The notes beneath the pieces were generated by a model, which was not told the origin of the DNA, did not search any database, and saw nothing but the letters and a program-made list of their open reading frames with translations. A DNA stretch of 64,000 bases from Eledone cirrhosa (Eukaryota). Below, piece after piece: positions 1 to 64,000 of this stretch. The stretch lies in NCBI GenBank assembly GCA_964016885.1, contig OZ024742.1, positions 3,224,001 through 3,288,000 on the forward strand, in the 5' to 3' direction. The position numbers and the translations under genes are program-made. Numbering within the stretch: the first letter of the stretch is position 1; every line of letters starts with the position of its first letter.

Positions 1-223
1 AATATATGTGTGTGTGTGTATATATATATAGTGAATATCATTTCACACCTTTTATTGTTAAGATTTTTGATGTTCTATTAAGAGAACCGATTTTACTGAA
101 AAAATCGAATAATGTACACCATTTTACCAGGGGGAAAAAAATACTGGTCCACCCACACACACACACACACACATATATATACACAAATACATACACACGC
201 GTACATCAACATACAAAGAGACT

Positions 224-260
<37 letters not shown>

Positions 261-315
261 TTCTCCGTATAAGACAAAAGCTGAAAAATATCTTTTGACC
301 TTCGAATGACTCTGC

Positions 316-348
<33 letters not shown>

Positions 349-422
349 TTATCTTAATAGCCATTTGACACACATCGCTGCTGGCCATTGTCGCAGCATC
401 GAACACCTTACTACTACTACTA

Positions 423-492
<70 letters not shown>

Positions 493-533
493 ACACACAC
501 ACACATATTTGTTGTGAAAGAGTCATTTCTCAA

Positions 534-761
534 TCTTGGCGCAAAACCAATTTTTTATCCACATGACCTCTACCGACCAATCAAAATTGTTTTGACCAAG
601 AATTTTTGCTGGAGCCACTTTGTTAACATAAAAACAGTCTTGGCGCAAAATCAACTTTTTACATTCACATGACCTCTACCGACCAATCAAAATTGTTTTG
701 ACCACAAGCATTTTTGCAACACAAAAATAACGCTGGAGCCACTTTTTAAACATAAAAACAG
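534..761. repeat. Two tandem copies of a ~105-125 bp unit containing GACCAATCAAAATTG
   Basis: acatgacctctaccgaccaatcaaaattgttttgacca at ~561 and ~667; gctggagccacttt...aacataaaaacag ends both copies. Confidence 0.8.
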
Positions 762-1016
762 GTAGAATTCCCAAAACTAATCAGATCAGAGCAAACAGCA
801 CGGACACTCTATCTCAAAATTATTTTTGAAAAGCATTTAGAAATGCGCAACCGGTAAAAACTTAAAAACTTAAAACCACAACTGAATACTAACCCATACA
901 AACACTAATACTCTTTTATTCCTAATTAAACCATTTTTCAACTGTGAACAATTTGTCAGCATTTTCTATTCCGTTTACCAATATATAATAACTTGTGTGT
1001 TACACCTCTATTCTTT

Positions 1017-1060
<44 letters not shown>

Positions 1061-2126
1061 TATTTTTTTTTCTCTAGCGTACCCTTACTGAATAGAAAGT
1101 CTGAGATATTCTCTTCTTGCCCCCATGCCATTTCTAATTCTTATTTTTATTATAAACCCAAATGTTCTAGTAGTACAAAGTGTACCCATTAGCAGATATA
1201 TTCCATTACTTAGTTTTTTGTTTGGGTTCTTTTGTTTGCCAACATTAATGTTATCATTGGTTTTTGATGACTCTTCATTCTAGCTCTCATAATCATTTGG
1301 CTACTGTACCATATCTATGTCTTCACTATTACACCTTGTTAGTATACATAAGATTACACACTTTACGCCACTTACGATATTCTATTATTATCTTTATTTT
1401 TTTTTAATTATTATTAACTTTAATTTTAATTTTAATTTTATTTTTAATTCTATTTTTATTTCTAAGTCTATTCTGATTTATCTATCGACAACCCCCCCCC
1501 CCTCCCCCCTCCCCCCATGCGCACATAAACTTATTGTCAACCCCTCCAGATTGAATATGATTATATTTAAACCCCCCCTCTTTTATGCTCCGTTCTATTA
1601 TTTATTATAGTATATCGACTATATTTTATGCCACTTCGCACCCTCCATATATTTCGTCAATTCTGTCCCCATTAGCCTACCTTAATTCTACTTAAGTCAG
1701 TTTTTTAGATATCGTTGCGTATATGATAGTATAATTTTCATTCCTTTTCGTAAACATTTGTAACGATACATTAAATCTTATATACTTTAATGACTTAAAC
1801 TACAGCTAATATTATACTACCTTATTGGACGGGTTCGATGTTTTTAATATTAATTTATCAAATAGGGTTTGGAGTCAATTAAAATGATTGCTTTCCTTAG
1901 TGTTTACCTAATTTCTTAAATGCACGCGAGGCCTAAGTGTGTATATATTTGCTTTTGTTTTGTAATTTCCGGTTGATTGTATTTATTTGTTTTATTCTAT
2001 ATTCTATTTACTAATCACTGTCTGGCTTCGCTCACTCATCCACATATGTCTGTCTACTAACATTGTAATTATAAGTATTTATATATTTCATGCCAATTTT
2101 ATAATATATTACATTATATTGTATGT

Positions 2127-2301
2127 AATATTGATCCTTATTACTTACTGTTCATTATATGTAACATTATGATATTTAGACTTTATATATCATGTAAGAT
2201 GTCTGGATTTTTGTAATATTATAATATTGATCCTTATTGCTTACTGTTCATTATATGTAACATTATGATATTTGGACTTTACATATCATGTTAGATGTCT
2301 G
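2127..2301. repeat. ~96-bp tandem duplication
   Basis: aatattgatccttatt..ttactgttcattatatgtaacattatgatattt..gatgtctg at ~2127 and ~2223. Confidence 0.8.
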
Positions 2302-2743
2302 TATATATTTTTTTCTGTAACATCATATTTTTTTCTGTAACATCATAATCTTTCCCTGTACCATTATAGTTTTTTTGAGTATTATATAATTTATATTTCC
2401 TCATTTATTCTGTAACCCAGTATGAATCAATTTGTATATATTGTTTATGGTACATGTTAATACACCGTTAACGTTTTATCATTGTATTTTATTGTGACAT
2501 CTATATTGTTTCTGTAAATTAACCGGGGATTATCTATTTTATTTTATTATATTATATTGAATTATATAATTTTGTTGTTTATTATCTGTTATATGTGTTT
2601 CTTGTAATTATATCATATTATTGCCTCATGTATATTGGGTAGATGTATTAGTATTATTTTCACTCTTATCATGCTTATTTTTAATATTCAAACTTCTAAT
2701 AGGGCTTAATTTTTGTGTGGTCGAACATAGATGTGTGTGTTGT

Positions 2744-2793
<50 letters not shown>

Positions 2794-3132
2794 CATATAT
2801 ACATGTATATATTGTACCTTTTGATTTTTAATTTGGAATTTTAATGTTGGTAAAAGTATATTATTATTATAATGTATTATATTGTGTTATATATAATTCC
2901 TGCTCTATATAACCAAATTTGTTTAGATTTAGGTTGGTTGCTTTGGACTATATTTGTAATATGGTTCTTAATGTTATCTACATCCTTAGTTATTCTTATT
3001 ATATATTTTTATTATTTTTATCTTTATTTTCATTTTTATTATCATATATTTTTGTAAGACATTAGTGTATGTACACTCCATATTCTTCATAGTTTCTGGC
3101 TTGTATCTGCCGATATTACCTCTTGTTGTTTT

Positions 3133-3180
3133 GATTGACCTGATGAGTCCTTAATAGGACGAAACATTGTCGGCTAATAA
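3133..3180 (+). ncRNA. Minimal type I hammerhead ribozyme motif (PLE pLTR-type); stem I degenerate
   Basis: CTGATGA 3140-3146; stem II GTCCT-TAAT-AGGAC; GAAAC-ATT-GTC 3161-3171; AATAAA follows; weak stem I. Confidence 0.7.
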
Positions 3181-3321
3181 AAACTTTTGATGTATTAAAG
3201 GATTCTTTGTTTTACTCTCTTAATTTTTTGGCTCTGTTTAACTGCATTGAGCTATACCTTTTACTGTCATTTCTATAATACGAAGAGGGTGTTTGACTCA
3301 AACACGCTCCAGTATTCTAAT

Positions 3322-3390
<69 letters not shown>

Positions 3391-3399
<9 letters not shown>

Positions 3400-5123
3400 T
3401 TCAAAACATTAACAAAATAGATATTCTTGTGATAAAGTATATTTTCTTATACATATTTCAGAGGTACTGAGTGAGTTAAGTTCAAAAGTACGTCCTCATC
3501 AGATAAAATAAGATGATGCATGACATACCCTGACATAGTAGATGGTTAAGATTCAGTCATGGTAGTGAGTAATATATGACAAAACTCAATATTTATACCT
3601 TAATATTGAGAACATGAGAAAAATATATAATACATACAATAGGGAGTGTGCATGTAATATAGATTAAAAAATACATGGCATCAATATAACAGTTTAAAAA
3701 TTTAAATTACTGAAGAAAGAGGAAAGAAAGGAAAGCATAGAGGAAGAAACAGCTGATGGGATAATATAGTTAGTTAGTGCCTCGAAAGACAAATGAGAGA
3801 TGATTAAAGAGAGAGAGAGAGACAAAGGGGAATAATTTATGTTCAAGTTTATAGACAATTATCCATATATACAATATATATCTAAACTTACTTGGTTGAT
3901 CGTTAATATTCAAAATATTTAATTTAAGTTAGTTCAGAGTAATGAATAATATTTTAAGTTTTAAAAGTTAATAGGTATCTGTATTAATATTATAGTATAC
4001 TATCAAGTTTAATTTCTAAAATTCAAATTTTATGAAATCAAATTTAAAGGATTTATGAACACGAGAAAGAAAATATATAATGTTTTTATAACATCACGAA
4101 GGTAAACTTTACCAAAATTATTTATAATATTGACAACAGTTTATATAATATAATTTATAAAATAATTATAGTTATAATTATTAAAGAATTCATGATTAAC
4201 AATTTCAGTGCCTAAAAGATCAACAGGCCTTATAATTAAACTTAAAGAAGTCTGAATTTTAAATAATATATATGTGTTAATCAAAAAATATACAAGGATT
4301 ATATTGTCTAAAGTCTTAAGGTGATACCTTTCAAATATATATAACATAATACAATAATACAATATAGTAAATAAGTTACTGAAAATATTGTTAAAAAATA
4401 TTGTTAAAAATTTATGTTTTATATCAATTATTGTAAAAGGATCATTTATTTGGTATATACTATAAATATATAAGTCAAAACTACATGAGTCCTAAGGATA
4501 AGGGCTAGATACAAAATAAATATAAAAATAAAAATAAAAAGTGAAAAATAATGAATTGTTTGCGAAACTTAAAAATGCCCAATATTAAAAATATAGTTTA
4601 AAATGTAATAGGGTTTTAATATATAGTAGACAAAAGATACTTCTCAAATGTCCAGTGAATGTGATAGAAAGAGGAGCTAAAGACTTGAAAAAGCCGAAGG
4701 TAATCTAAATTTAATTAAAATAAATTAAATTATATTAAATTAAGTAATAATCATTATATAATTTCGAACATCCGGGGAATATCTAACACTTATAAAAATA
4801 TAGAGTCATTTGAGTATCTAAATTATTTATAAATGTAACTACGAACATGTTATTATACTAGATAAACATATTTGTACAACTATATAGAGAGAGTATTAAA
4901 GGTATTAATGAAACTATATACATTTAATAAATAAATAATTATAATCATTATTAGTAATGCTATAATTGTAGTTTTACCCCCAGTTCAGTGGAGAGAGAGA
5001 CCAATATTTGTCGACTAGTATGGTTTGTTATATTTATGATACACATCTCTCTCATTTCCATGTTTGTTTATGTTGCTTCTATAAATTGACTGTTCTATTT
5101 ACATTATTCCGCTATATTATCTG

Positions 5124-5169
<46 letters not shown>

Positions 5170-5397
5170 GTGTGTGTATTCGATCTTTGTATATATTATG
5201 TATTTACCAGTGCTCTTTGTAATCACAATTCTAGATTTTTCCTTTTAAAGAAAGAAAAGAAAAAATGTTCTTACAATCATTTATATATATGATGAGGACG
5301 TACTGTTGAACTTAACTCAGTACCTCTGAAATATGTAAAATAAAATATACTTGATCACAAGAATATCTATTTTGTTAATATTTTGAATTAATATTAA
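3391..5397. mobile_element. Decayed PLE-like remnant bounded by ~110-bp inverted repeats carrying a degenerate hammerhead core
   Basis: 3391-3500 is the reverse complement of ~5290-5397 (gatgaggacgtact..tgaacttaactc..gtacctctgaaatatgt); minus-strand CTGATGAGGAC at ~3492-3502; left end abuts (TA)n. Confidence 0.5.
5034..5285. repeat. Inverted duplicate of the sequence flanking the 6053-14161 PLE (empty-site copy)
   Basis: Its reverse complement closely matches ~5875-5993 + (TA)n + ~14183-14275. Confidence 0.9.
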
Positions 5398-5547
5398 TAA
5401 CTCTGGAAAACCATTTTTGTTGAGTGCTTCCAATCTATTGTAAAACTCGGTCTTTGATTTATTCATTGAACCTTGTTTAACTTTTAAATATATATATCTA
5501 TATATATATATATACATATATATGTGTGTGTGAGTGTGTGTGTGTGT

Positions 5548-5669
<122 letters not shown>

Positions 5670-5689
5670 ATGACGGTCCTCCACACAGA

Positions 5690-5840
5690 TGAAGTCCACC
5701 AATTTTCTCTTACAATTTATCGGTCAACTGAACAAACACTACATTAGAATTACAACCTACCTCGGATCTCAGTGGTTCTGAACACGAGGTTTTCTGGTTG
5801 CAGAACAAACTCTTTATCAACGCAACCAAGCCATGCCTGT
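5690..5840 (-). mobile_element. Degenerate tRNA-derived SINE head
   Basis: Minus strand acaggcatggcttggttgcgttgataaag...cctcgtgttcagaacc resembles pol III A/B boxes. Confidence 0.4.
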
Positions 5841-5992
5841 ACCTAACATATTAATATTGAGATTCTATCATATTTAATAAAAGATTGTAAGGACACCTTT
5901 TTCTTTTCTTTCTTTAAAAGGAAAAATCTAGAATTGTGATTACAAAGAGCACTGGTGAACACATAATATATACAAAGATCGAATACACACAC

Positions 5993-6052
<60 letters not shown>

Positions 6053-6060
<8 letters not shown>

Positions 6061-8531
6061 AGATCAAAAGATGGTTAAAGGAGTTCAATATATTTTATTA
6101 TGCGCATTTCAAAAACAAACATCATCAAACAATAATATTTGTGTTTTCATCAGATAAAACAGGAGAACATGATATGAAGGCTAAAAAAACACTTGTTGAT
6201 AGTGCAGTTTTAAATCAACATATGAAAAGTGGTTTTAGATTGATGTGTGATATTGGGAAAAATATTTTATTTAGAGAGGGGGGGAGAGAAAAGGATGAAA
6301 AGGGAAGGAGATGAGAGGGAGAGATGGGTGATAGAGAGAAAGAGATAGTTTTTATAACAGAGAGGAGATATATTTTATATAGAGGGGTTGAAAACCGTTG
6401 GAAGATACTGTATAAATTAAAAATTTTGAAAATTAACGAAGGGAGGATATGTGCGAGGAAAAAATATATTATATTTAGGGAGGGGTGGGGGTGGAAAGGA
6501 TGAAAAAAAGGGAGGAGATGAGAGTGAAGGTGGAAAGGGAGAGATGGGTGATAGAGAGAAAGAGATAGTTTTTATAACTGAGAAAAAGATATAATGTTTT
6601 AATATAGAGAGGTTGGGAACCGTTGGAAGATAATGTATAAATTAAAGGAATTTGAAAATTAACGAAGGGAAATTATGTATGGAGATAGAGAGAAAAAAAT
6701 AACGAAGGGAGATTATGTATGGAGATAGAGAGAAAAAAATAATAATTGTGGGTGAATATTCAAAAGGAGAAATGTAGGAATCTTAAAATTAGCAAAGAGA
6801 AAAAGTTTATGTATAGGATTTGAGAAAAATTTATATTGAATTCATATGTATTAATAATGAGTTCGTTGATGGGGAGAAAAAAATAATAATAATAAATTAA
6901 GGATGAAATTGAGATTAAAAAGATTTATGATAGAGAGAAAAAATAATAATGATTGCGGATGAATACTCAAAATGTCAAAAACAAATGTTATTGTTTTACG
7001 AAGAGATATAATGAGGGTGATGAGTAAACGGGTATTATAGAGTGTATAATGCCCTTTAAAGTAAGGTAGATGGGTATATTTTAAAGAATATATGAGTATA
7101 TATTAAAAAAAATATATATAATAATAAATTAAGGATGAAATTGAGATTAAAAAGATTTATGATAGAGGGAAAAAAAAAAAAATAATAATGATTGCGGATG
7201 AATATTCAAAATGTCAAAAACAAATGTTATTGTTTTACGAGAAGATAGGATGAGGTAAATGAATAAACGAGTACTATAGAGTGTATAATGCCCTTTAAAG
7301 TAAGGTAGATGGGTATATTTTAAAGAGGTGTATGTATATGTGCCTTTGAGAAAAGATTCTAAATTGATAAAGAATTGAATATTAACTGTATACTTTGTGA
7401 AAAGTTCTATGGAATTTATGAAGGCAGATGGAAAACAAATCCGAGCGTCTATTTATTATGGATTCTAGGTTAGAGATAATGGTAAATTTTTCATTTAGGC
7501 AGAGATTACAGATTTTAGATAGAGAACTGTTCAAGTACGAGGATGCAGAAGAAATCTTTTTCCAAAAGATGTTATATTTAATGTTTTTGTCTTTTAAGGA
7601 CCATATGAGTTCTGAGAGAGCAGTGTTAGTTCTTTTAAGTTTGTATTTGAAAGATGAATGATGATTATAGAGACGAGCTTTAAAAGAGGTGGAAGTGGAG
7701 CCAAAATAGGTGAAGGAGTTGGTGCTAGTTATAATTTTACATTCATAAATTAAGTTTTTATCGAGGCAATGGTTGTTGAGAGGACATTTATTTTTAATGC
7801 GGCAGTTGCAATTAGAGAGATTATTAATGAGTGATCTAGTGTTATCTATAGAAGGAATTGGATTGGAGAAGTTGTTTGCGATAGGAATAATAGGAATAAT
7901 AGTTTCTTGATTTAGAGTTGGATTATGAACATTTAGCGAAGTTGTGTTTGACGTTGCATTTGGGTTTACAGAAGTTAGCCTAGGGTTTACAATGACGTCA
8001 GGAGTACTATTATTGTTATTATGAGATTCAATATTGGAAGGAAGAGATTTAGTATTTAATATTTTGTTGTTGTGTTTAGAAATGATGTTGGAAATATTGG
8101 AGGATGTAGAATACGAAAATTTAATGGTGTGTTTGTTAAATATTTTACTATAGATATGTGAGGGAGGGAAGCATTTATTTAAGGCACTAAAAAATAATTT
8201 AGGAATATTGTTATTAATAGAGATGGAGAAAGGAGCATTATACCAGATTATGTTTTTGTATCTAGGTCTTTTATTAAAATTATTGGAATGGTTATGATTA
8301 AATATTCTACTGTAAGTTTTCCTAGAATTTGTTTCTTTATTATATTTGATTTTATCTGGATAGCCAGCTTTAGAAAGTGCGTTATTATAGTAATTGGCGT
8401 TAGCATCAAAGATGTTTTTATTAGAAGATATGTTAGATATTCTATTTCCAATATTATTAACTATAGCATTCTTGATATTGGTAGGATGGTTAGATTTAAA
8501 GTTAACATAATTAAGATTCTCATTGTTTTTA
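6053..8531 (-). repeat. Inverted 5'-truncated copy of the PLE 3' half (ORF C-terminus + pLTR)
   Basis: ORF 7382-8554(-) is identical to the main ORF from KNNENLNYVNF to the stop; TTTTA microhomology at 8527-8531. Confidence 0.95.
6092..6160 (-). ncRNA. Hammerhead ribozyme (copy in inverted arm)
   Basis: Reverse complement of 10065-10133. Confidence 0.85.
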
Positions 8532-10260
8532 AAGCTCGTCTCTATAATCATCATTCATCTTTCAAATACAAACTTAAAAGAACTAACACTGCTCTCTCAG
8601 AACTCATATGGTCCTTAAAAGACAAAAACATTAAATATAACATCTTTTGGAAAAAGATTTCTTCTGCATCCTCGTACTTGAACAGTTCTCTATCTAAAAT
8701 CTGTAATCTCTGCCTAAATGAAAAATTTACCATTATCTCTAACCTAGAATCCATAATAAATAGACGCTCGGATTTGTTTTCCATCTGCCTTCATAAATTC
8801 CATAGAACTTTTCACAAAGTATACAGTTAATATTCAATTCTTTATCAATTTAGAATCTTTTCTCAAAGGCACATATACATACACCTCTTTAAAATATACC
8901 CATCTACCTTACTTTAAAGGGCATTATACACTCTATAGTACTCGTTTATTCATTTACCTCATCCTATCTTCTCGTAAAACAATAACATTTGTTTTTGACA
9001 TTTTGAATATTCATCCGCAATCATTATTATTTTTTTTTTTTTTTTTTCCCTCTATCATAAATCTTTTTAATCTCAATTTCATCCTTAATTTATTATTATA
9101 TATATTTTTTTTTTTTTTAATATATACTCATATATTCTTTAAAATATACCCATCTACCTTACTTTAAAGGGCATTATACACTCTATAATACCCGTTTACT
9201 CATCACCCTCATTATATCTCTTCGTAAAACAATAACATTTGTTTTTGACATTTTGAGTATTCATCCGCAATCATTATTATTTTTTTTCTCTCTATCATAA
9301 ATCTTTTTAATCTCAATTTCATCCTTAATTTATTATTATTATTTTTTTCTCCCCATCAACGAACTCATTATTAATACATATGAATTCAATATAAATTTTT
9401 CTCAAATCCTATACATAAACTTTTTCTCTTTGCTAATTTTAAGATTCCTACATTTCTCCTTTTGAATATTCACCCACAATTATTATTTTTTTCTCTCTAT
9501 CTCCATACATAATCTCCCTTCGTTATTTTTTTCTCTCTATCTCCATACATAATTTCCCTTCGTTAATTTTCAAATTCCTTTAATTTATACATTATCTTCC
9601 AACGGTTCCCAACCTCTCTATATTAAAACATTATATCTTTTTCTCAGTTATAAAAACTATCTCTTTCTCTCTATCACCCATCTCTCCCTTTCCACCTTCA
9701 CTCTCATCTCCTCCCTTTTTTTCATCCTTTCCACCCCCACCCCTCCCTAAATATAATATATTTTTTCCTCGCACATATCCTCCCTTCGTTAATTTTCAAA
9801 ATTTTTAATTTATACAGTATCTTCCAACGGTTTTCAACCCCTCTATATAAAATATATCTCCTCTCTGTTATAAAAACTATCTCTTTCTCTCTATCACCCA
9901 TCTCTCCCTCTCATCTCCTTCCCTTTTCATCCTTTTCTCTCCCCCCCTCTCTAAATAAAATATTTTTCCCAATATCACACATCAATCTAAAACCACTTTT
10001 CATATGTTGATTTAAAACTGCACTATCAACAAGTGTTTTTTTAGCCTTCATATCATGTTCTCCTGTTTTATCTGATGAAAACACAAATATTATTGTTTGA
10101 TGATGTTTGTTTTTGAAATGCGCATAATAAAATATATTGAACTCCTTTAACCATCTTTTGATCTTATATTATGCATACTCCAGTCCCACAAACTGTAGAG
10201 TGCTTCTTATCCGATATCTGCATTGCTTTATTGTACTACAATAAAACTCACCTCCTACAT
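8527..10260 (+). repeat. 5' pseudo-LTR (partial tandem copy of element 3' end)
   Basis: Matches 12438-14161 except in poly-T lengths; starts inside the EN-coding region, ends at CCTCCTACAT. Confidence 0.93.
10065..10133 (+). ncRNA. Minimal type I hammerhead ribozyme in 5' pLTR
   Basis: Stem I GTTTTAT/ATAAAAT; CTGATGA 10072-78; ~16-bp stem II with GTTT loop; GAAA 10115-18; palindromic stem III ATGCGCAT; predicted cut after AUA at 10126. Confidence 0.88.
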
Positions 10261-10278
10261 TTACTTGCTCCTTAACGG

Positions 10279-12741
10279 TTGAGCGCTTACTCTCATATTG
10301 GATACCTTTTGATGGTCCTTCACCTCTTCTTCTACAACATGGATTATTACAACATAACCAATTCTACTAAAGACATTCCTATACCTGGTAAATCTGAATT
10401 CACCAAACTTCTTATTGAAAAAACTGACTCCTTCGTAAGAAGACTTAGATGGACAGCCTATTTCTATGACCAGCGCCTAAAAGGGAACTTTCATACCAAA
10501 GAACACAACTTCCTCGATCATCTTTTTAATTCCAGACGAAATCCTCCTTCCAACAAAAATCTAGCACAATTCGAGGAAGAATTAACTAAAATTATAAAAA
10601 ATCTTAAATTCAAGAGATACCCTTACAAAGGACAAGAGCACCTTGTAAATCTCAAGAACACAATCTCTAACCTAAATTCCTCAAAAAATGTTTTAGTCCA
10701 CTCTGACAAAACCAATAACCTATATGGTATTTCCAAGGATAATTATAACAACCTTATCCTAAAGGAACTTAGGAAAAAGTATCGTAAAACCAACCATGAA
10801 AATTTAGAATGCATAAACCTTGAAGCCTATGAGATTATGTCAAAACTTGGCATTGAAAAAAAGACCGAACCATTCCTCCCAAGAACTCCGAGGATAAATC
10901 TCAAGGATCACAAAAACAATTTTCGCACTGAACTACCTGTTAGATTAATCGCCCCCTCTAAATCTGATCTGGGGGTTGTTAGTAAAGCCATCTTGGATAG
11001 GATTATCCCACAGGTTAGTTCTAATTGCTCTTCTTTAAACCTAAATTTATGGTTTGGTACTTCTGAAGTGATTGGCTGGTTCAACAAATTGGATAATAAA
11101 AACAAACTAAAATTTATTCAATTCGATATTGCCAGCTACTATTCCTCCATTTCGCCTTCACTTCTCAATAATGCTCTATCTTTCGCACTTAAATATTCTG
11201 ACATCACCACAGATGAACTTCACATCATCCTCACCGCACGTAAAACCATCCTAGAGTTCAACAACGAATATTGGACCAGAGCCGATACCTCTAACAACTT
11301 CGACATCACAATGGGAGCATCCGATTCATCCCAATTGACTGATTTAATTGGTATCTTCATTTTGAACTCTTTGAGTCGGAAAATTCCTCAACTTCGCGGT
11401 GGAATTTATCGTGACGATGGACTCTTTACTATCCTAAATTGCAATATAGTTAAACTTAATATTATTAAGAACAATATACGTAATCTCTTTAACCAACATA
11501 ACCTAAAAATTGAATTTGATAATAGTACCAAACTAGCTAATTTCTTGGATGTATCTCTTAATCTTGACACTGGCCTATATTACCCTTACCATAAAAACAA
11601 TGAGAATCTTAATTATGTTAACTTTAAATCTAACCATCCTACCAATATCAAGAATGCTATAGTTAATAATATTGGAAATAGAATATCTAACATATCTTCT
11701 AATAAAAACATCTTTGATGCTAACGCCAATTACTATAATAACGCACTTTCTAAAGCTGGCTATCCAGATAAAATCAAATATAATAAAGAAACAAATTCTA
11801 GGAAAACTTACAGTAGAATATTTAATCATAACCATTCCAATAATTTTAATAAAAGACCTAGATACAAAAACATAATCTGGTATAATGCTCCTTTCTCCAT
11901 CTCTATTAATAACAATATTCCTAAATTATTTTTTAGTGCCTTAAATAAATGCTTCCCTCCCTCACATATCTATAGTAAAATATTTAACAAACACACCATT
12001 AAATTTTCGTATTCTACATCCTCCAATATTTCCAACATCATTTCTAAACACAACAACAAAATATTAAATACTAAATCTCTTCCTTCCAATATTGAATCTC
12101 ATAATAACAATAATAGTACTCCTGACGTCATTGTAAACCCTAGGCTAACTTCTGTAAACCCAAATGCAACGTCAAACACAACTTCGCTAAATGTTCATAA
12201 TCCAACTCTAAATCAAGAAACTATTATTCCTATTATTCCTATCGCAAACAACTTCTCCAATCCAATTCCTTCTATAGATAACACTAGATCACTCATTAAT
12301 AATCTCTCTAATTGCAACTGCCGCATTAAAAATAAATGTCCTCTCAACAACCATTGCCTCGATAAAAACTTAATTTATGAATGTAAAATTATAACTAGCA
12401 CCAACTCCTTCACCTATTTTGGCTCCACTTCCACCTCTTTTAAAGCTCGTCTCTATAATCATCATTCATCTTTCAAATACAAACTTAAAAGAACTAACAC
12501 TGCTCTCTCAGAACTCATATGGTCCTTAAAAGACAAAAACATTAAATATAACATCTTTTGGAAAAAGATTTCTTCTGCATCCTCGTACTTGAACAGTTCT
12601 CTATCTAAAATCTGTAATCTCTGCCTAAATGAAAAATTTACCATTATCTCTAACCTAGAATCCATAATAAATAGACGCTCGGATTTGTTTTCCATCTGCC
12701 TTCATAAATTCCATAGAACTTTTCACAAAGTATACAGTTAA
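10279..12741 (+). CDS. PLE polyprotein: reverse transcriptase + C-terminal GIY-YIG endonuclease (first ATGs at 10312 and 10339)
   Basis: HSDKTNNLY, QFDIASYYSSI, ITMGASDS, IYRDDG, NFLDVSLNL, YHKNN..YVN..SNHP; CNC..CPL..C; LIYECKI..TYFGST..FKARL..H; CNLCLNEK..CLH; no internal stops. Confidence 0.93.
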   Translation: MSAYSHIGYLLMVLHLFFYNMDYYNITNSTKDIPIPGKSEFTKLLIEKTDSFVRRLRWTAYFYDQRLKGNFHTKEHNFLDHLFNSRRNPPSNKNLAQFEEELTKIIKNLKFKRYPYKGQEHLVNLKNTISNLNSSKNVLVHSDKTNNLYGISKDNYNNLILKELRKKYRKTNHENLECINLEAYEIMSKLGIEKKTEPFLPRTPRINLKDHKNNFRTELPVRLIAPSKSDLGVVSKAILDRIIPQVSSNCSSLNLNLWFGTSEVIGWFNKLDNKNKLKFIQFDIASYYSSISPSLLNNALSFALKYSDITTDELHIILTARKTILEFNNEYWTRADTSNNFDITMGASDSSQLTDLIGIFILNSLSRKIPQLRGGIYRDDGLFTILNCNIVKLNIIKNNIRNLFNQHNLKIEFDNSTKLANFLDVSLNLDTGLYYPYHKNNENLNYVNFKSNHPTNIKNAIVNNIGNRISNISSNKNIFDANANYYNNALSKAGYPDKIKYNKETNSRKTYSRIFNHNHSNNFNKRPRYKNIIWYNAPFSISINNNIPKLFFSALNKCFPPSHIYSKIFNKHTIKFSYSTSSNISNIISKHNNKILNTKSLPSNIESHNNNNSTPDVIVNPRLTSVNPNATSNTTSLNVHNPTLNQETIIPIIPIANNFSNPIPSIDNTRSLINNLSNCNCRIKNKCPLNNHCLDKNLIYECKIITSTNSFTYFGSTSTSFKARLYNHHSSFKYKLKRTNTALSELIWSLKDKNIKYNIFWKKISSASSYLNSSLSKICNLCLNEKFTIISNLESIINRRSDLFSICLHKFHRTFHKVYS

Positions 12742-14161
12742 TATTCAATTCTTTATCAATTTAGAATCTTTTCTCAAAGGCACATATACATACACCTCTT
12801 TAAAATATACCCATCTACCTTACTTTAAAGGGCATTATACACTCTATAGTACTCGTTTATTCATTTACCTCATCCTATCTTCTCGTAAAACAATAACATT
12901 TGTTTTTGACATTTTGAATATTCATCCGCAATCATTATTATTTTTTTTTTTTTTTCCCTCTATCATAAATCTTTTTAATCTCAATTTCATCCTTAATTTA
13001 TTATTATATATATTTTTTTTTAATATATACTCATATATTCTTTAAAATATACCCATCTACCTTACTTTAAAGGGCATTATACACTCTATAATACCCGTTT
13101 ACTCATCACCCTCATTATATCTCTTCGTAAAACAATAACATTTGTTTTTGACATTTTGAGTATTCATCCGCAATCATTATTATTTTTTCTCTCTATCATA
13201 AATCTTTTTAATCTCAATTTCATCCTTAATTTATTATTATTATTTTTTTCTCCCCATCAACGAACTCATTATTAATACATATGAATTCAATATAAATTTT
13301 TCTCAAATCCTATACATAAACTTTTTCTCTTTGCTAATTTTAAGATTCCTACATTTCTCCTTTTGAATATTCACCCACAATTATTATTTTTTTCTCTCTA
13401 TCTCCATACATAATCTCCCTTCGTTATTTTTTTCTCTCTATCTCCATACATAATTTCCCTTCGTTAATTTTCAAATTCCTTTAATTTATACATTATCTTC
13501 CAACGGTTCCCAACCTCTCTATATTAAAACATTATATCTTTTTCTCAGTTATAAAAACTATCTCTTTCTCTCTATCACCCATCTCTCCCTTTCCACCTTC
13601 ACTCTCATCTCCTCCCTTTTTTTCATCCTTTCCACCCCCACCCCTCCCTAAATATAATATATTTTTTCCTCGCACATATCCTCCCTTCGTTAATTTTCAA
13701 AATTTTTAATTTATACAGTATCTTCCAACGGTTTTCAACCCCTCTATATAAAATATATCTCCTCTCTGTTATAAAAACTATCTCTTTCTCTCTATCACCC
13801 ATCTCTCCCTCTCATCTCCTTCCCTTTTCATCCTTTTCTCTCCCCCCCTCTCTAAATAAAATATTTTTCCCAATATCACACATCAATCTAAAACCACTTT
13901 TCATATGTTGATTTAAAACTGCACTATCAACAAGTGTTTTTTTAGCCTTCATATCATGTTCTCCTGTTTTATCTGATGAAAACACAAATATTATTGTTTG
14001 ATGATGTTTGTTTTTGAAATGCGCATAATAAAATATATTGAACTCCTTTAACCATCTTTTGATCTTATATTATGCATACTCCAGTCCCACAAACTGTAGA
14101 GTGCTTCTTATCCGATATCTGCATTGCTTTATTGTACTACAATAAAACTCACCTCCTACAT
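12438..14161 (+). repeat. 3' pseudo-LTR with ~1.4-kb 3'UTR containing internal tandem duplications
   Basis: Direct repeat of 8527-10260; ~243-bp duplication (12797/13040), a second of ~230-240 bp (13456/13683), and 39-bp repeats. Confidence 0.93.
13966..14034 (+). ncRNA. Hammerhead ribozyme in 3' pLTR
   Basis: Identical to 10065-10133; predicted cut after 14027. Confidence 0.88.
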
Positions 14162-14634
14162 ATATATATATATATATATATATGACAGATAATATAGCGG
14201 AATAATGTAAATAGAACAGTCAATTTATAGAAGCAACACAAACAAACATAGAAATGAGAGAGATGTGTATCATAAAGAATATATAGCAGAATATTGTATC
14301 TGATTTAAGAATATTTTTCTGAAGGAAGACGGTATTCCATATTGGCAATGTTATAGAAAATTTTGATGAAACAAAATGGCTTCTAATTCTATTGGTGACA
14401 AAGAAATGTATTGGAGAAAACCAATAAAATGTCTGTTCACAAAGAGTTTCATTCAGTTTATATATTTACAACATCGAAGATATAATAATTTGAAGATAAT
14501 AATCAGAATTCTCATTCATATTTTCAGTCTAACCAGTGGTACATGCATAGAATATTATTAAAATTTAAAATAAAACATAGGTGTATATATATATATATAT
14601 ATATATACATACAAATAAGTGTGAGTATGTATAA

Positions 14635-14737
<103 letters not shown>

Positions 14738-14812
14738 GACAAAGTTGGAATTCCTCTTATTAATATAATACACAATCATACACACCCGTGTATATTTATC
14801 TATCTATATCTA

Positions 14813-14885
<73 letters not shown>

Positions 14886-15140
14886 CTATTGTGTATATGC
14901 CAACATGTCTGGAAAGCAACAAATGAAATCAACAGAATCAGAAAGAATTATAAAGGAGATATCATCGAAATTATCAACACTTATCACGATGATTGACGCA
15001 CTATTTTAAAGGAAATAGAAAAACAATCTACAGACGGAAAACTTTTAAGTGAACATATAAACTCTCAAATTAAGAATTTAGCTGAAATTATACCAACAAT
15101 TATCAAAGATACAAGAGAAAGCCTACCACAACCCCCTTGG

Positions 15141-16259
15141 ATGTCAGAACTAAACGAAAGAAATTTGGAAAACAAAACACATCGAATAAGAAAAGAAATG
15201 TGGAAGACAGGGAAACAATTTCTTAACATAAGAAAACAAAACTTCTGTAAAGCATACAAATGCGAAAAATATGTCGAAACACATTCGAAATGGCTCTCTC
15301 TAACGGCACCCATACTCCCTCGTAAATACCTAATTACAGAAATTGTAGGAGAACCAGAAGAAGAAACAAAACTCCGATGGGAACTTACATTGACAAAATT
15401 CAGGACCGACATCTCCATTTCTCCATGTAAACAATCCCGCTACAAAGCCAAATATGAAGCTATCGATGACCAAATTGAAGTTGAAATTTCAAAGCTAACG
15501 ACTGGTATTATAGCTGAAAAACTACGAGAACTATGGATCAGAGATATTTCAAAAGAAGAAAACAAATCAAGAAAGGTATGGCAGCAGAAACAATTATTTC
15601 TCGACGAATATGCTGCAAATTACGGTAAAGACTTTGGAACCCTGAGAAAAAGCATTAAAAGTGGACAATCTCACCAACACAACATACGCCAGAACACGTG
15701 CCAACACAAACACTCACCTTACCTTGAATCAAAGAAGAATTACGGTAATAACTCTTCGCTTTTTCTACAAAAACACCCTATCGCACACAACATGAACAAA
15801 AAGCACAAACACGATAGATATTCCTTTGACCAGACCATGAGAAGTAGTAAAACCAGGAGAACATTCTCAAGATCTCAACAGAGACTACCAACAAGGAATG
15901 TGGAAACAAAACGTAGAATAACCAGATCACTCTCAAGATCTCAACAGAGATTACCCACAAGAAACTGGGCGAAAAAACGATCTAAACCTGAAAGCAAACC
16001 TAGGACATTTCCCCAGATTGTTAAAAATAATGCTAACAAGAAATGGAAAAATAATATAAATAATATACATAATACCAAAAATAGGACAAAATGCATAACG
16101 AAACCAAATATAATATCACGACCAAAAGTTCATCAAGCGAACACCGACAGGAATATAAATCCTGAACAGAGAACAATCCATTTTTTAACGTCAGGACAAC
16201 AAAAACCGGAAAAAGAAAAACTCCAGGAGGAAACATATCCAAAACAACTGTACACGTAG
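15141..16259 (+). CDS. Upstream ORF1 / N-terminal region of Neptune-like PLE (charged helical half, basic low-complexity tail)
   Basis: 372-codon ORF inside the element overlapping the RT frame in -1; no catalytic motif recognised. Confidence 0.55.
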   Translation: MSELNERNLENKTHRIRKEMWKTGKQFLNIRKQNFCKAYKCEKYVETHSKWLSLTAPILPRKYLITEIVGEPEEETKLRWELTLTKFRTDISISPCKQSRYKAKYEAIDDQIEVEISKLTTGIIAEKLRELWIRDISKEENKSRKVWQQKQLFLDEYAANYGKDFGTLRKSIKSGQSHQHNIRQNTCQHKHSPYLESKKNYGNNSSLFLQKHPIAHNMNKKHKHDRYSFDQTMRSSKTRRTFSRSQQRLPTRNVETKRRITRSLSRSQQRLPTRNWAKKRSKPESKPRTFPQIVKNNANKKWKNNINNIHNTKNRTKCITKPNIISRPKVHQANTDRNINPEQRTIHFLTSGQQKPEKEKLQEETYPKQLYT

Positions 16260-18477
16260 ATCCTAAAATAATTAATTTATCAAAAAGAGATCTTGACAAT
16301 GATGAAATGCAAATTCTGTCAAAAGGACTGAAATTCACACCGACTCCAACAGTCAACCACCAAGAACTGAAGGAGGATACCCAAGAATTCTGTCGAAAAT
16401 TACGTCTTGTAGAATTCTTCGCTGATAAAAGTAATGAGAGTGATGAATCACTAGTAAAGAATAAATCAAATTTCACTCCGCCAAAAGGAAGAAATATCTA
16501 TCTCGACCAATACATTGACATCCTGTCTAAATTTCCTCTTAGACGTAATACTAATGTTAGGCCAAACATTAACAAATCAGAAATGTCTGCACTTAAACGT
16601 ATACAAAATGATAAAACAATAATAATTAAACAAGCAGATAAAGGGGGTGCAGTTGTTATAATGGATACTGAATACTACAAGGATTTGGTTGAGGAACAAC
16701 TGAAAGACACAACATTCTATCATGAAATACAGTCAAATATAGACCACAAAATCATGAAGAAGATCAACAACCTGGCTTTAAAATACCACAACTCACTTAC
16801 TGATAAGGAAAGAGACTATATCACCAATTTTGAGCCAAAATCCAGCAACCTGTATGGCCTACCGAAAGTTCATAAGTCAAAGGAAATACAACTGGCAGTA
16901 AGAGAACAAAACAGTGAGTACATTAAATTACTACACCCAAAAGACTTAAAACTTAGACTGGTCCAACATGTCCCACCCACCGTCTAAGCAATTTTGTTGA
17001 CATTATTTTGAAACCACTAAGTATTCACATACCCAGTTTCATCCGGGATGATATCGACTTCCTGTCCCATCTTCCCAAAACCACAGAAACGAATTCACTT
17101 CTACTTAGTTTTGATGTGGTAAGCCTTTACACCAACATTACACATGATTTAGGAATAAAGGCGGTTAAATACTGGGTGTAAAAACATAGAGAAGTGATTC
17201 CCATCACAGCGCCATTTATATTCGACGCAGTTAAACTTGTTCTGGAAAACAACACTTTCTTCTTCAATGGAAAGAATTACATCCAAATTAGAGGCACAGT
17301 GATGGGAACGAAGTTTGCTCCCGTTTACGCGAACTCTGTAATGGGATACTTAGAACAACAACTCTACCAAGAAATAGAGGAAAAATATAGTACTGACTTT
17401 AGAAAGTACATTGAAAAATCTTGGAAGAGATACCTTGAGGACTGTTTCATCATCTGGACAGAATCTCTAGATACTCTGGATGAGTTCAATATCCTCCTGA
17501 ATAACCTACACCCATCTCTCCAATTCACAAAAGAGATGAGTAGGACCAAATTACCATTCCTAGATATAATGATAATCAAAAACGACACCACCATTATCAC
17601 GGATATATATTATAAACACACAGACACCCATCAATATCTGAATTTTAAGTCGTGCCATCCACCTCATACAAAACGCAACATCCCATACTGCCTAGCCAGA
17701 AGAATTTGTACCATTGTAGAAGATACGAATACCAGGTATAAACGCCTAACAGAACTAAGAGAATGTTTGCTCAAACAAAAATACCCATCTCTACTTATAG
17801 AAAATGGCATACAGCGGGCTATAAAAATACCTATACAACAACTTAGGACAACCCAAGGAAGAAGAAACCAAGAACTGGTCATATCATTTATAATGACACA
17901 CAACCCATGTCACCAGAATATCTTCAACACTGCCAAAGCAAACCTACCGATCATTGCTCAAAGTAATGAATTAAAAGGCTTAATCACAGTTCGGTCTTTG
18001 ACTCTTAGTAAAAGACAGCCAAAAAATTTGAAGCAATTACTAACAAAAGCAAATTTTGACCTTAACAACAAAGACCAATCATTCACTGTATCTAAATGCA
18101 ATGATAGTCGATGCGGCACATGTCAATCCGTACACACCGGTCAATATATGAAAACAAAATCTGGAAAAATATTCCCAAATGCAAATATGAACTGCAAAAG
18201 CAGAAATCTAATTTACTGCATTAAATGCCCGAATTGTGAAGAACTATATGTCGGTAAAACTGGAAATGCACTATCGGAACGTGCACGGGTACACCGTCAG
18301 CAAATCAGAGACCCAAATGTCCGTCAGATACCCCTAAGTAACCATCTAGCAACATGTGGCCAGGAAATATTTATAATATTCCCATTCTACAAATTACACA
18401 GCCCAAGTGAAATCAAGAGAAAAATCAAAGAAAAGAATGTTATTGATAAATTCAAACCCAAGCTAAATGAACAATAA
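16187..18477 (+). pseudogene. PLE RT + GIY-YIG pseudogene
   Basis: IINLS..LSKGLKFTPTP, ADKGGAVVIM, YGLPKVHK, MGTKFAP, KRYLED (YxDD mutated), PFLD, SCHP, RCGTC, NLIYCIKC..CE..YVGKT; deletion/frameshift near 16960 and in-frame stop near 17180. Confidence 0.9.
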
Positions 18478-18862
18478 TAACTTCTACTATGACTATGACT
18501 ACGACCATGTCGACTACGACCACTAACAACAACAACAACCACAACAACAATAATAATAATAATAATAATAAAAGTGATGTTGATGGTGATGATTACTAGA
18601 AAATGCTATTTTCATCATTTCTAAAAATAGCAAAACAATTGATGCTTTGGATAGGATCAATTATTGGTCGTTATACATGCTCAACCAACCGTGACGCTTA
18701 AACCAATCAGCTTTAGTAATTCAGTGAAACTACACACCGATTAGTCGAAATACAGTTTGCAAGATTTAGCATTCTGGAACCACTTTTCACTGTATATAAG
18801 GTACACAATTTACCCATCTCATTACAGTTGAAAATTGCAAACTTGACTGTCACCACACATTA

Positions 18863-18901
18863 TGAACCTGAAGATTGCGAAAGCATGAAAGTACTTGTTC
18901 A
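18863..18901 (+). ncRNA. Minimal hammerhead ribozyme of Neptune-like PLE
   Basis: Stem I TGAAC/GTTCA; CTGAAGA 18868-74; stem II TGC-GAAA-GCA; GAAA 18887-90; palindrome AGTACT; cut after CUU at 18896. Confidence 0.85.
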
Positions 18902-19056
18902 ATTAACACTTAACATTTAATATTCTATCATACTATTTCATTTTAATACCATTATAAATTTTAAAGGATTGTAAATAAAACGAGTAAATCAGACAAAGTT
19001 GGAATTCCTCTTATTAATATAATCTTCTATACACAATCATACATACCCGTGTATAT

Positions 19057-19119
<63 letters not shown>

Positions 19120-19134
19120 TGTGTGTATGTATAA

Positions 19135-19207
<73 letters not shown>

Positions 19208-19434
19208 GGTAGGTATTGGTATTGGTGCTCTAAAATAGCGATGTATACATGAATGCATGAATAGTATATTTAGCAATATACTGTATGTTACCAGCTCCTG
19301 ATTATTACTGGAACTAGCAGAAAAAACGCCCTCGGGCGGTTTTCTACTAGCATGTGTAGAGTGCATATTGTTATTATACGCAAATATATACGCATCTAGA
19401 TATATGTAAATTGAAAAGTAAATTGACAATATCT

Positions 19435-20095
19435 TCTTCACCCACTTATTTCTTAGAGGGTCGTGGCGGCAGATTCCTACTCAAACACTCCTTTCAAATG
19501 AGTCTGTCAGTAACAAACATCTTTAACTGATCGAGCTGGATCCCAAAGCGTGACCAGCCAAGCTCATGGATGTTATCCAACCATCTTGCTCAGGGTCTGC
19601 CTCTGGGTCTCTAGTCGATTGGTTTTGCCTGTACAATGTGTCTAGCGATTCTTTACTGAGACATTCTAGCCACATGCTCATAATATCGGAGTTGTGATCT
19701 CTCAATACGGAGAAGTAGCAGCTCTACCAGGAGTCTTTGGTCTCTGAGCTATTCACTTTATCGAGTAACGTTACTCCAAAGACCCTTCGGAGGAATCCCA
19801 TTTTTGCCACTTTTATTTGCAATTGTATTCTTTTGGTCATTACTCAAGATTCATGATCCTCGGTAAGAGTTGGCAGGAATACCAGGAAGACAGCGAGTTT
19901 GGCTTTTACACCTACCCCCCTTCATCTGATTGCTGAATGCTGAGGCTGGCGCATTACTGCATCAGCTTTTGCAATTCTTGCACTTAATTCAGCTTCCTGC
20001 ATTCCATCACTCATGAGTACGGCTCCAAGATACTTGAACTTCTATAACTGCTTCAGTAGAACTCCATTCACATGTATATACATTTGAGGGACTTC
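19435..20095 (-). mobile_element. RTE-clade LINE 3' fragment
   Basis: Decayed translation FKYLG..ARIAKA..GFLRRVFGVTLLD..SQLRYYEHVARM..RPRGRP..RWLDNI; gaagaag-type tail. Confidence 0.75.
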
Positions 20096-20299
20096 TGTCC
20101 ACCCGTCCATCACGCAATGTGTATGTGTGTTTGTGTGAATGTATGTGTGTGTGTAAAAGGAAGGAAAGGGATACACACATATATATGTCTAACTTAAAAT
20201 CCGTGACACACTTACGTGTCTCTAATTTAAGAACGCCGACAAACTCTCGCACGTGCACATACACACACTGTCCTATTACCACTTAAGAGCTTTGGCCCA

Positions 20300-20710
20300 G
20301 GCAAACATCTGCTCAATTTTGGAACCATCTGGGTTGTCCTGAATTAATGGGAAAAGAATTGGCGTTCTTACTTTGTGTTCCTGGTCAAGAGGCAGGTGCC
20401 TTACCTGGGAAGTCACACTTAGTGACTCTTTTGCTTCTTCACACATTCTGGATACAGAGGTGAGGTCGAGAGCTACAGCATCCGCAGATGACCGGAACAA
20501 AATCCTAAAATACCGTATTCTGTCAGTTAACTACATTATCCAGCCTATGGCATTCGAAAGTTTGAGGGAGTCGGGCTACTGACAGTGAGATTCTTATCTT
20601 CACTGGCGGCTCGCTAAACAGAGGTAACTTGTGAGGGCACTTGGTTGTTCCAGCACCTCAGCGTCGCCAGCACCCCAGGTAACGTTGCGAGCGTGCTGGC
20701 CTGCCTCAAA
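20300..20710 (+). mobile_element. CRE-like non-LTR fragment (restriction-like endonuclease C-terminus)
   Basis: WSRGRCLTWEVTLSDSFASSH..KILKYRIL..Y..QPMAFESL resembles the CRE-type PW..G..L.WD.T..D..K..KY..F.P.A.E pattern. Confidence 0.6.
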
Positions 20711-20884
20711 AATTATTAGAGAGGTTTCCCAGTGCCCTTCGCTATATTGCTATCTTTTCATCTGATAGCGCCTCGTTTTTACCAATCTTTCGCCTGCATT
20801 TTGTTCTATGTGGTCTAAGATGTGTGTATTACGTGCTTGTGTATTTTTTCTTTTTCTTTTTTTCCTTTCCTTTATATATATTAT

Positions 20885-21228
20885 AATGAATTGGCAGTAT
20901 CGGTAGAGGGTCGGACACCATGCTTTCCAGCATAGTTACGTCCCTTTACGTTCTGAGTTCAAATCCCGTCGAGGTTAACTTTGCCTTTCATCCTTACGGG
21001 GTCGTTAAAATAAAGCACCAGTAATGCACTGGGGTAGATTTAATCGACTTTCCCCTCCCCCAAAATTGCTGGCCGTGTGCCTATACTAGAAACTATTATT
21101 ATAATTATTATTATCCCGCCGAGGTTAACTTTGCCTTTCATCCTTACGGGGTCGATAAAATAAAGTACCAGTAATGTACTGGGTAATTGCTGGCCTTGTG
21201 CCAAATGTAGAAACAATTATTATTATTA
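20885..21228 (+). mobile_element. tRNA-derived SINE plus tandem partial second copy
   Basis: A box TGGCAGTATCGG, B box GAGTTCAAATCCC, core ttgcctttcatccttacggggtcg..aaaataaag.accag, (TTA)n tail. Confidence 0.85.
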
Positions 21229-21233
21229 TTATT

Positions 21234-22732
21234 GGCTGTCAGACAGTTTAGACGTCTTTTTGGAGCTCCGTAAAAGTGATAAATTTTCAGTTTATTTTTA
21301 TTTGTAAAAAGTGTTGAATTTTATGAAAAGGGTCGTAAATCTTCCGTCTTTGCCCTGTTGAGGAGAGACGCTATAATAGTTGGGCCTTTTGGCCCAAATA
21401 TATGAATTTTGAGCCACGCCTCCCAAGGGTAAGTCTGCTGTCGTGTGACACCGTCTTAAGCGTTGAGAGGAGAGATACGGCGAACATAAACATTTATACC
21501 ACAAACACCTACACAAACAACCTGAACAACAACAGCAACAGTGAGAACACTAACTTTTAATAAATGACAACACCAACCACAGCAGTAACAGCGAAAACCG
21601 AAAGACAGACAACATAAACAAAAACAGCGGCACGAAATATACAACAAACTGCAACAACAACAACACAGACAAGAGCAACGACAACAACAACAAAAACTAC
21701 AACACCAACAAGGCCACCAACAACCACAAGAACATTACCAACAACAACAACACTTTCGCTGCAGTAACAGCCAAAAAGAGACCATGCTCCAACATGGACC
21801 TCCCGAATAAAGATGAAAAGTTGGCCTAGGCTTGGGAACTCATCAGATAAGCGCAACCTGGGCCAACTTAACAGAAGCCATTGAAGCATTGGAGCGTCGA
21901 ACGGTGCATTTCAGATGCACCTCAACAGAAACAAAGAGGCTTTAATTTCCCAGGCAGATATCGAAGTCGAACTAGCCAGTCTGTTCCGGAGGACTTTCGA
22001 GCCGGAGACGATGAATGACTTCCAGAAATCCCTCGCTTGGCCGTGCTACCGGGGGACACTGCCGGTTCAAGATAAACTCTACAGGCACGGAAGTGCTGTC
22101 AGACGGACCTGCCCAAGATGTGCGCAGAGCGACGAAACCGTTCTGCACACACTCGTCCAGTGTCCGTGCATTACTGACTTGTGGAGTTATGTCGAACAGC
22201 TGTTGTCACGTGTAGAACGGATCCGGCTATCGGCCGAGTGAAGATCGACCCGCCGCCTTCATTTGGCCAGGAAGGGCAGGCAATTTTCCTCTGTCTGGTG
22301 GCAGTAGCGAAAGAGGTTTTATGGTGGACCAGGTTGAAAGGACCTCATCAACATTTTTAAGTTTTACTTGGATAGGAAGGTGAAGGTGGAGAGAGAAGTG
22401 CTTCCCCCCCCCCCCAGTAAATTTGCTGAAAGGTGGGTGAATGTGGCGACAATGTCCGTGTGAGTGGGCATACTCTGATCATACACCTGTAGGTGGGTGC
22501 CCTTCCCGGGTGCTCTCGAAGCGTCGGCTGGTTCAGGATTGGTGGGGTACCTGAGTAAACCATGGGTGGTTATCCCCACTATTGGGGAAATTTTCATTGT
22601 TGTATTTTTGTTTTTATTTTGTTATTGTTATTTATATTTTTACACGTTATATATGTAAACCCCCACTGTGTCCGTCTATTGTATTGTCCCCTATATGTCG
22701 GCCCTTGTGGCCAATAAATGAACCTATTATTT
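21234..22732 (+). mobile_element. Internally deleted Tx1/L1 element (5' end/ORF1 start joined to ORF2 3' end)
   Basis: 21960-22490 is homologous to 35290-35860 (FQKSLAWPCYRGTLPVQDKL..CPRC..ETVLHTLVQCP); AATAAA at ~22713; follows the SINE's (TTA)n tail. Confidence 0.75.
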
Positions 22733-22740
22733 AAAATTAA

Positions 22741-22756
22741 TAGTAGTAGTAGTAGT

Positions 22757-22833
<77 letters not shown>

Positions 22834-22849
22834 GAGCAGCATCAGCATC

Positions 22850-22882
<33 letters not shown>
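22741..22882. repeat. (TAG/CAG)n microsatellite
   Basis: Direct reading. Confidence 0.9.
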
Positions 22883-23111
22883 TATGTCACTATCTGAATC
22901 AATAAGAAGTTAGTAAAATATATCTTGTACTACGTGCAGTGTACGCCAAAATACTAACGAGTTCAACTTTCATATTCATTCCTCGTGGGTCGAGATTGAT
23001 GAAATAAATAGCAGTCAATTACATGAATCACTATAATAGATTAGATAATTCCATTTCTTCAGCTTTATAGATGTGTGTCTTTGTTAAAAATGTATTCCTT
23101 TCTAAGTTCAA

Positions 23112-23218
23112 TAATTGTTTCTACTTTAGGCACAAGGCCAGCAATTACCCAGTGCATTACTGGTACTTTATTTTATCGATCCCGTAAGGATGAAAGGCAA
23201 AGTCAACCTCGGCGGGAT
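23112..23218 (-). mobile_element. SINE 3' half
   Basis: Reverse complement of SINE core and tail. Confidence 0.8.
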
Positions 23219-26100
23219 CAATAATATAGTTTGATTAATGTTATTACAAACCAAGAAAATTACCTTCTAAATATTTATATAATTTCTTCCTTTCTTTTTT
23301 CCCCTATATCTCCTGAAAGAGTGGAAGGGGGCCGAGTTGATATATGTTATTTCTAGGGCATCTTTAGACTCTACAAAGCCAATCTTCTCTCGAGGTGTGA
23401 ATCTAGCAGATTTCTTCCAGAGAACGAGAGTGAATGAGAGAATGGAAGTGAAAAAGAGAGATTTTTGGTACTTTTTGATTGACCGTGAATGAACGAAGTT
23501 GACCTCGGTGGGATTTGAACTGAGAGGAATGAGAGGGCCGAAACCAATACCACAAATCCTTCTCTCCGACCTCCTAATGACTATCAATTCACCGCTGCGA
23601 TATAGCCTAATATAATTTGTAAATAATATATTTCTAAATTCTGTGATTTTCTCATATAGAAATGATTTAGATTAGACTTTTAAGGAAAATGTCTGATTCA
23701 TATTATGATATTTTAGCGTAGTAATATGGTTATATTTACTAACGTTCTACACATCGTCTTCACCCTTTTTCTTTTCTTATCTTACAAGTTGACTATAAAC
23801 TCTCCAACAAACATGAGGATAGTCAGCATTTGTTTAAATTATTTATTCATATATTGGATGATACATCAAACATAAACCTGACTTTCATTTGGAAGAACAA
23901 CTTGTCAAAAACTTTTCTCCTTTTTCCAATCTTTCCAGTATTCTTTCTGACAACAAAGTGTGTTTTTCTAGGAAGACGTAAAGGACATCGTCATTAATTC
24001 AAAGATCCTTTCAACAAATACGTTTTCTTATCGGTATCCCAATTTAATTTATTGTGTAGCAGATGTGGATTTCAAAGCGATTCATACGGCGGAGATAGTT
24101 CCTTCTTTCAGCCATGTAATTTTAAATAGTGTAATAATCAGCCTTAGGATGTTAATTTACGAATACTCCCTCTAGAGAATAAACACTCTATAATAGATCT
24201 CTCCTTCAAGAATTCTGCTACAGTTCAACAGAGCAGTTTAGCATTCCCATTGAAAATGACAATCCACAAAGATATCAGAAATTGTATGTACGAACGCAAA
24301 TCGATTCATAGAAGAAAATTAATCTCTCTATGGAAGCATAAAACAAGCTTAAAATATACAAAGTACAGCCTGCTAATAATTAAGTTATTTGTCACATATT
24401 CTAAAAAGGGTTCTCTCAGTTTCTGAAGTATAATTCAAATTTGTGAAGTCTAAAGTGCCATGAAATATATAAGAATAGAAACATTGAACAAAGGAAGGAA
24501 GTGATGAAAGAATCTGGGATTTTATAAGATGAAAGTTCTCTGACAGTTATCCAGAAAGAGTTAATAATAACAAAAGATTACGAGACATTTAATAACAATG
24601 TTAGATACGAAGGAAAGAGAATGGCAGCAAACTTCTCAATTCTTATTTATGTAATGCTATAAACCATAAGCTTTATAATTTTAACTTTACCGAGTTATGG
24701 GTTTAAAGATACCGTAACTGCATAAAATCTTTCATGGCAGACATCCAAGAAGGCTTGAAAAGGAATGAAACTTTACAGCTAAACCTCTAAATTATACAGT
24801 TTATTGGCCTCAACTTTATAGATATTGTATTCTTTGTATTTTGAATGCAAAATATACTCCATTGTTATATATCAAAACTAAAAACATCTGTAGGTTCGAA
24901 GACAAGTGATGACAGAAAGTATATATTTCACCACATTAGATGTACGTAAACCTCCATACATATAATGGCGGCGGTGACACTATTAACGGCTCACCACTGC
25001 CATGACTAACAACGTTATTTTTCTAAACTCAAGAGAGCATTTAAATATAATTTTGAAAATAAGGCAACAGAGAGGAGTTCCAGCTAGATCTTGTCAACAA
25101 AATTTCCATACGGTTTAAATATACAGCAAGTCTCTGATATCTGAATGGCTAAATGTCAGTAGAAGCCACCTAGTCGTCATGCATGACCTAGATGCTCCCC
25201 CCCCCTAGAGTGTAAGAAGTTAAGGGGCGAAACACTTGCTTGAAAGGTGTGAGGTGACATCGCTGAAGACATGCTGCTGTCAAGCCCTACTGAAAGTTTC
25301 CCACCTCTCGCTTGTATTTTTTATATTTTAATTCATAGGAAAATGAGAAAACCCATCGCCAAAACAGCCGTAAAAACAGCGCAACGCTGTCAATGACAGA
25401 GGAGATAGAGAGAGAGAGAGGGAGAGAGAGAAAGAGAGAGGGGGGGGGATAGTGAGAGAGCTAGAGAGAATCCTTCAGTCAATGACAGAGGAGATGGGGA
25501 GAGAGAGAGTGAGAGAGAGAGAGCGAGAGAGAGAGAGAGAGAGAGAGCAAGAGAGAATCCTTGAGCTTGGTGACAGGGAGATGAAATAAAGAAAGGTTAG
25601 AAAGAGGAGAAGGGCATTTACCTTTATAATTTGTCTGCACAATAAACCCTATTATTCGATATCAAACTAAAATAATCTATAAACTTGATTACAAAAAATG
25701 ACAGAACAACACATTACTCAACATTAGAGGTACTGAAACATCCGTTAAATCTCGATGAACATTTAGTTGTTCTACCACTGAATTACTACAATTAAGGTGA
25801 AGGTTACTGGGAATTTCAAGGGCATTTTATTACACTTGGAATACTTTGTAAGTATATCCAAATAAATAAAATCTCTCACTTACTCGCATACATTTATACT
25901 AACATGCACCTCCCCCCCCCCCCCACACACACACATATATATGTATATATAAATATGGAAAAGAATGACTTCACTTGTAGTGTTAAAAAATGTTATGATT
26001 TAATGTTATAATATAATATTATACACATTTTCCAATATATATATATATATGTATAGTGACGAAACATAAGTCAATTGCATGAACTCATAATTCTTTATTT

Positions 26101-26160
26101 ACTGCTATATATATATATTTCGATGATAGCCATTGAATGGCTATAACCTCATCAGGTAGT
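26101..26160 (-). ncRNA. Orphan hammerhead motif with (TA)n stem III
   Basis: Minus strand: ACTAC-CTGATGA-GGTTATAGCCAT-TCA-ATGGCTATCATC-GAAA-TATATATATA-TA-GCAGT, then AATAAA. Confidence 0.75.
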
Positions 26161-26224
26161 TAGTCAGGTGAGTTCTTCGATATGCCAGCTCTGTGTTTAT
26201 AGTGTTGATGGTATCAGAGCCTTG

Positions 26225-26357
<133 letters not shown>

Positions 26358-26399
26358 TATATACACGCACCCACATAAATATGTAACTCTCTCTCTCGC

Positions 26400-26466
<67 letters not shown>

Positions 26467-26700
26467 TGTATATATATATATACACGCACATAAATATGTA
26501 ACTCTCTCTCTCTGTGGCTCTCTCGCTATTTTTCTGTCGCTCTCTCGCTATATATATATATATCTATCTCGCTATATATGTATCTCTATCTCTCTCTATA
26601 TATAAACATGGTCCAATCTATCTCCGTCTCTATATAAATATGGCCCTTTCTATCTCTATATATGTATATATAAATATATACCCCTCTGTCTCTATACATG

Positions 26701-26796
<96 letters not shown>

Positions 26797-26963
26797 ATTT
26801 AGTATATCTACTAACATATGCGTACAGATGTACGCTAATGCTAGCAAATACACAGGTTATGTGATAGTACCTAGGTGGTTCAATGCAGGAGGATGCAGAA
26901 CAATAATATAAAAGACGTAAAAGAAGAAAATTTTAAAAAATTAACTTACTTACTAAATTTTTC

Positions 26964-27044
26964 ACTCCAACTAATTAGTTTCTGCAATGGAATAAAGACA
27001 GTTACGTAATAAACTGTCGAGAATTTATTGCGTCACCAGGGAGT
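26964..27044 (-). ncRNA. Hammerhead copy with mutated core (CTGGTGA)
   Basis: Near reverse complement of 28007-28087 with A>G in the core. Confidence 0.65.
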
Positions 27045-28006
27045 CTATTCTCAGCTAAGTCTCCAGGCAATGCGCGGACACTGGGGACACTCATATAAAA
27101 ATAATAATAATTCGGTAAATGGAACAGCTAGCGGGGACTGGATTCCATGCACTGAAAATCTCGCTGTCACTGGTCAAATGGCTGATTCTAAAGAATCAAT
27201 CACGTGACACTGAGGCTAGTCGGTAGGAGTGGGATGGTAAGATGATAGAAGCCTACTAACACACCAATAAATTAGTAGTGGTTTTGGCAGGTTTGCTCGA
27301 CAAATAAGTAATTTGGAGATAAATATAGAGAATTTAGTATATCTACTAACATATGCGTACAGATGTACGCTAATGCTAGCAAATACACAGGTTATGTCAT
27401 AGTACCTAGGTGGTTCAATGCAGGAGGATGCAGAACAATAATATAAAAGACGTAAAACAAGAAAATTTTAAAAAATTAACTTACTTACTAAAATTTTCAC
27501 TCCAACTAATTAGTTTCTGCAATGGGATAAAGACAGTTACGTAATAACTGGAGTGAAAATTTTAGTAAGTAAGTTAATTTTTTAAAATTTTCTTATTTTA
27601 CGTCTTTTATATTATTGTTCTGCATCCTCCTGCATTGAACCACCTAGGTACTATGACATAACCTGTGTATTTGCTAGCATTAGCGTACCTCTGTACGCAT
27701 ATGTTAGTAGATATACTAAATTCTCTATATTTATCTCCAAATTACTTATTTGTCGAGCAAACCTGCCAAAACCATTACTAATTTATTGGTGTGTTAGTAG
27801 GCTTCTGTCATCTTACCATCCCACTCCTACCGACTAGCCTCAGTGTCACGTGAATGATTCTTTAGAATCTGCCATTTGACCAGTGACAGCGAGATTTTCA
27901 GTGCATGGAATCCAGTCCCCGCTAGCTGTTCCATTTACCGAATTATTATTATTTTTATATGAGTCCCCAGTGTCCGCGCATTGACTGGAGACTTAGCTGA
28001 GAATAG

Positions 28007-28087
28007 ACTCCCTGATGACGCAATGAATTCTCGACAGTTTATTACGTAACTGTCTTTATCCCATTGCAGAAACTAATTAGTTGGAGT
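28007..28087 (+). ncRNA. Type I hammerhead ribozyme with extended stem II
   Basis: Stem I ACTCC/GGAGT; CTGATGA 28012-18; stem II GCAATG/CATTGC plus GACAGTT/AACTGTC; GAAA 28069-72; palindrome ACTAATTAGT; cut after GUU at 28082. Confidence 0.88.
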
Positions 28088-28149
28088 GAAAAATTTAGTA
28101 AGTAAGTTAATTTTTTAAAATTTTCTTCTTTTACGTCTTTTATATATAT

Positions 28150-28880
28150 ATAGATATATAGATATATAAATATGGGTCCCTCTATCTCTATCTCTCTCTC
28201 TCTGTATATATAAATATGGGCCGCTCTATCTTTCTCTTTATATATATATACATATGGGTCCCTCTATCTCTATAGATGTATATATAAATATATATCCCTC
28301 TATCTCTCTCTCTATATATATATAAATATGTATCCCTCTATCTCTATAGATGTATATAATAAACCCCTCTATACATGTATATATAAATATGGGTCTCTCT
28401 ATCTCTATAGATGTATATATAAATATATACTCCTCTATCTCTATCTCTATAGATATATATATCCCTCTATCTATATACATGTATATATAAATATGGGTCT
28501 CTCTATCTCTATAGATGTATATATAAATATATACCCCTCTATCTCTATAGATGTATATATAAATATATACCCCGCTATCTCTATAGATGTAAATATAAAT
28601 ATATGTCCCTCTATCTCTCTCTATATATAAATATATACCCCTCTATCTCTATAGATATAGATATAAATATATATCCCTCTATTTCTAACATGTATATATA
28701 AATATGGGTCTCTCTATCTCTATAGATGTATATATAAATATATACCCCCTCTATCTCTATAGATGTATATATAAATATATATCCCTCTATCTCTCTCTAT
28801 ATATAAATATATACCTCTCTATCTCTATAGATATACATATAAATATATATCCCTCTATCTCTATACATGTTTATATAAAT
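28150..28880. repeat. ~36-40 bp minisatellite (CCCTCTATCTCTATAGATGTATATATAAATAT...)
   Basis: Repeated many times with variants; related sequence at ~26580-26700. Confidence 0.8.
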
Positions 28881-29012
28881 ATTTTCACGGCAAAAATAAT
28901 GATTTTTTCACTCTCATTTTCTGTTTCTTTTCCCAGTACCATTTACTATAAAAATCAACTTGCACAACATGGCTGTGTTCTGATCATATATTTATGTACA
29001 CACATCTATTTT

Positions 29013-29089
<77 letters not shown>

Positions 29090-29180
29090 GTTTGTGTATA
29101 CCTGCATATCTAATTATGTATGTTACACACAAACATGCACACACACATGTACGTATGTATATTTGTATGTAAGTATATAC

Positions 29181-29217
<37 letters not shown>

Positions 29218-29225
29218 TATATTAT

Positions 29226-29272
<47 letters not shown>

Positions 29273-29432
29273 CAAACGCATAGAATTGAGGAGACACAGA
29301 AAATTATATTAATCATAAAAAATACCGCCTAATTTTGCATTAACTCAGCATGAAAATATCGTCAATTTTTATAAGGAAGACTTTATATTTATTAACAATA
29401 TATATATATATATAATATACATATATATATAT

Positions 29433-29476
<44 letters not shown>

Positions 29477-29907
29477 ATATATATATATATATATATATAT
29501 TCCCCTCACCACATTTGTGGGTGGGTGAGTAGTAATTGAGTGCAAAGACTTTCTAACTCTCTGTAAGTTTATTTAACTGGCTGTGATCGAACTACCAACA
29601 GTGTATCTGCGTTCCTACCTGACAGACTTCAATGTTGTATTTAAGTTGTATTTGTTATAGTCAGTGAACGAAGGGAAGCAACTGTCAAATTATTAAGGTT
29701 GTCGTGGTTGGCTGAAAGAATGACCACAACTGTATCCCTGGACCGAAACAGGGCCCGTATGATAAAGGATCCACCTCCAATAAAAACCCCTGTACATATT
29801 TACTCCTTCAGTTTCAAGTTCCCGAAATACAATAAAACCTACCACTTACACTACATGTCCTCCTTCATGTATTTATGTCTTGTTCCGCAAATGAAGATAA
29901 TATAAAA

Positions 29908-30095
29908 TAATTATTTCTACTTTTGGCACAAGGCCAGCAATTAATCCAGTGTATTACTGGTACTTTATTTTATCGACCCCGTAATGATGAAAGGCAAAGT
30001 TAACCTCGGCGGAATTTGAAATCAGATCATAAAGGGACCTAACTCTATGCTTCAAAGCATGGTGTCCGACTCTCTACCGATACTGCCAATCCACC
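29908..30095 (-). mobile_element. tRNA-derived SINE
   Basis: Reverse complement of the family at 44822-45012. Confidence 0.85.
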
Positions 30096-30902
30096 GAAGA
30101 TAATATATAATAATAATAAAGGAACAGGAACAAAGTATCAATATAAGGTCCGTATGTTTCTTCACATGTGACGCACGTTTCGCGATAGATCAGCTCATCG
30201 TACGATCGATATTGATCGCTAAACACACATCACGTGTGAATAAATATGATTTTACATTGATAGCTCGTTCGAGTTTTTTATTATCAATATTAACATTCTG
30301 CCTCTTAGGAATACCGACTAAGGTGAAATACCAAACGTTGAACACAACCGGACACAGCATCGAGTGCTCAAACTGGTGAACCAATAGTAGCTAAACGATA
30401 TACACCAATACACTATATATATATCTGTGTGTGTGTTGAATATTTTTTGGAAATATGTTGGTTTAAAGTTATCAGCTTTGATGCAGGTGTCTTGACTATG
30501 AAAAATAGTGGAACACGTTCGGAATATCAGTCACAGGACGCGGAAAAATAATGGACAGTGTTGATTGGGGGACTCGATCTCACCATCTGATGCACGTGTG
30601 TTGATGTATGGAATTCATCAATTTCTTATTTCTAGTATATGTAGTGGTGCAAATGTTATTTGTTTGTTAGTGTTGCGGGTTCCATTCTTGTTCTAGGCTG
30701 CGATTTGAATTGTCTGCGTTTATTGTGAAGAGTGTGGTGTTGGAGTTGTCTGTTCCAGCCATAGTGGGGATTGTGGCGAAGTCTTTTTTAGTGTGGGCTG
30801 GGTTTGATTTCAGTTCGATTCTAGGTGGTGCGTTCTGTCCTCGCTCCAGTCAACTGAATTTACGAAAATATACTGTATTTGAAATTAAAATGGGCAGCCT
30901 TA

Positions 30903-30933
<31 letters not shown>

Positions 30934-30959
30934 CTCTCTCTCTCTCTCACACACACACA

Positions 30960-31125
30960 GCAAGAAGGTTGCATATCATACATGAGCTTGGCTGGTCTCA
31001 CCTGGGGATTCAGCCGGATCATTTAGAGACGGTTGCTTCTCAGAAGACCCACTGGAATGAGTGTTTGAGGACTCTGCCCTAACGACACTCCCAGGAACAA
31101 GTGGGCGAAGAAGAAGAAAAAGAAG
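30960..31125 (+). mobile_element. RTE 3' end fragment (same family as 19435-20095)
   Basis: catgagcttggctggtc..gagtgtttgag..gtgggcgaagaagaag matches the minus strand of 19435-19570. Confidence 0.7.
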
Positions 31126-31764
31126 AAAAATGAGAAGACGACGAAGAGAAAGAAAGAAGAAGAGTATGTTCTGTTGATCGAACATCTGGATTATTCTTCG
31201 TCAGAACTGACGGAGATCCAATACACACCACAATAGTTTTAACAATATGGTATTTGAAAATGTCATAGTAAAACATAGGCAAGACATCCCTATGGATCGC
31301 CAATACCTGACAACTTTTAAAGATGAAATGGGCAAAAAGACAAAACTGAGAAAGACAGGACTCAAAGCTGACAACGAATGAATTTTTCCCCTGCAGTCTA
31401 TGACCAGAACATTCTTATAAAATATATATATTAATAAAAATATTAGCAGAGACTATGAGAAGGCTGTGAGCGATTGATCAATCAGTGTTACTATCTGCCT
31501 AATATTAAACAAAAAAAACTATATATACATATAAAAGTGTGGATATCTCATACACAGGAACATATGTCAGGATTATGATGCATTAAAAAAAAAAAAAGCA
31601 ATATCCACGAGAAAATGAGAATGCGGCAATGTCCTGGAATATGTTTATAGAGACAGGGATACTATGATTAGGTTCCATGGTTCTATCTGTAGGCTAGAAC
31701 CATGGAAATTAAGGCATCAATTCCAACTGACAACACGGAAATGAAATGGAGAAATATCCGAATA

Positions 31765-31980
31765 TAATTGTTTCTACTTTAGGCCCAAGGCCAGCAATTT
31801 GAAGGGGAGGGGAAAGTTGACTAAATCGAGCCTTCAATGCATTACTGGTACTTTATTATATCGACACTGAAAGGATGAAAGGCAAAGCTATCCTCGGCGG
31901 GATTTGAAATCAAAACGTAAAGGAACGTAAATCTATGCCGCTAAGCATGGTGTCCGGCGCTCTACCGATAATGCTAATCG
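31765..31980 (-). mobile_element. tRNA-derived SINE
   Basis: Same core and boxes as 44822-45012. Confidence 0.8.
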
Positions 31981-33047
31981 AATATAATAATTTGGAATTA
32001 GAGGCAACTAAAAACTAGGGTCAATTAGTATAATTAATACAAAGTATTGTGGGATATGTAATATATGACTGATAAGGTTCGTTTCCCAGGCAACAACTAT
32101 TAATGATGGGTTTGTTTCTGTTTAGAAACTCGATATAAATGAGTAAGTTTCAGAAAGCCGCTACAATGCAATAGAAATATATAAAGAGCAAAGAATGACA
32201 AATAAAACCAAGTAGTGTGTGTTTTTGTTTTGAATCATTTCCGTTTTTACATTTGAAAAGGGAGTTGTAGCCCTGAAATATCATATTGAAATATACTGGG
32301 TAAAACATTACTTTGTTTTGTTTTTTGCCATCCTTTCACCTGTGTGTGTGTTTCTGTGTTTGTTGTTGTGTGTGTTGTTGTGTGTGTGTTGCCGTGTGTG
32401 TATGTGTGTGTTTGTGTGTGTGTTGCTGTGTGTATGTGGCTGTCTGTATCAGTTTTTACGTTTGGGTCTGCGTCTGTGTCTGATTTAATTCCCCATTATT
32501 TAGTATTTCGTCAAATGAAGATCGATAAAACAAGAATTAAGCCTTGAAACAAAAATTTCTACTGGGATCAATACGATTAAATAAATCGCCTCAATATGAC
32601 GCCACAGCATGTTTGCAGTCTAATGACTGAAACCAGTAAAAATAATAAAAGACTAACGGATAATCTATGTTTAACATATGGAAGAATTTCGATAATGATT
32701 GAAGAAAAGATGAGCAATAAACGCATGTTGTTGTGTAATATCTAAAAATTCCAATATACAATTTATTTTCGGATTTTGTAATTCTCCCTCCAAACAAAAA
32801 ACAACATAAAAAATAATTGTGTATTATTTATTTGATTTATTACCACAATTATTCCTTTAAATAATAGAATCCTCTTCAATGAATTGATTTTTCACTTATT
32901 AATTTATTTACTTATCTTTTTTTTACCATTCCATCTATCGATCTGTTGGCGATTTTATTTATATTTCATTTTGAGAACTGTCTACAGGTTTCTATTGATT
33001 TCTTGTAATATGTAATGTTTGTGAAATAGTACAGCTGATATGTATTA

Positions 33048-33133
<86 letters not shown>

Positions 33134-33208
33134 GAATGGTAATTAATTTCAATAAACAAATGGAATATTGATATCTTTTTTTGTGTATATAAATATGTAC
33201 GTACATAT

Positions 33209-33303
<95 letters not shown>

Positions 33304-33617
33304 AATGATAAATATACATATATACAATCACAGGTCCATACATTTGCTAGGATAATCGACAGAAGATGACAAATTTAAAGTAGAAGTTCAGTATTTATAT
33401 TAACACTTTCAAGTAACACCAGACTACCAGCGGTCTCAAGACGACGTCACGTCTAACTCACGAGTTGTATCCGAGGAAAGTAAACCAGGATGAGAATTGT
33501 GAGGTTTGTCCTTTCTTTCGCCCAAATACCATTCTACGACTGGTTTTACTATTTATAAATGTACTTGATAATCTTGTTTTCGTCTTGGAGAATGTGGTTT
33601 TGAGACATTCAGCTAAA

Positions 33618-33723
<106 letters not shown>

Positions 33724-33884
33724 GATAAGAAAATATCGTTATAGGTAATCCAGTTAGAGATTGTGAATACTTCGTATTATGGATAGTTTTAGAGTATGGC
33801 GTCGTTTGACTCAACAAGGGGTTTAGGTAGGTGGCGAGTTTATGATTTCACTTGTATTCCTATGTAAGTTTATCTTGGAGTAAT

Positions 33885-34220
33885 AATATTGAAAAAGTGA
33901 AGAATAACATGGTCAACAGTACAAACAAGGGTTTTATTTACAGTCTGACAATTGTTTCACTGATTAATTTGTCTAAAAATTGCTGAACACTTGAAGTTGT
34001 GCCACTCAATTTTAAATACGTTGTTAGCTTAACCAGATCATCGGAGATAACTGTTTATACCCGATGATCTGGTTAAGCTAACAACGTATTTAAAATTGAG
34101 TGGCACTGCTTCAAGTGTTCAGCAATGTTTAGACGAATTAATCAGTGAAACAATTGTCAGACTGTAAATAAAACCCGTTTTTGTACTGTTGATCATGTTA
34201 TTCTTCATTTTTTCAATTAT
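33885..34220. repeat. ~330-bp palindrome whose arms carry a degenerate long-stem-II hammerhead
   Basis: Arms meet near 34050; CCGATGA(34061)-tctggttaa...ttaatcagt-GAAA-CAATTG-TC-agactgt, then AATAAA. Confidence 0.75.
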
Positions 34221-34264
34221 ATATATATAGAGAGAGAGCATGTTGACTAGATAATGTAGTTTAA

Positions 34265-34430
34265 TAATTGTTTCTACTTTAGGCACAAGGCCAGCAATTA
34301 TCCAGTTCATTATTGGTACTTTATTTTATCGACCCCGTAAGAATGAAAGGCAAACTTAACCTCGGCGGGATAATAATAATTATAATAATAGAATTGAACT
34401 CAGATCGTAAAGGGACGTAACTATGCTGCT
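34265..34430 (-). mobile_element. SINE, interrupted by (TAA)n
   Basis: SINE core and B-box portion on minus strand. Confidence 0.75.
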
Positions 34431-34531
34431 TATAAACCCACTGAACCACAAATTATGTGTACTGATACCCATCATTTTGAGCCCGCGCTCCAAACACACA
34501 CACACAGACACACATATATATATATACATAC

Positions 34532-34812
34532 TATAATTGAATATAAAAGAGAGATAAACACACATATATACATATGTGTGTTCAAATCGTAAGGGACCAG
34601 GTACGCTAGGGTGAAAAAAATACTAACTATAAACAATAGGGTTTGCCAGACTCAATTTAATATATTTTCTTGATTTATTCTTTTAAATTGAGTCTGGCAA
34701 CTCCTATTGTTTATAGTTAGTATTTTTCTTCATCCTAGCGCACCTGGTCCCTTACGATTTGAACACATATATGTATATATCTGTGTTTATCTCTCTTTTA
34801 TATTCAATTATA
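34532..34812. repeat. ~280-bp palindrome (fold-back)
   Basis: ttcaaatcgtaagggaccagg..ttgccagactcaatttaa mirrored by ttaaattgagtctggcaa..cctggtcccttacgatttgaa. Confidence 0.85.
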
Positions 34813-34894
34813 ATATACGGCTCGGAAAAATCTCTTTCCTAGAGCTATTTAATTGTAAGAGACTATTTTGAGTTTCTAACTCAACATATATCTT

Positions 34895-34984
<90 letters not shown>

Positions 34985-35282
34985 TAGAGAAAGAGAGAGA
35001 AAGAAGGAGAGAGGTATACAGATAGATAGATAGATAGATAGATAGATTTCTTTGTTTGCCACTAGGGCACAAGAGAAAGGGACAAATACATAGGGGGGGG
35101 GGGGAGGTTACATAAATGCGAGTAAAGAATAAGGCATAACAATAAGAATAATATAATAATAAAAAGTCCTCAAAAGGGAGGGGGCGTGTTGGGGATTGCA
35201 CATACCCCCGAAAAATGTGCAACCCTTTTCGCGGGGGAAGCCCAGAGAGGAGGCGCTCCCCCTTTCCTCTTCACTTCTTCAC

Positions 35283-38200
35283 CTACAGAACAATGTAGAG
35301 AGAAGGCCGATTTACACGAGCCATTCTCGCTTCTTTCACCCACCTTTCATGAAACTGTCTGGGGCCAAGCACTTCTCCCTCCATCCTGATCCTTCTTCCG
35401 AAGTGGTATCGGAAGAAGTAAACCAGGTGTTGGCCGGAGAGAAAGTCACCCGACCTCAGACCTTTCAGGCGCGTCCACCACACAACCTCTTTCATCATGG
35501 CTATTACGCACAGAAAGACCGCCTCTGCTTCATTTCTGAAGGGAGGAGGCGGCTTGATGTTCACCACAGACTCGGCGGTCAATCGAATCGGTGCCACACG
35601 CGACAACAGTCGTTCGACGTAGCCCCACAGATCGGCAACGCCCGGGCAGTGTACCAGTGCGTGCGCAACGGTTTCATCGTCGCGCACGCATCTGGAACAG
35701 ATCTTTTTCGCGGGATCCCTGCCCGGGCCCCCGTGTCTGTAGAGCTTTTCTCGAACAGGAAGAGCCCCCCAGTAGCACTGCCAGGCTAGGGACCTCTGGA
35801 AGTTGTCCATGGGTCCCGGGCAGAAAGTTCTACCGAACAGGCTGGCCAGTTCGTCCTCCTCCATGCCTAGCGACTCTCCAAGGGTGTCGTCGCCCCTGCT
35901 AGCCACCAGCCCTCTATAGAATGTCGAGGTGGATTCTCCACTGATAGTCGGGTCCGCTTGCCAGAGAGCCGTGAGCGCCTGGGCACACTCGGTGTGCCAG
36001 TTGCCCAGTTTTCTCGGTCTTTGCTTCACCCACGATTGCAGCTCGGTGAGCGAGACGAGCTGTGGGAAGGCTCGCCTCACAAACGGGGCCCACACCGGCT
36101 GACCGGTGAGGAATACCTGTAGATGCCGTAGCCTCAATACGTGCCTACGCATCAACAGCCACGGCATACCCAGCCCTCCTTTCGAAGGGTGCTGGCAGCA
36201 GATGGATCTCCTCACCATGGGAGGCCGCTTCTTCCAGAGGAACTGGAAGAGCATGCGCTCCCTGATGGTGACCGTTTCCTTGGGCCAAGGCACGACGGTC
36301 AGGCGGTAGTAGATGACGGACGCTATGTAAGCGTTCGTCACCTCCGCCCGACCTTTCAGTGATAGTTTGCACTTGGCCCACTTCTGGGTCAGCGCAAACA
36401 CCCTGCTTGTCACCTCGCTCCAATTCTTCTCCATCTGGAGGTCCGGTCCGAACCAGACCCCGAGCAGCTTCACCGGGCCCTCCGTCCACCGCCCGACGAC
36501 ACCATCTAACGGCATCGGTTTGCCCCTCCACGTTCCGAGTTGCAAACCGACTGACTTGTCCCGGTTCAGCCTAGACCCGTCAGCCTTTCGTATTCCTCCA
36601 GTAGGGTGGCGATCGCCCCGATTTCCGAGGCGTCCGCCACCATTACTGTTACGTCGTCGGCATAGGCCGAGACCGCTTTGTGCAATCCCGGTTCCAGGGG
36701 TATGCCCCGCAGCAACTCCAACTTCCGCAGCAGTGGCTCGAGAGTCAATACGTACAGAAGGGGGGAGAGGGGGCAGCCCTGCCTGATGGACCGGGTGATT
36801 TGAAACGGCTCCGAGAGGTAGCCGTTTACTTTAATCCTAGAGCAGACGTTGCCACTGTGCATGGCAGAAATCCAGCCCCTGAAAACGGGTCCGAAGCCCG
36901 CCGCCGCTAGCACCGCATCCAGGTAACCATGGTCGACCCTATCGAACGCCTTAGATTGATCCAAGTTGATCATGGCCCCACCAAAGCCGGGTTCGTTCCC
37001 AACCCTCTCTACGATGTATCGCATGAGCTGGAGGTTGTCGTGAATGGACCTGGACGGGATAGCGCATGTCTGCGCGTCTCCCACCAAACCACCCACCACA
37101 AGCGCCAACCTATTCGCCAACACCTTGGCCAAAATCTGTAACTCTGCATTCAGCAGAGTTATGGGCCTAAAGTTACTTAAGTCGTCCCCCTTGCTCTCGT
37201 CCTTCCTCACTAGCGTGACTACGCCCTTGGTCACAGAACAGGGAATTCTCCCGTTCTGTTGCCAGTTGCAATAGACAGCCTCGAGGAGTTCGGAGAACAA
37301 GACCGGCATAGCTAAATAAAGTTCGTATGGTAGACCATCGAGACCCGGAGATTTGCGTCTGCTGCATTGGCTGAGCGCTTCCCCGATTTCAGTGGCTGTG
37401 ATTGGCCTCTCGCAGCACTCCGCTTCGCCGCTCGAAAGACGCGGTAGACCGTCGAGGTATGGACCGAAGTCCACATCCCCGTCCGGCCCCCGCCCCCTCC
37501 GAACAGTCGAGCAAAGTGCCTTTGAAAGGCCTCGCACATCCGCTCAGGTTCAAGGATCACCCGTCCATCCTGGTCTCGCAAAGACCGAATGGTGGATTTA
37601 ATCCCACTCTTGGCTTCTGTCACGCGGGCCCAGCTAACAGCTTTGGTCCCCTCGTTTCCTAAAGCACGTATTTTACTTCGGACAACGCAGCCTTCGTGCT
37701 TCGCGTCAAAGAACTGGCTCAACGCCGTTCTCGACGCTAACACTCTGGCCACGTCTCCGCTCCTAATCGCCTCTTCTAGTTTATCTGTTAGCTCCCTTTC
37801 CCTCCTATTTCTATTCGCCGCTAGTTCCTTACTGTAACCTATCGAACTTACTCTAATCTCTCTCTTTAGAGATACCCACCACCTGCTGTTGACGATCGCT
37901 CCCGTCAACCGCATCTTAACTAAGCTACTAATCCGGTTCCTGTAAGCTTCCTTTGCCGGCAAGGACAAGTTCATCTTCCAGTAACCTGGACCCTGTCTAT
38001 GCGTTCTATCAAGGTTGAACACGCAGATCACTAATTTGTGATCTGAATAGCCAACCATGAGCAATTTTGGACAACTAAATACGTCCCTATCCTTACTCCT
38101 AACCAAAAACCTATCTAGGTACGATCTAGATTGACCACTGCGGTTTGCCCAGGTCCAGGTTGGCACAGTTAGAAAATCTAGTCGAAATCTATCGACCAGG

Positions 38201-38709
38201 TCGAATCGATCGAGTAACCCTTTGAGGCTGCTACACCCCCCTCTATCGGGACATGCCCCTGCATAGTCCCAACGCGCATCTAGGATTCCATTCCAGTCCC
38301 CCACTAAAAGCAGGGAACGCGACGTTCCTAGAAAAGTCTCTAGACGCTGGAAGAAGTCGGCTCTTTCAGCCCCGAAGGGGGCATAAAGACCGACCAGTCT
38401 GAAAGCCCCGCCTTCACCGCCTCCGACGTCCAGCACCAGTAATCGACCCCCCGGGTCCGAGTGAACAATCTGTACGTCGAGAGCCAGACGTTTATCCAGC
38501 AGTACGGCAACCCCACCCCCGCCTCCGGGTTGACAGAGAGATGCGTGCATCTCAAAGTCATCGAAGGCGGGAGCCAGCTGTCGCACGCTGCTGATCCGAC
38601 TCTCGCAAACAACCATCACATCTATACTTCGTGACCTGAGGTCACTTAGAAGCTTTGCTTGCTTCCAAGCTGAGCCCAGGCCACGCGCATTCAAACAGCC
38701 AACTCTCAA
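35283..38709 (-). pseudogene. Tx1/L1 ORF2 (AP endonuclease, RT, zf-RVT) with two frameshifts (~37500, ~36570)
   Basis: CLNARGL, VCES, GDWN, SYLDRF, SDHK; SPGLDGLP, FRPITLLN, DQSKAFDRV, RQGCPLSP, AYADDV; CSRC..ETVAHALVHC. Confidence 0.92.
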
Positions 38710-38714
38710 TTGAT

Positions 38715-40570
38715 CTATTTTGGTGTTGAAAGTGAAGAAAGAAAAGCACCTACCTCTCCGGGTTGTGTAATTTCCATGGCGTCGGGTGTGTTGGGTGGCG
38801 GGATGTTTTGTGGTGGTGTGGGGGTATCCGAGTGTGGTGGGGTTGGGGTATTTGGAGTTGTGTCAAGGAGAGGGGAGGTTATGGAGTAATCTTTCAAGGG
38901 GACGCGATTTAACGGTTTTAAACAGGGGGGCTCACGTCCTGTTAAATTGTTCTTTTAAGGAACGATAAATGTCCAGAGGGACCTTTATCATTTTTAAATG
39001 GGTGAAGTTCTCTGTTGAGATAAAGTTTGGCCCTTCGGTCTGCACCAAAGGGCTATTGTTTATTAATTTAAACAGTTTTTTTGTTTTCTTTATTTATATA
39101 TGTGTATTGCAACGTCTTTTTTTGTGATACTGTCAATGTTTCGAAGAGGGGAGGCGCAGATTTATTTTTGTTTGTCGAGGGTGGGGTGTTTTTGATTGGA
39201 GTTGGTGTTTGTGTGTGGGTTATTTTTTGTTGAGGTGTGCTGGGTGTGTGCTTTCGTTTTTTTCTTTTAACTTGTCTGAAGGCTTCTCCTCCTTCTTCTT
39301 CAGAAGTTGGGGGAAACTCTTCAGCGCTAGGTGCGAGGGACGTGGTGTCTGGTTGTTGTTTTTTTTGCGGGAGGGGTAGATTTGTTGCTGTTTTTTTTAT
39401 TATTTGTTTGGAATGCGTTTTGTGGTGGTGGTGGTGATGTTTGTGTCGTGCTTGTGGTTGGTGATGGTGGTGGTGATGTTTGTGTTGTGGTTGGTGATGG
39501 TGGTGGTGATTTTTGTGTCGTCCTTGTGTTTGGTGCTGGTGCTGGTGATGTTTGTGTTGTGCTTGTGGTTGGTGGTGTCTGTATTTTGTTTGCTGTGTGT
39601 GGTATTAGTGTATTTTTGGAGGTGTATGGTGTTGGTGTACTGTTTGTGGTGGGTGTGGGCAATAGTCCTTTTTGGGGGATACGATTCGGGCAGTTAGCCT
39701 TAACGTGTCCCCTTTCCGTGCATGAATAGCATGCTGGTCTTCTCCCCTCTACAATTATATATATTGGGTGAGGTCATCCAGCCAGATGCGATCCGGGATT
39801 TGCGCTATTCTTTCGGGCCTCATTTGGACTAGTAGGTCGAGGCCCATTCCCAGGAACGCATCTCCAGATGCCTTCCCCATTGACAGCACTGTGTCCTCGC
39901 CCATGTCTATGAAGCCAGCAATAGCCCACCAGAAGTCCATTGTGGGCAGCATTGTCTGTATTTTGACTCTCTGTGTTCTTCTACCCATGTAGGAGGGATA
40001 GAAGCTGTATTCTGTTGATGAGAGTGGGCTTAGGGAAAGCCTCTGCGCTGTTTCCCTGTCTTTTGTTAAGACCGAAATGCTGCCATAGAGTCGGTCCTTT
40101 CGTATGAAGAGAATATTCTTCAAATAGTCTTTTAGGACCAACTCTATCTCCATTTGGCTGGGCTGTGCTGGCTTTCTCGTTTGGTTTAGGATTGTTCTAA
40201 ACAGAACAGTGCTTTCTATTCTCGTTTTCTTGAAATCTGGGGGGGGGGGGGGGGATTAATGGAAAACATTCCGTTCTCCCCCAAGACTATGTGTTTTTTT
40301 GCTTCTGCCAGTTTCTCTCTGGCGGCAGTTAAGTCTATAGGTGTATATATTATAGATTTTTTTGTTGTCTGGGCGAAAGTTGCCTTGTTGTTTTTTGTAT
40401 TCTTATTTTCTGTTTGTTTGTTTTCCGTTTGCTCATTTTCCGTAACATTTGTTTTTTTCATTTTCCTTGTTTGTTTCGTTGTCTAGTTTTGTTGTATCCA
40501 TTTTTTGTTCTTCAGACTTGGGGGGCGTGGCAGAGCTAATGGCAGACATGTCTGCCATCTTTCCCGCCAT
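38715..40570 (-). pseudogene. Tx1/L1 ORF1 (gag-like, zinc knuckle, T/P-rich linker), disrupted
   Basis: ATG at 40570 (MAGKMADMSA); CYSCTERGHVKANCP at ~39690-39735; stop at 38715 just before ORF2. Confidence 0.75.
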
Positions 40571-40777
40571 GCTGCCAAGAAAGAAGTTTTACAGTAAAAT
40601 AGTTATTTATTTTACCCCCTAAAAAGGGGGTAAATGTAAAAATGTTTCCCTAAATAACAGGGGTAAGTGTTCCAAATGTGTTGCACTGAAAAAAATTCAC
40701 TGGTACTTACTATAGTAGTATAGGCAAATTCCGATAGAATAGCGGAGCCGATGTGAAGCGTGTCTCACTCTATCAAA

Positions 40778-40874
<97 letters not shown>

Positions 40875-41947
40875 CAGGTATATAGATATATGTATGTGAG
40901 CATGTATATGTGAAATTTTATATGTGACTACAGCGTCTTTCTCATTCTTGATCTCTTAATTGCAGGTAGTAAGACAATATAGAACATGCCGACATTTTGA
41001 TTCTGAAAAAATGTGGTGTCTCATTAATTTCCAAATCTAGTCATTATTTGAAACTTCAGTGGGGGGTAAAGCTATTGAGGAGTATTATCCGATTAGGTAC
41101 AAATTATTTTGAAGGAATAGTCGGAATATAAAATATCCATGTATAGAAAATAAAGATGAATTTAGTAATACATTTATTTACATGAAAATATGAATTGTAC
41201 TGTAAAGTTAGTGATGGAATATATGTCATCCTATGGTAGTTTTGTTTAGTTGACTCTCATATATGGCTAATCAACAATACCATCATCAACAACATGGAGA
41301 GAAATGGACCTTCATCTGTTTCGATGATAAGTGTTCCAGAGATTCGATTAACAAGACAGCTTGTTGCTAATATTCACGTGCAAATGACTGAATGTCTCAC
41401 AAACACGTGTATGCATAATGTAGTTTCCTGGTAGATTCAGCGTGGGAGAAGGGTGGCAATTTCAATTATGGTTACTGACTACATTATTACATTCTCGAGG
41501 ATTCGGGAAATCGAAATCTATAGGAGATTATACCAGTTAAAGATACCAAGCAATGGTATGAAGCCTGGGAACTTTTTATTGTGAAGTGACATCGTTAAAC
41601 TTTCAGCTATGCTGCGTCCTTAAACAGCATCAATAATCAAAACAAAAAATATTAATAACAATCACCAGAAAAACAACAACATTTCAACATCATCATCAAC
41701 ATCAACCAAAGCAGCAGCATCGGCAACAAAAACATCAACTTTATCAGCAAAAACTTCAACAAGAGCATCAGCAAAAACATCAACAACAGTTCCATCAGCA
41801 ACAAAAACAACATCAACAACATCATCGGCAGCAACAGATAAAACAAAATAAGACGACGCCTCTATCAAGAGTGACATTAACAAAAGACGACGCCTCTATC
41901 AAGAGCGACAATAACAACAATAGATATATATATATATAGCTATATAC

Positions 41948-42232
41948 CTTGAAAGCATAACCAAACGCCAGTGCTGCGTCGCTGACAAACTGTAACTGAG
42001 CTTCAAGATGGAAGTCATCCGGATCAATTGCTTCATTTCCGGTACAGGAATGGTTATATATCTCATTAAATGGTGTCCAGCTACTGTTGGGATATTTACA
42101 CTGGAAATGTTGTTCCCAATATTCAATGAACCAAGGGTTTCGTGTGTTTGTCTTCGGTGAAAGAGAAAGGAAATAATCTTTGAAGCCTTTCACATCGTAT
42201 GCCAATGGTTGAACTGTGATGGCTCCCTCTAC
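41948..42232 (-). CDS. mtt: Metabotropic glutamate receptor (class C GPCR, Venus-flytrap domain) internal exon, mangetout/mXR-like
   Basis: cttctcAG|GTAGAG..TTCAAG|GTatat; 285 bp, phase 0-0; VEGAITVQPLAYDVKGFKDYF..NTRNPWFIEYWEQHFQCKYPNS..EAQLQFVSDAALAFGYAFK. Confidence 0.88.
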
Positions 42233-42545
42233 CTGAGAAGTGAAATAGAATTTGAATATCGGAAATAGATATTAGCGCTAATGTAGTTAAGTAGAAATAT
42301 ATTGCATTCATATCAACGCACACATACGTACAGGAACAAACAAAAGCTAACATACATATATATGTATGTAGGTGTATGTATTATATATATATATTTATAT
42401 ATATATATATATGGGGAGTGGGGTGTATACATGTGTATATACATATATGTGCATATATATATTTCAAGCGTTAAGCGTTAAACTAATACATTTTATAATT
42501 GTACTGTGTCATTGCTTTCGCATTTCTGTTTATATATATATATAT

Positions 42546-43015
42546 GACTTTTGGGAGGCTCCCGTACAGCTGTGAGTTCTTCATACTCAGTGTATACTGA
42601 TTAATGTCCAGAGCCATCCTCAGCATTCTCGTGTAGCACCCATCCACCATCTGAGTGAGTTTCCTGGTCAGTGTCCAAGTCTCAGACCCGTACAGCAGCA
42701 CAGACTCCACTACAGCAACGAAGAGACGGATCCTCAGGTGTTTACGAAGGTCCGACCTCCACACTGATCTCAAACTGTGGAACGCCGCACAAGATTTGTT
42801 CTTCCTCTCGACCACATCATCTTCTGTATTCCCAGTCTTTCCTCCCTGATACAGGAAGTCCTCAACCAATTCTAGCGGCTTCCCACCTACATTAATAATC
42901 TTCTCTGGCTTCTTAATATTCTCTACCAGATACTTCGTCTTAATCTCATTCATTCTCAGCCCCACACTCATTGACACAGTCTCCAGCCCCTGCATCAACT
43001 CCTCTGCCTCCTTCA
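42546..43015 (-). mobile_element. RTE LINE fragment, inverted 5' segment
   Basis: VGLRMNEIKTKY..VEDFLY..ESVLLYGSETWTLT..DGCYTRMLRMAL..QLYGSLPKV. Confidence 0.85.
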
Positions 43016-43212
43016 CTCGAAAGTAGCACAGAGGAGACTAAGATTAGCTGGACATGCTCACCGACATCCAGAGTTGACATTACACACAGTGCTCCTGTGG
43101 GAGCCCCTGCATGGGCACGCTGGAAGAGGAAGACCCAGGACATGGAAGCGATGATGAGGGACAGAGACCGCTGGAGAGAACTCGCCCAAGGATCTCGGCA
43201 ATTTTACGCGTC
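43016..43212 (+). mobile_element. RTE LINE 3' end, continuing the inverted segment
   Basis: SKVAQRRLRLAGHAHRHPE..LLWEP.HG..RGRP..MRDRDRWR. Confidence 0.8.
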
Positions 43213-43431
43213 CTATATATATATATATATATATATATAATGTGGGTAATATCAAATATTATCCAATTACAACTATGAGAATATATACGTATATAATGCA
43301 AATTCCTCTCTGTGTGCCGGCAAAATAACTACTGTTGTCGTTAGCAACGGTACGTTATGTATCTCTAGGTATCTCTATGTATCTCTCTCTCTCTCTCTCT
43401 CTCTCTCCCTCTCCCTCTCTCTCTCTGTATA

Positions 43432-44074
43432 CAGTGAATCTTCGCTTATCCGGACGGTCAAAACCAAACAGTTAGAAAAAGATCCGGTTAAGTGAAATAT
43501 CCGGATAATTGAATTCTAAAATCCCATTGTTACATAATGCTCGTGGTTTCTAATGTTTTGGCTTCTTTTAGTCAAAATAAAAGACAAATGCTAAGTAAAG
43601 AAAGTTTATTAGAATAACAAAAGGACAGCTAGAATGTATAAGAAAATTAATTAAACAGACATAAAAACTTGGTAAAACTGAAATTGAGTCAAACCATAAA
43701 AAGTTAGTACTTTTATAAAAATGAATAAATAGAAGATTGTTTTCGCGCCGAAGCTCGTCGTTCCGCTACCATTTCCACGCAACAGCTGAACGGTCAACCA
43801 CCTCCCTCTTGTTTATCGCACGTAAAAATGGAATCATGCCCGTGTCCCCTTTTCCGATCAAATCCCACAGCAATTGTTTTCTGTAAATCAGCTTTAGTGT
43901 TTCCAAAACTCCCTGGTCCATTGGTTGAATAAGTAACGTAACGCCGGAAGAAATGGTGCCCGAATCTGTCCGTCTGACGAAATCAAGTCCTCCTCATCCG
44001 GAGGTAGTATAGAAATAACCGTCCGGTAAATCGAATTTCGGAAAAGCGATATCCGGATAAGCGAAGATGCACTG
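43432..44074 (-). mobile_element. pogo/Tigger-family internally deleted DNA transposon (MITE)
   Basis: TIRs CAGTGAATCTTCGCTTATCCGGA / TCCGGATAAGCGAAGATGCACTG; TA target duplication; minus-strand LIQPMDQG DDE remnant at ~43910-43933. Confidence 0.88.
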
Positions 44075-44190
44075 TATATATATATATATATATTTCCGTT
44101 TGTTCATAGATTATATACATCGTACGAAAATGGTGTTTCAGTCCTAATTCTAAACACACATCTCTCTGTGTTTATTTCTATATATTATAT

Positions 44191-44290
44191 AGCGTGTAGC
44201 TGAGAGAATTGGATTCACAATCTTGAGATTGTGAGTTCGATTCCTGAACCAGGCAATCCTTGAGCAAGACACCTTATTTCACGTTGCTCC
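44191..44290 (+). mobile_element. Second tRNA-derived SINE family fragment
   Basis: B box GAGTTCGATTCC followed by ccttgagcaagacac. Confidence 0.55.
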
Positions 44291-44821
44291 TTCTACTTGG
44301 AGTTGCGATCGATAGATAGTACTAGCAACTGGAACGACCAACGGAAACATTGTTTCCTCGGTCCGATTTGACGTCCGATTTGAAGTCGATCGATCTTATA
44401 TATTATATTATATATATATTTGTTTATCTCTATCTATCTATCTATCTAACACTCTATCAATTTACCTCTCTGTCTGTCTACCTGTTTGCATGACTATTAA
44501 TCTATAGTGGTCTATTTATGTATATTTACCAATGTAGCGATCTTCGGACATGGACAACAACATCAAGAAGTAGGAGGAAGTAATCGTAATTTAGTGGATA
44601 TGTGTTTCATAATGAAGAAGTTGTGGGCGTAAATTATTGTAATTTATGTCAATAAATGTTAAATGAAATATGGTGAAGCCCAGAGTGACAAGAGGGAGAA
44701 GCTCAAGGACTATCGAGGCTCACGTCTCTTTACATGGAATATTGTAATCAAGACATTATTAAATTAAGTATTATTTCTATAAATCCAGTCATTTCTAACA
44801 AGTATTATGTTTATATATATA

Positions 44822-45012
44822 GGCGGTGGATTGGCAGTATTGGTAGAGTGTCGGATGCCATGCTTTGGCGCATAGAGTTACAGCCCTTGCCATTCTGAGT
44901 TCAAATCCCGCCGAGGTTAACTTTGCCTTTCATCCTTACGGGGTCGATAAAATAAAGTACCAGTAATACACTGGGTAATTGCTGGCCTTGTGCCTAACGT
45001 AGAAACAATTAT
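44822..45012 (+). mobile_element. Full-length tRNA-derived SINE (Nin-domain-like core)
   Basis: A box TGGCAGTATTGG, B box GAGTTCAAATCCC, core and tail shared with at least 7 other copies in the window. Confidence 0.88.
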
Positions 45013-45015
45013 GTT

Positions 45016-45052
<37 letters not shown>

Positions 45053-45386
45053 ATGTGTGTGTGCGTGTGTGTGTTTGTGTTTTATATTTGGTATGTGTAT
45101 GTGTTATAGAATGTTAGACGAACATGTAACATTTAAGAGAGAAAGAAATATACACATCTACGCAGATAAACTACAAGATTAACTGAGAGTGCGTGAATGT
45201 ATATATATGAAATAGACATATCAAATGTGTAGACATATAAACATGTCCTATAGACGTATTTTTCTAGATATTGAAAGAATGTTGAATATCCTTAATGAAT
45301 TTTGTCTGTGGTGTCTATATTATTATTTTCAGTGAAACTATTTAATGGAACTCTGTAAAATGTAATATAAAGGAAGTTATAGTTAC

Positions 45387-45529
45387 TTGTCTCTCTTTAT
45401 TTTCGTACACTACAGCTCTGCCTCCCCATCCATCACTTCCTATCCAGGAAAACATCCCAGTGGCATTTCTTCGTGCAACGGCCATCATAAGTTCTCCAAC
45501 TTCTTGATCCGATGCAAATATGATAACAC
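45387..45529 (-). CDS. mtt: Metabotropic glutamate receptor internal exon (upstream of 41948-42232)
   Basis: ctttttcAG|GTGTTATC..AGACAA|GTaact; VIIFASDQEVGELMMAVARRNATGMFSWIGSDGWGGRAVVYENKERQ; splices in frame to VEGAITV. Confidence 0.88.
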
Positions 45530-46461
45530 CTGAAAAAGACACAAATGAACTTAAATTAGATCTACATGAAATGAAACGAATTAGAATCATTTGGGCATAG
45601 GATTGAACACTTTTCCTTATTCAATATGGCTGCCTGCTCTCAACAACATGCAGTGTCTGAAAACAGTCCTTTATATTATAGTGTAACTGCCTGAGAATTT
45701 CACGGACACGTTCACTCAAATGTAATTCTCAGGAAGATTATGTCTGAAGCAATAATTGACAAGGGTGGACTTTGAAATTACAGGTACAGTCTATTTTGTA
45801 GTATAATGTAATTCGTACCCCACAGACGCCTGTACGTAATTATCTGGAAGGTTCAGCATGAAGCGGCTGGCCCTTTCAATTACAGGTGCAATCTTATTGA
45901 CGGCCTTTCAAATAATTAGGGCCCCTCTACATAATTTCATCCACAGTTATACTCGACGCTATGGTTGATAATATTTGTCAAGCTGTTACATGCTGGATTC
46001 GAACGTGAAAACTAGAGACAGTCAAGAAGATGTCACCATTTCACAATTCAGCCATCCTGTGTGTCCAACTGGTAACATTATATTCTGCTACTAATTGTTA
46101 CCACTTAATAATCCCGTTTTGTCTTTTCTCTAATAACTGCAATGTAAGTATATTTAGGAATGTAATAATAGTTTTATTTGTTGTAAATCACAGTGTAGTA
46201 TGTTACTGGAAGAAAAATCAATATGTCTGACGTTTTAGAAATAGAAGTTTTTATTAGCAAAGATGGAGGTTAAATTATTTTAGTTATATCAAGATGTAAT
46301 GTCCTAGGGCTCTACTTCTGATACTGTACTTCGAATATTAGCCATGAAGTTTTCTTATACTATGATTTGAGAAATAGTTCTATGGTTATCATGTATATAT
46401 ATATATATATATATACATTGTATTAGCCATAATGCGTACAACTCTATAGGTAATAGTTAAT

Positions 46462-46549
46462 AATTGTTTGTACTTTTGGCACAAGGCCAGCAATTACCCA
46501 GTACATTAATGGTACTTTATTTTATCGATCCCGTAAGGATGAAAGGCAA
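46462..46549 (-). mobile_element. SINE 3' fragment
   Basis: Core and tail on minus strand. Confidence 0.75.
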
Positions 46550-46869
46550 CCTAAGAGAGGATTAGGTGTGTTAAAGTACAACTGGAGATGGAAAATAGTG
46601 AACAAAGGCACCAGAGGGAATCGAACCACGCATCCTTTGATTTCCAATACGCACACATATATATATATATGTATATATGTCTGTGTGTGTATATATATAT
46701 ATAAAATATATAACGAAGGAAATATGGTAAAGAACCAGATGGACCATAACGCACCAAAGTATTCAATACTTACGGTAGTAGAGCGAGTAATAGGAAGAAG
46801 TATAACCCCGACGGCAGAGCTCTGCCGTCGGTGTCTTACTTGTTCCTATATATATATATATATATATAT

Positions 46870-47316
46870 ACTAGACCTGAAAAATGAAAAATGCGCAAGC
46901 TCAAAAGAGCCACAGAATGTTATAATAAACCTTCAAAAGTGTGGGACTAGTTGCTCAAATATATTGTAATCACATCTATCGTACACTCTGTGGCATCCTT
47001 TTATAAAAAAGAGACTCATAACGAACTCAAGACGACACGATTATTATTTAAGCCAATGTTCAATATCTCATATTAGATGTTTAGTAATGATTAATACGAA
47101 ATGCAGTTAAACCGAATTCTATATTATAAATTCACTTAAATAATTATCGTGTCGTCTTGAGTTCGTTATGAGTCTCTTTTTTATAAATGGATGCCACAGA
47201 GTGTACGATAGATAATGATTACAATATTTTTGAACAATAACTCTAGCCCCACACTTTTGAAGGTTTATTATAACATTCTGTGGCTCTTTTGAGCTTGCGC
47301 ATTTTTCAGGTCTAGT
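46870..47316. repeat. ~450-bp fold-back element (~180-bp arms)
   Basis: actagacctgaaaaatg..gacgacacgat mirrored by atcgtgtcgtc..catttttcaggtctagt. Confidence 0.85.
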
Positions 47317-48623
47317 TTAATATTTTTTTTAAGGCAACGCTTGTAAAAACTCTAGTTAAACATGATATATATTAATAATAAATTATCGTTGTAATGTAAT
47401 TAGATTATATAATTGTTATTTTATAAATGATCTTATAAATACTATTGTAAGATGTATAAAAATATTTTCAGAATTTAAATATAAACAACTACAAAAAACA
47501 ATCAATATTAAATAAATATATTTTACATAATAATTGTTATAGTTGAATTAATAAAAATTAAATATTGCATACAAATAGTCTAACATAATATTAATAAAAT
47601 AATTTAACATAAAACGAACAATAATATGGACAAATATACAAGTAAATATGATAAACCAATATTTTAAGCATGTTATAAAGAACTGAAAAAAAATAGTTAA
47701 TATAAATTTTAAAAATCATACATAAATTAAGAATATAACTTACCAAAAGGGAGAAAAATATTTTGATGATAAACAACGAAATACAGGAGGAAGATTCGAT
47801 AGCGAAACGATAAATAAACGTGCAAACAAAGTGGCGGATGCTTTTGAGCAACAATTACTCTCATTGGTTGATTAGCCACTAAGATGATGAAATTACCCAA
47901 TAAGACGATACATTACAAAACATGTTTGGCAGCGATAATCACCACGGCCAGCGAAACCCCTTGACATTTTTCTTCTCAAGCTACGCATATATGTCAGAAA
48001 CGCAGACTTAAAACATTCTGTTGTTAATCACTGCGTGTCTAACATATATATACAACCTGCTGATAAACTGATTCCTCTGTTCAGTCACCAATACCATGAA
48101 CTTGCCACTAAAGTAAGTCTGATATTTGATTTCGGAGTCAGAGAAACATTTTAAACGTTCGTCTGATCTGTCCAGGTCTATTTTTCTCAACCTGATTAGT
48201 TTCTTCGTTACTTTGGTATGTATTGTGTGTTAGTTTAGCCTACCACAATGTCCGATTTGTCAAGCTATTTAAACGTATGTTATAACTCTGAGACCTATCT
48301 TATCGAGTGCTTCGCTAACCCATCACTTCATATAAGTAGGCCGAATTACTTGCAAACCGCCAGAGATTCGATTTTACTGATTCCCAATTATATATATATT
48401 ATATTTTATATTTTACAAATACATCGAAACCGGTAATAATTTATATACTTTATATACATTATATACTTTATATACTTTATATATTCTATATACTTTATAA
48501 AACTCATTTTAAAAATAATCGGTCCTCTCATTGATCCAATAATGCCACTTTGACGAATCAAAACGGGAAAAAATAGGAAAAACAGACCCTCAAATATATT
48601 TTCCGTGCTATTTCCAATTTCAC

Positions 48624-48715
<92 letters not shown>

Positions 48716-48736
48716 CTCTCTCTCTCTCGCTCTCGC

Positions 48737-48846
<110 letters not shown>

Positions 48847-49077
48847 ACTTATATATGTATGCATATATATATATTGTTATACTTGGGGAGGGTCATATTT
48901 GTGTAATATTGCCAGAATTAATAACACAACACACTCACTGTTTGGTTAGTTTTCGCTTTTCGCTTCTGTATCTTTTATATCGGTAATCTAATTTATTCGG
49001 TCCTCAATGTTGCCATTGACTGACCAACGGTCAAAAATAATACAGATACAATATAGACACAAACACATATATATAGT

Positions 49078-49122
49078 TTATCAAAGTTCTTTCGTTGCAC
49101 ATCTGCAACATCGTCAGTGGTG
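49078..49122 (-). ncRNA. Degenerate hammerhead of the 49-50.6 kb PLE
   Basis: Minus strand: CACCA-CTGACGA-t-GTTGCA-gatg-TGCAAC-GAAA-GAAC-TT-TGATA. Confidence 0.65.
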
Positions 49123-49263
49123 CTATTGTTTCCTCCCGTTACATTGTATGTCTACGTCATCTTTATTTAGTCTGTCTATATATTTGTTTATTTATTTGTT
49201 TGTTTGTTATTGCGCTTGTGTATGTATTTATTTATTTATTTATTTATCTATTTATTTATTTAT

Positions 49264-50596
49264 TTATACTTCTCTTAGGTCAGTGTTGTTTGTTTGGGTG
49301 TTGTTGTTATTCCATTCATTCTTTCTGTTTAGTCTTGGCCTTCTAAGTTCTATTTCACTGGCCTCTCTAATTTGTCTATCTGCTGGGTCATTTCTATGTT
49401 TAGATATTATTCTAATTTCTATGTTGTCTATGTTACCGTCGTGTTGTTGTCTGGCATGTTCGTATAGTACTGATCCGTTTTTTTGTCCTTTTAGTTCCCC
49501 CCAGTGTTGGTCTATCCTTTCACCTATGCTACGAGCTGTCTCGCCTATGTATGTTGTTGTCATGTTTCTGCAAGTACCCTCTACATCTTATGCTATAGAC
49601 TACGTTTCTAGTTTTACAGTTTATCCGGGGGTTTACCTTGTATATGATACATTTCCTATTAGTACAGTGGGTTTTCTTAAAAGGGTAGGTTTTGCTGATC
49701 AGGGATTTTATGGTGGTTCCTGGCTTTTCTACCACCTTAATCTTTAAGTGGGTCTTTCTCAGGGCCTTTCTACACTGGTTAGCTACTTTCCCTCCAGGGG
49801 TAGCGTCCACAAACATGACACTCTGGTATCTCTGGTTGTCGTACCATGAGGTGGCTTTCCCTATCTTATGTCTTGCCCTATCTAAGCTATTCCATGATTT
49901 GCTCCTGTATAATGGGCAAATTCCTTTCATGTCCAGTTCTATGAGGGTCTTATACTTCTCCATGGCTCCTTCGTATACTCTGACTCTGTCTCTTAGGTTG
50001 TAGCCAGAGAACTGCATGTGGTTGATGAAGTGTTGGATGTGTCTTTCCATTTCTGTTGGGTCGCACATGCGGGACACATTCTTCATCACTCTTAACAAAT
50101 CTGCGATCAGAATATTAAACTTAGCACTACTGGACATTGCTGAGGTTTTGAGTATTAGGTAGTTGGAGGCCATGGGTTTAGCATAGTGTGAGTGGAGAAT
50201 TTGGGCTCTCTCGTCTATAGTGTTAATCCAGAGTTCCGTGTCTAATACAGGTAGTCTATTGTTAGGGTGTTTCAAAGGGTAGTCGATAGTTACAGTTATA
50301 CTCTGGTGTATGGAATTAGCTATCTGCTGGATGCTTTCCATTGTGCTACGTTCTAAATCAAACTTGTTAGTGCTCTCTAGTGGGGATGTTCTTATAACTA
50401 TATTGATACCGTCTACGTAACGAGAGTACATGGTGAGGTCTATGAAGCTCTCATTAAGGAGATCTTTAAGTCTCCTTTCCCACCATACCATGAAAACGTT
50501 GGCAACATCACCAGCTATGCTGACGCCAATGGCTGCTCCCTCATTTTGGGTGTAGATCTTCTCGTTGAACTGGGTTTTTAGATTGTGTCTCTCCAT
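49264..50596 (-). pseudogene. 5'-truncated PLE RT + GIY-YIG (possibly Nematis-like), frameshifted
   Basis: GAAIGVSIAGDVANVFM, SRYVDG, LPVLD, YAKPMAS, MQFSGY, CKTRNVVYSIRC, YIGETARSIGERIDQH. Confidence 0.85.
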
Positions 50597-50881
50597 CGTT
50601 CTGTCCTACACCATCTTTTTGTTTGTTTGTTGTGTTTTGTGTGCTTAGTTTGCGCATGCGTTACATCCGTTGGTTGTTTGTTCTATTTGTTTGTGTCTGA
50701 TTTCTTTAATTAGTTTGGAATTTGTGTGCCTGTATGTCTTCATTTTGTCCTTATTTATTAGTTGTGATGTTGTTATTCCACGCATATTTTCTGTTTAATT
50801 CCGGTTGGAGTCCGTTTATGTTTGTCGCATCTGTGATTTGTCTGAGCATTGCATCGTTAGTGTGTGTGGATATATATATAT

Positions 50882-51280
50882 ATATAACAAAGGAATTATG
50901 GTAAGGAACCAGATGGAGCATAACGCATCCGAGTACTCAATACTTAGGGTAGTAGAGTGGGAAATAGGAAAAAGTATGACCCCGACAGCAGAGCTCTGGT
51001 CCAGAAATAGCCGTCGAAACGGTTTGAGCTCTGCCGTCGGGGTCATACTTTTTCATATATATATATATGTGTGTGTGTGTGTAATATAAAAAGCATCAGG
51101 AGCCCGATGGCTGAGTTCCGGCCGTTTCGACAGCTAGATCAGAAACTAGCTCTCAAAACGGCCGGAGTTCAGCCGTCGGAGTCCTGATTCTTTTCCTATT
51201 ACCCACTCTACTATACTAAATATTAACTATTCTGGTGCGTTATGGTTAACCCGGTTCCTTACCACACTATATTTGTTATA
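50882..51280. repeat. Inverted pair of a hairpin-containing interspersed repeat (third copy at ~46710-46835)
   Basis: ggtaaggaaccagatggagcataacgca..gaccccgac.gcagagctc shared; internal hairpins at 50972-51050 and 51095-51190. Confidence 0.7.
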
Positions 51281-52033
51281 TATATATATATCTATGTATG
51301 TATAATGGACACTCCCATTATATATCGACGTTTCAGTGTCTTCTCAATTCATTTTTACACATCAAGCCACTTTTAGTTCAGATGGCATGACTTTAAGCAG
51401 AGCAGGATCGAAAGTTTCATCGGACCTTAGTGTTAGATATTAGATCCCGAATAAGGGCATTATGTATGTATATATGTATGTGCATATATATATATATGTG
51501 TGTGTGTCTGCGTACGTGCGTGCGTGTGTGTGTGTGTGTGTGGGGGGGGTTATGTGTGTGTATTTGGTCCGATGACAGTATTTTAGTAGCATATGGAATA
51601 CATATAATCCTAATCTAATTTAGTAACAATTTGGATCACAATATTATGATATCCCTAATAGATTAGAGGCCCTCTATGCCAACGTTTGACCTGGACGCCC
51701 GACATGCTAACATTAGCAACAAAACATCTTGAAATAACACAGAAAACAACTTGAAGGATAATACGTGATGATTACTGAAGAAATGCGTTTGATTTGTTCA
51801 ATCGAAGCTGACGTGGGGCTAAATAACAACAATAGATGAAATATATTGCATCACTAGAACTAGAAGCCAAATCTTCTTCAGGACGCTACTTTCTTAAACT
51901 AAGGTGACATACTGTAGCATGTAGAAGAGAGAAATGACTTGAGGCTTTTAATAATAGATTTGATGGATTGTGGTTGATATAGGGTTAATCCTCATTAGCA
52001 ACTAAAACAACAATTTCAACAATTTCAACATCA

Positions 52034-55000
52034 TTGAAGACAGCAACGTTGAAGACAGCAACTTTGAAGACAGCAGCATTGAAGACAACAACGTTGAAGA
52101 CAGCAACGTTGAAGACATCAACGTTTGAAGACAACAACGTTGAAGACAACAACGTTGAAGACAGCAACGTTGAAGACAAAAACATAGAAGATAGCAACGT
52201 TGAAGACAGCAACGTTGAATACAGCAACGTTGAAGACAGCAACGTTGAAGACAACAACGTTGAAGACAACAACGTTGAAGACAATAACGTTGAAGACATC
52301 AACGTTGATGACAGCAACGTTGAGGCAGCAACGTTGAAGACAACAACGTTGAAGACAACAACGTTGAAGGCAGCAACGTTGAAGACAGCAACGTTGAAGA
52401 CAGCAACGTTGAAGACAACAACGTTGAAGACAACAACGTTGAAGACAGCAACGTTTAAGACAGCAACGTTGAAGACAGCAACGTTAAAGACAACAAGGTT
52501 GAAGACAACAACGTTGAAGACAGCAACGTTGAAGACAACAACGTTGAAGACAGCAACGTTTAAGACAGCAACGTTGAAGACAGCAACGTTAAAGACAACA
52601 AGGTTGAAGACAACAACGTTGAAGACAGCAACGTTGAAGACATCAACGTTGACGACAGCAACGTTGAAGACAACAACGTTGAAGACAGCAACGTTTAAGA
52701 CAGCAACGTTGAAGACAGCAACGTTGAAGACAACAACGTTGAAGACAGCAACGTTGAAGACAGCAACGTTGAAGACAACAACGTTGAAGAAAACAACGTT
52801 GAAGACAACAACGTTGAAGACAGCAACGTTTAAGACAGCAACGTTGAAGACAACAACGTTGAAGACAACAACGTTGAAGACAGCACCGTTGAAGACAACA
52901 ACGTTGAAGACAGCAACGTTGAAGACAACAACGTTGAAGACAGCAACGTTTAAGACAGCAACGTTGAAGACAGCAACGTTGAAGACAACAACGTTGAAGA
53001 CAGCAACGTTGAAGACAGCAACGTTGAAGACAATAACGTTGAAGACAGCAACGTTGAAGACAGCAACGTTGAAGACAGCAGCGTTGAAGACAACAACGTT
53101 GAAGACAGCAACGTTGAAGACAAAAACGTAGAAGACAGCAACGTTGAAGACAACAACGTTGAAGACAGCAACGTTGAAGACAACAACGTTGAAGACAGCA
53201 ACGTTGAAGACAGCAACGTTGAAGACAACAACGTTGAAGAAAACAACGTTAAAGACAACAACGTTGAAGACAACAACGTTGAAGACAGCAACGTTGAAGA
53301 CAGCAACGTTGAAGACAACAACGTTGAAGAAAACAACGTTGAAGACAACAACGTTGAAGACAGCAACGTTTAAGACAGCAACGTTGAAGACAACAACGTT
53401 GAAGACAACAACGTTGAAGACAACAACGTTGAAGACAACAACGTTGAAGACAGCAACGTTGAAGACAACAACGTTGAAGACAGCAACGTTGAAGACAACA
53501 ACGTTGAAGACAGCAACGTTTAAGACAGCAACGTTGAAGACAGCAACGTTGAATACTACAACGTTGAAGACAATAACGTTGAAGATAGCAAAGTTGAATA
53601 CAACAACGTTGAAAAGAACGACGTTGTAGATAACAACGTTGAAGACAGCAACGTTGAAGATAACAAAGTTGAAGACAATAACGTTGAAGACAATAACGTT
53701 GATGACAGCAACGTTGAGGCAGCAACGTTGAAGACAACAACGTTGAAGACAACAACGTTGAAGACAGCAACGTTGAAGACAGCAACGTTGAAGACAGCAA
53801 CGTTGAAGACAACAACGTTGAAGACAGCAACGTTGAAGACAACAACGTTGAAGACAACAACGTTGAAGACAGCAACGTTGAAGACAGCAACGTTGAAGAC
53901 AGCAACGTTGAAGACAACAACGTTGAAGACAGCAACGTTGAAGACAGCAACGTTGAAGACAGCAACGTTGAAGACAGCAACGTTGAAGACAACAACGTTG
54001 AAGACAGCAACGTTGAAGACAGCAACGTTTAAGATAGCAACGTTGAAGACATCAACGTTGAAGACAACAACGTTGAAGACAGCAACGTTGAAGACAGCAA
54101 CGTTGAAGACAACAACGTTGAAGACAGCAACGTTGAAGACAGCAACGTTGAAGACAGCAACGTTGATGACAGCAACGTTGAAGACAACAACGTTGAAGAC
54201 AACAACGTTGAAGACAGTAACGTTTAAGACAGCAACGTTGAAGAAAGCAACGTTGAAGACAACAACGTTGAAGACAGCAACGTTAAAGACTGTAACCTTG
54301 AAGACAACAACGCTGAAGACAGCAACGTTGAAGACAACATCGTTGAAGACAGCAACGTTGAAGACAACAACGTTGAAGACAACAACGTTGAAGACAACAA
54401 CGTTGAAGACAACAACGTTGAAGACAGCAACGTTGAAGACAGCAACGTTGAAGACAACAACGTTGAAGACAACAACGTTGAAGACAACAACGTTGAAGAC
54501 AGCAACGTTGAAGACAACAACGTTGAAAAGAACGACGTTGTAGATAACAACGTTGAAGACAGCAACGTTGAAGATAACAAAGTTGAAGACAATAACGTTG
54601 AAGACAATAACGTTGAAGACATCAACGTTGATGACAGCAACGTTGAGGCAGCAACGTTGAAGACAACAACGTTGAAGACAACAACGTTGAAGACAACAAC
54701 GTCGAAGACAACAACGTTGAAAACAACATCATTGAAGACAAAAACGTTGAAGACAGCAACGTTGAAGGCAACAACGTTGAAGATAACAACGTTGAATACA
54801 ACAACGTTGAAGACAATAACGTTGAAGATAGCAAAGTTGAATACAACAACGTTGAAAAGAACGACGTTGTAGATAACAACGTTGAAGACAGCTACGTTGA
54901 AGATAACAAAGTTGAAGACAATAACGTTGAAGACAATAACGTTGAAGACATCAACGTTGATGACAGCAACGTTGAGGCAGCAACGTTGAAGACAACAACG

Positions 55001-58000
55001 TTGAAGACAACAACGTTGAAGACAGCAACGTTGAAGACAGCAATGTTGAAGACATCAACGTTGAAGACAGCAACGTTGAAGACAACAACGTTGAAGACAG
55101 CAACGTTGAAGACAACAACGTTGAAGACAGCAACGTTGAAGACAACAACGTTGAAGACAGCAACGTTTAAGACATCAACGTTGAAGACAGCAACGTTGAA
55201 GACAACAACGTTGAAGACAGCAACGTTGAAGACAGCAACGTTGAAGACAACAACGTTGAAGACAGAAACGTTGAAGACAACAACGTTGAAGAAAACAACG
55301 TTGAAGACAACAACGTTGAAGACAACAACGTTGAAGACAGCAACGTTGAAGACAGCAACGTTGAAGACAACAACGTTGAAGACAACAACGTTGAAGACAA
55401 CAAAGTTGAAGACAACAACGTCGAAGACAACAACGTTGAAAACAACATCATTGAAGACAAAAACGTTGAAGACAGCAACGTTGAAGGCAACAACGTTGAA
55501 GATAACAACGTTGAATACTACAACGTTGAAGACAATAAACGTTGAAGATAGCAAAGTTGAATACAACAACGTTGAAAAGAACGACGTTGTAGATAACAAA
55601 GTTGAAGACAATAACGTTGAAGACAATAACGTTGAAGACATCAACGTTGATGACAGCAACGTTGAGGCAGCAACGTTGAAGACAACAACGTTGAAGACAA
55701 CAACGTTGAAGACAGCAACGTTTAAGACAGCAACGTTGAAGACAACAACGTTGAAGACAACAACGTTGAAGACAACAACGTTGAAGACAACAACGTTGAA
55801 GACAGCAACGTTGAAGACAACAACGTTGAAGACAGCAACGTTGAAGACAACAACGTTGAAGACAGCAACGTTTAAGACAGCAACGTTGAAGACAGCAACG
55901 TTGAATACTACAACGTTGAAGACAATAACGTTGAAGATAGCAAAGTTGAATACAACAACGTTGAAAAGAACGACGTTGTAGATAACAACGTTGAAGACAG
56001 CAACGTTGAAGATAACAAAGTTGAAGACAATAACGTTGAAGACAATAACGTTGATGACAGCAACGTTGAGGCAGCAACGTTGAAGACAACAACGTTGAAG
56101 ACAACAACGTTGAAGACAGCAACGTTGAAGACAGCAACGTTGAAGACAGCAACGTTGAAGACAACAACGTTGAAGACAGCAACGTTGAAGACAACAACGT
56201 TGAAGACAACAACGTTGAAGACAGCAACGTTGAAGACAGCAACGTTGAAGACAGCAACGTTGAAGACAACAACGTTGAAGACAGCAACGTTGAAGACAGC
56301 AACGTTGAAGACAGCAACGTTGAAGACAGCAACGTTGAAGACAACAACGTTGAAGACAGCAACGTTGAAGACAGCAACGTTTAAGATAGCAACGTTGAAG
56401 ACATCAACGTTGAAGACAACAACGTTGAAGACAGCAACGTTGAAGACAGCAACGTTGAAGACAACAACGTTGAAGACAGCAACGTTGAAGACAGCAACGT
56501 TGAAGACAGCAACGTTGATGACAGCAACGTTGAAGACAACAACGTTGAAGACAACAACGTTGAAGACAGTAACGTTTAAGACAGCAACGTTGAAGAAAGC
56601 AACGTTGAAGACAACAACGTTGAAGACAGCAACGTTAAAGACTGTAACCTTGAAGACAACAACGCTGAAGACAGCAACGTTGAAGACAACATCGTTGAAG
56701 ACAGCAACGTTGAAGACAACAACGTTGAAGACAACAACGTTGAAGACAACAACGTTGAAGACAACAACGTTGAAGACAGCAACGTTGAAGACAGCAACGT
56801 TGAAGACAACAACGTTGAAGACAACAACGTTGAAGACAACAACGTTGAAGACAGCAACGTTGAAGACAACAACGTTGAAAAGAACGACGTTGTAGATAAC
56901 AACGTTGAAGACAGCAACGTTGAAGATAACAAAGTTGAAGACAATAACGTTGAAGACAATAACGTTGAAGACATCAACGTTGATGACAGCAACGTTGAGG
57001 CAGCAACGTTGAAGACAACAACGTTGAAGACAACAACGTTGAAGACAGCAACGTTGAAGACAACAACGTTGAAGACAACAACGTTGAAGACAACAACGTC
57101 GAAGACAACAACGTTGAAAACAACATCATTGAAGACAAAAACGTTGAAGACAGCAACGTTGAAGGCAACAACGTTGAAGATAACAACGTTGAATACAACA
57201 ACGTTGAAGACAATAACGTTGAAGATAGCAAAGTTGAATACAACAACGTTGAAAAGAACGACGTTGTAGATAACAACGTTGAAGACAGCTACGTTGAAGA
57301 TAACAAAGTTGAAGACAATAACGTTGAAGACAATAACGTTGAAGACATCAACGTTGATGACAGCAACGTTGAGGCAGCAACGTTGAAGACAACAACGTTG
57401 AAGACAACAACGTTGAAGACAGCAACGTTGAAGACAGCAATGTTGAAGACATCAACGTTGAAGACAGCAACGTTGAAGACAACAACGTTGAAGACAGCAA
57501 CGTTGAAGACAACAACGTTGAAGACAGCAACGTTGAAGACAACAACGTTGAAGACAGCAACGTTTAAGACAGCAACGTTGAAGACAGCAACGTTGAAGAC
57601 AACAACGTTGAAGACAGCAACGTTGAAGACAGCAACGTTGAAGACAACAACGTTGAAGACAGAAACGTTGAAGACAACAACGTTGAAGAAAACAACGTTG
57701 AAGACAACAACGTTGAAGACAACAACGTTGAAGACAGCAACGTTGAAGACAGCAACGTTGAAGACAACAACGTTGAAGACAACAACGTTGAAGACAACAA
57801 AGTTGAAGACAACAACGTCGAAGACAACAACGTTGAAAACAACATCATTGAAGACAAAAACGTTGAAGACAGCAACGTTGAAGGCAACAACGTTGAAGAT
57901 AACAACGTTGAATACTACAACGTTGAAGACAATAAACGTTGAAGATAGCAAAGTTGAATACAACAACGTTGAAAAGAACGACGTTGTAGATAACAAAGTT

Positions 58001-61000
58001 GAAGACAATAACGTTGAAGACAATAACGTTGAAGACATCAACGTTGATGACAGCAACGTTGAGGCAGCAACGTTGAAGACAACAACGTTGAAGACAACAA
58101 CGTTGAAGACAGCAACGTTGAAGACAGCAACGTTGAAAACAGCAACGTTGAAGACAACAACGTTGAAGACAGCAACGTTGAAGACAACAACGTTGAAGAC
58201 AGCAACGTTGAAGACAAAAACGTAGAAGACAGCAACGTTGAAGACAACAACGTTGAAGACAGCAACGTTAAAGACAACAACGTTGAAGACAGCAACGTTG
58301 AAGACAGCAACGTTGAAGACAACAACGTTGAAGAAAACAACGTTGAAGACAACAACGTTGAAGACAACAACGTTGAAGACAGCAACGTTGAAGACAGCAA
58401 CGTTGAAGATAACAACGTTGAAGAAAACAACGTTGAAGACAACAACGTTGAAGACAGCAACGTTTAAAACAGCAACGTTGAAGACAACAACGTTGAAGAC
58501 AACAACGTTGAAGACAACAACGTTGAAGACAACACCGTTGAAGACAGCAACGTTGAAGACAACAACGTTGAAGACAGCAACGTTGAAGACAACAACGTTG
58601 AAGACAGCAACGTTTAAGACAGCAACGTTGAAGACAGCAACGTTGAATACTACAACGTTGAAGACAATAACGTTGAAGATAGCAAAGTTGAATACAACAA
58701 CGTTGAAAAGAACGACGTTGTAGATAACAACGTTGAAGACAGCAACGTTGAAGATAACAAAGTTGAAGACAATAACGTTGAAGACAATAACGTTGATGAC
58801 AGCAACGTTGAGGCAGCAACGTTGAAGACAACAACGTTGAAGACAACAACGTTGAAGACAGCAACGTTGAAGACAGCAACGTTGAAGACAGCATCGTTGA
58901 AGACAACAACGTTGAAGACAGCAACGTTGAAGACAACAACGTTGAAGACAACAACGTTGAAGACAGCAACGTTGAAGACAGCAACGTTGAAGACAGCAAC
59001 GTTGAAGACAACAACGTTGAAGACAGCAACGTTGAAGACAGCAACGTTGAAGACAGCAACGTTGAAGACAGCAACGTTGAAGACAACAACGTTGAAGACA
59101 GCAACTTTGAAGACAGCAACGTTTAAGATAGCAACGTTGAAGACAGCAACGTTGACGACAACAACGTTGAAGACAGCAACGTTGAAGACAGCAACGTTGA
59201 AGACAACAACGTTGAAGACAGCAACGTTGAAGACAGCAACGTTGAAGACAGCAACGTTGATGACAGCAACGTTGAAGACAACAACGTTGAAGACAGTAAC
59301 GTTTAAGACAGCAACGTTGAAGAAAGCAACGTTGAAGACAACAACGTTGAAGACAGCAACGTTAAAGACAGTAACCTTGAAGACAACAACGCTGAAGACA
59401 GCAACGTTGAAGACAACAACGTTGAAGACAGCAACGTTGAAGACAACAACGTTGAAGACAACAACGTTGAAGACAACAACGTTGAAGACAACAACGTTGA
59501 AGACAACAACGTTGAAGACAGCAACGTTGAAGACAGCAACGTTGAAGACAACAACGTTGAAGACAACAACGTTGAAGACAACAACGTTGAAGACAGCAAC
59601 GTTGAAGACAACAACGTTGAAAAGAACGACGTTGTAGATAACAACGTTGAAGACAGCAACGTTGAAGATAACAAAGTTGAAGACAATAACGTTGAAGACA
59701 ATAACGTTGAAGACATCAACGTTGATGACAGCAACGTTGAGGCAGCAACGTTGAAGACAACAACGTTGAAGACAACAACGTTAAAGACAGCAACGTTGAA
59801 GACAACAACGTTGAAGACAAAAACGTTGAAGACAGCAACGTTGAAGGCAACAACGTTGAAGATAACAACGTTGAATACAACAACGTTGAAGACAATAACG
59901 TTGAAGATAGCAAAGTTGAATACAACAACGTTGAAAAGAACGACGTTGTAGATAACAACGTTGAAGACAGCTACGTTGAAGATAACAAAGTTGAAGACAA
60001 TAACGTTGAAGACAATAACGTTGAAGACATCAACGTTGATGACAGCAACGTTGAGGCAGCAACGTTGAAGAAAACAACGTTGAAGACAACAACGTTGAAG
60101 ACAGCAACGTTGAAGACAGCAATGTTGAAGACATCAACGTTGAAGACAGCAACGTTGAAGACAACAACGTTGAAGACAGCAACGTTGAAGACAACAACGT
60201 TGAAGACAGCAACGTTGAAGACAACAACGTTGAAGACAGCAACATTTAAGACAGCAACGTTGAAGACAGCAACGTTGAAGACAACAACGTTGAAGACAGC
60301 AACGTTGAAGACAGCAACGTTGAAGACAACAACGTTGAAAACAGCAACGTTGAAGACAACAACGTTGAAGAAAACAACGTTGAAGACAACAACGTTGAAG
60401 ACAACAACGTTGAAGACAGCAACGTTGAAGACAGCAACGTTGAAGACAACAACGTTGAAGACAACAACGTTGAAGACAACAACGTTGAAGACAACAACGT
60501 CGAAGACAACAACGTTGAAAACAACATCATTGAAAACAACGTTGAAAAGAACGACGTTGTAGATAACAACGTTGAAGACAGCAACGTTGAAGATAACAAA
60601 GTTGAAGACAATAACGTTGAAGACAATAACGTTGAAGACATCAACGTTGATGACAGCAACGTTGAGGCAGCAACGTTGAAGACAACAACGTTGAAGACAA
60701 CAACGTTGAAGACAGCAACGTTGAGGACAGCAACGTTGAAGACAGCAACGTTGAAGACAACAACGTTGAAGACAGCAACGTTGAAGACAACAACGTTGAA
60801 GACAACAACTTTGAAGACAGCAACGTTGAAGACAGCAACGTTGAAGACAGCAACGTTGAAGACAACAACGTTGAAGACAGCAACGTTGAAGACAGCAACG
60901 TTGAAGACAGCAACGTTGAAGACAGCAACGTTGAAGACAACAACGTTGAAGACAGTAACGTTTAAGACAGCAACGTTGAAGAAAGCAACGTTGAAGACAA

Positions 61001-64000
61001 CAACGTTGAAGACAACAACGTTGAAGACAGCAACGTTGAAGACAGTAACGTTGAAGACAACAACGCTGAAGACAGCAACGTTGAAGACAACAACGTTGAA
61101 GACAGCAACGTTGAAGACAACAACGTTGAAGACAACAACGTTGAAGACAACAACGTTGAAGACAACAACGTTGAAGACAGCAACGTTGAAGACAGCAACG
61201 TTGAAGACAACAACGTTGAAGACAACAACATTGAAGACAACAACGTTGAAGACAGCAACGTTGAAGACAACAACGTTGAAGACAACAACGTTGAAGACAG
61301 CAACGTTGAAGACAGCAACGTTGAAGACAGCAACGTTGAAGACAACAACGTTGAAGACAGCAACGTTGAAGACAGCAACGTTGAAGACAGCAACGTTGAA
61401 GACAGCAACGTTGAAGACAACAACGTTGAAGACAGCAACGTTGAAGACAGCAACGTTTAAGATAGCAACGTTGAAGACAGCAACGTTGAAGACAACAACG
61501 TTGAAGACAGCAACGTTGAAGACAGCAACGTTGAAGACAACAACGTTGAAGACAGCAACGTTGAAGACAGCAACGTTGAAGACAGCAACGTTGAAGACAA
61601 CAACGTTGAAGACAACAACGTTGAAGACAACAACGTTGAAGACAGTAACGTTTAAGACAGCAACGTTGAAGAAAGCAACGTTGAAGACAACAACGTTGAA
61701 GACAGCAACGTTGAAGACAGTAACGTTGAAGACAACAACGCTGAAGACAGCAACGTTGAAGACAACAACGTTGAAGACAGCAACGTTGAAGACAACAACG
61801 TTGAAGACAACAACGTTGAAGACAACAACGTTGAAGACAACAACGTTGAAGACAGCAACGTTGAAGACAGCAACGTTGAAGACAACAACGTTGAAGACAA
61901 CAACGTTGAAGACAACAACGTTGAAGACAGCAACGTTGAAGACAACAACGTTGAAGACAGCAACGTTGAAGAAAACAACGTTGAAGACAGCAACGTTGAA
62001 GACAACAACGTTGAAGACAACAACGTTGAAGACAACAACGTTGAAGACAACAACGTTGAAGACAACAACGTTGAAGACAACAACGTCGAAGACAACAACG
62101 TTGAAAACAACATCATTGAAGACAAAAACGTTGAAGACAGCAACGTTGAAGGCAACAACGTTGAAGATAACAACGTCGAATACAACAACGTTGAAGACAA
62201 TAACGTTGAAGATAGCAAAGTTGAATACAACAACGTTGAAAAGAACGACGTTGTAGATAACAACGTTGAAGACAGCTACGTTGAAGATAACAAAGTTGAA
62301 GACAATAACGTTGAAGACAATAACGTTGAAGACATCAACGTTGATGACAGCAACGTTGAGGCAGCAACGTTGAAGACAACAACGTTGAAGACAACAACGT
62401 TGAAGACAGCAACGTTGAAGACAGCAACGTTGAAGACAACAACGTTGAAGAAAACAACGTTGAAGACAACAACGTTGAAGACAACAACGTTGAAGACAGC
62501 AACGTTGAAGACAGTAACGTTGAAGACAACAACGCTGAAGACAGCAACGTTGAAGACAACAACGTTGAAGACAGCAACGTTGAAGACAACAACGTTGAAG
62601 ACAACAACGTTGAAGACAACAACGTTGAAGACATCAACGTTGAAGACAGCAACGTTGAAGACAGCAACGTTGAAGACAACAACGTTGAAGACAACAACGT
62701 TGAAGACAACAACGTTGAAGACAGCAACGTTGAAGACAACAACGTTGAAAAGAACGACGTTGTAGATAACAACGTTGAAGACAGCAACGTTGAAGATAAC
62801 AAAGTTGAAGACAATAACGTTCAAGACAATAACGTTGAAGACATCAACGTTGATGACAGCAACGTTGAGGCAGCAACGTTGAAGACAACAACGTTGAAGA
62901 CAGCAACGTTGAAGAAAACAACGTTGAAGACAGCAACGTTGAAGACAGCAACGTTGAAGACAACAACGTTGAAGACAACAACGTTGAAGAAAACAACGTT
63001 GAAGACAACAACGTTGAAGACAACAACGTTAAAGACAACAACGTCGAAGACAACAACGTTGAAAACAACATCATTGAAGACAAAAACGTTGAAGACAGCA
63101 ACGTTGAAGGCAACAACGTTGAAGATAACAACGTTGAATACAACAACGTTGAAGACAATAACGTTGAAGATAGCAAAGTTGAATACAACAACGTTGAAAA
63201 GAACGACGTTGTAGATAACAACGTTGAAGACAGCTACGTTGAAGATAACAAAGTTGAAGACAATAACGTTGAAGACAATAACGTTGAAGACATCAACGTT
63301 GATGACAGCAACGTTGAGGCAGCAACGTTGAAGACAACAACGTTGAAGACAACAACGTTGAAGACAGCAACGTTGAAGACAACAACGTTGAAGACAACAA
63401 CGTTGAAGACAACAACGTTGAAGACAACAACGTTGAAGACAGCAACGTTGAAGACAGCAACGTTGAAGACAGCAACGTTGAAGACAACAACGTTGAAGAC
63501 AGCAACGTTGAAGACAGCAACGTTGAAGACAGCAACGTTGAAGACAGCAACGTTGAAGAAAACAACGTTGAAGACAGCAACGTTGAAGACAGCAACGTTG
63601 AAGACAACAACGTTGAAGACAGTAACGTTTAAGACAACAACGTTGAAGAAAGCAACGTTGAAGACAACAACGTTGAAGACAGCAACGTTGAAGACAGTAA
63701 CGTTGAAGACAACAACGCTGAAGACAGCAACGTTGAAGACAACACCGTTGAAGACAGCAACGTTGAAGACAACAACGTTGAAGACAACACCGTTGAAGAC
63801 AGCAACGTTGAAGACAACAACGTTGAAGACAAAAACGTTGAAGACAACAACGTTGAAGACAACAATGTTGAAGACAGCAACGTTGAAGACAGCAACGTTG
63901 AAGACAACAACGTTGAAGACAACAACGTTGAAGACAACAGCGTTGAAGACAATAACGTTGAAGACAAAAATGTTGAAGACAGCAACGTTGAAGACAACAA
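52034..64000. repeat. 15-bp satellite GAAGACA(A/G)CAACGTT with higher-order repeats, running off the window end
   Basis: ~800 units; recurring landmark variants; 53728-54543 recurs at 56080-56895 and, with variants, at 58822-59637. Confidence 0.97.

Follow-up and report, generated by a model that had tools for sequence, protein, structure and literature searches.

Structure of the element and its family

We analysed a window of 64,000 nucleotides of the Eledone cirrhosa genome (assembly GCA_964016885.1, contig OZ024742.1, positions 3,224,001 to 3,288,000). A repetitive element occupies positions 6053-14161 of this window; its plus-strand part (8527-14161) amounts to 1.44 copies of a 3901-nt unit, and an inverted arm lies at its left. 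Relative (rel) positions were numbered from the predicted hammerhead cut, which falls between rel 0 (window 10126 or 14027) and rel +1; on this scale, position 6053 is rel +46. The features are as follows.

5867..6052, no strand: left flank, with the (TA)n target tract at its end; belongs to a small repeat that has an empty-site paralogue at 5033-5293 (-)
6053..8531, minus: inverted 5'-truncated arm, corresponding to 11592-14073 read on the opposite strand, with a 3' end 46 nt beyond the hammerhead cut
6093..6159, minus: third hammerhead copy (antisense), within the inverted arm
8527..8531, no strand: 5-nt microhomology uniting the 5' ends of both arms head to head
8527..10260, plus: upstream direct repeat (pLTR), a partial unit copy with the endonuclease (EN) end, 3' UTR, hammerhead and 134 nt beyond
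10002, plus (also 13903, and 6223 on the minus strand): putative capped transcription start, rel -124, 125 nt upstream of the cut, where arms stop
10066..10132, plus: type I hammerhead, with a cut predicted after 10126 and a predicted requirement for a partner copy
10127..14027, plus: cut-to-cut unit of 3901 nt (predicted monomer or circle)
10339..12741, plus: ORF of 800 aa, with a reverse transcriptase (RT) resembling telomerase, N-rich disordered insert, CxCX5C linker and C-terminal GIY-YIG endonuclease
12438..14161, plus: downstream direct repeat (pLTR)
12742..13966, plus: long 3' UTR containing duplicated segments of about 240, 225 and 40 nt
13967..14033, plus: second sense hammerhead, predicted cut after 14027
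14073..14161, plus: two fixed arm ends, +46 (14073) and +134 (14161), both TA-like and matching the target; the 88 nt between them are the 'tail'
14162..14276, no strand: right flank, opening with (TA)n and continuing the empty-site paralogue

Alignment of the two direct repeats gave 10 gap columns, all of them T and located in three poly-T runs, with no substitution. Three T gaps, again with no substitution, were the sole difference between the inverted arm and 11592-14073. The two sense hammerheads are identical, and their predicted cuts are 3901 nt apart. The initial annotation had described both the poly-T differences and the identical hammerheads, and our comparison agreed with it. Both outer ends of the element merge into (TA)n, and the element-free copy of the flanking repeat indicated that no flank was lost at insertion. 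The element has the layout of a Penelope-like element (PLE): a partial tandem (the pLTRs), an inverted 5'-truncated copy and a tail.

The ORF runs from an ATG at 10339 to a stop at 12741 and is free of in-frame stops; a further in-frame ATG is located at 10312. Its protein contains the motifs DKT (aa 123-125), YRDD (357-360), CxCX5C (659-667), CxxCxxEK (759-766) and CxH (787-789), and the EN domain (aa 680-781) is C-terminal to YRDD. The structure model (pLDDT 89) was confident except for the N-rich stretch at about aa 590-654; N-rich inserts between RT and EN are on record for rotifer Penelope elements. The top PDB fold match of the whole model was telomerase RT (TERT, E 1e-7). In a wide structure search, the last 147 aa matched I-TevI (Z 8.8, rmsd 2.4, 89 residues aligned), followed by T4 EndoII and the UvrC GIY-YIG domain. 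With the EN domain alone, Foldseek returned nothing at E<=0.001, the top-ranking entries nevertheless being GIY-YIG nucleases. The 800-aa protein had no match in sequence searches of Pfam and PDB; the Pfam GIY-YIG domain was found in one of 15 aligned family members, and the best homologs found were ~40% identical to the window protein. A single ORF with a predicted telomerase-like RT and GIY-YIG endonuclease is characteristic of an EN+ PLE, and the YRDD and GIY-YIG motifs named by the initial annotation were both confirmed.

Exact matches in the 3.0-Gb assembly numbered 1,603 for a 31-mer across the cut, 9,949 for a 25-mer just downstream and 223 for a 25-mer of the 5' UTR. Three sequencing-run contig sets also contain the family. 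Loci were taken from the first 100 places per motif, giving 59 loci (31-mer), 40 further stretches (downstream 25-mer) and 100 places (5'-UTR 25-mer). About 200 stretches with sister copies were read; six long pairs of the second motif set were left out, and 12 further stretches were read and excluded from the long-arm counts. We typed arm 3' ends by hand (automatic typing over-extended into TA) and placed the end of L127 at about +53.

Among the loci read, 48 of 109 ORF starts yielded products of 790-810 aa, and 14 ORFs at 12 other loci encode a protein identical to that of the window. Judged from its sequence, the window copy, with its uninterrupted 800-aa ORF, is a very young and intact PLE, as first proposed. 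Upstream and downstream repeats compared across loci differed at 92 places, 74 of them distinct, and when repeats within one locus were compared, private alleles were shared in 7 of the 53 comparisons between tandem repeats and 17 of the 79 between inverted ones. The genome also contains a 310-nt hammerhead repeat family with head-to-head multi-unit arms of the same kind; no mixed-family pair was found among five solos inspected.

Clade membership

According to passages in Craig et al. (2021; PMC8557442), Hydra elements possess a C-terminal EN, RWK, DKT, CxCX5C and CxxC + CxH motifs, a hammerhead and a (TA)n target, without CCHH; Naiad elements possess an N-terminal EN, DKA, CCHH and a CxC domain between EN and RT, and the canonical hammerhead is absent from them. 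In the window protein, as in Hydra-1_Obim and Hydra-1_Ajap, the RT is followed by a C-terminal GIY-YIG EN, DKT and CxCX5C are present, CxxC and CxH flank the catalytic E and N, and CCHH is absent. Isolated Cys residues number two in the first 250 aa, and a single Cys lies between the two tyrosine motifs of the EN. The type I hammerhead in the pLTR is laid out like Hydra hammerheads (Craig et al., supplement File S2), the tandem and inverted layout is the same, and the window element and nearly all sister arms are inserted in (TA)n. Hydra-1_Obim was colinear with the window protein in a comparison made by eye only. These features indicate that the window element is almost certainly a new family of the known Hydra clade.

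The family differs from other Hydra elements in several respects. Its unit is 3.9 kb (3.66 kb in older subfamilies) against a usual size of <3 kb given for the clade, because it has a 1.3-kb repeat-rich 3' UTR and an 88-aa linker (14-37 aa in most homologs). The tail of 88 nt compares with 30-40 bp cited for PLEs, and stem II of the hammerhead has 36 nt. RWT (aa 37-39) replaces RWK, at a motif whose third position is variable in homologs (RWK 20, RWR 14, RWE 2 and RWA 2 of 50); DKT is present in 46 of the 58 homologs spanning that column.

The initial annotation had assigned the element to Naiad from its DKT and CxLCxxEK..CxH motifs. The motifs are as it stated, but they are those of Hydra; its remark on the lack of selenocysteine codons is consequently moot. 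For Naiad one can cite only the (TA)n target and the tandem and inverted layout, which are common to Naiads and other PLEs. The C-terminal EN, DKT instead of DKA, the absence of CCHH and of a CxC domain between EN and RT, and the presence of a hammerhead all contradict that assignment, and Naiad_Obim begins with its EN. The domain order already refutes the assignment, and we give it practically no credence.

Predicted hammerhead, and probable priming sites and template of short pairs

The hammerhead is composed of stem I (10066-71/10127-32, 6 bp), CUGAUGA (10072-78), stem II (10079-10114), GAA (10115-17) and stem III (10118-25), an 8-nt palindrome with a 2-nt loop; its predicted cut follows 10126. 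The closing pair of stem II is A-U, not the usual G-C. An Rfam scan did not detect the hammerhead at E<=1, and its monomer fold was no better than those of shuffles (z -1.05); stem II alone gave z -2.63. We accepted it as a predicted ribozyme because of its core motifs, its position and the near-invariant core and stems in 324 arms. Frequent variants in these arms were confined to loop II and the bases just after stem I, all others each reaching at most about 3%. Subfamily changes in the hammerhead fell in loop II, not in the core or stems; given the low subfamily divergence, the invariant stems are a weak sign of selection. ViennaRNA disallowed the 2-nt stem III loop in the monomer and gave -12.5 kcal/mol for the palindrome dimer of two copies. 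Metazoan type I motifs of this kind have been reported to cleave weakly and mainly as dimers. The hammerhead is predicted to cut only as a pair, via its palindromic stem III.

In 127 of 129 head-to-head pairs, one arm ended at +46 and the other at +134; the two exceptions, L098 and L119, were +46/+46. Both sites are TA-like and merge into the target. From these ends it is very probable that reverse transcription is primed by each of the two (TA)n target strands, at +46 and +134. Because the cut lies upstream of both sites, copying would not start at the cut end of a monomer. A poly(A) origin of the +134 end (AATAAA at 14141) was rejected: junctions had no A tracts, and the next internal bases were present on some arms.

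Early break-off was found in 47 of 162 +134 arms versus 9 of 166 +46 arms, with many ends between +20 and +109. The excess on +134 arms, as though the +46 primer stood in their way, suggests that the two primers share one RNA. Subfamily alleles were common to both arms in 98 of 100 pairs (shuffle expectation, 33), although shared age could be an alternative reason for this match.

The inverted arm might instead arise by self-priming on an antisense transcript and not from the second target strand. This route has been published for rotifer Penelope elements, and palindromic junctions are common in our set (13 loci). It does not account for the distinct fixed sites at which the two arms end, both of them merging into (TA)n, and the cap-like G can be present on either arm (see below). 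In addition, the 5' ends of the two arms are often unrelated, as in the window element (11592 vs 12438). We regard self-priming as very improbable and retain priming by both target strands.

Seventy-six arms stopped exactly at rel -124 (10002), 26 of them with a palindromic overlap that masks the next base. Among the remaining 50, an untemplated G was found in 24 where the element has C; the background was 7%. RT is able to copy a cap as an extra G, as known from work on L1. We infer that the extra G is a copied cap and that transcription starts at 10002. The cDNAs of short arms crossed the hammerhead, so their RNA must have been uncut; a capped, uncut RNA is in all likelihood the template for short pairs, and the commonest product would derive from uncut RNA. 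The initial annotation had mentioned neither the two priming sites and this start nor the origin of the commonest product.

When both arms of a chromosome-C1 pair reached the start (n=51), both stopped in 32 pairs, both passed in 17 and the pair was mixed in 2 (p 2e-11). Of the five subfamily types seen, three contained both the stop and the pass class, and the three most frequent types were among them. Replication of a short pair as one MITE-like unit was judged unlikely, as junctions were heterogeneous and the same junction occurred in different subfamilies.

Longer-than-unit arms and a possible circular template

The long-arm set consisted of 93 arms, in which multi-unit arms were counted once, L137 was excluded as a mini-tandem and 7 arms had broken 3' ends. 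A linear RNA begun at 10002 should stop all such arms at the upstream start; of the 52 that reached it, only 1 stopped. After one unit, 18 of the 86 typed long arms had their ends beside +46 or +134, versus 4.5 expected (p 1e-6, or 2e-4 if the expectation is raised by half), with stall windows that were chosen after the data had been seen. Seven +46 arms stalled at +25..+51 and six at +113..+143; the corresponding numbers of +134 arms were zero and five, a marginal preference for the arm's own start site (two-sided p 0.10). The bases at +39..+46 are TA-like, so microhomology joins may occur there, and one of the seven is a TA-flanked solo. Longer arms were also found, of 2.4 units or more and in one case of 5.1 units.

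A circle explains the missing 5' end, the return to the primed site and the production of several units from one. Chances that a ribozyme-made circle is the template of the long arms appear evenly balanced. We lean slightly towards the complete reading of the window element: a young, intact Hydra-clade PLE in (TA)n whose longer-than-unit arm would have been copied from a 3901-nt RNA circle formed by paired hammerhead cleavage and ligation.

Uncut linear RNA could supply long arms from the same two priming sites, either by read-through of a multi-unit donor or by in-register transfer of cDNA, which would leave the capped 5' repeat for the 3' repeat. Insertion would then not depend on the hammerhead, and stalls would come from a second protein bound at the upstream repeat. 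Passages on Poseidon in Frangieh et al. (2024; PMC11167929) agree with this: in that study, the only in vitro system, elements with a mutated hammerhead still inserted as usual, RNA that had not been processed served as the main template and none of the reads ended at the cut. The short pairs also represent copying through an uncut hammerhead, the own-site preference is weak, and there are donors spanning 2.4 to 5 units (3 of the 93 arms and one 5-unit array); linear tandem RNA can therefore supply some long arms. However, RNA started at 10002 should pile long arms up at the upstream start, where the single stop was seen, and the stop/pass mixtures expected of chance transfer were nearly absent (2 of 51). 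None of the 142 loci with a called junction had a non-start junction in common with an independent locus, indicating that no donor junction was carried along to another locus; the 40-mers that did recur came from start/start joins, from three internal stretches wrongly called as junctions and from one locus that had been retrieved twice. We consider this explanation rather unlikely.

If the hammerheads cut but the monomer stayed unligated, RT could reach the cut 5' end, jump to the cut 3' end and in this manner give the same tandem product. The missing cap stop and the unit-length stalls are equally well explained in this way. L137, in which both arms carry repeats of +4 to +214, points to a jump or a mini-circle near the cut, and single +134 arms end at +3 in L178 and L192. 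The cut site, however, is unscarred, with positions 0 and +1 unchanged in 323 and 324 of 324 arms, and there is no pile-up at +1: two of the 93 long arms ended within 7 nt of it, both of them TA-flanked solos. An unligated monomer is improbable in our judgement, and the ligated circle is the template used in the model below.

Dual cleavage followed by circularisation had been proposed in the initial annotation. The arm-end statistics in DNA support it indirectly; cleavage and ligation themselves are predicted, and the model dates from 2014. Back-junction reads were rejected as a test of the circle, since a joint of 14027 to 10127 is identical in sequence to the genomic repeat across either cut.

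In the model, capped transcription would begin at 10002. The hammerhead would cut only as a pair, so that single-copy RNA would stay uncut, and two-copy RNA would be cut at 10126 and 14027 and then ligated, an RtcB-type ligation being assumed from retrozymes. Priming by the two (TA)n strands would take place at +46 and +134, most probably on a single RNA. If the RNA is capped and uncut, the two cDNAs would cross the hammerhead to the cap, giving the common short inverted pair; on a circle, they would pass the start and often stall at a priming site, or continue to tandems of 1.4 to 5 units. As seen in the DNA, short microhomology links the arms at their 5' ends and gives the head-to-head layout. 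For the window copy, the +134 cDNA would have run 1.44 units and the +46 cDNA 0.64 unit.

The circle model has a precedent: self-cleavage, ligation, more-than-unit reverse transcription and dimer-dependent hammerheads were proposed in the relevant passages of Cervera and de la Pena (2014). What the present family contributes is a set of genomic footprints, together with a second template, uncut and capped, from which short pairs would be copied. Pairs of hammerheads lying head to head at distances of 100-700 bp are likewise in print. Passages on metazoan non-LTR retrozymes (PMC7229834; bioRxiv 10.64898/2026.07.22.740005) describe type I hammerheads in tandem units and a proposed mobilisation by PLEs, as well as circles for which double cleavage and RtcB ligation were shown. 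Those retrozymes are non-coding and 170-400 nt long, whereas the unit here is 3.9 kb and enzyme-encoding, and its circle is deduced from DNA. The Poseidon_Ac in vitro system, as described in passages of PMC11167929, resembles our family in that both DNA strands of an AT-rich target are cut and extended, and in having two internal RT start sites that lie downstream of the hammerhead and bound the tail. Its start sites are inside the ORF, have no target homology and are used equally by both strands; those here are in the 5' UTR, are TA-like and are used one of each per insertion. The hammerhead was dispensable for Poseidon, whereas the long arms here suggest a template without a 5' end. In the literature searched, mostly outside subscription journals, we found no comparable genomic arm-end test of the circle model.

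The role of PLE hammerheads and the origin of the tandem and inverted ends are stated as open questions in parts of the literature. The window copy alone is ordinary; the interest lies in the record of mechanism left by its family, which is young and abundant enough for arm ends to preserve the priming sites, the cap mark, two template classes and unit-length stalls. With its intact copies and exact coordinates, the family also lends itself to direct testing, and counts of this type can be made for any PLE in a long-read assembly. Tentatively, and with the odds a little against so specific a proposal, the family may be an autonomous protein-coding PLE that retrotransposes via a 3.9-kb ribozyme-made circle, with a dimer-only hammerhead as a counter. 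If so, one-copy RNAs would stay capped and uncut and give rise to thousands of short inverted stubs, while two-copy RNAs would be turned into circles, restoring the tandem that the following round needs. Two primers on a single circle, if true, would bring pLTRs, inverted arms and the tail into one model that is readable from genome sequence.

Leader and atypical arms of the PLE

Seven AUGs lie between the inferred transcription start of the Penelope-like element (PLE) and its ORF (window 10002-10311), and six of these would be lost through the predicted hammerhead cut. Because of this loss, cleavage could influence translation of the ORF.

Sister copies of the PLE were examined in other loci (L numbers) of the same genome. 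In L137 (4356-5184), a 211-nt piece (+4 to +214 relative to the predicted cut) was tandemly repeated in both arms of a single insertion; this arrangement suggests a mini-circle or a jump beginning close to the cut. In L109 (4442-4524), a +134 arm that had run full circle leaps from +127 to -70 via a short microhomology, bypassing both inferred priming sites. The examined loci also contained fragments of other related PLE families, with a DNA identity of 62-67%:

L103, 7434-8470
L129, 8004-8704
L138, 1194-2189
L179, 783-2227
L191, 6119-7490

Target repeat and other features of the window

5033-5293, reverse strand: empty-site paralogue of the target repeat, ~96% identical
3391-3517 and 5276-5396: local inverted duplication neighbouring this paralogue
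14997-16259: open frame of 420 aa
26906-28145, 33888-34217, 34528-34816 and 46885-47308: elements with palindromic or inverted-repeat structure
52026-64000: long tandem array that matches itself at offsets of ~15 nt and multiples, ~90% alike

The 420-aa open frame had no match in Pfam and is possibly part of another retroelement.

Hammerhead families adjoining (TA)n

At least five additional hammerhead families adjoined (TA)n among the examined loci (L046, L054, L101, L126, L136, L153, L182 and others). The window itself holds a decayed hammerhead of a family other than that of the PLE:

3136-3176: decayed hammerhead, ~155 nt ahead of (TA)n at 3325

A retrozyme-like tandem family with a 310-nt hammerhead unit was found at three places:

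L107, 1794-5072: 10.5 units
L155, 1-2385: multi-unit arms, head-to-head
L129, 1-548

Its fixed end lies in (TA)n, 139 nt beyond its own cut. Since this layout is identical to that of the PLE in the window, the 310-nt family is probably mobilised by a PLE.
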